NCBI GenBank assembly: GCA_051294375.1
Contig: CM119265.1
Span: 12,009,611 to 12,073,610, forward strand
Length of the DNA stretch: 64,000 bases
Direction: 5' to 3'
Source: Paraspadella gotoi
Taxonomy: Eukaryota; Animalia; Chaetognatha
The translations under genes and the position numbers were made by a program. This document shows, one piece after another, positions 1-64,000 of the stretch. The notes under the pieces are model-generated. The model was not told where the DNA came from. It searched no databases and worked only from the letters and a program-made list of their open reading frames with translations. How positions within the stretch are numbered: the first letter of the stretch is position 1; each line of letters opens with the position of its first letter.

Positions 1-284
1 TATAAGAAATTTTTTGTACATTGAAAGTATACTTAAAAATTCATAAATTTTTGTTTGAGCATGTTCTCATACTAAATTTTTGATTCACCCTATTGAGAGG
101 GGCTTCCCCTATTCAGAAGAAAAAAAGAGAGAAAGAGAGAACGACATATAATTAAAAGAGAGATAGAGAGAAGCCTAACAGCCGCTGGAATCAGAAGCAG
201 CAGCGATGGAGAAAAAGAGAGAGCGACATATTATTAAGAGAGAGAAAAGTTCAACAGCCCTTTTACTCTTACTTAGTAAGTAAG

Positions 285-430
285 TACCTATGGCGCCCGA
301 GGTAGCGCAAACTCCTCCCAATCTGAAGGACTCGGGTTCGCGCCCTTATGATACATACAAGAAATGCAGGAAAAAAAAAAGCGAAAAAAAGGGAGAATGG
401 ATGGTAAACTGCTGACGGCATCGTCTTCAA
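285..430 (+). mobile_element. Degenerate copy of the tRNA-headed small element (same family as 27578-27812), central structured body lost
   Basis: Head GTACCTATGGCGCCCGAGGTAGC..CTCCCAA..GGTTCGCGCCC and tail GGTAAACTGCT..GGCATCGTCTTC match the reverse complement of 27578-27812; the middle is replaced by A-rich sequence. Confidence 0.75.
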
Positions 431-774
431 TATTAGTGAGCCCACAATATATATATATAAATATAAATTTTTTTTGTTAAAAAAAAAAAAAAATAGAGAG
501 AGAGAGAGAGAAAGAAAGAAGCTGGACGACGCTGCATGACGCTGCAGAGCCAGAACTCGTTTTTAGACAAATCAGAAGAAGCAGTGACTGAGAAAAAAAG
601 AGAGAGCGACATAGGTTCTGCGTACAAACGTTGCATTTCGGAAAAAAACGACTCTTTCCACTATTGTTCAGTTGTTACTAACAATGTTGATAAACTTTGT
701 ACCACAACACAAATTAGGCTGAACGAAGGATTGGTTAGAAACATCTCCACCCGTTTCTAATGATAAAAGAATAC

Positions 775-1290
775 CAAATTTGCAACTTTTAGGAAAAAAA
801 ATTATGTCCATTTTTGTCCATTTTTACTTACGACTTCTGATTTGAATACCAAGGAAAGTTGAGAAAAATTTTTTACTTTGGAAATCCGTTCTTCTTATCC
901 TTCTTTACCCCTGGGTAAATTTATTAGCTTAAATCATTTATAGTTTGCCTTGAATAATTTATAAAGTTAACAAGTCAAAAGTTTGCAGTTTCAGTTTTAT
1001 CATAATTTGTTAAACAAAATTAATCAAATTGGTTGAAATTAACAGAAAATATAGCCTATCGAATAACCTTTTAACACCTATAAATTATCAAAAAAACTTT
1101 TTTGGTTTAGTCACAAATTTTTTTAAAGACAACTTTTAATTTGTGACTTTTGTGACTTGCATTTATTTTTGATAAAGAGAATATTTTTCAACTCATTTAT
1201 TAGTTTTAAAAGATGGGTACATACTGACGTTGACCTAATCAAAAAAAACCGCATCCTTTTAACCCAATGTAAAGCGTCAGGACTTGTTTT
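775..1290 (+). repeat. Dispersed repeat, diverged copy at about 8400-8910
   Basis: Shared TTTGCAACTTT..AAATTATGTCCATTTTTGTCCATTTT start and colinear similarity through AAAGCGTCAG. Confidence 0.7.
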
Positions 1291-1967
1291 TTTCCTGAGA
1301 ATAATACTAATAAATACTAAATAAAAAAAAATCATGCGCTCCCGTTCATTTTCTTTCTTATAATCATATTAAGATTTCTTTGATTTGGCTCAATGTAAAC
1401 GTAGTGAGAGAAATAGGAAAGGGAAAACAAGAAAAGGAGAAGGGAGAGAATGAAAAGAGAGTGAAAAGGCAAAAAAAACGGCAAATGGGGAAAAATAGTG
1501 AAACAATTGTAAGGTGAGAAAAGAGGAAAAATGGAAAGAAAAGAGGGAAAAGAAAGGGAAAAGAAAGGGAAAAGAAAGGGAAAGAATGAAGACAAGAAAA
1601 AAGGTGAGGAAAGTGCATGAGTGGCAGAAAAAGGTAGGGGCCGAAAAATGGTAAGTGACAGCGTAGAGAAGGGGGAAAGAGGAAGAGGAAAATATAAAGA
1701 AAGAGAGAAAAGAGGTGAAGAAAAATAATATAAATATAAATGATAATATCTAAACTTTAACTTAATATGATCGCACACTTTTATAAAAATCCATTGTAAT
1801 TCGTCGTAGTCCCAATCCAAAGACCTCAGGTTCGCACAAGAAAAGCGAAAAAAAAAGTGAATAAATTTTTTTTTTGTAAAAAAGAGAGAGAGTTTTCCCG
1901 CCAACGAGACGCATTATTAGGTCACTCGTTTATATCAGTTATCCGTTGCCTCGCAACGGTGGCGTGA

Positions 1968-2185
1968 TCTAGGTCAAGTTGATTTTTTTTATACACGAAA
2001 CGTTTCCGCCGTCTGAAATTGGGTCATGTTGATTTTTTTATACAGGTAAAGTTTCCGCCGTGTATCAACTAGGTCAAGTTGATTTTTCCTTTTGTTTACA
2101 TTCAACGCCTCGCCGTCTTGAAATTGGGTCATGTTGATTTTTTTTATACATTAACGTTTCCGTCGAAACGCGTTATTAGGTCATG
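1968..2185. repeat. Tandem repeat, about 45-50 bp unit, 4-5 copies
   Basis: Recurring GGTCA(A/T)GTTGATTTTTTTTATAC...GTTTCCGCCGT. Confidence 0.75.
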
Positions 2186-2628
2186 TTCCTCGACATTGTT
2201 TACTCGTTGCCCCGCAACGGCCACGAAATCCAGGTCGAGAGAAAAAAGCGCGGAATAAATGGCGATAATAAAAGTTTTTAGAAGGAAAAAAATAATCAGA
2301 ATTTTTCAAAAAAAGCACGATCACGCAAGAGATCTTAGAGAGAGAGAGAGAGAGACAGAAGCTGGACAGCCGCTGCACAGCCGCTTCAGAGCTGAACTCG
2401 TTTTTAGACGAATCTGAATAGGGTTGAACTCTTTTCCTTTCTATAATTAAATATTAAAAAATAAATATTTTTTGTACATTGAAATTTTCGTTTGAGCATG
2501 TTCCCATTCTAAATTTTTGACTCACCCCATTGAGAGGGGCTACACCTAATCAGAAGAAAACTAGTTAATTAATTAATTAGGCAATTAATTAATTTTATNN
2601 NNNNNNNNCCATTTTAACTCATTTTCAC

Positions 2629-2940
2629 TTGGAAGATTCCATCGAAACTTGAATTCCAGCTTAATCACACACTTTCCTACCCAACTACAAAATTTCATTT
2701 CTATCCATCCTTGCAATCAGGAGTATTTGGTGTTTTTTGCTAAGGTGGGACGGACGGACAGACAGACAGACAGAGAGACAGACGGACGGATGGACATCGT
2801 TTTTTTTTACATAATTGATCATAATTCGATGTTCTGACATGATATAAGTCAATGCCCGACAATATTGAGGGGGCGGACCGACGGACCGACACAGTGAATT
2901 ATAGAGTCGGGATCTGCTGACAAGCAGATCTGACTAAAAA
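2629..2940 (+). mobile_element. 3' part of a Helentron/DINE-1(HINE)-like non-autonomous element
   Basis: GGAC/AGAC microsatellite, then TTATAGAGTCGGGATCTGC..GCAGATCTGACTAAAAA terminal stem-loop; near-identical to about 14235-14556. Confidence 0.65.
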
Positions 2941-4004
2941 TTGTATCAGATTATGTGGCGTCTTACCTAAGACCTTTTGTGTAAGTAAAAGACACGAAGA
3001 TTCTTATAAGGAATTTGATCTTTAAAATTTAACTGTACCATAAAAATTCAAACATACTTATTTCTAAAATTAAGCAGTTAATGAGATTAGATAAACAATC
3101 ATTGAAGAAATCATGTCTTACCGTATTTTTAACTCATAAAAATTTACATGGGAAGTTCTAAGTGATAAGAAGGAGATAACTTGAGACGACCGTTTTTTTA
3201 AATGAAGAAATCTTCGTACTAACCAATAAGATCAAGAACGATGGTAATTATTGAAGTTCAGATTTCGTTGACTAAAAGACTCTGATTGTACGCGAAACCC
3301 ATATAATTAAAAGAAAGAGAGAGGGAAAGAGACATAATTAAAAGGTTTTTGTTTTGTAAATAAAACAAACAAATAGGAATATTGATATGAAACATGGGAA
3401 TTTTAAAGATCTTGATGATTAGAAGCCATATATAAATTTTCAACTCCCTATGATATCACACTTTTAGAAGCCATGATTGCAAAAAAGCGTGACAGACGAC
3501 GACGACGAATGCCTTTCAAGTCAAGTCCAGACGACGACGACGACTACGGCACAAAGAAGCGAAAGCGAATTATTATAGAGACAGGACCGGCTTCGCCCGG
3601 TCTGTCTCGATAAAAAAACGGTAAGTCACAGCCAAACCTATAAAAGCGTTGTAATTTTTATATAAAAACAGCGTGATGCCGACGACGACGTCACAAAGAA
3701 GCCTGGCCTTAACATTATAGAGCCAGGAGCAGGCGAAGCCTGTCCTGGCTCGATAAAAATAGCCATTCATTAAATAAGCCATATTTCCCCTGACTTTGGA
3801 CAGCCTTTGGTGGTTTAAGGCCTCCATCACTCTTATAAGCTAATGACATAATTAATTATATTAGATTTCGTTAGGTCCCCGTTTCTCTAATCGATTAACC
3901 AGAAAGAATTTACTATCACTCATTGCTTAAGGTCGAAATACAAAATTTAATCTGAAGAGACAGTAATTATTGATAAGTGTTAATGACAGAACCGTTCAAT
4001 ATAA

Positions 4005-4170
4005 GCAGTCCCTGAGCTTCGGATCAGGCTGTGACACCATGTTACAGGCGGGTTAAGCGCCCCGTCCCTCTTAACTGCCAGACGACCACCGGGCTATAAC
4101 CCCGGACCTTTGGGTTGGGAGGCGAATGACTTGCCTCCGGCACCAATGGCCGCTGATGAACGGTTGGTGG
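4005..4170 (-). mobile_element. tRNA(Gly-CCC)-like head plus twister-like structured body (diverged family member)
   Basis: Minus strand: tRNA-like segment with CTCCCAA loop, then GCAGT..GGGACGGGGCGCTTAACCCGCC[hairpin]GCCTGATCCGAAGCTCAGGG ACTGC; homologous to 27616-27775. Confidence 0.7.
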
Positions 4171-4392
4171 ATTTTAGGCCACCATAAATCATTAATTGAT
4201 TTCCGATTCCCTCTGACAATGACTTGCTATTATCACAAGATGGTCATTCAATTAAACCGATCACAAAACTTCTTGTACTTTATTTTAAAGGGCATTTTCT
4301 TCGTCATTCGGACCTTCTCACCATTCCTCACCGACATTGCTTTTTCAAGGCTTCCCCCTTTCCCCGTTTTCCACCCTTTACTACCAACCATG

Positions 4393-4996
4393 TCATCCTT
4401 TAATCCTCGAATCGTCTCTTCTTAAAAGAGACTCGACCGCGGATGCATGGCCTGAAGCGGCAGCATCGTGTAAGAGGTAGTAGGGTGTCTTTATCGCCTC
4501 CAGCGAATGCTCCAGAGAAGGCTTTGACGTTATTGGGATATAATTTAAATCTCGTGATATCAATTGACAGTTTCGTTCTGAATATATTTTTATCATTTCA
4601 ACATTATCCAACATTATCGTCACCCGATAAACTTCACCTGGCACAAATCGTATGAAGTGGCCGCATTCTCGACAATGATGTAGAACTCGCATTTCGACAT
4701 CGCATCCGTTGCAAATGAAGCCTAAAAAACATCGCCTTCTTTTCTATTCTCTTGATCATATTATTAATCTACCCTGACTGGTGTCCATCCTCGAGAGAAA
4801 ACAAAATATTACGTATGAAGTAAACGTTTTATTCTAAACGAGTAAAAATAATAATACTGCATGTTAATAGAAATCTAATTAGCCCAATATTATCAGTTTC
4901 AACTATTTGAAAACAAAATAGTAGTATCTCGTTTAACCAGTCTTTATGCTTGAGGTTGGCGAAATCGAGGGAAGAGAGATTCAGAGATGAAGTCAT
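4393..4996 (-). CDS. Small spliced gene or pseudogene with a degenerate FYVE-like zinc finger and one ankyrin-like repeat
   Basis: Exons 4996-4938, 4789-4773 and 4721-4393 join in frame by GT-AG introns: ..KDWMDTSQGFICNGCDVEMRVLHHCRECGHF (WxD, CxxC, HHCRxCG) and LLHDAAASGHASAVESLL. Confidence 0.55.
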
Positions 4997-5275
4997 GGAT
5001 CAAAACGACGCTTTGGCAGTTTGACACCAACATTTTTATTCCGGCGTAACGTAGTGTTCGATAATTTCTATATTTTTCTATTCAAAAGGCTAATAAAAAT
5101 AATAATTTGGTTATAACGTTAAAAACATGTATAATAAACGGCTTTAATAATGAATTAGTTATCTAGCGTGCTTTGGATACAATGGTGGTGGTCGTTTCGT
5201 AAAACTCTCTAATTAAAAAAAAAAACAATAACTATACGAAGCGCGTTTGGTGTCTTTGCGGAAAAAAAAAAGATT

Positions 5276-8200
5276 TCACAGTTGAGTAACGAAGAGATTG
5301 GGATGACTGATATGCATTTGGTGAAGGTATCGCTCTCTCGTCTCTCGCGTCATGGAGGGGTCGTTCTTGATTGAGAGATAGAGGCTGCGGAGAGCGTCCG
5401 TCGTTTCCGTCACCTGGGGAAGAAGTTGGATTTTTTTTTCAAATGGATGAAGTCAAACCATTTATTCTATTTAAATCACGATTCCCGAATCTCGATGGGT
5501 TTTAACCTTCTGCTCCTCGTAAGTCTCCTCTTCTATAGTTTTGCAGTACTGAACGGCGGATCGGCGGAAGCGCGCCGAGCGCCGTAGAGATGGATCCGCG
5601 CGTGAGGGTCGAAGGGAAATCATGTTCACCTGCAATTCGGGGATTAAAAATTTGAGGCTTTTGTGGCTATGCGACTTTTTGACATGCCGGATGCATAGTG
5701 CGGGATAACTGGTTATCCAATCTTATTAATCCGTTAATAACTGAGGTTAAAAAAACTCAAAAAGTTTCAACCAATACAGAAATATATGTAAGACGTATAT
5801 GTATGTGTAATGTATTGTAATGTAATGCATATAATTGAACTTCATACAGTTACTACATGTCTCGCAAATTATTGGGCAAACCAAACTAAAGGAATACTTG
5901 GAAATTAAGTTTCACACCCAAAGAAAATACCTTTCTGCGTATCTGACGAAGAAAAAATTTAATATGAAAATTAAATTAAAAACAACATTATGAAGAAACA
6001 ATGATGACGATGCCATATAAAACAAATCGCTACCTTTTCTTCGACTTCTTCTTTAATCTCTTGTGGAATTTCAGCAAGTTCTTTGGAATGACGCACGAGG
6101 TGACCTTTTTAATAAAAAAAACCCAATTGAAAAAAACCGCCCTTTTCTTTCATTTACGTACGTTCCTCCTTCCACCTTAGATTCACCTAAAAATGATTTC
6201 CATTCGGGAATATGCGTCGCGTGCTTCTTGCCGAAAATCACGGGTGCGAACGTGTCCAGCACGTGCGTCGCGTTCGACTTTCCGATCAGCAGGCGAACGG
6301 AGCTGTTGAACACTGGTCGTTGGGGAGGGGAAGAGATTGAAATTTATAATATAAAGTCTATGTCTAACTACTTTTCCAACATTTTCACGGTCCATTACCT
6401 GCGACGTTCATAAACAGCAGCAGCCTCAGCAGCACGTTACGCCTCTCCGACGGGACGAGGAGTATGAGTAGGCGGGAGGCAAGGAGCGATTCGGCCTCAC
6501 GCCCGAGACAGAGCAACTCGGAAATGGCCGCGTAGATGGGGTTGAGCGAAGGTGGGAGAAGGGCAGGAAGGGGACGCTGGGTGAAGTTTATACTGTTTAG
6601 GAATCAAATAAAAGCAACAAGGGTAAAAACCTTTCCCAAGACAAGAATCTTACCTTTTTCGCGGAGACTCCGGAGCAGGCTGCGGCGCTGTGGGAAAGAA
6701 CGGCATCCGTCGTGGTCTGAAAGAGACGGATACAGCGCTCGTCGAGACTCTCCACGTCGAAGGCCACGTTGGTGAAGGATCCACCTCCGTTCTGGTGAGT
6801 GAAGTAGAAATTACATAACGATTCCTCCCAATACACAACGAGAAGCAGAATATTTACCTGCTTGTAATAATCCGGCGAAGGGGGCGGCAAAACTTCGAGC
6901 AGCGACGACGAAGCGACGAGCCAGCGATGATACACCGACTCGGACCCTTTAGCCTCTTCCTGTTTCGGGTGAGGAAAGAGAGAACCGGAACTGGTCCACC
7001 GAGTAAGGATCTCGTGCCGCTCCTCCTCATCCAACATGGGCGGCACGACGAGACCCTCGGAGACGGCGCTTGAATCACTGGCGCAGAGTTCGTCCACGGC
7101 GGAAATGACGTCGTCGAGGATGTTGAGGTCAACTTGGAGGGGAGGGGAGAGATGATATTCTTTCCCAAAACTAAAGATCGATTCGGCCCAACTCACCCAG
7201 AGAGAAGAGACGAGACAAGGCTGCTTCGCGAACGAGCTCCGCCTCGACGGCCGGCGTCACCAGCGCCAGCCCGTCGTCGTCGAGAGCGGACCCGGAAGAA
7301 TTCTGGCGCAAGTCGTTTTGACTGAAGACGCGGCGCAGTCTGGAATAAGAGAATTGAATTGGGTTTCATTTCGCCAAAACGAAAACTTTCATGCAGCCTT
7401 GCCTAGAGGGCGCCCGAAAATTATCCGTCGCAGATGAGTTTCCTCTGCCGAACGAGGACCGCAACCCAAAGGGGTTGTGGCCGCCGGCTTTATTGTTCTT
7501 TGGGTGGAGGGCCTTTGGATTGTTGCCGAAAAAATTGATGTTAACTCGGTTGGAATTGGATTCGTCCTCGACCGAATCGCCAGCGTCGAAAGCGGCGTCG
7601 CCGCGCAAACTCGAGCTGCTGAAAACGTGACGAGAAAATTTGGAGGCAGACGTGGAGACCCGCTGGAAGGAGTCCTGATTGAAAGACGATTGACCAATTA
7701 AACGCACGAATAGTTTCCATTAAAGACGCCAAGATAACTTTTCAGAGGAGGATTTAGCCTGCCGTCCAATTCTCCTCTTCCTCTTCTTCTTCTTCTTTCC
7801 TCCTCCTGCCCCTCAGTATATTTTTGTCTAGCGATACATTTCTTCGTTTCTACTCTCGCGAAATATACCATTATTTTTCCCTCTATTTCTCACGCCTTCA
7901 ATACCCCACAAGTGACGCCTTCTTCGCGGCTCGATACCCTACTCCCCGTGGATTAAGTTTCCCGTGCAAACCCTCAGCAAAAAAAACCGTGGAATTATCA
8001 AAAGAAACTATCTTTCTGCACTAACAACCAAAACAGAAACTCGGAAATCAACTAATTGGACAAATCTTCCTCCCAAAAAGAAAGGATTTATTTTACAAAA
8101 CCACTACAAAAAAACTGCATAATTTAGAAACAAAATCCTACTAATATTTATCACAAAATATCTTTCTCCTTTCTCTTTACTCTTCGTCAACCAAAACTTG

Positions 8201-11200
8201 GAATTTTCAAATCTAAACATCAAACTTTGAACCTAAAAGGCAGTGATTTCTATCGAGGAATTCAGCAAAAAAACCACTTTTGCAATATTGCTAGAATATT
8301 ATCAACAGAATTGATTCAATTTGAACCCAAGACAAAGTGGGCTGGACTACGGATTAATTAAAATCATCTGCTGCTTTTTCTAATCAAGAATCGATATAAT
8401 TTTTGCAACTTTAATAAAAAAAAAATTATGTCCATTTTTGTCCATTTTGACTTTGTCTTGAGATTTGAACGTCAAGATCATTGAAGAAAATTTTTACTCC
8501 GGATTTCGGGTACTTCTTATCTTCTTTATCACTGAGTGGGTTCATTTGCCGTTGGTCATCCATTGTTTGCCTATGAATTAATTTTAAAATTGACTAGTAA
8601 AAAAATTACATTTTTACATTTTATTACAATTTGTTAAACGAAAATACTCAAAATGTCCACAAATCTAATCAAATATTCCCTTTCAACGGAGCTTCTGGTA
8701 CCTAAAAATTAGGGCAAAAAATTTAATAGTTTTGCAGAAATTAAATTTTTAAGTCAACTTTTAATTTGTGAGGATTTGTGAGGTGGGTTTTATTTGAACT
8801 AAAACTCGGTTTTTGACTTATTTAATAGTTCTAATAGATGAGAAATATACTAAGGTTAACAAATTAAAAAAAACTGCATTCTTTTAATGTAATGGAAAGC
8901 GTCAGTAATTTTTTTCCTCTCAATCGACAGGTTTTTGCGGAAAAAATTTCCGCAAAAATCTGTCGATTTTTTAAATCTGCAAGGCAACCAAACTTTGAAT
9001 AAAATAATACGCTACCCAAGATTTTTTTTCTTACAATACATTTTAATGATGTGAAAACTCAAGCTGGAAAAATCCAAGGAGAAACTTCATTTGCAAGAAT
9101 CAACTCAAACAAGAATCAACACAAAAATCAAGCCTGCTCTTATCAGTCTCCGGTCAAGAAATGGGAAACAAAATCAAGAAATGAAAGAACTAGACCCTGG
9201 AAAGAATACATGATCCCTCAAACCTGCGCTGAAAAGATCTACATCCCCCCTCATCGACGTGTTCCTCAAGACCAAAGAAGGCAACCTGCTTTTGGACAAC
9301 GCAAAAATACTTACCCTAAACTGATGGAAATAGACTTACGACCATGGTTGCGCCAGAAGTTTGCTGTATTTTTGGCCCAAACTTTACCATTGCCCTTTTT
9401 TTAAGAATCAATATCAGTCATGGTGCAGTGGCATAACTTGTCAATGACTGTGACATAAATTAAAAATAAACTTTTAATCATTTAAATAGCTTTGATAGAA
9501 ATCCAATAGTTTTAGTTTGTGACTTCTCTCTCTTTTTTAGTTCTGTGTCTTTGTTTTTTTAGTCCAGAGGGAAGCATGACGATGTCATGCCACGCCATTG
9601 GGGGCCTGGACATGACATCTTGGTCAAGAAGGGGGACGCAGAGGAGGATTTAGCCTGCCGTCCAATTCTCCTCTTCCTCTTTCCTCCTCCTGCCCCTCAG
9701 TATATTTTGTCTAGCGATACATTCTCTCGTTTCTACTCTTCGCGAAATATACCATTATTTTTCCCTCTATTTCTTCACGCCTTCAATACCCCACAAGCTT
9801 TTCAACCTGAACGGATTTTAAGGGACCGAAAATCTCTTTGACCTCCTCGGGAACGGATCCTGTTGAGGCCGTGGAAAAGGCAGGGTTCACGACGCCGCCG
9901 ACTTCCTGTTTCCGAGAAATTGACAAAAAGATGAAAAGAGTGCCAAATACGGAGACGCTGTTTTAACCCCACAGACCTTTGACGGCGACTGATTTGGCGT
10001 AACGTAACTCTCGGGATCGTCGTCGTCTGCCACGCCTCCATCGACGGCGCGAAGGTCGAGTCGTCCGATGTTGAGTAAATTTCCGTTGGAGGTTCTCTTT
10101 CGGATCACATTCGATCCTGGAAGCGGATTAATAAATCGATAGAGATTACTCGGCTGACCCCAACGAGCACTATGACCTTACCTCTCTTGTGTGGCGTCCC
10201 CGGATCGCTGGGGTGACGCATCCTGGCCTTTCTGGTTCTCATAGAGTTTCTCCTTCCTTCCAATTGACCGCCTTCGTCGTCATCGTCGAGGCGCTTGAGG
10301 CGGGTGTCGGCCAACGAAGTCGTCGTCTTCAACGTCGTATTTTTGTCGCAAAATACGAAGAATTTGGAGGCGTGGTCTTCGAAGATAGGCTTCGTTTCGC
10401 GACTGCGAATGCTTCCGCTTTTTTTCACTGAAGAATGAGGATGTGAGAACATTTGTTTGCTTGAAAATTTATGATACCCGATATGACGCAGAGACAGATC
10501 ACGCTTAATTTGCTTCCCACCCTACTTATGATCATTTTTACTTCACTCGTCGCCATATTTGATTCATAATCTTTTAGCTATAGTTGTTGTTTGGTACTCG
10601 GAGACCTAAGCTACTGTTTCCATGAGTGTCAACCGCCCACAAAAAGGGCAATAGGGTCAGGAAAAGAAGAAATCTGACAAAAAGTCCAGAAAAATGCTTA
10701 CAAAAAATTGTAGTAGCGTTAGTTAAGAGCCTTGGTTACTTTAAGAATATACATAATGAGCTTTAACAATAGATATTCATTATCTACAGAAAAAGAGCAA
10801 TATTTCAGACCCATTAAAAAATATTTTTTTATCTGGGAATAGTACAAAATATGCAAATGAGTTATGATACAAGAATTACAAAAGAATTTTGTCTTTTTAT
10901 CTATATTTGAACTTGTTCATTGTAATAGACCATCATCATCAACAGCAAAAATTTTCAAAAAGATTTTTCAAAAGAGCAATCTTTTGCCAATATGCATGAT
11001 AAATTTGGCTGCTTAAAATGCTAGAATAATATGCTTAATTAATTTTTAATTATTGAAGAAGATAGAATAATTCAATTTTTAAAAAAAATATTTTTGTGTT
11101 CAGAATTTTAGATCTAGACTATGATCCAAAATTTTTTCATTTTGAAAAATATCAGATTCAAGGCATTTGATTTTAGAACAATCTGATGTTTTTTGTTTTT

Positions 11201-12651
11201 TTATATCTTTATTTTTTATGCAAAACTAAAATTCTGAATGACCATTGGTCAAGTCGAATATATAAAGAAATAAAGCTTTGCTCAAATTGAGAATATTAGA
11301 TGTTTTATAATAACAAGTTTGAGCAAACAATGTCGGATCTGCCTACGTAATATTAATTAATTAATTAATTAATTAATCGATTAATTAATTAATTAATTTT
11401 AATATGTAATAATTAATTTTAAATTATATTCAACTTATCATCATCGATGTCCTTAAAATTGGGTTAGGACAGTTATTAAATATGTTTTGTTTGCATTTTA
11501 TCAAAACAAACAAATATCCTCTATTTTATTTTATGTCTCCTTGTCTCTCTCACTCTCACTCTCTCTCTCTCTCTCTCTTTTTATGCAATTGCGACGATCT
11601 TTATGCTTTTAAAGTTTTTTTAACTTGCATCATTTTTTCACAAATTAATTAATTAATTAATTAACTAATTAATTAAAACATTTATTAGTAATCATTAATA
11701 TTAAAGATTCAAGTATTGTGACTTATGTTTTTTCCATCTAAACTCATTTCCACTGGCACAATTCCGTCAAAACTTTATATAATTATTATATATTAATAAA
11801 TATTTAAAAGCTTCAGTGCAACAACCAATGAACTAAATCAAAAAGTTACATTGAAAATCGATTTAGTAGTAAAAGGAAAAAAAAATTTTTAAAGAGAACT
11901 AGGAGTTAGAAAAAGTGTTCAATTTTGGCCCGCCTTACTAGATATTAGGCCGGAACAGGTTGAAAACTAGAAGTTCTCTCAAATAAATAATGGTTAAGCG
12001 ACTATTAAATAATATGAAAATGAAAATAATTTTTAAATTTTGCTTATCAATTTTTTTTATAGATTCTGATAGAGCTTTAAAAGTTAGATAAAGGTATTAA
12101 TACAACTTTTTTTGGTTTTATTTTATGAAAAATTAAAAAAAATAAAATTCCGCCAATAATGATGATGATAATTTTTTAAGGTTTTTTTTTTTTAACTAAT
12201 TTATTGTCAAAATTTGAAAGAATTATAGTACTAACTTTCATTTAACTTCTTAAGCTCTACAAGAACCCTGTTAAATTTTCCGTGTTTCAAGTTTCCCAAA
12301 AATCGTTGCTCTTTTTGCCTAAAACGTTTACTATATATCTAAGTGAAGAAACTTACCTTTGTGAGAGAAAGTAAGAATTATATTAGTAGTTCTCAAGCTT
12401 TACGAGCGTGAAGCAGGTTTGTTTTAATGTTTCTTTACTTGATTAATATTTAATATTAAGGTTTTTTATTAATTCGTTTATATTATCTTTTTATAGCCAG
12501 CGTTCAATGCCGTTCCATGCGTTTCTATGTCGTTCAATGCCGTTCAATGCCTTTCAATGCCGTTCAATGCCGTTTGTATCTCAATTGCTTCTACATTTGG
12601 TTGATTAACAATGTAAATTACTTCGGACATTATTTCGGACTCTCTTTTCTT

Positions 12652-12692
<41 letters not shown>

Positions 12693-12776
12693 CAATTGCA
12701 ACGATCCTTATGCTCATTTTCTGCTCCTCTTCTCTCTTTGCAATTGCGACGATCCATGCTCATTTTCTGCTCTCCT

Positions 12777-12807
<31 letters not shown>

Positions 12808-15800
12808 TAATAAAGATTCAAGTAAATGTAACTTATGTTTTTCCATTTAAACTCATTTCCACTGGCACAATTCCGTCAAAACTTTATATCTAGCTTCTTC
12901 ACACACTTTCCTACCCGCTCACAAAATTTCATCTCAATCTATATGGGTAAAATAAGTAAAAAGATTCAAGTAAATGTGACTCATATTTTTTCATTTAAAC
13001 TCATTTCCACTCGTACGTTTCCACCGAAACTTTATATCAAGCATCGTTACACATTTTTCTAACCCACACAAAAAATTTGAACTCAATCTATCCATCCAAT
13101 TATGATTAATTAAGTACTTATTGGTTAAAATAATTAAAAATATTTTAGTAAATGCGACTTATGTTTTTTTCCTCTTAAACTCACACGATTCTCGAAACTT
13201 TATATCAGCTTTATCACACACTTTCCTACCCACACACAAAATTTCTTTCCAATCCAAGGTGGGACGGATGGACGGATTCATTGACTGATTAATTAATTAT
13301 TTGATTAATTAATTAACTAATTGATTAATTAACTGATAATTATTTGATTTATTAATACATCCTGCATATACATTTAATATAAAAGGAAAAAGAATCATAA
13401 TCAATTAGTGAAACAGGTTTTTTGTTTTTTTCCATTTAAACTCATTTCCACTCAAAAGATTCCATCGAAACTTGGTTTCCTGTTCAATCACACACTTTTC
13501 TACTCACATACAAAATTCCAGGTCAATCGATAATTAAGTGGTAATAAGCTAACTTGTTCAACTTGCATAATTTAATCAACTTGAATAATTTGGTCAACTG
13601 ACATAATTTGGTCAACTGACATAATTTGTGCAACTGACATAATTTTCAACTGACATAATTTGGTCAACTGACATAGGCACGACATAATTTGGTCAACTGA
13701 CATAATTTGGTCAACTGACATAATTTGATCTCAATTAAGATAATTTGGTCAACCGGCATAATTTGGTCAACTGGCATAATTTTTACAACTTGCCTAATTT
13801 GGTCAACTAGCATAATTTGGTCAACTGGCATATTTGGTCAACTGGCATGATTTGGTCAACAGGCATAATTTGGTCAACGCATAATTTGGTCAACTTGCAG
13901 AACTTGATCAACTTGCAGAATTTGGTCAACTGGCATAATTTGGTGAACTTTAAGAATTTGGTCAACTGGCATATTTTTGTCAATTGGCATAATTTGGTCA
14001 ATCAATCAATCAATCAATCAGAGAGAGATAGAGAGAGAGAAACTTTCAAAAATTCAAATAATGTGTCTTTTGGTTTTCTAATTGAACTCTTTTCCACTCG
14101 CACGATTCCATCGAAACTTTATATCCAGCTCAATCACACATTCCTACCATCATACAAAATTTCAAGTCAATTGCCCTATCCACTCATGAGCAATTGGCGT
14201 TCAAATAGTGAAATATATTTTTTTGTTTTTTCCATTTAAACTAATTTCCACTCGCACGATTCCCTCGAAACTTCATATCCATCTCAATCACATAGTTTCC
14301 TACCCACACACAAAATTTCATACCAATCCATCCATCCAATCACGAGTAATTGGAGTTTTTTTGCTAAGGTGGGACGGACGGACGGACAGACAGACAGACG
14401 GACGACGGACGGACATCGTTTTTTTTGCATAATTTATCATAATTCGATGTTCTGACATGATATAAGTGTGTGCCCGACAATATTGAGGGGGCGGACCGAC
14501 GGACCGACAAAGTGAATTATAGAGTCGGGATCTGCTGATAAGCGAACCGACTAAAAATGATAAAAGCTTAAAATAAAATAAAAATTAAAAAAAATATATT
14601 TGTATTTGTATATATTTAAAATTGTAATATGATAAACAAGCAGTGGGTCAAGCTTTGTTTTCCAGTTAAAAATAATGAAAAATGATTATTTTATCACAGA
14701 CAAAAAGGTAGACAACCAAACTGTTTATATTAAACTTAAAATCACTTTTAATTTATAATTTTACATATTTAAAATAACATTTTATCATGCTACTATATGT
14801 ATTTTTGCTTGTTTTTTACTAAAAAACTAAAAAATACATGCAAATTTATGGAGTAAAAAAGCTTTAATGGTAATCAAAATGTAATTCAGTCTTTCCTTTT
14901 TACAAGTCCGAAAGAAAAACAAAAAAATTCATATGCCTTCATTAAAAATTTTAACTCCGAAAACTGTTATACTTTTAACTAGGTTTTAAACAAATCCTGT
15001 CTTAACATTTTTGGATAAAATTTATAGAAACTAGTTCAGAAAGGTGCCCCATGATTACGGCTTTAATTTGATACCTCGCCCACCATCCTATCTCTTTTCT
15101 TTCAAAAGTTATGCAAAAAAAAACCTTTTTTTATCATCGGAGAACTAAGGATTTGAACTACGCAGTACAAATCTTTGTTAAATAAAAATTTCAGCAAAGC
15201 AGGAGTATCTCAATTTATCCTATTGGTATAATACCTAAATTTCAAAATAAAAACTAAAGAAAAATTTTTTATCATCTAGAGACATATCACTTTCAGTTGT
15301 ACCCATCGTCTTACTCATTTATGGCTTATGGTTTAAGAATTCAGAGAAACAAAGTATTTAGTCCAAATTTCAACTTTTACGCTGTATTTTACTGTATCAT
15401 TCTTGCCGAATCATATTTTGCATGTATTTGTCCAGCATAACTGTCAGGAAGGGATGGCTTATTAGTACAAATGGTCAGACAGTAAATTCAATGACCGATA
15501 ATTTTTTTTTCGTGCACATGAAATTAAGCGTGATCTGTCTCTGCGTCATATGTCAATTGACCAAAAACGCTGAGTTTGAGACCCATCACCCGGTTTATAG
15601 TAGCCATTGTTAAGAAGGTGCTGCCCGAGTTTGACGGCTTTGCTACGGTCGATTGCCTTATCCATTTCTTCCTTCTTTTCTGTTAGGTATTTTAAGAGAA
15701 CATTCGTTGCATCTTGTCCTATGAGAAAGTAATATTAAAATTAAATAAATCATTAATCATCTCAAATTCAAAAATCACAGCTTAGGGTAATGCGGGGTAA

Positions 15801-18800
15801 TTCGGAACACTTTTGGAAGTAATCAAATTTTTCGCAAAATAAATTTATTTTTAAATAAAAATTTTCTGGTGATATATCTAGGAAAGTGTCCCCACTACAG
15901 GATGATGTATTCATTTTTATCCTGCGGCCCCTTGGGGTAGCATTTTTTTTCCCCGTTTTACCCCACCCTGGGGTAAAACAGAACACTTAATAAATTATGT
16001 ATAATTTTTTATAATATTACCAAAAATAATAACTAAAACACTATTATTAAAAACAGAGCCTTTCATTTATGTTTTATGTATAAAAAATTTGTGTATAGAC
16101 TTTCGTTTTTTGTTGTTTTTGGGCATTAGGAGAAAAACATTTTTATTTGTTTTGACAACGAATTTTTATTGACAGTTTTTGGCAAAGTGTCTGCCAAAAA
16201 CTGTCAATAAAAATTCGTTGTCAAAACAAATAAAATTGTTTTTCTCCTAATAGGGGTAGCAGCACTCAATGGGGTGAGTCAAAAATTTAGAGCGAGTACA
16301 TGCTGAAACGAATATTTAGACATTTTTAAGAATACTTTCAATGGACAAAAAATTTCTAATATGGCTCTTTACCCTAGTAATTAATTTTTATCGTCCCAAT
16401 CGCTAAGCGTTTGCGACGATATTGTAACACTTTTGCGCATAAGTGGCGTAGGCGTCGTCGTCATCGTCGTTCCAAATTATAGATCGCCTTTTTTATGATT
16501 AAATTTGAGTTTATGAAGCTGAAAATTTATATACAGCTTCTCATCATCGATGTGCTTAAAATTGAGTCTGGACAGTTATTAAATATGTTTTGTTTATGTT
16601 TTATCAAAACAAACAAATTTTCTCTCTTTTATTTTCATATTTCTTTCTCTCTATCTTTTTTCTTTTAATTACATGTCTCTCTCCCTCTCTCTTTTCCCTA
16701 TTCACTGATTCATAATCATAGGGAAAAAAACGAGTCTGCAGCTGGCTCTGCAGGGGCTTATTCTTTTTCTCTATTTTCTCCTGCTGCTTTTGCTGCTGCC
16801 TTTTGAGTGCAGCTGGCTCTGCAGGGGTTCTCTCTTTTCTCCTGCTGCTTCTGCTGCTGCCATTTGATTTCTTTCTTTTTTCTCTCTTTCTCGCTGCGTT
16901 TTTATTTAAAAAAAAAATTGAAATAGGATTGAACTCGTAAAATTAGGCATCGCATTCGTGCATGTTATCATTTTGCTATCGCAACATCGGATTTTTATTT
17001 CGTTTTGACAATAATTTTTTTAATTTTTAAATTTTTTAATTAATTTTTAATTTTTTTAAAATTTTGTTAAAATTTTTTTTAAAATTTTTTTTTTTAATTG
17101 ACAATTGCAAAATAGAATTTTTCTTTCCTTTCTATTCTGTCTTTATTCTTTTCTTCTTTTTCTTTCTGTTTATAAATTATATTTCTTTTCTCAAATTTGA
17201 TTTTTTTTAGTATCAAAATTTGTCGTCAATCCAGATTTTTCTTATGCGATTGCGACGATCCTATTGCTTTTAAGATTTTTTTAATATTTATTTATAGATA
17301 GGAAAGGCAAAAATTTTTTTTTTAATTTTTAAATTTTAAGACCAGATTCAGATAGCTCATAAAAAGTTTTCTACACAAAGTATGATTTTTTAAAAATATT
17401 TTTACGATAAGTGTGTCAAAAATAAGAAAAACTAAAAAATATCATCGTCATCTTTCGATGATTTTATTAGTTTTTTTATATTTTCACTTAGAAAACGTAA
17501 GAATTTTTAAAAGCTGTAATTATATTTCTTGTTTAACTTTTTATGCTCTATCAGAATCCATTAAAAAATTTTAAGATTTTTAAAAAATATTTTTTGCTTT
17601 ATATAGTAATACCATCTTGGAAAATGAATAAGTCGCCAAATTTTAAAGTTAGTTAATTGTATATTAAAATTTAAATATAACAGAAAAAATGGGTATCAAT
17701 ATGTAGTGTGAACTCCCTTGCTCTTCACAACTTCATTTATTCTGTTCGGCATTGACTCATAGAGCGACTGCAGGTATTCCAAGGAGAGGTTATCCCAAAC
17801 TTTTTTGATAAGTCGTTTCATGGCTTGCAGAGATGTTGGACGTTCGTTTCTCAGTCGATTTTTCATCTCTGACCACACACTTTTGATCGGATTGAGATCC
17901 GGAGAGTTCCCAGGCCAGTCAGGTAGAAGTTTAACCCCATTTCGGCGATGCTACTCTCGTCTCCTTGGCTCGATGCAGAGGGGCGTTGTCTTCCATAAAA
18001 ACTCCACCTCGGACAAATTCCTTTATCTTCGCTTCAAGAATTTCTCTGTATTTGGCGCCTTCAACGCGTCCCGAAATGAAGATTAACTTTGACTTGGCAC
18101 GAGAAGATATTGCACCGAACACCATGACCTTCGGTTGTTGCTTAACCGTCTGCAATATGCAATTAGGATGCAATGCTTCGCCGACTCCGCTTCACACTTC
18201 GAAGATTCAGTCTTAGCTGCTTAGATATGGAAGTATTCTTGATACCCGCTTTGTGCAATTCAATTATAAATGCACGTTGATCACTTGTAAAATGCCAACG
18301 TTGAGGCATAATAAAAAAATAGTGTAAAATAAAAAAAAAGAAGGAAAAAAATTATTAAAATCTGAAATACGCCAAAGAAAGCAAATTTTTTTCAATCTCC
18401 TTCCTTTTCTTTCCTCTGCCCTGATGGCAATTTTTATCATAATCTAACATAAATCGGCTCCATTTGATCGAAAATCGCAAAGCTTTCTGGAAATATAATT
18501 TTCTTCTTTCAATTATGTTAGGAAGGTGTTTAAAAATGATCGAGAAGTTTGGCGACTTATTCATTTTCCAAGATGGTATAATATTTTTAATTAGGCGAGC
18601 AACCTCAGAAGAAAGCATTATTGACAAAAAATATTTTAATACCATAATCTATGGTCATGATAGATTATTTTGACGCTGTATACATTAGCATTTAAATTTC
18701 ATCGCCTATGGCTACTCCTAATTAGAGTTTCGTTAACCGTTAATTTTTCAGGAAATTCGCTTAACCTTTAAAACTAACATTTTTAACGGTTAACCATTAA

Positions 18801-21800
18801 AATCGGTTAATTTTATAATTCAACTTCAAATTTAAAATACTAATATTTAAAACAAACACATAGTTACGAAAAGAAAAATTGGTTTGAGCAAACTATCTTG
18901 AAATTACCCATTAAGGCGTAGTGAAAGTTACATACGAAAATTCTAAAAGTCAATTATGAACAACATACCATCAGTGAACATTAATTTATAAAAAAATTAA
19001 TTTTATGTTTTTTAATTTTCGCAGTAGGCTATATTTATATATAGTACTATCCTTATAAAATCGAAAAATTTCAAAATAAGCTTTTCTTAATTTTGATTGC
19101 AGATTTGAATTCCTCGTCAAAAGTTGATAAAAGAAAATATAAATCATTTTTAAAAATTCTTTCATTAAGTGGGTTAAAAATTGAAAAAACTATATTTAAT
19201 ATATAAAAAATTAATTTTCAGCTTAAAATATAGCTTTTTCTAATTTTTGACCCACTTAATGAAGGAATTTTTCAAAAAGAGTTATATTTCTTTTTATCAA
19301 CTTTTTATGACGAATCCAAATCTGCAAAAATTTTTTAGAAAAAACTGTTTTAAAATTTTAACATTTATTGATTTAGTACTAGTATAAATATGGCCTACTG
19401 CGTAGATTGTAAAATTTATTATAAATTTTTTTATTACATAAATGTTCATTAATATAATGTTGTTCGTTCCTCACTTTTAGAATTTTAATTAAAGTTAAAT
19501 TTAGAAATTTTACTATGCCTTATTACCCATTCTAATTGAGCTTATCAGCTAATCTTGCATACAAGTTTTTTTCTTTTGCCTTAAGCATAATACAAATATA
19601 AAAAAAGTCAAAGAAAGAAAAATCACAATTTAATTCTAATTTTATATTAAGTTTTCTCGTTCTCTCTTTCACTTTCTCTTTCTCTATTTCTCTTCCTCAT
19701 TATTTTTTTAGTTGTTAGTCTTTCATAACCATAATTATAAATAAAAAATATGAATATTACTTTATTAATTGAATGGTTTATTGATTGAGCTATTGATCAA
19801 AAGATTTATTGATTAATAAATATATTTTTTCGTTTTATTAAAAAGTATATCATCATTGAAAGATATTTTTAGTTAGCCTTAATGTCTTTTTAAAGATTCC
19901 CTCCTTCTATTATTAATTCTTGAATTTTTTATAAATTTTTTTTATTAATTTTTTTCATTCATTTGGTTTTATTCCATATGCTTCTTTGTTTATTCTAAAG
20001 AGGGAAAGAAAAAGAAGAATTATTTATTTTTTTAACAACAAAATAGAATAAAAAGTTTTTCATGTAAGAATTTAATTTGTAAGAAAATGTACAGAAGGCT
20101 TCATATTATAAAATGTAGTACCCCTTTTTTGTGACCAGAATCTGTTCCCACCAAACTACCCAATCGAATTTAATGAAATTTTACATTTAGAGTGCTAATG
20201 AGTAATGACTATATAAATGGATCTATCGAGGCGAATTTTGATATTCAACCCCTGACAAGAGATACAGGGCCCTGTGGGTGGACCCCTGGGGGGCCAAAAA
20301 ATGCTAAAATTTTTTTTTTTTTCAAATTTTTTATTAGCATCATGTGCATTGACGTTTTAAACATAAGAAAAAAAAATTTTAGAACTAAAATTGATAAATT
20401 GGCAATAATTAAACAATGGTTGAAGATGCTTGGTTCATCGTTTTACTTCCAATTTTCCCAAATTATTTCAAATCTGACTTTAACTGCTGAGGTTCATGAA
20501 GCTAAAAATTATGGTAAATGAATATTTTTGATGTAATAAATACGTTTTTGTGGAAGAGTAAACGTCTATGCAACTGTTTAAAACAAAAATTATTAAAAAA
20601 TTGGTAAAAATTCGCCTCGATAGTTCCATTTGTATCACTACTGGTACTCCGCATGCAAAATTTCATTAAATTCTATTCAGTAGTTTTCTCGGAACGTGTT
20701 CAGGTCACAAAAAAGGGGTACCACATTTTATAATATGAAGCCTTCTGTATGTATTTGCATATATTTTATATTTCAAAATATTATTTGATGGAAATGCATT
20801 GTGTTATGTAATCCTTTCTTTCGTTGTGATTAGAGATTAGAGACAGAGTTTGAAATAATTGGCAACAACAATTTATTTTCAAGATGAAAACGTACATGTT
20901 TCGGCTTTTTTACAAGCCTTCTTCAGCGTCAATTTAGTTTGTGAAATTATTAGAGAGATTTTGTGTAGAAGATGGGGAGAGAGAAAGAGAGAGAGAGAGA
21001 AACAGAGAAACTTTGCCCTCTCTATGTTTCCCCTCTCTCTCTCTCTCTCTCTTTTGTCTACACAAAATCTGTCTTATACTTTCACAAACTAAATTGACGC
21101 TGAAGAAGGCTTGTAAAAAAGCCGAAACATATACGTTTTCATCTTGAAAATAAATCGTTATTGCCAATTATTTCAAACTTTGTCTCTAAGATGTAAATGC
21201 ATTAAATTAGTTGAAAGGAAAAATGAAAAAAAATTGGGAGAAAGTAAAAAAAAATACTGGAAGGGCAGAAAAAAAGGAGAGAAAAGAAAGGGGGAAAGAA
21301 GCAGGGGAAAAGAGAGAAAGAAAAAGAAAGGAACATAAGGGTATAAAGTTAGGGGAATAAAGAATAAGAGATAGAAAAAAGATTGGGATTGATAATAAAA
21401 AAGGAAAAAAAAAAACATTGAAAAAATGGAAAAGAGAGAGAGGGGGGAAATATGGTGAGAAAGGGAGAGGAGAATAAGAGAGGACGGGAAAAAAATACTT
21501 TTCTTTTAAAAAATTAAAGATTTCCTAACAAATAATAACAAAAATCGTATTTGAAAATTAAACGAATTTAACCGTTACAATAAATACATTAACGGTTAAG
21601 TTAAAATTATAATTAACCGTTAATAACCGTTAGCTTTTAACGGTTATCGGAACTCTACTCCTAATGTATAAAAAATTGAAATTCTTATATTTTTAAGTGC
21701 TTAAGACACAAAGAAAAATAACGTGGCGAAACGGTCTCGTGCTGATTTTGTCCCTTTAAAATTATTTCTGAGCCAAATTAATTGATCATTACTTTTGGTA

Positions 21801-24800
21801 ATATGTGCAATATACACTACTGGACATTACTGTACCTGACCATAACCCTTGACCATCAACAAAAAAGCTAACTAGATCAAAAGTAGTAAAAAAGATGAAG
21901 CAATATAGCTCAAAACACTTACAAAATTTTAGACCATTAGTTTTATAAATGCAAAAAAAATATTAATATTATTAAAACAAAACTTTAACGATAATCTAAT
22001 AGTTAACCGAGACCAAGATGAATATTTTTTACCCATCATTTCCTCAATTTATATGAATCATGTTTTTTTTAATTAGTCAATTAATCTAAATAACAATATG
22101 ACAAATTCATTTTTAATTTTTTTTATGAATGGGAAGTTTTCTCTCTGCTTACTCCCCTTGTGTCTAATTATTTAATATTTTAAAGGTATTTTCAAAAACC
22201 TTATATAATTACTATATTTTTCACTTTTTTTCAATTCTTTTCAAACAAAAACATCATAAAAACATTTTAAATTAATAAAAAAAAATTGAATGATTTTGGG
22301 AAAAAATATTTTGAAACTTGAGAATAATGGATTATGAGTCAGGAAAAAAATTTTGCAATTCTAAAAAAAATCAGCCTCCAGCCTTTCGATTTTCTAGAGG
22401 CTGATTTTTTTTATTTTTTTGATATTTTTGATTTTCTATGCAAAACCATTATTCTCATGAGCATAGGTCGGACGAAATTTTTTTCCCAACAATTTGAAAA
22501 AATTCAACTTTTCTAATTAGGCTTTTTTGGGGGAAATAAATAATAAATTATCATATGATGGGTACATCTGAAAGTGATATGTCTCTAAATGACAAAAAAA
22601 ATTTTCTTCAAGTTTTATTTTGAAATTTAAGTATTGTACCAATAGAAATAAGTGAGATACTCCCGCTTTGCCGAAATTTTTATTTAACAAAGATTTGTAC
22701 TGCGTAATTTAAAATAACTTTGAAAGAAAAGAGAGGTAACAAGGTGGATGTGGTATCAAATTAAAGCCCTAATCATGGGACACCTTTCTAAAAGAGTTTT
22801 ATTAAATTAAATCCATAAATCTTTACACAGCTTTTGTTTAAATCAGAGTTAAAAGTATAACAGTTTTTTGCTTTAAAAATTTCAATGAAGGCATATGAAA
22901 TTTTTTTTTTCTTTTGTAATTTGAAAAAGGAAAGACTGAATTACATTTTGTTTATTATTAAATTTTCTTTATTCCATAAAATTGCTTATATTTTTTCAGA
23001 TAAAGTAAAAAAACAAGCAAAAATTTATGTTGTAGCTGATAAAATGTATTTTTTAAATTTTAAAAATGATAAATACAAAAATGTTTTCAGCTTGATATAA
23101 ACAGTCTGGACATCTACCTTCTTGTCTGTGAAAAAAAATCGGCATTTTTCATTATCTTTAACTGCAAACTAAAAGCTTAATTCTATTATTTATCATCCAT
23201 TTTAATTAAGAAAAATATTTCTCGTAATAGCCCATTGGAAAGGGTTCATTGACTGACTTAATGATAAATTTTTTAGATTTCTTTACTGCCCCCATTTCAC
23301 AAGATATAATAGATCATGGTTATCATGTCAATAAGTCCAGATTATCTGTACCCTTTCTGCAACCTGGATTCCAAATTTTCTTTTTTTCCCTTTCAAATAT
23401 ATTAAATAAAAAAAATTATTTGAGAGAACAATCGGCTGTGGAGGATGCATTGGTAAGCCTTAGTTACCCCACTTCCCGATCGAATTTTTAAATGAGGTTT
23501 TTTTTCCATCTATTTGAGACATAACACTAACTATTAGTAATAATTATTTTTTTTATTTTTCTGATTTTATAATTCTATGAATAAATATGAATAAGTAACT
23601 TTTTAAAAAATGTATCATCTTTCACCCTATATTCAGTCATATCTAAAAAATAAAACAAAATTTTGCATTGATATTTTGGATATCAACATATGAAACTATA
23701 ACGTTTCAAAAAATAAAAAGAAATATAATAATATTGAACAGTGAATTTTTTTTATGCACGGAACAGTAACGTTACGCCATTTTTCATTGTGTCTTAAAAT
23801 GATTTTTAATACCATGTTCTCAGTTTTGCAATATTATAGAATGACAATAGATACCAAATTTATATATATTTTTTTATTTATAGTATTTTTGACCGAGTTT
23901 TTTATTTCCTTCCATTCCTATATTTTGATCCCATCTTCCTTTTCAATTAATATTGGTTTTTGGCCCTTTTTTTATTTCCAATGTTATTTTTTCTTATTCT
24001 TTTTATCATTTATATTTATCTTTAGAAATTTAGCTTATTTTTTATTTCCTTTTCAAAATATTTTTATTCATATTATTTTTATATTAATTTCATCTTAATT
24101 TTTTTTTACTAATTCTTTAACCATATTTAGGCGTTAAATTTCATTCCAAACTTTTGTAACTTTTTATTGCTAAAAATAGATTTCTTTACTGTATTATTAA
24201 TAGTATAATAATTTTTTTCACCTTATTATATAACAAATGTTGCTATATTTATTACTGAGTAAATTATCACTAAAACTTAATAAAAAGCATATTAGGTAAC
24301 ACAGAATTCTTACTTTAAGGGTGTTCCGTTTTACCCCAATTTAATTGTAGCTTTGTAAAAAATAATTGAATTTTTTTTTGAAATAATCTATACAATAACT
24401 AAAAATTAGTAGTCTCGTCTATCATATATTAATATTCCATAGTCATATTACATCAAATATGACTGTGACAGAGGCTTGAAAACGACTACTCAAAGACGAA
24501 ATTTGACTAGCAGCTTTGAAATTGCTGCTACAGCAGCAGCTGAATGCTGTAACTGCTGTAATGGAAAGTCAAGTTGGTGAAATATTAAATGAACAAAAAA
24601 CAATTAAAAAATATCTATACACAATTTTTTTATTTCATTTTATATGTCAGTGTTCCGAATTACCCCTGTTCCGAATTACCCCGCACTACCCTAACTTCTC
24701 TTACCGGAAAATATCTCCACAGAACCAGCCGTACTTGACAGCAGCCCAAATCCTCCGCGCTTGCGTCTCTTCACAGCGACGTTTTCCCGCAGCGCCGCTA

Positions 24801-27800
24801 CGGCACCGTTCCACAGCGCCGTGTAGCGAAACTTGTTCAACGACGCCGACTTTTGCGTCGTCGACGAGAGAAACGACGAGGAGAGCGCCGCAGAATTCGA
24901 GGCGGTGAACGGCGTTGGCAAAACGTCTACAGATTGACGCCGACGACCGTCGCCATGGGAGAGTCGCGAGGAAGAGGCGCCGGCAATCAGCGGCATCGCC
25001 TTGGATCGAGCGCTCGCGGCGTTGCTGGAGCGGATATGATGCAGAGACGGCGTTTCCGCAATTTTGTGGCGTCGTGGCGGCGGAATCGGATTAACGAAAC
25101 GAGGCTTATCTTCCGTGGTGACGTTAGCGCAGCTTTTGGCGAAGTTTTTTTTGTCGGCGTCGATGTTGGGCGATTCGTCAATGAGGGGAATTGTAGACGG
25201 CGTCGAGGGCAAGTAGGCGGCGGCGGCGATGCCTTGGCAGTTGGAGGAGTTTGCCGACGCGACGCCGGAAACTGTGACAGAGTTTTCATCGTTCTCTTCG
25301 CGCCCAACTCCAGATTTCATAGGGGTGGTTTCCAAATAGGGAGTGGCGATAGCGGAAGGTAATTGAGGCGGAGTTGATATCGGAAGCGGAGGAGGCGTTC
25401 CGGTCAAAGAGACAAAGGAAGTAGCGCCCTGTAATAGTTAAGCCAATTGGGAATGAATGTTTTATGAATGTTTTCCTAACCAAGCTACAAATGAGTATCA
25501 AGGATCCTTCAAAAATTTTAGTCCATCAACATACAGTATCGGTTTTGAAGAACCTGGAAAAGTCCAGGAGGCTGTAACTTTTTTGTAAATGCTGGAAATC
25601 AGCTGAAAATCGAATACGGGTTAGACCTGAGGGTGGTTTATTCCCCATAAGAGTTTGAGCCACTTTAAAAAAAAAATAGTGAATGGGCATTTTTTTGGAC
25701 AAAAAATTAATTTGCATACTGTAAAAAAAATATGGTAGTAAATACTCTTATATTATGGTGATATAACCGGGAGGGGTTGCCTAAACCAGTGGTAAAACAA
25801 AATGATCAAATACAGCTTTGTTAAAACTCATTTGCATACAGTAACAATATATTTTTTTATAATATTGTATTTTCAGTCTTATGATAATTTAAAAAAAATA
25901 TTTCAAATAATAGCTAACTGATACACCAATAACATACAATGCATAAATAGAATATTTGTTATTCTTTAATCCAAAATTAATTTTCAACAAATTATAAAAA
26001 TATGCATTTTTTTGAACAAATGTTTTTTTAAAAATAGTAATTATGCCAACCAACTGTCCTTGGTGCACTGATTACAATATATAATTTTTTTTTTAAATAT
26101 GACTACTATATTATGAAATATAACCCTTCAAACCTTAAAAAATACAGAAAAACACCCTTAATTCAAACTTTAATAAAAACCGTTCCAATGATTATTACAT
26201 CTCTCATACTTTAATACATATCAAGGAGAACCATCAGGTTTATTGTGTGAAAGTTATAGATAACTTCGATAAGGAGGATGACTGCACAGGAAGGCGAAAA
26301 ATAGATGATGAACTACATCAGCTTGTAATTGAATAATATACTCTTGCTTAATAAGACGGAACAAAGTAAAAACTAAGAGTTCTGTAATATAAATAACGTT
26401 AGAGCATCCCTGTGGGATGACGAATTGAAAAAAAAAATTAAGATTTTATATATAGTAAATAATATAGAAGCATTTAAGTTTATCGTATTACTATAAATCA
26501 TGAAAATTTTTTTTTTTTCAAAATCAGAATTTTTAAAAGCGGATTTGGGTAGAGATTGAAAAAAAAAAAAAAAAATTACTACAAGATTTTCAAATTTTAT
26601 TGTTTTATTGCTTAATATTAACAAAACTATAAAAATTATGGTAGGACAATGATGATGATGATTTTAAAGAGTTTTTCTGTTATTTGACCCACTTATCATC
26701 AAAATATTGAAAAACGCATTATACTTTTGTGTAGAAAACTTTTTATGGGCTATCTGAATAGGTTCTTAAAAAATAAAAATTTTACTTTGTTCCGCCTTAT
26801 TAAGCAAGAGTATAGTTTTTGTTAATATTAAGCAATAAAACAATAAAATTTGAAAATCTCTGTTAGTAATTTTTTTTTTTTTCAATCTCTACCCGAATCC
26901 GCTTTTAAAAATTCTGATTTTAAAAAAAAAAATTTCATGATTTATAGTAATACGATAAACTTAAATGCTTCTATATTATTTACTATATATAAAATCTTAA
27001 TTTTTTTTTCAATTCGTCATCCCACAGGGATGCTCTAACGTTATTTATATTACAGAACTCTTAGTTTTTACTTTGTTCCGTCTAATTAAGCAAGAGTATA
27101 TTATTCAATTACAAGCTGATGTAGTTCATCTATCTATTTTTCGCCTCCTGTGCAGTCATTCCTTATCGAAGTTATCTATAACTTTCACACAATAAACCTG
27201 ATGGTTCTCCTTGATATGTATTAAAGTATGAGAGATGTAATATCATTGGAACGGTTTTTATTAAAGTTTGAATTAAGGGTGTTTTTCTGTATTTTTTAAG
27301 GTTTTGAAGAGTTATATTTCATAATATAGTAGTCGTATTTAAAAAAAATTATATATTTGTAATCAGTGCATCGAGGACAGTTGGTTGGCATAATTACTAT
27401 TTTTAAAAAAAACATTTGTTCAAAAAAATGCATATTTTTATATTTTGTTAAAAATTAATTTTGGATTAAATAATAACAAATATTCTATTTTATGCATTGT
27501 ATGTTATTGGTGTATCAGTTAGCTATTATTTGAAATACATTTTTTTAAAAAATTATCATAAGACTGAAAAACAATATTGTGGAAGACGATGCCGCGAGCA
27601 GTTTACCGTCCGTTGCACACAAGGTCCCGAACTTTGGATCGGGCTGTAGTCCGACACTACAGGTGGGATAGACGCCCCGTCCCGCTTTTACTTGTGTGAA
27701 TCAGCAGGGCGCGAACCGAGTCCTTTGGGTTGGGAGGAGCTCGTGCTACCTCCGCGCCATAGGTGCTGCTGATTCTCGGACGAGTAGTGGGGTATGAAAT

Positions 27801-28626
27801 ACTACCACTACAATATTATAAAAAATATATTGCTACTGTATGCAAATGAGTTTTAACAAAGCTGTATTTGATCATTTTGTTTTACCACTGGTTTAGGCAA
27901 CCCCTCCCGGTTATATCACCATAATATAAGAGTATTTACTACCATATTTTTTTTACAGTATGCAAATTAATTTTTTGTCCAAAAAAATGCCCATTCACAT
28001 TTTTTTTTTAAAGTGGCTCAAACTCTTATGGGGAATAAACCACCCTCAGGTCTAACCCGTATTCGATTTTCAGCTGATTTCCAGCATTTACAAAAAAGTT
28101 ACAGCCTCCCTGGACTTTTCCAGGTTCTTCAAAACCGATACTGTAACTTATATCTCTTGTTAATAACCTTCATTCTCGGAGTTTGCCCATGCGCCATTTT
28201 ATTCGAATTTTCCTTTCCCGCCAGACGAAAGTCACGTCCTCTATTCCTTCGGTCGGCAAAAGGCAGCGACGAAGAATTGAGGCAGTCTTGTTCTTCCAGG
28301 TTACGCGGCGGAAAAAAGGTCCTGATTCGCGAGGCGGTCACGAGGGACGAATCGAGGGTCGAGAGTCCATCGCTCGTTGATCCCAAAGCGGGGATGTCAG
28401 GCGGAGTAAACAAAACGTCTTCTTCGTCGGAATTGTCTTTGATGGGAAAACAGATTCGATGCGTTAGAGTCAAACGGTGTAGCGCCGGAGAGCGGGAAAG
28501 CCGGACTGACGGAGCTAGGGTGGAAGGTGAAGCGGATGAACGAAGCTCCAGCGCTTGAAGATCTCGGACGCTGCAAGGAAGTTCTTTGTCGCAAACTTTA
28601 TTGACCGGCGGAGGATCCGTCGGCAT
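5276..28626 (-). CDS. DEP-domain plus RhoGAP-like protein, DEPDC1/DEPDC7/LET-99 family, multi-exon with a long low-complexity N-terminus
   Basis: Exons about 28626-28168, 25428-24705 (FRYTALWNGAVAALRENV..EIFS), 15718-15590 (GQDATNVLLKYL..DRSKAVKLGQHLLNNG), 10427-10182 (FEDHASKFFVF), 10117-9978, 9906-9808, then 7676-5276 including LLVPSERRNVLLRLLLFM, VLDTFAPVIF, QYCKTIEEETYEEQK and LYLSIKNDPSM..HPNLFVTQL*; splice phases agree where checked. Confidence 0.85.
7745..9797. mobile_element. 2.05-kb intronic insertion with about 160-bp terminal direct repeats and a 7-bp TSD
   Basis: 7745-7912 approximately equals 9641-9797; flanked by CTTTTCA at 7738-7744 and 9798-9804. Confidence 0.8.
12501..12574. 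repeat. 10-bp tandem repeat (CGTTCAATGC)n
   Basis: About 7 units read directly. Confidence 0.85.
13550..14001. repeat. 18-bp minisatellite (TTGGTCAACTG(A/G)CATAAT)n
   Basis: About 24 contiguous units with no unique spacers. Confidence 0.9.
14640..15330. repeat. Dispersed repeat with an inverted diverged copy at about 22550-23180
   Basis: Shared blocks such as CGCAGTACAAATCTTTGTTAAATAAAAATTTC and its reverse complement at about 22675-22705. Confidence 0.7.
16125..16251. repeat. Near-perfect hairpin with 60-bp arms and a 7-nt loop
   Basis: ATTAGGAGAAAAAC..TTTTTGGCA aagtgtc TGCCAAAAA..GTTTTTCTCCTAAT. Confidence 0.9.
17612..18576 (-). mobile_element. Internally deleted Tc1-like transposon with frameshifted transposase remnant
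   Basis: 29-bp TIR CCATCTTGGAAAATGAATAAGTCGCCAAA, TA TSD; residues KVMVFGAIS, FMEDNAPLHRAK, WPGNSPDLNPI and LYESMPNRI..KSKGVHTTY. Confidence 0.92.
18912..19522. mobile_element. hAT-like MITE (TAAGGCGTAGT family)
   Basis: TIR TAAGGC(G/A)TAGT, 8-bp TSD TTACCCAT; copies at 47502-48109 and partial at 46193-46636. Confidence 0.9.
20092..20747. mobile_element. Tc1/mariner-type MITE
   Basis: Long TIR CAGAAGGCTTCATATTATAAAATG.., TA TSD. Confidence 0.88.
20889..20930 (-). ncRNA. Minimal type I hammerhead ribozyme
   Basis: GACG CUGAAGA AGGCUU..AAGCC GAAAC AU GUA CGU; palindromic ACAUGU stem III. Confidence 0.8.
21096..21136 (+). ncRNA. Minimal hammerhead ribozyme, mirror copy with a stem III mismatch
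   Basis: GACGCTGAAGAAGGCTTGTAAAAAAGCCGAAACATATACGT in the right arm of palindrome 20837-21189. Confidence 0.65.
25534..28143. mobile_element. 2.6-kb foldback element with about 1.1-kb inverted arms
   Basis: CAGTATCGGTTTTGAAG.. and ..CTTCAAAACCGATACTG, TA TSD; arms about 25534-26632 and 26811-28143. Confidence 0.92.
27578..27812 (-). mobile_element. 235-bp TG..CA-bounded insertion with tRNA-like head and twister-like body
   Basis: Absent from the opposite foldback arm (empty site at about 25855-25870); TGTGG..CTACA termini, ATAT TSD (alternatively an 8-bp ACAATATT TSD); A box TGGCGCGGAGG, B box GGTTCGCGCCC. Confidence 0.88.
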
Positions 28627-28756
28627 AATTCGACGGAAATCCTCCCGGGGCAAACATTTGTGTCAGTTACAATCTGCAAAGTTGAAAACGTAACGAAACT
28701 GATTCGAGCGAATAAACAAAACAACGCGCCAAGCCTTGGTAACGGTTAAAAAATAA

Positions 28757-30325
28757 TTAAGTCCTGCTCTTCTCCCTCTTCTTTATCTTCTTCGGCGGCG
28801 GCTCCAAAAAATCATCGTCTTCATCAATCTCCATCATCGTTCGAGACAAAGAATCGTCCAGCGTCCGCGCGGGCAAAGGAGATTCTTCAATCTTCAACTC
28901 GGATTCGGCTTCTCGTTCTCTGTTCTTCTTTTTCTTCTTTTTGGGCAAATTACCGATCGTCGTCTTGCTCTCTATCTTTTCCTGCTTCTTTTTCTTCATT
29001 TTTTTCGAGGCGGAGGCGGATTGGTCGAGCCAGGAAGAGTCTGTCGTCGTCGTTGTCGCTGAATGAAGAGAGACGACGCCAGAATCGTTGTCTTCGTCGT
29101 CGGCGGTTCCGTTCAATTTTCCCATCGACGATTTTTTCTTTTTTCGTTTTTGTTTTCCTTCTTCTTCGTCGTCGTCTTCTTTATTTTTTTCCTTTTTCTT
29201 CTTTTCGACGGGAAATTCAGGAATGGGCGTCACCACCGCCGCGGAGGGAATCTCGAAGTCGTCAAGACCGTCAGAAGAATCCGTGGACGCAGCCTCGACG
29301 GAAGCGGAAGTGGAAGCGACGAATCGATCAGAGGAAGCGGCGTAGGTCGTCACGGGTTGCGCATCATCGTCAGCGACGTTCTCGTCCTTTGCTTCTATCG
29401 ATGTCTGAGTCTCATCCATGTTCTTCTTGAGGCGAAGTTCACCGCCAACCAAGGCGCCGTGAATCGTGACGGAATCGGACGTGAAAAGGACATTCGTCAC
29501 CTTTGAAGAAGAATATTGTGAGTTATGTCTTTAGTAAATTAATTCGAAACACATTACTGAAACCTCGAACTCCATCTCGTCCCCGTCGGCGACATCGCCC
29601 AACAGATGACTCTCCATTTCCGTGACCCAGACGCAAGCGTTGAACACGGTGTGAACCAAACAGCCGACGAAGTCGCGTGAGCTCCGGTTGTTTACAACGC
29701 CACGCAGAATCTCGCCAATTTCCGGTCTAATGAAAAAGAGTGAGGAAAAGATTGTACCGCTAAAAATTACAAGGGCAAAATTTCATGCCAAAGTTACTTG
29801 AAAGTATAAACCGTCGTTTTAATTTTGTGAAACAGCCACCTCAAGTCGTGTTCGAAGGAACCCGCGCTGCCTGTAAAGTTTAGTTAACGATTATCATTTC
29901 GTATATTTTTAAACTTAAAACTATCTGATTCTCGAATTGTACTCGCCCGTAAGAAGCGTGGATTTGCCAAAGGCCACGACAATGCCGCCGTAAACTGACG
30001 AATACTTGAAGAGCTCATGATTCAACACTTGAGCGATACCAGCAGCCTCGCGACCGATGAATCTAAAATATCGAATTTGTCCCGATATTTCCCATTTGTT
30101 AGTTCAAATTAATCATTTCATTTACCTGCAATGCATAGATATCGACTTGACGATTTCCGTCTTGACGATGCCAGACCTTTCATCGGCGGCGAGCTTCGAT
30201 ACGATCGCGGGCACGAATAGCGACGAATAAAGATGGCGCTGTTCGAGTTGTCTTTCGCGGAGAAGGCGTCGGGGATTGTCGCGCAGGTTGGCGAAATGCC
30301 TTCGCGGAGGAGACGACGAAGACAT
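28757..30325 (-). CDS. POLR1F: RNA polymerase I subunit RPA43
   Basis: Spliced ORF ..GIAQVLNHELFKYSSVYGGIVVAF..PEIGEILRGVVN..FVGCLVHTVFNACV..GDEMEFEVTNV..IHGAL plus a lysine-rich tail. Confidence 0.88.
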
Positions 30326-30405
30326 GACGCCGATTTTGTAATTAAAAGGGCTTCTGTTAATATCGATTTTGTAGTTTTGTCTATCTTCAGTGTTTTCTTT
30401 AGCAC

Positions 30406-31039
30406 TTAGTCCAATTTAGGCGGTTTGTACGATTCGAAGAAACGCTGAAAGTCTTCCTCTGTGAAGATGGTTCCTTCAGAATCGTCCGTCGCCGGTTTGT
30501 TCGCGGTTTCGACGGCGGCGGCGGCCGTGGTCCACCACGTCGCCGTCGAAGACGCGACTGCGTTCGGCGTCGACTTTCGCTTGCGGGTCGATTGAAGACG
30601 ACGGGTCCCGTGGGACTGGCGATTCTGCTGTTGCTTCACGATCTGAGAAAAGAGAGGAAGAAGATTGAACATTAGGATTGGTAGATGAGAACGAGGATTG
30701 AGATTAATATTACATTATTAATAGAAAACAAACAGATCAAAAATTGGGGAAAATTTGAAAAAAAAACAAAACAAAAACCGTCGAATGATGACTGAACCTG
30801 AAACTTACTTGATCAATTATGTCGGGAGTCTTGAGCCGCGAGACGAGCGTCGACCTCATCAACGCCTCCGCCTTCCTGTCCAGCGAAGCCGACGACTCCG
30901 CCTCGATCGCTTCCCGTTTCGCTTTTTTTCCTTTCCGCTTCTTTTTCTTTGAATCGAGACGAGTGTGTTTGGGGGCGGTTGAGGGAAAGAGTTCGTCGTC
31001 AAAGAGTTGGAGCGATTTACGCGCCAAATCCAAAGACAT
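30406..31039 (-). CDS. RPS19BP1: Active regulator of SIRT1 (AROS/RPS19BP1)-like, 2 exons
   Basis: N-terminal MSLDLARKSLQL and C-terminal EGTIFTEEDFQRFFESY family motifs; intron about 30643-30808. Confidence 0.8.
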
Positions 31040-31399
31040 TTCGACGAATCATTTGAGGGGAAAATTGGGCGACTGGAATAACTAAAGAGGAAACGGGTGG
31101 GAAATAGTTTAAAACAGAAACAAAATAAAACAAAATACAATGTAATCTAGTAGATGAAAAAATTGGATGGCAGTATTAACAAAAATTTTGGACGGTTAGT
31201 GTGAGAAAGGACGGGTGAAAAAAAAGTTTCGTAACTGGAATGTATCACAGGTGACGCTGTTGCTCGCGCTCGGAATCGTTGAGTGAAACACGACTGTGTC
31301 GACTTTAGTTGGCCGAGTGAGTTTACACAGTGTTCATTAGATACGCCAACGTTTTGCGGTGAAGCAAAAGACCTGCCCAGAGTCATAACAATTTTTTAA

Positions 31400-31926
31400 T
31401 CATTTTCCTTTCTCTTTAAAATATTCGCGCAATTTCTCCAACGCCTCGACGCAGACGGAGGGATACATGGTGTCGGTGTAGGTCCCCACGATTACCAACG
31501 TGTCCGTCCGAACCAAGATGAGGCCGTGGTTGTCGTGCTTGCCGTAGATGGCGTGCCTGTCTGCCCTGAAAAGCGGGGATGAGGGTTATCGAGTCAAAGG
31601 AAAGAGACTCGACATAATCCGAGCCAAACTTACCTAACGCACATGAAGGTTCGTCCCCGGAAGTGGAATCCATCGTTTCTCAGCAGCGCCGTGTTTTTGA
31701 AGGCATCGACGAGTCTACGACAAGAATCGGGATCAAGGTCGAATCCCGCTGTGCAAGCTGAGGAGAGGACAGGAGAAGTTGAGGATGAGAGGAAATACCT
31801 TGTCAATAGAAAACGTATGAGGTTCTGACCGGCGAGATGATGATCCTTTCTTCGGATTATCGCCGCGTTAGAGACGTTTTCCGTTCCGATGAGAGCATCG
31901 TGAAGGAGATGCTTGAGCACGTTCAT
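31400..31926 (-). CDS. PFN4: Profilin-4-like, 3 exons
   Basis: MNVLKHLLHDALIGTENVSNAAIIR..GFHFRGRTFMCVR|ADRHAIYGK..VGTYTDTMYPSVCVEALEKLREYFKEKGK*. Confidence 0.88.
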
Positions 31927-32723
31927 CCTCTGAATAATACTTTTTTTTCTACTTCTTTTATTATCGCAGTTTTTTTTTCATAAATACTTCCTCGATGATG
32001 TCTATCCCTGAGAGATTTCTGCAAAATACAAATTAACAAATTAGCGATGCGACTCACTCTTGATTACAATTCCATGTGAATCAATTTATGCAGCAAGTAT
32101 ATTACAAAGTTGTTTTTTTTTATGGAGACGGCATCATAAAAAAGGATTGATGATAAGATATATACAATTAATATATATCAGTAAGAAATACATTCTAGCA
32201 AAAATTTAATTTTAAACTTCAGATGACCGAAATAATACAACATAAAATTGAACATTTGATTTAATCCATTTTTATGGTCGCCCCCAGATATTAAACGCGG
32301 GAAAGTGCCGAAATCGAAAATGGTAGCGATGCGAACATCTCCGGTTTTACCAAAAGAAAAAAAGAATAAAGTGGGCAATAAAAACTGGAGGATGCCACGT
32401 TCAAATGAATAAGCGAAAACTGTCATTCAGATGGTCCGGTCGTGGACCCTCTTTTTATTTTAGCACAATCATTAATTGATCACGATGATAAAACGTTATC
32501 TTCCGGAACAAGGTGGTGGGTTAAAAAAAATAACGGAACGGAATGTCAACGAAACAGGTATGTGGGGTTTTTGTTTGTATTTTATTTCCTTGTGTAACAG
32601 TTCATATCGATAAGAATGCATTTGAAAACAATGCAATGGAAGAGACAAAACAAAGAAAGAAAAAAGAAAAAGAGAGAGAATGGGTTGGGTGAAGGTGTGA
32701 AGGAATTAATCAAAGCGGAGAGA

Positions 32724-35700
32724 TCAATTTTCATCGTCGCTTTTGTCGCCATTTCGGTGAGGAGATTTGCTGATTGAAAGATGGTGGTGAGGGTAAGGGA
32801 TTAAAATGAAAATTAAAGCGACCTGGAAAATTCGTCAACTCTTCCACAAACAAACCTTTCGCGCGAATCGGAACGGCCCCGGGATCTAGATCTCTCGTGG
32901 GATTTCGAATTGATTTCATCCCGAGAATTGGACCGATCGCGAGATATGGATCGACGGAAAGCTCTTTCCTTGGAATGGTCACGGGATCGCTTGTCGGCCT
33001 TTTCCGCGGAATGGGAACGATCCCTCGAGCGTTTGTCCTCTCGCTCGACGGATTTGCGTCGCTCCTCGGTTTTTTCGTCGGAATGGGAACGCTCCCTTGA
33101 ATGAGATCGCGGGTCAGCTCGATCGTTAGATGTTGAACGCTCTCGGGATCCAGAAATACGACGTGCTTTTGACTTCTCGGGTTTAGCCTCTTCTTTAGAT
33201 CTTTCTTGAGATTGAGAGCGCTCGCGAGATTTGGACTTAGACCTTTGCTGCGACGGACTACGAGATCGGCTCCTGCATAAAAAAAGTGGGGAAAAAGTTT
33301 GAAAAAAGGTTATTCATAACCAATAACCAACCTTCTTTTGGATCTTGAAAAGCTTGAAAAAAGGTTATTCATAACCAATAACCAACCTTCTTTTGGATCT
33401 GCTCCGGGAACGGCTTCTCGACTTGGACCGTCTTTTCGATCGAGACCGGCTGCGTGAACGCGATCTGCGACCGGGCTTGTCCTCAATCAAGCGAATTCGT
33501 CTTGAGGGGAAATAATTATAAAAAAATAATTTTCATTCATCTACCCTTCCGGTCCCTTCCTGAATACTGTCCGACCTCCAATAATTTTTTCACCTCCCGT
33601 TGAGCTCCGTGTCATCGAGAATGTCCAATGCTTTCTCCATTCCGTCGCGAGTCACGAACTCTACGAGTCCTTCGTTCATGCGCGACTTGTGGGCGTCGGT
33701 GAAGGTGACGTCGCCCGCCTTGCGCATGTAGTCCTTCAAGTCTTGCCTGAAGGAATCGAGGATTTGAGTTGCGGTCCAAGAGGGCATTTTTTTTAATACG
33801 ACAACAAACGGCTTATTGTAAACGATTAGTTTTTAAGTAACAAAGTACTTTTTAGATACAAAAAATAAAAATGATTGAGAAGGTGAGTTTTATTATTTTT
33901 TTTTATCCATCAACAAGATTCAGTCGTGGACTGAACCAAAGTCACGGCCCTGGTCAATTTCTTAAATTTCTCAACTTTCAATGCCCCTTTTTTTTCTAAT
34001 TAGCTGAAACAAAATTAATTTTTCGTCTTACAAAGTATGAAAAATTGCAAGATTACTTAAAAATATAAGAAGACAAAATATAAAATTTTAAAATAAATTT
34101 AAAAATTTAATAAATTTCACTATATGTGGATAAGGCGCTGCGTGGGCTGAAGATGACTGTCCGTAACTTCTATAACCCCCTCTATCAGCCATGGAACAGG
34201 TGACTGGGCTTGGAACCAGGCTTGAGCGTTTGCCAGGTCCCCAAGGCGGCTTACGGCCGTCCTCACGCTTCCCGCAGGGTAGATACCGGGTTAGGATTGA
34301 ACCAGGTACCTAGTGGTCATGAGCTGATGGCTTTACTCAATGAGGCACCGGGTCACGACTGAAGGCGTCATGCTTTTTGGCGGGGTGAACCTATGCAATG
34401 CCCGACTACATATATTAGATTTAAGTATATTCTTTATATAGAGAATATTCTTTCATAATGTGACGTAATATACAACACGAAGTTAAAAGTTATTTTCTGC
34501 TCTAGTTTTCTAATTAGATATTAGACATCATTCTTGTAAAGAAGTTATTTATTGAAAATTTCAAAATGTGATTGAATTTATACTAGTGCCTGAATCTAGA
34601 TTCAGATTTTCAAAAAACTTTCAAAATATGATCAGAACCATATTTAATGGAAATTAGATACACAGCCGGTAGGTCAAGTATGCTCAAAAGGTTAGTAATA
34701 AAAATCGAGTGACTCGAATATGCAAATGAGATTAATGCGTCATCCTAAGCCTTAGGCTAAGGTTGAATATAAGGTAAAAGAGAGCATAAACATTTTAATA
34801 ATAACTATTTTTTAGAAAAAACAATTAATAAATATGTTTTAACAAATTTTGATAGTTCTGTATAATAAAAAATATTTAAAAAAGCTAATTAATCTAATAA
34901 TATTAACATGGATATCGAAATTTTATAAATTTGTATTTTTTTTTTATTTTCATTATAAAATTGGTAAAACAACTTTTTTTAATTTTAAAAAATTATTTTA
35001 AAAAATATTTTTTTTTTAATAAACAATCAATTGGTTCAAGAAAATTACATTATTACAATACAATTGAAACATTCTTTAAAACATTATACCATTTCATTGA
35101 TAAGGAAGCCAGGTACTCTGGGAGTAAATAAACGAGACTGTGAGTAAGGGTAGCCCCACTCAATGGAGTGAATCAAAAATTTAGAATGATTATATGCTCA
35201 AACAAAAATTTATACATTTTTAAGTATACTTTCAATGGACCAAACATTTCTTATGTGGCTCTATACCTAAATAATTATTTTTTTAATATTTATTTATAAA
35301 TAGCAAAGGCCAAAATTTTTTTTGATAATTTTTAAATTTTAAGACCTGATTCAGATAGCTCATAAAAAGTTGTCTACACAAAGTATAATTCTTTTTTAAA
35401 TATTTTTATGATAAGCGAGTCAAAAATAAGAAAAACCGTAAAAAATCATCATCATCATCATCTTTCGATGATTTTATCAGTTTTTTTATATTTTTACATA
35501 GAAAACGTAAGAATTTTTAAAAGCTGTAATTATATTTCTTATTTAACTTTTAATGCTCTATCAGAATCTATCAAAAAATTTTAAGATCTCAAAAAAAAAT
35601 TTTATAATGTTAAAAAAGACAAGTAATATTTAATGTATTAATCAATACGTATAATATAAATTTTTTTTGAAAATGATTGTTTAAATATTTAGTCAAGACA

Positions 35701-38700
35701 ACTAAAAATACTTTGCTAATAGTCGAAATTTTATATTATCTCTGAAGTTGGTCCCTACTGTGAGAGAGTCCTAATTGTAAGCTTGCAGGGACCTGCTATG
35801 TCATTATCTTATAGGAGAGATGGAGGCCTTAAACCACCAAAGCCTGTCCATTGGACAGTGTCCACTGTCCAAAGTCAGGAGCAAGATAGCTTATTTATTA
35901 AATGAATGGATAATTTTTATATTGGTTGTACCAATTTCATAAAATTCATCTCCTTGTATTTTGATTTTTGATGCCGAGTAGAGTACAATATAGTATTCCC
36001 CGATCTAATACTTAAGGGAGTGGTATTTTCATACAATTGATACATTCTTTGAAACATTATACCACTTTATTGATAGGGAAGCCAGGTACTTTAGGAGTGA
36101 ATAAACAAGACTGTGAGAGAGTCTTGATTGAAAGCTTGCAAGAACCTGCTATGTCATTATCCTGTAAGAGTGATGGAGGCCTTAAACCACCAAAACCTGT
36201 CCAAAGTCAGGGGCAAGATAGCTTATTTATTAAATGAATGGTTAATTTTTATATTGGTTGTACCAATTTCATATTATAAACACTTTTAATAGGGAAAAGT
36301 CATTGACTCTTTTTGACAAAAACTAATTTCTTCTTTTTCAATTTTTGTACCAATCGATTTTGTCGTCCGATAACTTTTAAACACTTGTACCAATCGCTTT
36401 ATCGTTCAATAAGCTTTATTTTATGTATCTATATCTTTGTAAAATTCAGCCATACAATACGGTTTTTTTCGATGTGAAAAAGTGGTTTTTTTTTGCGCCG
36501 TAGTGTACAAGATAATGACAGAGCAGTTCCTTGCAAGCATTCAATCAAGACTCTTTCACAAACTCGTTTATTCATTCCCACAATATAATTTTGACATAAT
36601 TGTATTTGCAAGTACAAAAAGTATATTTTTTACCAAATATTTTGACTTATTTTTTAAGTTATTATCAGTGGTAAAATATTTAACAAGAATTAACAGTTTT
36701 TTCTGGAAACAAATAAGAAATATAGAGAGAGACTAAGAGAGAGAGAGGGAGAGAGTGTAGAGAAGTTTCCGTCTCTCTACGCCGCTCGAAGCAATATCAG
36801 TTGGTCCAGGAAAGGCTTGGCTAAATACCGCAAACGACAAGGCATCCACTGACTCTATATCATGAGTATAATCTCGAAGACAATGTAAGAGAAATCATAG
36901 AGTAAATCGAAGTGTAATTCTAAAGAAATGCATCAATAATCCGTCATATAATCCAGCAATAATTCGTTAAAGCCAGTGTAAAATGCCGTAGGAAAATGGT
37001 TAAAATACCGAGGGAAAATCGTCCAAGCGAGCGGAATCTATCAACTGAATTCGCGATCCAAAGTCTGACTGAGGTTGACCGGGGGAGAAGAGGAGAGAGC
37101 AAGAGAGAGAAGTCTCTCTCGGTCCACAAACTATCTGGTTCTACTTCACCCCCACCAGTGGTCAATCAAACGGGTCTCAATCAATCATAGTTTCCCTCGG
37201 TTCTAAAATTTAACATCTAATGACTAGATAAAGGTATGACCAAAAAACTAAAAACACCATGATCTGGTGAAAAACTAAATAAGACCATCTTCTTATTTCA
37301 TTCTTCTTCTTTGTTTCATTTTTGACGCTATGATTCCACATTTCAGGCGTCCATTCCATTTTGTTCCAGTTTCTGAAGTTCCTCCTGACGGCCCCGGCGA
37401 TGTTGTTGTTCTTGAATCCCCATCATGCACCGGCTGCTGTCTTCTCTCAGAGTCGCGTCATCACTCGGATTCGTTTCTTAAAAGAAAGGTTAGAGGGAAA
37501 CAAAGAGCAGTCTGTTTCCTAATATTTGGTTCTTGTCCGTTCTTTTGTTTAGATTCTTTCGTTCCATTTTGTGATCATAGGGGTGCCGTAAAACTCAGCA
37601 AATCAAAGTCGTAGGTTCTTTAAAAAAAATATTTATGAAGAATAATTTAATTCTTTAAATCCAATTCCTTGAAACGATTTCAATTCATCATTCATTTATG
37701 GCTTAAATACATCTTACCTCTTGAAGACGCCAACCGTACAAAATTGTATTTATCCAGTCTCGAAATATTCATGCTCAGGTTGCTGTTGCTGTTAATTCTT
37801 TTCAGAGTGGATGACCTCTTCTGTGTCCAAAGTTATTCAGATTCAATCAAGGATCCAATCAACGATATTGATGAAGGAATGTTTTGGATCAGGGATAATA
37901 ATTTGATAATTCAATTCAATTCATAATTCAAAGGGGTTCATAATTCATAAGAACAATCAAGGTTTTCATCACAGAAGGGTTTCAAATAAAGTCTCCATAC
38001 CATGGAATTGAAAGATAAATAGAGCTCAAAATGAGCAGGCCCCCCTTGGTTTATGCAAATGAAAGGCCCCAACGATGTAGCCGGGTCATTGACGCGTCAT
38101 TGGTTGAGATGACAATCTTATTGAGTTCGTTGTCATTGCATTAGGCAGACTTCCTTGCGGGAAAAGATCAAGTGCAACTTAAATGTCTCTCTGGCCTGAT
38201 ACGCCTGCCACTTTTGTGGCAGGAGTGACGGACTCCTCTCCCTCCTCATGTAGCCGTCGTTTTGGGCGGCGCTCATTTTGAGCTCTATCATAATTCATAA
38301 TTATTCACTTTAACAGTCACTTATCTATCCCTCACAAAAAATTTATCATTTCACATTTAAAAACTTTCTTTCGTTTCATTACTATCTATTATTAGATTAA
38401 TTGTTAAATTCACTATTAGTTTAAACTTATTCCTGGTTGTACATTGCACAATGTATTATTTTGTCTCTCTCTGTTTCTCTCTCTCTCTCTCCTTCTCTCT
38501 CTCTCTGTCTCTCTCTCTTTCACCAATTGACCATTTCACTTCTTTTCACAACTGATCTGTCCTCAACTTAAACTGTACTCATTCTTTAAACCACTATCTC
38601 TGTGTTGGAAACTTTTTGCCCCCTCTCTCTCTCTCTCTCCCTTCTTTTGCACAAATTTATAAATGTTTATTAACGCTAATGAAGGCTCGAAAAAAGAGTC

Positions 38701-41700
38701 GAAACATGTCCGTACAAAAATAAAATCGTTGAAGAACTTATTTTCGAACTTTGCTTAAATCTCAACTCAACGAAACTGAAAGGATTAATACAAAACATTC
38801 ATTAAAAAAATATTAGTTTTTAGCTTAAGCCAAGGGTGTTGAAGAGCTAAAATATTTAAATATTTTTTTAAATATTTATAAATTATAAATTATTATTTTT
38901 TTAAAGATAACTTTCTTTAAGTTTTAAGCTTTAAGTTAATCAATTAATTTAATAATATTTTTTAAAACTGAAAACCCCAAAAACTTCTATGATCCAAAGC
39001 AATTAATTTTAATTTTTAATCACAAAATGTAATTGTTACAAGATAAAATTATTTAAATAATATTCGGATATTACTATAAAAAAATGTTTACTTTATACTA
39101 TATAAATATAATTTTATTTAAAAAATAATTTAAAAAATGATATCTGCATATAAATTTTATACGGATAAGAGTAATAGTTTGGTTTAACTCTATATACAAA
39201 TATTTTGTTATTAAATAAAATAATTTTTTTTAATATACATTAATTTAAAAAAAAATAATTAATTGGTTTTTACTTTGTTCATTAAATAATTGTTTAACAA
39301 AGAAGTTTGTTTTTTCACTAAATTTAAAAACACAAGGAAAAGAAAGTTATGATTTATTAAATATTCATTAAAAATAATTACCTCTTATAATCCGATTCAT
39401 ATATTTAAATTAATTCATAAATTCATTTAGAAACTATTTTACTATATAATAATATTGTTAATTGTTAATTAACTTACTTGATTAGCAAATTATTAACAAA
39501 TTTAAATTATAAACATTGTGTTGAACTTTTTTATTGCATTTTTAAATTTAGAAAAAAAATTAGTGGTAATAACCTTTCTTTTTTCGTTGTTATATGTATT
39601 GAGGCAAAAGGTTTTAGTTCACAACAAATTTTATTTTTCATAGAAAACGTATATGTTTCGCTTTGGATGCAAGCCTTCTTCAGCGTCAAATGATTTGTGA
39701 AATTTTGGACAGTTTTTTTTGTGTGAAAGAAGAGAGAGAGAGAAAAAAAAATGTTATATTAACAAAAAAATTTAATGAATTTGTTAACAATTTTATTTTT
39801 ATCGTTGTTAACAAATTCATTAAATTTTCTTTGTAATCAACAAAAAAGAAAGGATCAAACCATAAATATGTTAACAAATATTTTTTTAATAAAAAAGTTT
39901 TTTTTAAGTTTAAATTTTTTAGGAAATGTTTGAGTGCCAAAACAACAATTTTTTATTATCAATAGTACATGTTTCGACTCTGCTGGTTCGAGTCTTCATC
40001 AGCTTTGAAAACATTAACAAAAATGCTCTACACATTAAGTTAGAGAGAGAGAGAAAGAGAGAGTGAGAGAGATTGAGGGAGAGTTTCCAACAAAGGGCTG
40101 AGTAAAGGACAGTGGCCAGATGAGAGGACAGGTGAAGGTAAGAACAGAGAAGAAGATAATTTTGAAATGGTGAAAAGTGAAAGAGAGAGAGAGAGAGAGA
40201 AAAATAATTACATTTGACAATGTACAACAAAAATAAATTTAGAAAACTTAGAAATAAGCTGAGATTTTGAATTAACAAAAGTTAAATAAGTAATAATGAA
40301 AATTGAAATGGAGGAATAGGTTGTGAGGGATAGATAAGTTAATAGTTAAGTGAAATATATAAGAGAAGAAAGAGCTCAAAATGAGCTGGCCCCCCCCGGG
40401 CGGACAAAGGTGGGACGCTGACGATATGATGGGGTCATTGGCTTGTCATAGACTGAGATGATATTCTTGTAGAGTGGGATATCATGGGGTCAGGTAAAGA
40501 CCTGGCTGGGAAAATACCAAGCGCCACTCTAATATCTCTTTGGTCTGATAAGCCTGCCGAAGGGCCTCCTCTCACCTGACGGTGAGGTGGGCGGTTGCCT
40601 GTTCTTGCCCGTTTTGGTGCAGGAGATACAGACTCCTCTCCCTCCTCCTGTAGCCGTCGTTTTGGGCGTTCTGGCGTTCAGAGAGTCACGCCAAGTTGCT
40701 ATAGGTTCGGGAGAGGTATTGGACGTCCATTGCCTGCCAGGAGGCCTCCGCCTGACCCGTTGAGTTGGGACGGGGAATCACCGTGCGGTTGGGGTGGCAT
40801 TGGGTGTTCCACCACCAGTTTGATTAGCGAATCATAGCTTGGAGGGAGATTGAATCATCCTCCATCACGGTTCAAAGAGGGTTCGAGGGCTTTGATGTAA
40901 ACAGCCTCTCTAATACCTCTAATCAGCTCATTTTGAGCTCTTTCTTCTCTTATATATTTCACTTAACTATTAACTTATCTATCCCTCACAACCTACTCCT
41001 CCATTTCAATTTTCATTATTACTTATTTAACTTTTGTTAATTCAAAATCTCAGCTTATTTCTAAGTTTTCTAAATTTATCTTTGTTGTACATTGTCAAAT
41101 GTAATTATTTCTCTCTCTCTCTCTTTCACTTTTCACCATTTCAAAATTATCTTCTTCTTCTCTGTTCTAACCTTCACCTGTCCTCTCATCTGACCACTGT
41201 CCTTTACTCAGCCCTTTGTTGGAAACTCTCCCTCAATCTCTCTCACTCTCTCACTTTCTCTCTTTCTCTCTCTCTCTCTAACTTAATGTGTAGAGCATTA
41301 TTGTTAATGTTTTCAAAGCTGATGAAGACTCGAACCAGCAGAGTCGAAACATGTACTATTGATAATAAAAAATTGAAAATTTTAATAGACACATTTTAAT
41401 CCGACAATATTTTAAATAAACCAGTCTGGGTGTCATTCTGTTCGTTTTTCCAAGCTCCTTTTAACTAAAAAAGTTTTATTTAAAAAAAAACTTTTTCGCC
41501 CGAGCCAGGGGTGTTAAAGACCCAAAATATGAAATTTAACCTTTTATGAGTATTTTTTAGCTTTTTTCAGTAAATTTTTTAATATAATTATCATTAATCC
41601 AGTTAATTATTAATGATACTGCTTTTAATTTATCATATTTAACTATTTTTAAAACATTCATTCACAAAAAATATTAGTTTAGGGCTTAAGCCAGGGGTAA

Positions 41701-44700
41701 AATTTTTAAATTGTCTTTAGTATTTTCAAATGATAATTTACTATTTTTTTTAGGATTACATATTTTAATCATGATAATAAAAATATTTTACAATTTTAAA
41801 TGTTTTTTTAAGTTAATTAACATAATTAATTTTTTTATAATTAAAAGCATTAAAAACAATTGTGACCTATTTCTAAAAAGTTTTTTTTAAAAGATTCATC
41901 TTTAAAACAAAGCAATTCATAAAATTTTTTAATCAAATAATAAAATTGTTACAACAAAGATTATTCAAATGATATCCATTATCCAGATTTTATGCGATAT
42001 CGCATAGAAAATATTGTTAATGAACTGAAACTAATGTTCTAGTTATGGCAATTTTACCAAAATTAGGTTAAGGGTTAGTGTTTAGTTTTAACATTTGAGG
42101 TAGTTGTAATTAAGGTTGAATAAGTAAAAGTTAGCATTACGATCAACAAGGTTGTTGTAGTTATACCCAACTGGAAAGTGACAGATGGGAAAAGTTTTAT
42201 CGGTTCAAGGTTCATGCTTGGCCTTGGACGCGAAGCGGAGGTTAGGGCCATGGGAGGGACTTACGTGGGATGCTAGGATAGAAATTATTTATATTTTATA
42301 TGGTGACAATTTTACAAGCGCCGGTAGAAATACGCTGTCATTTGCAAACCAGTGGTTATTTCATTGATTTTAAAAATTATTTGAGTAGAATATATTAAAG
42401 TCATTTATGTGTTCAAATTTTATATTGATCAGTTAAGATATGCCTTGGCAATGAGTGGAGAAAGTTGGCTTGTAAAATCGGGTTTCATTTTCTAACTCAC
42501 TTTTTTAGATTCAATTTTTTTTTCTTACTTTCAGTAAGTGTTCTGAAGAAATTTAAAATAAAATAATATTAATATTATTATCTTCTGAAAGCCCTTTCAA
42601 ATTTAAAGAGAATGACATACTTGCAAATACTGTAGTATAAAATTTAACCGGCCCAGCTTTAATTTAATTAGGATACTCAAAAACAAGACATCTTTTAAAA
42701 AATCAATAGCTGGAGGGTAAATTTAAGATTTTTATCAAATTGTGATTGGCTATCTTAAATCTCCTTTTTTCAAGCTCTTTCATGATACTTATATAAATAA
42801 TAATATATTATGTTATAATAATTAAATCAGGTCATATATTTTAAAAAAAGATTTGAAATTTTAGATAATTAACTTTTGACTCTCTTAATTGAACTAAGGC
42901 TGGGCAGCTTAATTTTTATGTTAAAGCTTTCGTAACTATATCATTCTCTTCATTTTTTTAAGGGCTTTCTGAGGATATTAATATTGTTAATATCTTAATA
43001 AATACTTTGTTTAAAAAAGAGCTAAAAGTTGAAAAAAAAAAAATTAAAAACAGTGAGTTGGAAAATGAAACCCGATTTTACAAGCCAACTTTCTCCACTC
43101 ATTGCCAAGGCATATCTTAACTGATCAATATAAAATTTGAACACATAAATGACTTTAATATGTTCTACTCAACTAATTTTTAAAATCAATGAAATAACCA
43201 CTGGTTTGAAAATGACAGCGTACTTCTACCGGCGCTTGTAAAATTTTCACCATGTAATTAGGATTTTCAAATTTAAATTTAAAAAAAAACATTTATTAAA
43301 AAAATATTTGTTAACATATTTATGGTTTGATCCTTTCTTTTTTGTTGATTACAAAGATTACAAAGAAAATTTAATGAATTTGTTAACAACGATAAAAATA
43401 AAATTGTTAACAAATTCATTAAATTTTTTTGTTAATAAAAATTTTTTTTCTCTCTCTCTCCCTTCTTTCACACAAAAAAAATGTCCAAAATTTCACAAAT
43501 CATTTGACGCTGAAGAAGGCTTGCATCCAAAGAAAAAAGAAAGGTTATTACCACTAATTTTTTTTTCTAAATCTAAAAATGCAATAAAAAAGTTCAACAC
43601 AATGTTTATAATTTAAACTTGTTAATAATTTGCTAATCAAGTAAGTTAATTAACAATTAACAATATTATTATAGAGTAAAATAGTATCTAAATGAATTTA
43701 TGAATTAATTTAAATATATGAATCGGATTATAAGAGGTAATTATTTTTAATATTTTATAAATCATAACTTTCTTTTCCTTGTGTTTTTAGATTTAGTGAA
43801 AAAAACAAACTTCTTTGTAAAACAATTATTTAATGAAAAAAGTAAAAACCAATTAATTATTTTTTTTTTAAATTATTGTATATTAAAAAAAATTATTTTA
43901 TTTAATAATAAAAATATTTGTATATAGAGTTAAACCAAACTATTACTCTTATCCGTATAAAATTTATATGCAGATATCATTTTTTAAATTATTTTTTAAA
44001 TAAAATTATATTTATATAGTATAAAGTAAACATTTTTTCATAGTAATATCCGAATATTATTTAAATAATTTTATCTTGTAACAATTACATTTTGTGATTA
44101 AAAATTAAACTTAATTGCTTTGGATCATAGAAGTTTTTGGGGTTTTCAGTTTTAAAAAATATTATTAAATTAATTGATTAACTTAAAGCTGTGGTAAGTC
44201 GCCTCAAAGCATTTAAAGATATCAAATATTTTCATTACCATGATTAAAATAAGTTATCTTTAAAAAAATAGTAAATTATAATTTATAAATATTAAAAAAA
44301 ATATTTAAATATTTTAGCTATTCAACAGTCAACACCCTTGGCTTAAGCTAAAAACTAATATTTTTTAATGAATGTTTTAAAAACAGTTAAATAGGATAAA
44401 TTAAAATCATTATCAGAGGTAATTAACTTGATTAAAGATTATTATATTAAAAAAATTAACTGGAAAAAGCTAAAAAATACTAAAAAATGGTGAATTACCA
44501 TATTTTGACACTTCAACACCCCTGGCTCGGGCGAAAAAGTATTTTTTTTTTAAATAAAACTTTTTTAGTTAAAAAGAGCTTGGAAAAACGAACAGAATGA
44601 CACCCAGACTGGTTATCTAATTAAAACTTTGTCGGATTCAAATGTGTCTATTAATTAATATTAAAAACTGCCACAATGGTTACTTTAAAATAGTGACGCC

Positions 44701-45575
44701 AGACCGAGCCGTCCGGAGGAAAATCGGCAGGACGCTCTGTCGTCGAAAACCGTACATGAAAATAGAGAGAGAAAAAAGATACTTTTTTTCCTCTTAGTTA
44801 TTTTCGAGCCTTTTTCCTTGATTTGACTTACGAAACTTACCAAGAAACGGAAGAAGAAAGGTTCTCGACGATGAGACGGTAGCCAGTTCTAGGCCCCGGC
44901 CCCCGCCCGCGCGGCGGAGGGCGTCCGAATCGATCCTCGCGATATCCATATCCTCCGCCACCGATGCCTCGAGTGTTGGGTCGCCGCGCGTGCTCCACCA
45001 CCACCCGAACGCCCATCATTGTACGACCGTTCAGCTCGTGGACGGCGTCTGGCGAGGAAAAAGGAGAAAGGAAAAGGCAAAGGTGGAAACAACAAAGATT
45101 AAAGAAAACAAGTTTGAGCAAACAATGTCGGATCTGCCTACGAAAATTAATTAATTGATTGATTAATTAATTAAATAATTAATTTTAATATTTATAATTA
45201 ATTATAAATTTATATACAGCTTTTCATCATCGATATCCTTAAAATAAAGTAAATGTGTCGAGTAATATTCTTCTCGATCCTTGTCGACGTCCAAAGAGTC
45301 TTTCGCGGAGAGAATTAACTGCTTTTGACGGTCTCTATATATCAAATTTGAATATCTCTCGCCGTAAGAATTGTAAACAAACACGAAAATAATCCGTGAA
45401 AATATTGTTTTTTTTTTTGCGGAGAAAAATCGATGTAAACAATGTAAATTCGAGCAAACGTCCAAATGATATACAGAATTTTGTGAAAAAATAGTTGAGG
45501 TCTCCATGAAGTCGCGAAAAAGAATCGAATAATAATCCAGTAAAAAGTCGCTAACCAAGAAAAGTGCAGAGAGAT

Positions 45576-45623
<48 letters not shown>

Positions 45624-48600
45624 AAAGAGTCGGGTCGTCGGTCGATAATAAGGTCAATGTCGGGTCAATGTCTAACTATGACTAGAATAGGCCGAACGTT
45701 TCTTCAAAATGTGACTTATATTTTTTCCATTTAAACTCATTTCTACTGGCACAATTCCGTCAAAACTTTATATCTAGCTTCTTCACAAACTTTCCTTCCC
45801 GCTCACAAAATTTCATCTCAATCTATTATGGGTTAAAATAAGTAAAAAGATTCAAGTAAATGTGACTCATATTTTTTTCATTTAAACTCATTTCCACTCA
45901 TACCGAAACTTTATAACAAGCTCGTCACACATTTTCCTACCCACAAACAAGTATTTATTGGTTAAAATAAGTAAAAAAATTTTAGTAAATGCGACTTATG
46001 TTTTTTCCATTTAAACTCCTATCCACTCACACGATTCCGTTGAAACTTTATATCCAGCTTCATCACACATGTTCCTACCCATACATAAAATTTCATTCCG
46101 ATCCAACCAGCCAATCACGAGTTATTGGGGCTTTTTGCTAAGGTGGGATGGATGGACGGATTGATTGACTAATTAATTAGTGATTAATAATAAGTTTTCT
46201 TAATTTTGATTACAGATTTGAATTCCTCTTCAAAAGTTAATAAAAGAAAATATAAATCATTTTTAAAAATTCTTTCATTTAGTGGGTTAAAAATTAAAAA
46301 AACTATATTTAATATATAAAAAATTAATTTTCAGCTTAAAATATAGCTTTTTCTAACTTTTGACCCACTTAATAAAAAAATTTTTCAAAAAGAGTTATAT
46401 TTCTTTTTATCAACCTTTTATGACGAATCCAAATCTTCAAAAAAATCTTAAAAAAAAAATGGTTTGAAATTTTAACATTTATTGATTTAGTACTAGTATA
46501 AATATAAGCCACTGCGTAAATTGTAAAATTTATTATAAATTTTTTTATTACATAAATGTTCATTAATATAATGTTGTTCATTCCTCACTTTTAGAATTTT
46601 AATTAAAGTTAAATTTAGAAATTTTACTACGCCTTAATATGCAGGATGTATTAATAAATCAAATTAATTAATCAGTTAATAATCAATTAGTCAATTAATT
46701 AATCAATAATTAATTAATCAGTCAATCAATCCGTCCATCCGTCCCACCTTAGCAAAAAGCTCCAATAACTCGTGATTGGCTGGTTGGATTAGAATGAAAT
46801 TTTGTGTGTGGGTAGGAAAGTGTGTGATGAAGCTGGATTATAAGTTTCGACGGAATCGTGTGAGTGGAATGAGTTTAAGTGGAAAAAACATAAGTCGCAT
46901 TTACTAAAATATTTTTACTTATTTTAACCAATAAGTACTCTAATTAATCATAATTGGATGGATAGATTGAGTTACACATTTTTCTACCCACACAAAAAAT
47001 TTGAACGATGCTTGATATAAAGTTTCGGTGGAAACGTACGAGTGGAAATGAGTTTCCTGGATGCTCATTATGGATTTTCCACGCCAGTTTTTGCGTTGAA
47101 CCACTTCCGGTTTTAAAATTCATGATTTTTGAAATAAATAAGTTTATTCAGCCAGCATACTAAATAATAAAATAAAGTTACCAATAACCTTAATATTACA
47201 TTTTTTATTTTAGTTTATAAATAAGGTTATAAAAATATTATTACAAAAGGCGTCAAGTTAAAACTTCATAATTCTTTTAAGCCAAATTGGCCCTGACCAA
47301 ACTACTTTACTAATTTTAATAAAATTTTACTATCTGGTTAAACAAATAGAACTGTCTAAGGGATTTTAAATCTTTAATCTTTAAACCAAGATATTGGCTT
47401 TTAAAAAGATTACCAAGTGATGCAAAAAGTAGCGAATTAGATGGTAGGCGACTTAGCCTTTGCAGCAAGCAAGCCTCTCACTCAACCCTTACCCTAAACA
47501 GTAAGGCGTAGTGAAAGTTACATACGAAGATTCTAAAAGTCAATTATGAACAACATACCATCAGTGAACATTAATTTGTAAAAAAAATTAATTTTATGTT
47601 TTTAATTTTGCAGTCGGCTATATTTATATATAGTACTATCCTTATAAAATAGAAAAATTTCAAAATAGGCTTTTCTTAATTTTGATTGCAGATTTGAATT
47701 CCTCGTCAAAAGTTGATAAGAAAATATAAATCATTTTTAAAAATACTTTCATTAAGTGGGTTAAAAATTTAAAAAAACTATATTTAATATATAGAAAATA
47801 ATTTTCAGCTTAAAATATAGCTTTTTCTAATTTTTGACCCACTTAATGAAGGAATTTTTAAAAAAGAGTTATATTTCTTGTTATCAACTTTTTATGACGA
47901 ATCCAAATCTGCAAAAAAATCTTAGAAAAAACTGTTTTGAAATTTTAACATTTATTGGTTTAGTACTAGTATAAATATGGCCTACTGCGTAAATTGTAAA
48001 ATTTATTCTAAATTTTTTTATTACATAAATGTTTATTAGTATAGTATTGTTCATTCCTCACTTTTAGAATTTTAATTAAAGTTAAATTTAGCAATTTTAC
48101 TACGCCTTACTAAACAGGGCCCTAAACAAAACCTTAATCTTATCAGTTTCCCTGGCTTGGGATATCTAACCTAGCCCTAACCCTAACGTGGGCTTTTGTT
48201 CTTACCCGAGCAGCCTTTCCCTAACCTTAACCCAAGCTCGTGTACTTCCTGCTCAACCTTAACCCTAAACTGGTCCCTGTTCCAAACCCTCACCAGTTTC
48301 CCTGGCTGGTGAAATCTGCAGAGAGCCACTTCCTTAGCCCTAACCCTAACCTAGGCCTCCTGTTTTATATCATGCCAGAACCCTAGCCCTGCATCACTCC
48401 AGAGCCTCTCCACCAACCCCACATCAGCCTGAGGTTCACCTCTGAGCCTCAACTCAGGCATCCCTGCTTCCCGGCCATCAATAAGGCTAAGTTTTAATTC
48501 TTAATTTCCTTCCCCAGTACTTTCCCTAACCCTAACCCAAGCTTCCTGTCCTTTTCTTAGCCTGTCCAAATTGCAATATCACAATACTTAATCTTGTTAT

Positions 48601-50582
48601 AAGCGAGCTTAGAAAGGCTTGTACTAGGGATATTAAGATTTGAGGCATGCAAATGAATAAAAGGCCTAGACTAAGGTTTTTGGTTGGGAGAGAGGTTTAG
48701 GGTTAAGGTTGAGTGGAGGCTTGCTAGCCACAAAGGCCAAGGCGCCTTTTATCTAATTCGCTGCTTTCTTTTGTATCATTTGGCAAACCTTTAAAGGCAA
48801 TATCTTGGCTTAAGGATTAAATATTTAAAATCCCTTAGAGAGTTCTATTTATATAACCAAATCATACTTTCTTATACAATCTTATTAGAATTTGTAAAGT
48901 AATTTGGTCAGGGACGATTTGGCTTAAAAAAACTAATAATTTCTAATTTGAAGTCTTTCTTAATAATAATTTTTTAACCTTATTTAAAAACCACAACAAA
49001 AAATTTAGTAATAAGGTTATTAATAACTTTATTTTGATTAATTTAAGTATGCTGGCTGAATAACAGCTCATTTTTTTTCCAAAAATCCTTATTTTTTAAA
49101 ACCGGAAGTGGTACGACGCAAAAACTGGCGTGGAAAATCCATCAAGAGCATTCAGGGAAATTTTTATTGTAATATTCGTTTTCTCCACTAAATTTGGCAC
49201 AAGAAACTTTGCAGGTATCAGGAACTTTCAAAAATGCATGGTATTTCTGGAGCTCTATTATATATTAATTTATATAACTGTTACTACTTGATCTTTTGTT
49301 ATTACAAACAAAGAAACATTGCAAATCTCATTCAATCAGCTGATTCTATTGTTACCAATTCCAAACATGATTCCATCTGGCTTAGAAACCATTCTATATA
49401 ATAATAACACTCAGTGGATCCCGAATTGGATTAATTTATTATTTATCACATTGTTACTGTTTGTTAATAATAATCTTTATTTTTACATTGTTTTGCAATA
49501 TAGATATTACAGATACTTGCTGGCTAAAGTAACTGGAATATCTATATGCTTTGATTATTTTATTAAGGTCTGATTTTAAACAATAACCAAGCAAGTTGGT
49601 TTAGACTCTTTTACAAGCAGCTTGGCGAATATCTCCAGACATTGGATGGCGTGACGCCAAGGCAACAAGAACTTCTTACGCCATCTACAAAGGAAAGTGG
49701 AAGAGAAGCAGGGAAAGGTAGGGGGTAAAAAAAATGGAAAGTGAAGACGTGAGATGAAAGAGGGTTAAAAAAAATGAAAAGCTGTGAAGAAGAAAGGTAA
49801 AGAGAAAGAATAACAGAGAGGATATGAGAAAAAAAATGGTAACAGATATTGTGGTGTCTTGTCTGATTAGTTTGCTCTAAGTAAAAGACACGAAAATTAT
49901 TATAGGGAATTCGATCTTTAAAAGTTTTCTGTCCCGGAAAATTCATACATACTTTTTTTAAAACTAAGGCAGTTAATGAGATTAGATTGATAAGCATCGA
50001 AGAAATCATGTCTTACCGTATTTTTAACTCAAAGAATTTTACCTGGGAAGTACTATATCATAAGAGGAAGATAACTATAGCCTACTGTTTTTTAAATTAA
50101 GAAAGATTCATACTAGTCAATGAGATCATCAGAGATGATCGTAAATTAATTTCAGATTCCATTGTCTAAAAGAGTTTGATTGTACGCGGCACCTTATAGA
50201 GCCAGGACCCGGTCCTGGCTCGATAAAAAGGCGATCGATAAGTTGGAACGCCGACGACGACAACAACGACGACGCCTACGCCACTTATGCGCAAAAGCGT
50301 TACGAGATTGCGACGATAAAAATCATTTTTTTTTACCTTCGGCATCTCTGGTGTCGTCAAATTCCACGAAGGCGTAACCGTTTTTGATGACGACATCGCG
50401 GAGACGTCCGTAACCCTGACGATTACAGGACAAGAATTAGAGATATGGCGTCAAATAAAATGAACATTATGCATATGCAGTGACGAAATTTGAACGGGGA
50501 TCGGACTTGCCTTAAAAAATTTGTCAAAGTCGCTTTCACGAACGCGATCGGAAATGCCACCGACGTAGATCCGCGTTCCCAT
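32724..50582 (-). CDS. SR splicing factor, SRSF4/5/6 (B52) family
   Basis: Exons 50582-50511, 50415-50337, 45048-44841, 33746-33594, 33500-33387 and 33272 onward; [37 protein letters not shown] and an RS domain; stop at 32813 unspliced or at 32724 if 32772-32855 is spliced. Confidence 0.95.
34125..34410 (-). mobile_element. 286-bp TG..CA-bounded insertion, tRNA(Met)-like head and twister-like body (second family)
   Basis: GC-rich island TGTGG..CTACA flanked by TATA; minus strand CTCATGA loop, GGTTCAATCC B box, TAAGCCGCC[hairpin]GCCTGGTTCCAAGCCCAG. Confidence 0.8.
34585..36650. repeat. Composite dispersed repeat; inverted copy at about 54620-54872 plus 61207-62006, split there by a hAT insertion
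   Basis: Shared AAAATCGAGTGACTCGAATATGCAAATGAG, GGAGGCCTTAAACCACCAAA and AGCTTTATTTTATGTAT blocks in reverse complement. Confidence 0.75.
38005..38750 (+). mobile_element. Older Penelope-like pLTR remnant with degenerate hammerhead (38673-38713)
   Basis: Similar to 40925-41373; ACG CTAATGA AGGCTC..GAGTC GAAACATGTC CGT with a core G>A change; inverted GAGCTCAAAATGAGC segment. Confidence 0.7.
38795..39915 (+). repeat. About 1.1-kb inverted duplicate of 43270-44380
   Basis: Long near-identical reverse-complement match, e.g. ATGATATCTGCATATAAATTTTATACGGATAAGAG. Confidence 0.88.
39647..39687 (-). ncRNA. Minimal hammerhead-like motif
   Basis: GACG CUGAAGA AGGCUU..AAGC GAAACAUAUACGU; the mirror at about 43506-43531 has lost the GAAA half. 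Confidence 0.6.
39963..40005 (-). ncRNA. Penelope-associated minimal hammerhead ribozyme
   Basis: AG CUGAUGA AGACUC..GAGUC GAAAC AU GUA CU. Confidence 0.85.
41317..41357 (+). ncRNA. Penelope-associated minimal hammerhead ribozyme (inverted pLTR copy)
   Basis: AGCTGATGAAGACTCGAACCAGCAGAGTCGAAACATGTACT. Confidence 0.85.
41386..44650. mobile_element. Foldback element with TIRs of at least 300 bp, flanked by TTAA
   Basis: TTAA-TAGACACATTTTAATCCGACA.. and ..TGTCGGATTCAAATGTGTCTA-TTAA. Confidence 0.8.
42299..43254. mobile_element. Nested MITE with about 200-bp TIRs and TA TSD
   Basis: ATGGTGACAATTTTACAAGCGCCGGTAGAA.. and ..TTCTACCGGCGCTTGTAAAATTTTCACCATG. Confidence 0.85.
45107..47055. mobile_element. 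Rearranged Helentron/DINE-like copy with internal inversion around a partial hAT MITE
   Basis: Same 5' end as 11312; about 45950-46185 is mirrored by about 46680-46935. Confidence 0.65.
47056..49257. mobile_element. Long-TIR element (left end truncated) with telomere-like internal repeats; related to 58422-60693
   Basis: GGATTTTCCACGCCAGTTTTTGCGT..CCACTTCCGGTT and its reverse complement at about 49100-49145. Confidence 0.8.
47502..48109. mobile_element. hAT-like MITE (TAAGGCGTAGT family)
   Basis: TIR TAAGGCGTAGT, 8-bp TSD CTAAACAG. Confidence 0.9.
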
Positions 50583-50887
50583 GGCTACCGATAAAAGGAA
50601 GTACCTGAGAAAATTCTGCCTCACAAAAACGCAATCAGCTGATTATACCCCACAACCCAAGAAGCTATAGAGAAATTAAAATCTATAGTAAAAGATATAA
50701 AGTTAATAATACAAAATAAACGTCTAAACAAAAAAAATTTTCACAGATTCCACTTACACCGGTTATTTACGATAGTATGACTGATTAGGTAATGACTAAT
50801 CAAATTATTGAAATATACGCAAAGTATAACTATTTAACGAATTAAATAAAAAAAATAATAAATATATTGTTCGTCCACAATATCATT

Positions 50888-51856
50888 TCACTGAAAACAA
50901 TCGATGCTTGTGAGTACTTTCTCCATTGCCATTTCAGAACAATTGATAGCGCCTCTTAAATTGTATCGGTTCTTGAATCTCTGTAGCCAGCCAGGATTGG
51001 CGTTAAAGGCTCCCTCTGGATAATCCAACGTCTTGGCAATCTCCATTGCTTTGGCTCGAACGGCGGGACCGAACACGGCCCCGTCGCCATAATGTTCTCG
51101 GACCCATAGGATGAGTCGATTTTCGATCTCGTAGTGCAACGGCGTCGTCTCTCGAACGCGATTCAGGTTGACCGACTTCAAGATGGTCTCCCTTTGTTTC
51201 TTTATGGTGGAGATGGTCGAGGACTGCAGACCAAAGAGTCTGCAGACTTTGGTCGGCTTCTCTCCGGCGTCGAGCATCTGAATGATCTTTCTTTTGGTGC
51301 CGAAAGTCAAGGCCGTTCTCGGTCTCTTGGCCTTCACCAAGGCCCTTGAATGTTTTTTTCTGTCCTTCAAAAAAGCGGCGCCGGGAAAGTCGACGCGAAC
51401 AGGACAATCCTGGGATTCTTTGATGCTGCAGGCGCCTTCGTCCTCGTCGCCACTCGTCGAACCGGAGTTTCGATCTACCGTTGTGGAAACCGGTTCGACT
51501 TTGATGAAGTCGTCGACGGAGACGCCGGGACGAAGAAACGACTCCACCTCTTTGTCTTTGCGAGCTTCGCCGGCGCCGACCCTTAGACGAACCGGCGGTG
51601 CCACGTCGAATTGGCCTCCATCGTCGGGAGAATCGTAAAAGGGAAGGAAGGAGGGAGGGACGGCGCTTGACTCAGTGTCTCCTTCTCTGTAGAAAAGCCC
51701 CGCTCGAACAAACTGGTTGCGGAGATGCGAAGTGGCGGCAAACTTCCGCCGCGATCCCGTCTTCACGATGCAAAAGAACTCATTGCCGGCGAGGAGGGAG
51801 AGCTTCTCCACGAACTCGAGAATGTGGTCGCAGAGGGCGGCTTGAAGCTGATTCAT
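50888..51856 (-). CDS. CENP-B/Tigger-type double HTH DNA-binding protein lacking a DDE domain
   Basis: 322-aa intronless ORF; RTALTFGTKRKIIQMLDAG..FGLQSSTISTIKKQRE (HTH-psq/CENP-B_N) and IENRLILWV..VRAKAMEIA..FNANPGWLQRFKNRY (HTH_Tnp_Tc5). Confidence 0.9.
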   Translation of the reverse strand: MNQLQAALCDHILEFVEKLSLLAGNEFFCIVKTGSRRKFAATSHLRNQFVRAGLFYREGDTESSAVPPSFLPFYDSPDDGGQFDVAPPVRLRVGAGEARKDKEVESFLRPGVSVDDFIKVEPVSTTVDRNSGSTSGDEDEGACSIKESQDCPVRVDFPGAAFLKDRKKHSRALVKAKRPRTALTFGTKRKIIQMLDAGEKPTKVCRLFGLQSSTISTIKKQRETILKSVNLNRVRETTPLHYEIENRLILWVREHYGDGAVFGPAVRAKAMEIAKTLDYPEGAFNANPGWLQRFKNRYNLRGAINCSEMAMEKVLTSIDCFQ

Positions 51857-54800
51857 CCTCAGCGTTGGGCAAAAGATGGACTGTTAAACTTGATAGACAA
51901 AAAATATTTTTCTAAAAATACAACAAACGTAAAAAATCGAAACGATGAAAAGTGTTTTTTACCAACGCATTTTCAATAATTTTTTATTGATCGTTTTGGT
52001 TTATTAATTAACTAATAAAATTTATTAAGACGTTAGGTAGGACTAATCAAGAATCAAATTCCGAAACTCGACCCCAAACCTTTTTTCATAATATTTTTAT
52101 ATTTTTGGATAGAGAATGACTGGAATAATGTAAATCTTAAGTTACGTCTAAATTAGTCTGGCAAGCTTCCTATGGGACGGGTTGGAATATCTTTACAAAA
52201 CCTTGGGAATATTACCTTGGTACCAAAATAAGAGATTTGAGATAGAACGATTTTATGTCAACAAAGCCAAAATGTTCGTAATAAAAATCGGGTTACTCCA
52301 ATATGCAAATGAGATTAACGTTTCACAATAATATTTTAATTTAATAAAAACTTATTAATCTTATATAAAAATTTAAATAAATATAATAAAATTAAATTAA
52401 AAAGCTAGTATATATATAGTTTGATCAGCAGTTGGATAAAAAAATAATATTAAGCACTAAAACAAACATGAAAATACTATTGCAATAAAGGTTTCTTGTA
52501 ACTTTATATTGAAAGATAGGGAGACAGTGAAGCAATGACAAAAAGCTATTGAGACAGAGAGATACAGTTCAATCAGTTTTTTGTTTTGCTCACAACCATT
52601 TTGGTACTGTTTATTTGAATCATATCAAAAAAATTTAATAGCACGGATTCTTCAGATACTTTCTTTTCCAGCGCTTTCTTCAATTAACTTCAGAGTAAGA
52701 GAATTCATGATTGTTTTTGTGATTCTCTCCGTCTTTGGCACAATTATTATCTTTGTTTTTTTGTTTTAAAAAAGACAACAAAGTTGAAAAAAAAGAACAT
52801 GCGGCCTTTGGCTTACCTGCAAAAAAGATAAAAATGTTTATTCCTTCTAAAAAAAAAAATAATTTTATGTAAGGTGATGGCAAACAAGAAGGTGAGGAAA
52901 CTTTATTCGTTTTGTTGGTGCTAAATTTTGTTTTATACATCACTAGGAAAAGAGTGAGCAATATCATTTTATTTGAGCTAATAAGATATGACAGTAAAAA
53001 AAATTAATATTATTTAAGAATTTTAATTTTAGGGCCATTTAGAGGTTAATAAAAAAAGCGAGGGTAAATCTTTCATTTGTCATGGGTGAGGTTCAGTTTT
53101 ATCAAATTCCAACTTTTATTGCTTTACACTATTATAAAGCCTATATCTAAAAATTATACTTTGGCTCAATCTGTATCTTTCTCTCTCCCTCTCTCTTAGT
53201 CTCTCTCTAATATTTCTTATTTGTTTCCAGAAAAAACTTTTATTCTTATTAAAAAATAACTTAAAAAAAAATATTAAAAGCATAAGGATAGTCGCAATCG
53301 CATAAGAAAAATCTGGATTTTGATACTAAAAACAAATTTGAGAAAAGAAAATTAATTTATAAACAGAAAGAAAAAAAAAGAATATTAAATATAAAACAGT
53401 AAAATAACTTATTTTAGAGTTTAATTTTTAGCAAGTGCTAAGTCTGGAGAGATATTATTGAAAGTACTTTTGTTTTACTTTTAGCAGTTTGATCGAATGC
53501 GACCTCTCTAAATACTGTCAACATTCCCAGACAAAAGACAAAGTGAAACTTGAATCAGACTGACAAAGTGAAGTAAAGACTAAAGTGAAGTAAAATAAAG
53601 TAAAGTAAAATAAAATAATAAAGTAAAAATATATTGAAAAAAAATATTATTCCGATTGATATTTAGAATATTTATGAAAAAAAATCTCGGATGTAAATTT
53701 GGGAATAAATGGCGATAATAAAAGTTTTTAGAAGGAAAAAATTAATCACAGAGAGAGAGAGACAGACAGAAAGAGAGAGAGACAGAGAGAGAGAGAAAAA
53801 AAAATCAAAAGGCACTAGCAGCAGCAGCAGGAGAAAAGAGAGAAAAAGAATAAGCCCCTGCAGAGCCAGCTGCAGACTCGTTTTTTTCCCTACGAATCAG
53901 TGACTTGGGAAAAGAGAGAGGAAGAGAGACATGTAATTAAAAAAAAAAAGAGAGAGATAAAGAAATATAAAAATAAAAGAGAGAAAATTGGTTTGTTTGA
54001 TAAAACATAAACAAAACATATTTAATAACTGTCCAGACTCAATTTTAAGCACATGAAAGAACCCCCTCCTCGACCTAGCGGAGAGGGAGAAGACGTCGGG
54101 AGAGAAACTGGACTGAAAACCAGGACCGCTGGCGCCGTAAAGTTTATAATAAAGTTTCTTATCCACTTGGAGTCTTGATATTTAATGGTACCTTAATAAA
54201 ATAATCAAAGCATATAGATATTCCTACAGACAATAATAATAATACTAACTAATAATAAAAGAAGCAATAGTAAATAAACAAACAAATCCATGAAGAAACC
54301 ACTAAGTGTCCATTAGGCATCCACAAACGTTTATTATTTTAGAGAAGAGTCCCGTTTCAGAGCCAAAATCTGGAATGACTGCAAAAGAGAGAAAGAGACG
54401 AATGTCGATATCTCCTATATTAAAAGAGCATCTGAGTTACGGTCGTCTGGACTTTACACACATCGATGATGAGAAACTGTATATAAATTTTCAGCTTCAT
54501 ACACCCAAATTTAATCATAAAAAAGGTGATCTATAATTTGGAACCCCGACGACGCCACTTATGCACAATAGCGTTACAATATCATCGCAAACGCTTAGCG
54601 ATTGCGACGATAATAAATCAAAATATTTAGCAAAAAATATAATTTTTGTACTTGCAAATACAATTATGCAAAATGATATTGTGGGAATGAATAAATGAGT
54701 TTGTGAAAGAGTCTTGATTGCAAGGAACTGCTCTGTCATTATCTTGTACACTACTGCGAAAAAAAACAAACCACTTTTCACATAAAAAAAAAACCGTATT

Positions 54801-55274
54801 GGATGGCTGAATTTTATAAAGATATATATACATAAAATAAAGCTTATTGAATGATAAAGCGATAGGTACAAGCAGGGATGTGGAGCCGACCTAATTTCGT
54901 CTCGGCTCCAGCTCCGGCTCCAGGCCAAATTTTTTTTCGGCTCCGGCTCCAGCAAAAATTTCACTCGGCTCCGGCTCCAGCAATCCATCGCTCCAACTAT
55001 ATATATAATATAAAAATTTAAAAAATTAAATATTCATAAATATATCTTTAAATCATTTAATTTTATATTTTGATTATATTTAATATTTATTTTATATTAT
55101 AATATATAATATATTTTAATATTAAAAATATATTATATAACTAATTATTTTTAAAAAATATTAGAATAATAAGCAAAATATTTTTTTTTATTTTTTGGTA
55201 ATATCCTCACTCTTTGATAATTTAACTGTGAATTATATTTAGCATTCTAATTAAAGTGATTTTACTTAAAACTC

Positions 55275-56000
55275 AGATTATGGTTAGGGTTAGGGTTTTA
55301 GGGTTAGATTAGGGTTGAGTTGGTTTGGTTTAGGGTTAAGGTGAGTTGGTAATAATTAGGGTTAGGGTTGAGTAGTTTTAGGGTTAGGGTTAAGGTTGAG
55401 GTAGTTTAAGGTTATGGTTAGGGTTAATGTCAAGTTTTAAGGTTAAGATAAACAAGAAGCCGGCATTAGGGTTAAGGAAGGTACTGGCAATGGATATTAG
55501 GGATTAAAGTTGAAGTACGAATATATGAGGGAGGCCCGGTCCCGGGTTAAGGTTAGGGTAAGGAGAAGAGGCATGGAGTTGAATGGGAGGCTTGGGTTAG
55601 GGTAGGGGGAGAGGCTTACTGTTGATGCATCAAAGGCGGTGAGGGTTAGGGTTGAGGAACAGAGATATATGGGAAGCCCAGGCCCGGGTTAGGGTTAGAG
55701 TTGGGAAAAAAGCATGGAGTTGAACACGGGAGGCTCGGGTTAGGGGAAAAGTTCATGGTTGATGCATCAAAGGCAGTTAGGGTTGGGTTGAGGCACAGAG
55801 ATGTACTGGAGGCCAAGGCCTAGGCTAGGATTAGGGGAGAGGAATGGAGTTGAACAAGAGGCCCGGGTAAGGGTTAGGGTTAGGAAAGCCCACAAATGGG
55901 TTAAGAGTTGAGGCATGGAAATGTATGGGAGGCCTAGGCCTGGTAAGGTTGAAGAAAAGCATGGGAGATGTACGGGAGACTTGGGTTAGGGTTTAGTTTT
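55275..56000 (+). repeat. Degenerate interstitial TTAGGG-rich array
   Basis: GGTTAGGGTTAGGG runs grading into longer higher-order units. Confidence 0.8.
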
Positions 56001-56732
56001 AAGGGAAGAGCCCACAGGTGATATATTTATCCCCATGTCTCAACTTCAGCCACAAGCTTTTTCTTTAACTTGCGCCTTTGATTATATTCATTACTTTTAT
56101 TACTGGTGAGGTCACCAGTGAGGGTATTGGCGACACAACCAGGGCTTTGCTGATATTGCCATAGTGAAGTCGCCAACCAACAAGAAACAACAATTGTGAC
56201 TCATGCGTGAATCGCCGGCAACATTGTTATTTGAATAAACTACAACCTAGAGGTTTGGGTGTGAAGCTCAGAAAATAAACAAAAAAGCCTGGGTACAAGG
56301 TGATACAAACAACAGCCTGCCGCTAAAAAAAATTGTCATTTGCAAATTTGTGAAGATATTTTTAATTCTAAAAGATTTTTTTATAGTAAAAACCTAAATC
56401 GATTTATATATCCAAATTTTTATATTGATTGGTTTGATTTGATTTAGCAATGGACCGCAGAAAAGTTGCTTTAAAAATAGTCTTTCATTTTTAAAACAAA
56501 TCTTTTAAATTTTTTTGTCTAAATTTATTAACATTTTTTTAAAAACTCTTACATTCTTTTATTGTTTTTTTGAATTATTTAGAGAGAAAACAAAAATTCA
56601 TTATTTGACAACAAATAATTTTGTTGTTTATTTAAATCAGATATGTTTCGACTCTATAACTTTCCGAGTCTTTATCAAGCATTTAAATTTACAAACTCAA
56701 TATTTAAAAAACTGAAATGTTTATAAATTTAA

Positions 56733-56778
56733 ATGCTGATGAAGACTATGAAGTCCTAGAGTGGAAAACATGTCCGAT
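56733..56778 (+). ncRNA. Degenerate hammerhead motif with decayed mirror copy at about 56636-56684
   Basis: G CTGATGA AGACT..AGTG GAAAACATGTC C. Confidence 0.5.
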
Positions 56779-59243
56779 TTAAATAAAACAAAATCATTGT
56801 TATCAAATAATAGAAATTTTTTGTTTTTCTCTCCAAATAAGAACTTTTATATAAAAAGGTATCAATATTAATATCTTTCTGAAAGCTCTTAAAAATTGTA
56901 AAAAGAATATATATTTAAGAATATTGGAAACATAAAAAATAAGATAATAAGATAATAAGATAATCCAAATTGAAATAGATAAAATCCTAAAATAATTTTT
57001 TAAATATCTGACGCCTATTTTACTATGATCTTACCAATTATTGTTATGTATAAGTAATGATAAAAAGTTTTAAGAAAAACTATATCAAAAATAACTAACA
57101 ATCAATTTAATAATTATTTCAACAAACTGGCTCTTAAAAATTTTTAATTAATATTATCTTAAGGCTAGATAGGACCTATATTTAAAATTACAGTATTTTT
57201 AGAATTATGTTCAATCTCTTTATATTTTTAAAGAGCTTTGTCAGAAAAGAATATTAATAATTGATACCGTTTTTAATATAGAAAGTTTTTGTAAAAAATA
57301 GGTATAGAAAAGTTATAAACAAGATTTGAAAAAAAAAATATTAAGGTTTTATAAAATGAAAACGACAATTGTTTGAAGACAAACTTATCCTGCCGCTGCA
57401 GTACCAAGGTCCAAAATCAATAAACCATAAATAAATGAATTTAGGTTTTTTATTAACAGAAAAAAGTTTCCAAATGAAAAATTTTTTACAAATGTTCAAT
57501 GTACTATTTTTTTTTATGCGGGCGGGCTGTTGTGTGTCGACCTTGTAGGTTAAAAATATTAGGTTAAGGTTTAGGCTTGGGCATAGAGAATAATAAGGGT
57601 TAGGGTTAGGCTAAAAAAAGATGGCCTGCTGTAAGATGAATAGTAAGATTATAAATAAAGATAAATCATAATTAGGGTTACGGGTTTTTATTGGAGGTTC
57701 CATTCAGGGTGAATGGGAAGGCTTATTATAGTCTCCCATTCTATTCATGCCAGTCGTTTAGCAAAGACCCTAAACTTGGCCAAATGCTTGTTTTGTCTAT
57801 GTCACTTAGTCCGACCCTTAAATATCTCAAAAAGGATTGAGTTAAGGATGCGCGCCCGAGTATGGTTATTCCTTTCAGGCATATAATATATTATGAAAGA
57901 AATAAACTAATATGATAAGTTTTATAGTATATTTTTGAATTCATTAATTAAAAAGTTAAAAATAAAAAGTATAATATTAAAGTAATTTAGTTTTTTATCT
58001 TTTAAATGAGATATCTTTCAACCATATTATGTAACAAAAATTATATAAAAAGTATATAATATTGTCGGTAGCGTGACCCTTTACCCTCAGATGTTGATAG
58101 AGAGCTATTTCATGTTCGATCGATCTGACTATGTTTGTTATCGGATTTACCTGAATTAGTAGAGAGTTGAGTTTTGAATTTATTCTATTTGATGAAACGT
58201 CCTTACTTTACAGAGCTAAAATATGAAGTGAATTACAATTCTTGCCTCTCTCTCTCATCGCTACTTTGTTTTGTTACATTTAAATCTTTGAACTAAAAAT
58301 ATCATTATATGTAATACATTGAAAGAAAATAAGAGAGAGACCTAACCTTTACAATTTAAACAAATTACGTGAAACTAAAAATATGGAGGAGGGACAAAAT
58401 TCTTAATAAAATAAAATACTGTAGACCTCCCAGAAATATCACACATTTTTGAAAGTTGTTGATTCTTGCAAAGTTTCTCATTCCAAATTTGCTGGAGAAA
58501 ACGAATATCAACCTAAAAATTTTTTTCGAATGCTCTTTATGGACTTTCCTCGCCACTTTTGGCGCGAACTACTTCCGGTTGAAAAAAGACACAGATTTTT
58601 GAAAGAACCAAGCAGTTATTCGGTCAGCATGCTTAGTAAATTAAATTATATTTACTTATAACGCTAATACTTAATTTTTTTTGTTTTGGTTCACAAATGA
58701 TGTAAAACGATAACAATTAAAAGACTATATATTAAAATTGCACATTTTTTTTACATAATCGGTTTTTGACAAGATTGTCAACTAATTTTAAGAAAATTTG
58801 TATACAATTAGAACTATTATGGGGATTATTCAACCCATGAGCCGACATGAACCCAAAGGGTCAATCAATGCCAAAAAAAATATATTTTTTTAAAATTTAT
58901 TATTTTTTTTCTTCTAAACAGTTTTTTAAATGTGGGTGGTGAATTTCTTTGAAAGTCAATATTTTGAAAATAAGAGAAAATGTTTTTTTTATTTTTGAAT
59001 TATGATTAAGGTTTGATTAAGAAAACGGCTTTTTCATTCATTGATGCTTAAAAAAATTTTATTCAAAAAATTAACGACTATGATTATAAACAATGAGTTT
59101 TAGTTATTAATAAAAAAGGACAAGTTTTGACTTTAATCCAAGCCTTCTTCAGCGCTAAAAGATGTCCGTTTTTAATACATAAAATTCAAAATTCAAAACA
59201 AAATAGAGAAAAAATATATTTTTTATTGTTTAAAAACAATGGT

Positions 59244-59433
59244 TGTGAGATATTTTGGTCTCACGCTCGCGAAGGCAAACATTCGAACGTTGCCCGTTCC
59301 GAATAGAAAAGACGTTTCTCATTTTCTGTGAAACTTTATTAGTCAAAATTCTACCGGAGACCCATGTAAAGACAGTCGGAACGGGCAACGTTCGAATGTT
59401 TCTCTTCGCGAGCGTGAGACCAAAATATCTCAC
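59244..59433. repeat. GC-rich hairpin or MITE with about 60-bp arms
   Basis: TGTGAGATATTTTGGTCTCACGCTCGCGAAG..TTCCGA and its reverse complement. Confidence 0.85.
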
Positions 59434-59914
59434 AGTAAAAACGGGTTTTTGAAGCGGGTACAACTTTGAGCTCTGAAGAGAAAAGTGAAAAAAAAAATAC
59501 GGACAACCGGACAGGTTCGGCTCTGATAAGAGCGCGAATTTGCTTCATGAAAATAAAAAAAATTTCACAAAGCAAATCGCGCTAAAGAAGGCTCTCATCA
59601 GAGCGGAAACATGTCCATTTTTTTTGCTTCACTTTTACATTTGTTTTTAAACAAGAAAAAACTTTGTATCTAAAACTTACCAACTACAACAAAACGAAAG
59701 AAATTACAATATAAAATCTATTTTTAATCAATAACCGCTGACTTCCCTCGTTATTTTGTTAAGTTAGTGATATCGGTGTAGGTTTATTGTAGATTCCCAA
59801 ACCTCAAAGTGGATTCCACATGCTTTGAACCTTCACATTTGATATGTCTTTAAAATTCGCGTTTTAATGCTTTTAATGGAGACGAATAATTTATTTGCAA
59901 CAATTTTATTATTA

Positions 59915-59957
59915 GACGAACATGTTTCAGCTCACAATTTGAGCCTTCATCAGCGTC
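59915..59957 (-). ncRNA. Minimal type I hammerhead ribozyme
   Basis: GACG CUGAUGA AGGCUCA..UGAGCU GAAAC AU GUU CGUC; all three stems paired. Confidence 0.85.
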
Positions 59958-62305
59958 AAATTCTTGTGAATTACAAATTTTTCTACAAACTTCTGGAAAC
60001 TTTACCCCCTCTCTATCTCTCTTTCCCCCTCCCTCTTCTTCTTTTGTGCCAATTCATAAAATTAGTAAAATCATATTTATTTTTAACTTATTTTTACTTC
60101 TTTAAAGATTATTTTGAATTTTGTACTTTTCATTCATTTTTATTCAAAGTAGTTGAAATATTGGCTTAATAATTGTTCTTATTATTGTTATTAGCGAGGA
60201 TAATGGCGCCACCCTCGAGGTTATTATAGATCAATTTACTAATAAAATAATATTAAAAAACATATATGAATATAAACATAAAGTAGAATTATTGTTAACT
60301 TAAATTCAAAAGAATAGTATTAGAAAAATCTTTCAAAAATGCAATTATTTCCTTTTTTTAAGTTTTGAAATATTAATGTAAGTATTTAATAATTTTAGTA
60401 ATATACATGTATACATATAATTTAATAAAAAATTAAAATATTTAGAACTATGTATAATTAACCAGAAAATAAGCTTAAAATTACTAATTTTAGTCTAGAA
60501 ACATTTTATTTCAAAAAACAACAGCTATTTTTAAACCGGAAGTGGTACGCCACATAAAGTGGCGTGGAAAGTCCATAAATCACAACCTGAGAAATTTTTC
60601 ATTGTGATATTCGTTTTTTTCACTAAAATTGGAATAAGAAACTTTGCGAGAACCAACAAACTTTTCTAAAGTAGGATATTTTTGGGAGCCCTATAAAATA
60701 GGTTACGTAAACAAAACATTTCTGACAATATAAAAAAATTATTAAGCAAAATAATTGTTATTATTATTATTATTGTTCAAAATATATTATTGAAAAGCTT
60801 TGCCTTTAATCAGTCTGCAAATGGTTGCTGTATTAAGTAAGCCAAAGCATATTAAAGGATAAATTTTACTTCATAAATAAATAAAATTAAATATTTATAA
60901 TAAATTTAATAGATTAAAAAAAAAAGAATTATTATTATTTACTTAATCTTATGTATAATAAATATATGATATTATATAAATTATAAAAATCAGTATTATG
61001 TTTTTTTAAATATTTTTTTTAATTTAATAATTATAATCTTATTTTATTTTTATGGAGCTGGAGCTGGGCATTTTTATTTCGGCTCCGGCTCCAGTCAAAA
61101 ATTTTTTTCGGCTCCGGCTCCAGCTCCAGCCAGATAAAAATTCTGGCTCCGGCTCCGGCAAAAAAAGCTCGGCTCCAGCGGCTCCAGCTCCGGCTCCACA
61201 TCCCTGGGTACAAGTCCCAATAAAATCGAGCAAAGTGTTCGAAAGTTATATGAGGATAAAGTCGATTTGTACAAAAATCGAAAAAGAAGAAATTAGTTTT
61301 TGTCAAAAAGAGTCAAGGACTTTTCCCTATTAAAAGTGTTTATAACATGAAATTGGTACAACCAATATAAAAATTAACCAATAACCATTCATTTAATAAA
61401 TAAGCTTTCTTGCCCCTGACTTTGGAAAGGCTTTGGTGGTTTAAGGCCTCCATCACTCTTACAAGATAATGACTTAGCAGGTCCCAGAAAGTTTTCAATC
61501 ATGACTCTCTCACAGTCTCGTTTATTCACTCCCAGAGTACCTGGCTTCCCTATCAATGAAGTGGTATGTTTTAAAGAGCGTTTTAAAAAGATATATTTTT
61601 AAAATTTTTTTTAAAATTAAAAAGAAATAATTGTTTTACCAATTTGATAATAAAAATTTAAAAAAATAAAAATTTGTAAAATTTCAATAGCCATGTTAAT
61701 ATTATTAGATTAATTAGCTTTTTTAAATATTTTTTATTATACAGAACTATCAAAACAAATTGAAACATATTTATTAATTGTTTTTTAAAAAAAATAGTTA
61801 TTATTGAAATGTTTATGCTCTCTTTTGCATTATATTCAACCTTACGATGACGCATTAATCTCATTTGCATATTCGAGTCACTCGATTTTAATTACTAACC
61901 TTTTGAGAATACTTGACCTGCCGGGTGTGTATCTAATATCCATTAAATATGGTTCTGATCATTTTTGGAAAGTTTTTTGAAAATCTAAATCTAGATTCAG
62001 GCACTATCTAAATTGCTTAATGGGTTTAGAAGAAATTGACCAAAAACAACTAAAATACCTCTCCCTTTTTTCAACATTCTCGCCTTTTAAGATTTTCGCC
62101 GATTCTGACTTCCTCTTACAAACTTTAATTCCGCTAGTTAATTTTTTTCCCTTAAACGAACGAAAGGAATCCATAACTTTCTATTATTTTATAATTACTG
62201 GGTAAAAGAATATAATGAATTATATTAACATTTTTGATATTATGAAAGTGTAATGTCTTGTGAAGCCTGTGAGAGTTAAATAATTAAAAAATTCGCCTAT
62301 TTTAT

Positions 62306-63437
62306 TAGGGGAGCCTAACTCAGTAAGGTGGTTAAGAAATTTGAATTAAGTACCTGCTCAAACAAAAATTTAAAGATTTTTTTAAACAATTGAATAGACA
62401 AAAAGTTTTAATATTACTCCATAATTTTTTACTATTTATTTATAAATAGGAAAGGCTAAAATTTTTTAAGAATTTTTTAATTTTTAAGATCAGATTCAGG
62501 TAGCTTGCAAAAAGCTATCTACACAAAGTATAATTCTTTTTTCGATATTTTGATCATAAGTTGGTGAAAATTATGAAAAACTATTTATAATCATTATCAT
62601 CATCATCTTTCGATAATTGTATTACTTTTTATTAATTTTGACTAAGAAAACATAAAAAATTTTGAAAGTTGTAGTTATATTTTTTATTTAACTTTTTATG
62701 CTCTATCGGAATCCATCAAAAAAAGTTAGGATTGATTAAAAAAAAATTTAACATTATATAGTAATATTGTAATTTTAATAGCAACAATAAAAGCATTAAA
62801 ATCTTACCTTTCAAAATTTTTTTTACCTGAAAGTAGGCTTCAAGACTAAAGTTTTGAACCCCCGCCCCTATTGAATTTAATTTCATAGTAGATTTCTAAT
62901 TTTATTATTGAAAAATAACATCAAAGTGAAGAAGTTGAACGTCTTCCGGCTCCTTTCAGTAAACATCCCTGTTCTCTAACATAAAATAATGTTTACTTTT
63001 TGCTGGTGGAAAAGAATGAGGCTGTGATGGGGTAAATAATATTTTGTAGAATTTTGTAAGCATGCTTATAAAATCAGACAAGCAAATATTTAAGTGAAAA
63101 AAAAAATATTTTCTTTATCCAAAAAACTTTAAAGTTTTACTAGAGTACAATTTAGCCTCTTTTTTTTTCAGAATCATTAAAAAGAATTGAATTTTGATTT
63201 ATTTTTATGGGGTATCATTTTTTAAAAAATTCATTATAATTTAGCGTTTAGCGTGTCAAAAAAATAGGAAAAAAAGAGTAAAACGTTCTGACAAATTTAA
63301 AAATTTATGGAGGAATCTAGTATACTTAACAATGTAGGAGAAATGTCACAATGTCTACTTAAAAATGTATAAATTTTGGTTTGAGCTTGTACTCGCTCTA
63401 AATTTTTGACTTACCCCATTGAGTGCGGTTGCCCCTA
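62306..63437. mobile_element. Diverged TIR element; the same end motif occurs at about 60-112, 2490-2550, 16252 and 35148
   Basis: End motif TTTTGAC(T)CACCCCATTGAG..GCCCCTA with a degenerate inverted partner at 62306. Confidence 0.55.
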
Positions 63438-63689
63438 TTTTAAGCAAGATTTTCACCTGATCTCTGATGAAAAAAGCCAAAAGTTTTTTAAATATATTCT
63501 AATACCAGCCAATGTAGAATAATGGCAATATTGCTATTATTCTGTTTCAAATAAATCCCAGGGGCGTTTATAAAGTTTGGTAGTCAGATTCGAACGAAAA
63601 TCTTTGTTGAAAAAATATTCCTTAACTTCTAAGAGCAACGTAGTTAGTTAACGTGGAATAGCTTCAAACAAATTACTGACACTAATTTC

Positions 63690-64000
63690 TTATTTGTTTT
63701 TCTTCAACGTCCTTTGCTTCTCTCCAAACTCGACTATCTTTTCGTCCACTTTGATTCCCTTCCGTCTCCTGACATCGTTCATGTACTTCCGAGCTACATT
63801 TTCGCTGTCCGCCTTTTCACCAAAATGCGCGTATTCTTCCTCCGTGGTCGGCACCCACAGCGGGTCTAGATCGAAGGTTTCCCAGTGGCTGAAGACGAGT
63901 TGGGGACTGGCCAATCCGCTCGTCCGCTTTCGCACCTCGTCGCAGAAGCCGAAGGATTCGACGACAGGAAGAACGGCGTCGATTACGAAAACGTTGGAGC
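63690..64000 (-). CDS. EFL1: Elongation factor-like GTPase 1 (EFL1/EFTUD1/Ria1), last exon, partial
   Basis: [69 protein letters not shown]. Confidence 0.96.

Follow-up and report, generated by a model that had tools for sequence, protein, structure and literature searches.

Short animal LTRs with a tRNA-type Pol III promoter and a 4-bp target site duplication (TSD) are known from Helenus and TRIMp3 (Kojima 2024, PMC10886601), and the element described here (element A) is thus not a wholly new system. Like A, these elements have short LTRs with TG..CA ends, occur as solo LTRs and carry tRNA-derived A and B boxes in which GGTTC is kept. In animal Helenus the tRNA in the LTR is accompanied by a 4-bp TSD and a Gypsy-type PBS, and the whole element, two LTRs with a short non-coding stretch between them, is under about 1.3 kb (PMC10886601). 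The 5' termini of several animal LTRs, e.g., TGTAGTGG, are similar to that of A (Data S1, PMC10886601). The main text on Helenus names neither a ribozyme nor an annelid (PMC10886601). Element A differs from Helenus in the ~130 bp 3' of the B box, which contain a twister core, and in having no T-tract; by eye, many published Helenus LTRs have a T-tract after the B box. In Helenus-2_SyJa and Helenus-2_SyUm, from Synergus wasps, the sequence directly downstream of the B box reads, by eye, as a hammerhead core. These two have in common with A a 4-bp TSD and an LTR in which, on this reading by eye, a small ribozyme core comes after a tRNA-like unit. They are two-LTR elements with a 277-bp LTR (PMC10886601, Data S1 and Table S1), and their core, unannotated in PMC10886601, looks like a type III hammerhead rather than a twister.

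LTR retrozymes have been described mainly from plants, with a hammerhead and no evident promoter, and animal retrozymes have been described as non-LTR elements. The plant elements (Cervera et al. 2016, PMC4918200; PMC7761336) resemble A in their 4-bp TSD, lack of coding capacity, many solo LTRs, presumed mobilisation by Ty3/gypsy elements and an LTR that holds a ribozyme, a predicted one in A. Their ribozyme is a hammerhead rather than a twister, circular RNA has been shown for them, and they seem promoterless (review PMC7761336), whereas the LTR of A has a tRNA-type unit. No hammerhead in the LTR of A was matched by Rfam. Because its predicted ribozyme is of the twister type, A would be retrozyme-like in its working yet lie outside the retrozyme class as defined. 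Cassandra TRIMs (PMC10886601) also carry a Pol III promoter in the LTR, but they are plant elements with a 5S rather than a tRNA promoter and no ribozyme.

Twisters are common in eukaryote genomes and few have an assigned job; PMC8501958 gives one, in a non-LTR element. The twister variants of Perere-3 from Schistosoma (Liu et al. 2021, PMC8501958) are like A in belonging to an animal retrotransposon and in having an altered P1. Unlike A, Perere-3 is a non-LTR RTE element with a TPRT-type TSD, and its twister lies at the 5' end with P1 completed by the TSD. The type-P5 twister (RF02684; PMC5408937) shares with the A family the P5 permutation, GA followed by the T1 strand, U|AA, P3, a 3-bp T1, a 2-bp T2 and a P4 with a U-NNN-AA-NN loop. 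The A family departs from it in a palindromic P1 hexamer without a loop, a P2 of three pairs and a bulge, and an Rfam score below gathering. The pairing of a tRNA-like promoter and a twister in one LTR was not found in the published literature. Thus, of the combination put forward as new in the initial annotation, the twister half appears to be new, and the tRNA half had already been described.

Insertion, ends and copies of element A

Element A lies in the right arm of a ~1.1-kb host inverted repeat in the 64-kb window (the whole stretch of DNA analysed; Table 1). The arms are identical in 1072 of 1113 columns when A is skipped. The right arm reads ATAT[235 bp]ATAT, and the left arm has one ATAT and no element. 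The host repeat is therefore the insertion site of A and is separate from the retroelement. The clean insertion claimed previously is borne out by this sister arm, and the sequence of A agrees with the minus-strand termini TGTAG..CCACA and the absence of a poly(A) or simple-repeat tail.

Table 1 Features of element A and related sequences in the window
Feature	Position	Strand	Remarks
Element A	27578..27812	-	235-bp LTR-like unit, TGTAG..CCACA, likely solo LTR
TSD, left copy	27574..27577	.	ATAT
TSD, right copy	27813..27816	.	ATAT
Empty target site	25862..25865	+	single ATAT, sister arm of host inverted repeat
Host inverted repeat	25532..28145	.	foldback/MITE-like; arms 25532-26631 and 26811-28145
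5'-terminal hairpin of A	27784..27812	-	
tRNA-like unit of A	27699..27775	-	10-bp closing stem; predicted internal Pol III promoter
A-box-like, A	27749-27759	-	
CUCCCAA loop, A	27730-27736	-	in tRNA-like unit
B-box-like, A	27707-27717	-	GGTTC
Twister-like ribozyme, A	27616..27698	-	predicted, P5-permuted
P5	27691-27698/27616-27623	-	
P2	27682-27685/27665-27667	-	
Catalytic-G position	27681	-	
T1	27677-27679	-	with loop L4 27631-27638
Self-complementary hexamer	27671..27676	-	replaces P1; predicted to pair two copies
Predicted cleavage site	27668..27670	-	between 27670 and 27669; U|AU in A, U|AA in most other copies
T2	27663-27664	-	with 27631-27632
P3	27644-27662	-	
P4	27639-27643/27626-27630	-	
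3' end segment of A	27578..27615	-	U5-like; no T4 terminator; ends CCACA
Sister element E	34125..34410	-	286 bp, TGTAG..CCACA, 4-bp TSD TATA, tRNA-like unit
B box of E	within 34125..34410	-	GGTTCAATCC
Twister core of E	34200-34276	-	intact
Diverged relative B	3975..4185	-	tRNA-Gly(CCC)-like unit; intact twister core 4007-4077
Decayed relative C of family A	283..446	+	tRNA-like unit; 3' end CCACA then ATAT

An 8-bp direct repeat flanks A, and the sequence of A alone is compatible with a TSD of either 4 or 8 bp. We read further copies from contigs of public sequencing runs (X3, X9 and X6, among four runs). Among the matches listed, loose contig ends in X3 fall at 27578 (n = 31), 27577 (n = 16), 27579 (n = 9) and 27812 (n = 14), in X9 at 27578 (n = 4) and 27813 (n = 4), and in X6 at 27578 (n = 5) and 27814 (n = 3). 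Under the 8-bp reading, ends are expected at 27579 and 27809. The contig ends of many copies thus pile up at TG..CA, which decides for the 4-bp ATAT duplication and against the 8-bp one. The ends are fixed across dozens of contigs, and a 4-bp AT-rich TSD, as annotated, was read at two loci only (ATAT at A, TATA at E); these features support interpretation of A as a solo LTR. Pairs of TG..CA ends with a 4-bp TSD spaced 200-320 bp apart occur twice, against 0.1 expected. The copies of A are many and have many distinct flanks, and we conclude that A is one copy of a high-copy mobile element.

In one X9 contig (depth 87) the sequence passes from 27812 to 27578, so that the end of the LTR leads on to an LTR start again, with the letters and length of the middle unread, as an internal region or a tandem would give. 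This head-to-tail joint was seen in a single contig from one of the four runs and is absent from X3, the deepest. The final letters of the X3 loose-end consensus at 27578 are a possible PBS start, with an agreement of only 0.42 over 31 contigs. The window itself holds single units only, and no two-LTR copy with PBS/PPT was found in its 64 kb. No reverse transcriptase or integrase was found in the window with Pfam among 109 ORF pieces, which are mostly GC-rich, so that AT-rich ORFs may be missed.

The tRNA-like unit and sister elements

The tRNA-like unit begins ~46 bp inside A. The B box motif GGTTC is exact in A and E, and the A box (TRGCY..YGG) has two mismatches in A and is imperfect in E as well. 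Neither ARAGORN at default settings (0 genes in the window) nor Rfam at the gathering threshold (0 matches in the window) reports a tRNA in A. At a relaxed ARAGORN threshold tRNA-Gly(CCC) was called for relative B only, and the unit of A was called at a still lower threshold, as Leu. Of the Gly-CCC-like unit with A and B boxes originally annotated, the boxes stand and the Gly-CCC identity was obtained for B and not for A. Judged by its sequence, the unit is predicted to be an internal Pol III promoter and non-functional as a tRNA. A, B and E have no T4 run.

The sister families of A in the window were missed in the initial annotation, as were the P1 palindrome and the probable loss of catalysis in the window copy of A. 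Element E has no significant primary-sequence similarity to A (score 24 versus a null maximum of 39), and the two have in common their termini, a 4-bp TSD and the order of tRNA-like unit and then twister. As a whole, E folds no better than its shuffles (z = -0.88). The ends of B are eroded and no TSD was established for it; C has lost its twister region. A further family in the window, D, carries the same twister variant without a tRNA-like unit, from which it follows that the ribozyme could derive from another element. In A, B and E alike, the predicted self-cleaving ribozyme occupies a constant position in the LTR, next after the tRNA unit.

The twister-like motif

The twister-like fold noted initially is borne out in A, with a canonical core in most other copies and deviations in the window copy. 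A relaxed twister descriptor, written after seeing A and B, was matched by 1 of 2000 shuffles of A. For covariation we used six motifs from four families, three of the rows being near-identical D copies, with the structure drawn from A and B. Pairing is held in 69 of 72 cells, a paired fraction reached by none of 500 shuffles, and slid controls gave 19-50%. Seven of the 12 pairs, including those in T1 and T2, are changed on both sides, and compensatory changes were found in T1, T2, P2 and P4. T1 (3 bp) is paired in 17 of 18 cells with changes on both sides, the single miss being the window copy of A. T2 (2 bp) is paired in 12 of 12, again with changes on both sides, and P4, with its conserved loop, in 22 of 24, with three of four pairs covarying. 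Most A copies, as well as B, D and E, have the general-base G with an A directly after it and the U|AA cleavage site.

All six motifs have a P2 of three pairs with a single bulged base, versus four pairs in the twister class. An altered P2 length might disrupt the twister active site (review PMC5408937), and natural twisters that have been assayed tolerate imperfect P1 and P2 helices (PMC11662667). An intramolecular P1 is absent, and all motifs have in its place a 6-nt self-complementary linker without a loop. P1 has been reported as dispensable in twister ribozymes. Replacement of P1 by a self-complementary hexamer suggests that cleavage may be carried out by paired copies.

Twister-P5 is the top Rfam match for E (19 bits, E = 0.12) and D (25.9 bits, E = 0.00096, the best score), and none of the motifs reaches the RF02684 gathering score of 37.6. 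For A and B, Rfam gave no twister match at E <= 10, and for A no match of any kind. Above 8 bits, a covariance model of the six motifs recovered only one additional sequence, a degenerate D copy at 35808-35884. Relaxed ARAGORN settings read the twister domain as a second tRNA (Tyr or Leu), which we rejected on the T1/T2 covariation and the Rfam ranking. Two pattern matches, one in viral_contigs and one in metagenome_contigs, are attributed to chance, as they lie in prokaryote-like sequence with the rest of the motif absent; further pattern scans of viral contigs gave 0 matches. The two strands of A fold about equally well (z = -3.64 for plus versus -3.39). Energy therefore gives no choice of strand, which is set by the motifs.

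The window copy of A departs from the twister core at 27668 (the second A after the cleavage site) and at 27635 (one T1 pair). Based on depth, the canonical letter at 27668 is carried by 275,534 of 277,535 in X3, 933 of 935 in X9 and 119 of 119 in X6, and at 27635 by 231,482 of 244,450, 1,395 of 1,587 and 300 of 300, respectively. Because of these two departures the window copy is predicted to be inactive and is probably catalytically dead as a ribozyme.

Mobilisation of element A and alternative explanations

We consider A likely to be a solo LTR of a non-autonomous, Helenus-type mini-retrotransposon that has a predicted Pol III promoter and twister and resembles plant retrozymes. In a two-LTR copy, Pol III would initiate within the 5' LTR at about 27766 and, with the terminator absent, would be expected to read through. 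Pairing of the palindromes would bring together the twister of the 5' LTR and that of the 3' LTR, both would cut, and the RNA released would be of unit length, with a 5'-OH and a cyclic phosphate at its ends. After ligation into a circle, this RNA would be reverse-transcribed with a tRNA as primer, and Ty3/gypsy proteins would carry out the integration. Recombination between LTRs, or short cDNAs made from the circle, could give rise to solo LTRs.

The twister might instead only make the 3' end of a Helenus-type TRIM RNA, replacing the T4 terminator, with no circle. The RNA, begun by Pol III in the 5' LTR and ended by cleavage in the 3' LTR, would then have ~97 nt of terminal redundancy and undergo ordinary LTR reverse transcription. 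The lack of a T4 run in A, B and E, whereas many published Helenus LTRs have a T-tract, fits such a role, and Cassandra transcripts begin in one LTR and end in the other, with short redundancy (PMC10886601). However, both LTRs would contain the same ribozyme, a palindrome-paired dimer would cut both, and there is no evident way to spare the 5' one; we regard this explanation as unlikely. It is also unlikely that A, as a solo LTR of the usual Helenus kind or as an LTR from an autonomous Gypsy element, captured a piece of a Penelope/Naiad-type element or SINE together with its twister, which would then be a passenger or would not cleave. The occurrence of the variant without a tRNA unit in family D, the proposal by Kojima of SINE capture into LTRs (PMC10886601), the P2 one pair short and the missed Rfam thresholds are all compatible with capture. 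A neutral passenger is expected to decay, but the core is canonical in most A copies and in B and E, which are widely diverged from one another, with compensatory changes in T1, T2, P2 and P4.

Ginger-like DNA transposons, which are related through their integrase to Gypsy, also fit TG..CA ends and a 4-bp TSD. A non-autonomous element of this kind, with TGT..ACA ends and a small RNA cassette, would account for the single units in the window. The termini of A are complementary at only four of five bases and there is no long TIR, a promoter and ribozyme imply an RNA intermediate, and one head-to-tail joint was found in X9; such an origin seems very unlikely. Least credible is a tRNA-derived SINE that used target-primed reverse transcription and left an 8-bp TSD, as might be read from the flanking direct repeat and the tRNA-like unit. 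The terminal T and ACA belong to the element in other copies, which places the ends at 27578 and 27812, the tRNA unit is internal with no tail after the element, and the termini recur in E next to a 4-bp TSD of another sequence. We reject an ordinary SINE on the fixed TG..CA ends, the 4-bp TSD, the lack of a tail and the internal tRNA unit.

Returning to the retrozyme-like mini-retrotransposon, we propose more tentatively, and at somewhat less than even confidence, that A belongs to a lineage of LTR retrozymes in animals that is driven by Pol III and uses a palindrome-bearing twister dependent on dimer formation. Two ribozymes would be united only in a transcript spanning both LTRs, from which the monomer would be cut out and circularised; solo LTRs would stay uncut. 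The lines of work on twisters and on retrozymes would meet in an animal LTR element that combines a twister with a tRNA-type promoter of its own. If this is true, a natural twister variant would gain a directly testable role, possibly one of counting, with cleavage dependent on two LTRs, and a new source of small circular RNAs would be predicted in invertebrates. Together with the hammerhead-bearing wasp Helenus, it would point to a repeatedly evolved, unnamed class of animal mobile circular RNAs.

Insertion, ends and duplication of element A

Element A, the LTR-like insertion of 235 bases, is a GC-rich island (GC 0.57) within AT-rich DNA. Of the two arms of an inverted repeat, it interrupts the right one; the left one holds a single ATAT (25862-25865), and the arms match at 1072 of 1113 columns once the element is skipped, which upholds the initially annotated clean insertion with an empty sister arm. 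An empty allele is present in X3 (joint 27570-27820), one of the public sequencing runs (X3, X6, X9 and X10) whose contigs were aligned to this region. The minus strand begins with TGTAG and ends with CCACA, with no tail at the end, as first read.

By itself, the sequence of A is compatible with a 4-bp or an 8-bp duplication. Among the rows listed for the 1147 X3 contigs aligned, loose contig ends fall at 27578 (at least 31), 27577 (at least 16), 27579 (at least 9) and 27812 (at least 14); those listed for X9 fall at 27578 and 27813 (at least 4 each), and for X6 at 27578 (at least 5) and 27814 (at least 3). Because the ends pile up there in all three runs, the terminal T and ACA are part of the element. 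The contig ends rule out the 8-bp duplication in favor of the 4-bp one and confirm fixed ends across copies. Thus, A is a real high-copy LTR-like element, and the copies of its family lie in many different surroundings.

Such fixed TG..CA ends, together with a 4-bp duplication, indicate an LTR integrase, and we regard an LTR origin of A as very likely. The rival readings are a SINE, considering the tRNA-like unit, against which the tailless, fixed ends speak, and a Ginger-like DNA element.

Features of the window (coordinates of the window)
Feature	Position	Strand	Description
Element A	27578-27812	-	ATAT duplication
A-box-like motif	27749-27759	-	in element A
B box	27707-27717	-	in element A; GGTTC
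B, diverged relative of A	3975-4185	-	
C, decayed relative of A	283-446	+	
Remnant resembling C	~1795-1845	+	decayed; anticodon-loop/B-box-like motif, then A-rich tract
E, sister element	34125-34410	-	286 bp; TGTAG..CCACA ends, TATA duplication
D, AT-rich repeat	36161-36216	+	
D	61410-61465	-	
D	3785-3840	-	
D	35808-35884	+	
Inverted repeat	25532-28145		high-copy, foldback/MITE-like; ~1.1-kb arms, 96% identity; between coding stretches
TGTGG..CCACA stretch	49850-50879		1030 bp; ATAT each side
CENP-B/Tc5 HTH protein and DDE_3 transposase fragments	50891-51883, 17699-18191	-	
GC-rich island	40380-40870		flanked by inverted repeat, in AT-rich DNA
Profilin	31403-31977	-	
RPA43	29534-29782	-	
RRM/SR protein	33593-33832	-	
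EFL1	63693-63998	-	

The TGTGG..CCACA stretch has no internal direct repeats and no twister; it could represent a further LTR-type insertion or have arisen by chance. The GC-rich island has no Pfam match. Among named proteins, those of the annelid Ridgeia piscesae come nearest to the host proteins (66% and 80%), though for EFL1 the lead over vertebrates (77-79%) is small. By protein match the host would be an animal, probably an annelid.

A predicted twister variant in A, B, D and E

Mapped on the available class description (PMC5408937), the order of parts at 27616-27698 is that of a P5-permuted twister. A descriptor derived from A and B was found in 0/2000 (strict form) and 1/2000 (relaxed form) shuffles of A. 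Five loci of the window matched the strict form, where shuffles had 0-2. They are B, D and E, the latter two being new motifs of normal GC content, and two AT-only matches, which were dropped as junk. An alignment of six motifs from only four families (A, B, E and three D copies) has 69 of 72 cells paired, and both partners vary in 7 of 12 pairs, T1 and T2 among them. Shuffles reached this paired fraction in 0/500 cases and this covarying-pair count in 6/500; slid controls gave 19-50%. P2 consists of three pairs and a bulge in all six motifs. In place of P1, each of the four families has a self-complementary hexamer (GGCGUC, GGCGCU, CGGCCG, AGGCCU), at a chance of ~0.05-0.07 per family, A and B being related. 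Pairing of such palindromes would have an analogue in the dimer cleavage described for Penelope hammerheads in the literature available. The best Rfam matches of E (19 bits, E-value 0.12) and D (25.9 bits, E-value 0.00096) are to Twister-P5, both under its gathering score (37.6), and neither A nor B has an Rfam twister match. Judged by sequence, the ribozyme is a twister variant, with the catalytic core and pseudoknots of the class and departures in P1, P2 length and Rfam score.

The window copy of A has two core defects, U/AU in place of U/AA at 27668 and a T1 mismatch at 27635. The canonical letters make up 275,534/277,535 and 231,482/244,450 of X3 depth, respectively, and X9 and X6, the other runs covering both positions, are alike. 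Since changes at the second A of U/AA nearly abolish activity in the natural twisters tested (PMC11662667, in the part available), this copy is probably dead. The annotated twister-like fold is retained as a core order, in a copy predicted to be inactive; the family ribozyme looks intact, and we think it likely that the family holds an active twister.

A rival reading of the twister is that of a passenger motif. In E, an intact twister core comes after a tRNA-like unit whose B box is perfect, and E aligns with A at chance level (score 24, null maximum 39). End pairs of the TGTAG..CCACA type with 4-bp duplications at 200-320 bp number 2, against 0.1 expected. The anatomy shared by E and A in unrelated sequence argues that the tRNA-then-twister arrangement is selected. 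D has a compact twister core without P3 or a tRNA unit, a perfect palindrome (AGGCCU) replacing P1, and undefined ends; it may represent the tail of a Penelope/Naiad element or a different LTR. Craig et al., in the part available, report no canonical hammerhead in Naiads.

The tRNA-like unit and a possible circular RNA route

In A the A-box-like motif and the B box lie 42 bases apart inside a stem-closed domain. Neither ARAGORN nor Rfam calls a tRNA gene in A; at relaxed thresholds ARAGORN gives tRNA-Gly(CCC) for B and a doubtful Leu for A, so the annotated Gly-CCC identity fits the A/B lineage only loosely; the A-box-like motif and the B box are present. A separate locus in X9, X6 and X3 contigs matches A at 27704-27754 only, the tRNA-like unit, with a T4 run directly after on the sense strand. 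One of its contigs has a depth of ~10,600 in X9, far above the rest. It may be a small, independent Pol III gene or repeat and the source of the unit in A.

For A we infer a two-LTR non-autonomous element, and a short two-LTR form of the family seems reasonably probable. Direct indication of it comes from a single X9 contig (depth 87), which exits the LTR at 27812 and comes back into it at 27578, a joint absent from X3, X6 and X10 contigs. The sense strands of A, B and E are free of T4 runs. With no terminator to stop it, Pol III would initiate near 27766 and continue through both LTRs, whose twisters would pair via their palindromes and cut at 27670/27669. Cleavage would release a monomer without terminal redundancy. 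Its ligation into a circle and reverse transcription from a tRNA primer would then restore two LTRs, the scheme put forward for plant retrozymes (PMC4918200 and PMC7761336, in the parts available). We give this circular route for the family slightly less than an even chance; its rival is that the twister acts as a terminator only.

Relation to known TRIMs and retrozymes

Helenus elements are TRIMs with tRNA-derived LTRs, a Gypsy-type PBS and solo LTRs, with 4-bp duplications in animals; they span six animal phyla, Annelida not among them (Kojima 2024, PMC10886601, in the part available). A is probably a Helenus-type TRIM. In the available text of that paper the word "twister" does not occur, and retrozymes appear solely as a group apart. 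Eleven short motifs of twister type or taken from the element revealed no twister in an LTR of its Data S1, where line wraps may hide matches. According to the available parts of a 2026 preprint and a 2020 review, animal retrozymes are non-LTR and LTR retrozymes mainly plant. A twister is linked to a retroelement in Perere-3, a non-LTR element (PMC8501958, in the part available). The claim of a new combination holds in that no twister within an LTR or TRIM was found in the literature covered (mostly non-subscription, with Repbase and Dfam outside its scope), and gives way in that tRNA-derived LTRs with 4-bp duplications are known from Helenus.

A resembles LTR retrozymes in its predicted mode of working; as defined, however, these carry a hammerhead, and A, with a twister variant, falls outside the definition. 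By eye, a core of the type III hammerhead follows closely on the 3' side of the B box in two Helenus LTRs of Synergus wasps in the available Data S1 (Helenus-2_SyJa-LTR and Helenus-2_SyUm-LTR); PMC10886601, as available, leaves this core unannotated. With this precedent, the overall design of A is less novel and more plausible.

Follow-up and report, generated by a model that had tools for sequence, protein, structure and literature searches.

The 286-bp element described here is likely the solo LTR of a Helenus-like non-autonomous mini-retrotransposon, as far as its letters tell, and behind a tRNA-like head it carries a predicted ribozyme, the known type-P5 circular permutation of the twister (Table 1). 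The unusual part of the element is the P1 helix of this twister, which the first-pass annotation had missed. P1 is reduced to a six-base palindrome, and such a helix is predicted to favour cleavage mainly as a two-copy pair. On balance we lean towards a reading in which a tRNA-headed solo LTR with a type-P5 twister would cleave mainly as a pair and follow a route through circular RNA. All positions are those of the 64-kb window, by which we mean the whole stretch of DNA that was analysed.

Table 1. Features of the element, its relatives and its surroundings in the 64-kb window.
Feature	Positions	Strand	Basis or remark
Whole element, likely solo LTR	34125..34410	-	286 bp, TGTAG..CCACA; ends common to many copies
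Target site duplication TATA, left	34121..34124	.	Flank sequence
Target site duplication TATA, right	34411..34414	.	Flank sequence
5' part ahead of tRNA-like head, probably U3-like	34355..34410	-	56 nt
tRNA-like head, likely Pol III promoter, not a callable tRNA	34282..34354	-	Sub-threshold ARAGORN; aligns with family 1 heads
CAT in anticodon-like place, Met identity unsupported	34319..34321	-	
Box B-like motif	34293..34303	-	1 mismatch to the consensus
Type-P5 twister-like fold	34196..34275	-	P5 34275-71/34200-196; P2 34268,66,65/34250-48
GA (predicted general-base G 34264) and T1 strand GGA	34260..34264	-	T1 partner 34214-34212
P1 reduced to palindrome CGGCCG, predicted to pair between two copies	34254..34259	-	
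Predicted cleavage site U^A of UAA	34252..34253	-	Position in Rfam consensus
T2 strand GC	34247-46	-	Pairs with 34209-08
P3 hairpin	34222..34244	-	
P4 hairpin, loop UUCCAAGC	34204..34219	-	Rfam consensus, covariation, RNAalifold
3' part of LTR	34125..34195	-	No run of 3 or more T on the minus strand
Sister family 1	27578..27812	-	Same ends, ATAT, tRNA-like head, twister with GGCGTC
Third lineage	3993..4171	-	Decayed ends, tRNA-like head, twister with GGCGCT
Family 3 twister	36156..36223	+	No P3, palindrome AGGCCT, in a different repeat
Further family 3 twisters	35803-35891 (+), 61408-61470 (-), 3777-3844 (-)		
Family 3 AT-rich repeat	35058-36386 (+), 61233-62014 (-), 3753-3850 (-)		No TG..CA/TSD match
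Host intron of RRM gene, about 11 kb, element in sense	33747..44840	-	RRM match, translation across junction, GT/AG sites

Ends, target site and copies

The element forms a GC-rich island (56%) within AT-rich DNA, with TATA on either side. On the plus strand TGTGG starts at 34125 and CTACA ends at 34410; the letters of these ends, the length of 286 bp and the 4-bp TATA duplication thus stand as the first-pass annotation had given them. We scanned the window for TGT..ACA ends 150-520 bp apart, bounded by a 4-6 bp duplication, with GC-rich sequence inside and AT-rich sequence outside. Two matches were returned, this element (TATA) and the family 1 element at 27578-27812 (ATAT), and the AT-rich surroundings weaken the evidence of the 4-bp duplication at both. 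No second copy of the element was found within the 64-kb window.

Many further copies are present in four public runs from three samples (two runs represent one sample), all used as contigs. The family occurs in 4257, 4553, 1695 and 431 contigs of the four runs. Loose contig ends fall at 34125 in 50, 51, 27 and 11 contigs and at 34410 in 54, 60, 30 and 18, and the flanks beyond both ends are unrelated among copies (agreement 0.38-0.51). This piling up of loose ends next to unrelated flanks indicates that the ends are family-wide and that there are at least dozens of insertions. The copy number may run into the thousands, on the basis of summed depth, which is not itself a copy number.

No internal sequence common to the copies was found beyond the element ends among the flank rows listed from the public-run contigs. 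The copy in the window stands alone, with neither a PBS nor a PPT found in its flanks. A Pfam scan of 80 reading frames (6 plus 74, the 74 chosen from 120 GC-richer frames) found no reverse transcriptase and no integrase among them.

A tRNA-like head

ARAGORN reports zero tRNAs in the 64-kb window at its default threshold. With the threshold lowered to 70% of its value, the program places a tRNA at 34282-34354, the anticodon being undetermined. The box B-like motif departs from the consensus by 1 mismatch, and box A is absent from its expected place at up to 2 mismatches. The CAT at 34321-34319 does lie in a loop-like place, around which, by eye, the stem is unpaired. The Met(CAT) identity given to the head in the first-pass annotation is not borne out by these results, and we read the head as what its sequence indicates, a tRNA-like promoter remnant and not a tRNA-Met. 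The element was also considered as a tRNA-derived SINE (SINE2). This was rejected because the head starts 56 nt inside the element, the CCACA end has no tail and the target site duplication is only 4 bp.

A predicted type-P5 twister fold

The Rfam Twister-P5 consensus (RF02684) runs in the order P2, GAGgG, P1, UAA, P2, GC, P4, and the strands of an alignment of six window copies follow the same order. The first-pass annotation had observed a GGA before P2, which is correct, and had called this order unlike canonical twister, which does not hold, since it equals the Twister-P5 consensus. Three twister permutations, types P1, P3 and P5, are known (PMC5408937 and PMC6765202, both in part), and what had been proposed as a possible new ribozyme topology is the type-P5 circular permutation (RF02684; PMC5408937, in part).

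The six copies represent four lineages and align without gaps in the core. The type-P5 structure pairs 92.1% of 114 cells, and two-sided changes occur in 13 of 22 pairs, both pseudoknots included. By element, pairing reaches 100% in P2, 80% in P4, 94% in T1 and 100% in T2, with two-sided changes in each. Two of the three T1 pairs show such changes, the first of them appearing as U-A, C-G or G-C across lineages, and T2 pairs vary between A-U and G-C. GA, UA and AAG are invariant in all six rows. None of 500 shuffles reached the covariation score, and slid control structures paired 23-51% of cells; the structure was drawn from the same six rows, three of them near-identical within the four lineages, so that these controls lean towards it.

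A model built on the six window copies found a seventh. A descriptor scan, its descriptor composed after the motifs had been seen, gave 4 motifs in the window; 30 shuffles averaged 0.67 and reached 3 at most. In reads, variation of 5% or more affects 1 of the 40 core positions once P3 is set aside, with its pair kept, compared with 34 of 246 positions elsewhere (Fisher p 0.027, for the rows listed). The mismatches of this copy in P3, P4 and P5 fall at positions where the majority letters of the copies fit the helices, as judged by hand.

Rfam Twister-P5 scores 19.0 bits at this element, wrongly aligned, and the gathering score of 37.6 is reached by none of the seven twister copies in the 64-kb window. 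We have filed the fold of 34196-34275 as a variant that would work like type P5, not as a member of RF02684. Energy-based folding favours other structures. The best nested monomer fold has -29.8, compared with -8.6 for the nested part of the twister (pseudoknots uncounted). Neither this fold nor the best self-duplex (-25.5) is the twister, and both look inactive. RNAalifold recovers only P4 plus an alternative hairpin. The folding energy of the whole element is no better than that of shuffles (z 0.24) and was dropped as evidence.

A palindromic P1

In every lineage exactly six bases separate T1 from UAA: CGGCCG, GGCGTC, GGCGCT or AGGCCT. When the descriptor left P1 free (4-14 nt, pairing not required), all four matches carried a fully self-complementary hexamer. 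Among hexamers in general 5.3% are self-complementary; if only the two inner pairs are required and GC-rich hexamers are taken, the share is 14.8%. All 18 cells of the palindrome pair, the outer pair as A-U, C-G, G-C or G-U and the inner as G-C or C-G.

Within one molecule P1 amounts to one pair on a tetraloop; between two copies it becomes six pairs. The swapped P2-P1-P2 duplex has a calculated energy of -7.9 to -11.3 kcal/mol per dimer, versus +3.3 to +5.8 for P1 with P2 in a monomer. Self-duplexes of other layouts around this palindrome come out at still lower energies than the P2-P1-P2 duplex. There is precedent for control of this kind in axolotl hammerheads, in which one pair is capped by a palindromic tetraloop, dimers cleave better and RtcB circularises the product (PMC7229834).

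Related lineages

Four features are shared by the divergent families, as the first-pass annotation had proposed: TG..CA ends, a 4-bp target site duplication, a tRNA-like head and the twister fold, whose pseudoknots covary. Its statement that the two families differ in sequence is likewise confirmed, in that their best local score of 24 was equalled by 72 of 300 shuffles. The family 1 twister at 27578 has a T1 mismatch and UAU in place of UAA. Another family 1 copy, at 259-432 (+), keeps the head and 3' end, with its twister core replaced by A-rich sequence. Nested foldback or MITE-like inverted repeats span 25567-28109 and 38927-44190, and the family 1 element at 27578-27812 lies inside the first.

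Family 3 is arranged differently. Two tandem units occupy 35058-35941, which an insertion of about 600 bp interrupts, and 36031-36386; the twister copy at 36169 scores 25.9 bits with Twister-P5, against the gathering score of 37.6. This family may be a twister version of non-LTR retrozymes. Elsewhere in the window, an array of an 18-bp unit at 13504-14030 lies inside another repeat family.

Pattern scans for twister relatives gave 0, 0 and 0 matches in viral contigs and 0 in metagenomes. A looser pattern gave 2 matches in metagenomes, a scan of prokaryote genomes gave 5, and all 7 were dismissed as chance, since the best reached 9.2 bits with the six-copy model against 40.8-81.7 for the window copies. 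No relatives were thus found outside this organism in the viral contigs, metagenomes and prokaryote genomes searched.

Host intron and surrounding sequence

The element lies in sense in an intron of a gene that we take to be SRSF4/5/6-like, from its SWQDLKD motif. The presence of introns, the genes found and the TTAGGG-like arrays suggest a eukaryotic host, likely an animal. At 40380-40930 a broken minus-strand frame, which resembles the end of a Penelope GIY-YIG endonuclease, is enclosed in a foldback with inverted arms at 40180-40388 and 40924-41132. A single-exon frame of 331 aa at 50888-51883 (-) has CENP-B_N and Tc5 HTH domains and is possibly a domesticated pogo/Tigger gene. Remnants of a Tc1/mariner DDE_3 transposase, in two frames, lie at 17699-18191 (-). 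Degenerate TTAGGG arrays, interstitial telomere-like repeats inside the chromosome arm, are found at 55278-55426 and about 48150-48400.

Proposed mechanism

We propose that Pol III would start at the head in the 5' LTR and, with no T-run in the LTR to stop it, continue through a presumed internal PBS/PPT region and the 3' LTR. The missing T-run was dropped as evidence because 65% of shuffles also lack one. The six-base palindrome is then predicted to pair the two twisters of the transcript, which would exchange halves and each cleave at U^A. By analogy with retrozymes, this would yield a unit-length RNA without the R repeat, closed into a circle by a host ligase; tRNA-primed reverse transcription by a Gypsy-type helper and integration with a 4-bp duplication would follow. 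Solo LTRs might arise through LTR-LTR recombination or from short cDNAs. Lone copies would cut poorly, which would explain why one is tolerated in sense within a splicing-factor intron.

The model for the later steps is provided by plant LTR retrozymes, whose RNA is cleaved in each of the two LTRs, is left without R, becomes circular and is reverse transcribed by Gypsy machinery; their inserts are solo, full or multimeric, with 4-bp target site duplications (PMC4918200 and PMC7761336, both in part). Helenus families add a parallel for the position of the ribozyme. In the available part of the PMC10886601 supplement, most wasp Helenus LTRs inspected by eye have a T-run directly after the tRNA. 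Two LTRs with internal regions, Helenus-2_SyJa-LTR and Helenus-2_SyUm-LTR, have after the tRNA a motif that by eye resembles a type III hammerhead and goes unmentioned in the available article text. A hammerhead-like motif at the place of the T-run in two Helenus families supports a ribozyme in place of the terminator as a recurring design. More tentatively, and with somewhat less confidence than an even balance would allow, we suggest that widespread animal mini-retrotransposons may join a tRNA-derived Pol III promoter to a domain-swapped twister, in which the palindrome would act as an AND gate, giving circles and leaving solo copies harmless.

Alternative explanations

The same LTR and twister could act without pairing, the twister cutting as a monomer in place of a Pol III terminator. 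We consider this possible and distinctly improbable relative to an even chance. If the 5' copy were trapped in an alternative hairpin, the RNA would keep the R repeat (head to cut) and the element would replicate as an ordinary linear TRIM. Monomers may cut, given that P1 is dispensable in the env22 mini-twister, which cleaves at nearly the wild-type rate without it (PMC5408937, in part), and Schistosoma variants with a weak P1 are active as well (PMC8501958, in part). A single pair closed by a tetraloop is feasible on steric grounds, the copies retain an alternative hairpin over GG..CC, and the T-run found in most Helenus LTRs inspected also fits a role in place of a terminator. Counter to this, the self-complementary inner pairs would not be needed by a monomer, yet they covary (G-C to C-G). 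Moreover, a strong monomer cutter lying in sense in a host intron would presumably be costly.

Alternatively, the 286-bp unit may be no LTR at all and instead a whole mobile element resembling a SINE, a Ginger element or a non-LTR retrozyme. The observation of lone copies only, the unrelated flanks of many of them, and the presence in family 3 of the same twister in a tandem repeat without TG..CA ends or target site duplication would all be expected of such a unit. We nevertheless regard it as improbable. The head is internal, and the 3' end is CCACA with no A-rich or tandem tail found on the element; both families show a 4-bp duplication; and the termini are inverted over 5 bases only. Ginger elements carry long inverted repeats, which further counts against a stand-alone unit.

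That the twister-like part is a second decayed tRNA unit, its P4 hairpin resembling a T arm with box B, appears very unlikely. The loop does match box B at 2 mismatches, ARAGORN at an 80% threshold calls a tRNA over the twister part in three lineages, and the Rfam score is far under threshold. A decayed tRNA would not account for two covarying pseudoknots and the retention of the bases invariant in twisters, nor for the 25.9-bit Twister-P5 match of the same motif in family 3.

The GTGA..TCAC body quoted in the first-pass annotation is exact in its letters on the minus strand (34266-34200), but its closing stem is copy-specific, and the CGGC/GCCG hairpin, also offered as a conserved helix, pairs in just 58% of cells in the six copies. 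A new ribozyme topology closed by GTGA/TCAC is the least credible reading: nested folding of this single copy does give it the lowest energy, whereas the strand order is that of Rfam Twister-P5, the stem pairs in 33% of cells across the six copies, its four-base 3' strand has two bases changed in most copies (34202 and 34203 carry other letters in 96-98% of read depth), and a published search for further twister permutations found none (PMC10085705, in part).

Comparison with known systems

Taken together, the topology of the ribozyme is already known, the element class lies near Helenus, and the proposed route is that of retrozymes. Helenus elements are TRIMs (TRIMp3) with a tRNA-like sequence in the LTR, a 4-bp target site duplication in animals and common solo LTRs (PMC10886601, in part). 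As here, they have TG..CA LTRs of 120-323 bp and a non-functional tRNA with box B GGTTC (Kojima 2024, PMC10886601, in part), and our element, with TG..CA ends and 286 bp, stays under about 320 bp. The differences are the twister fold after the head, and the lone copy, at which no PBS or PPT is seen. The text of PMC10886601 contains 'twister' 0 times and 'ribozyme' once, in the reference list. Twister-loop motifs in the available part of its supplement had no twister-like context in an LTR, by eye, in a format in which line breaks can hide matches.

Compared with type-P5 twisters (RF02684), the strand order, the UCcCAAGC loop of P4, both pseudoknots and the invariant GA, UA and AAG are the same. 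In contrast, P1 here is a six-base palindrome where the consensus has a stem with loop over 20 positions, P2 is a bulged helix of three pairs, a P3 occurs, and the score is 19 bits versus 37.6.

Plant LTR retrozymes share with our element a self-cleaving RNA (here predicted) in an LTR of about 300 bp, a 4-bp target site duplication, solo LTRs and the lack of coding capacity (PMC4918200, in part). The element differs from them, as the same source describes them in part, by a predicted twister in place of a type III hammerhead, by a tRNA-derived internal promoter and by a host that is likely an animal. No hammerhead core was found in 34125-34410.

The dimeric type I hammerheads of amphibian retrozymes and Penelope-like elements have a one-pair stem and a palindromic tetraloop, and repeats place two copies in each transcript (PMC7229834 and PMC6765202, both in part). 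Here the ribozyme class is another, the element is of the LTR type, and dimer cleavage is a prediction only. Twister variants of Schistosoma Perere-3 share a weak or missing P1 and a location in an animal retrotransposon. There an autonomous non-LTR element carries the twister at its 5' end, and the target site completes P1 (PMC8501958, in part), whereas the present twister is of type P5 and follows a tRNA head within a repeat. Unpublished truncated twisters in RTE elements are mentioned as well (PMC7761336, in part).

The literature searched was mostly open-access and seen in part, with PMC5680766 among the sources. It contained no twister in an LTR or TRIM and no dimeric twister, and the first twister paper (Roth 2014) and its supplement may list type-P5 examples from eukaryotes with a short P1. 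Within this scope, neither a twister with a palindromic P1 nor the union of Helenus, type-P5 twister and retrozyme route appeared.

If the proposed reading is correct, this would be the first dimeric twister, and Helenus and retrozymes would merge into one replication strategy. LTR retrozymes would extend beyond plants to animals and beyond hammerheads to twisters. The twister would have evolved the same palindrome-and-dimer control as the hammerheads found in repeats, thus constituting a natural two-copy switch, and this would answer how Pol III-driven LTR elements set their RNA ends without a terminator. It would further suggest that genomes contain a reservoir of twisters scoring under the Rfam threshold.
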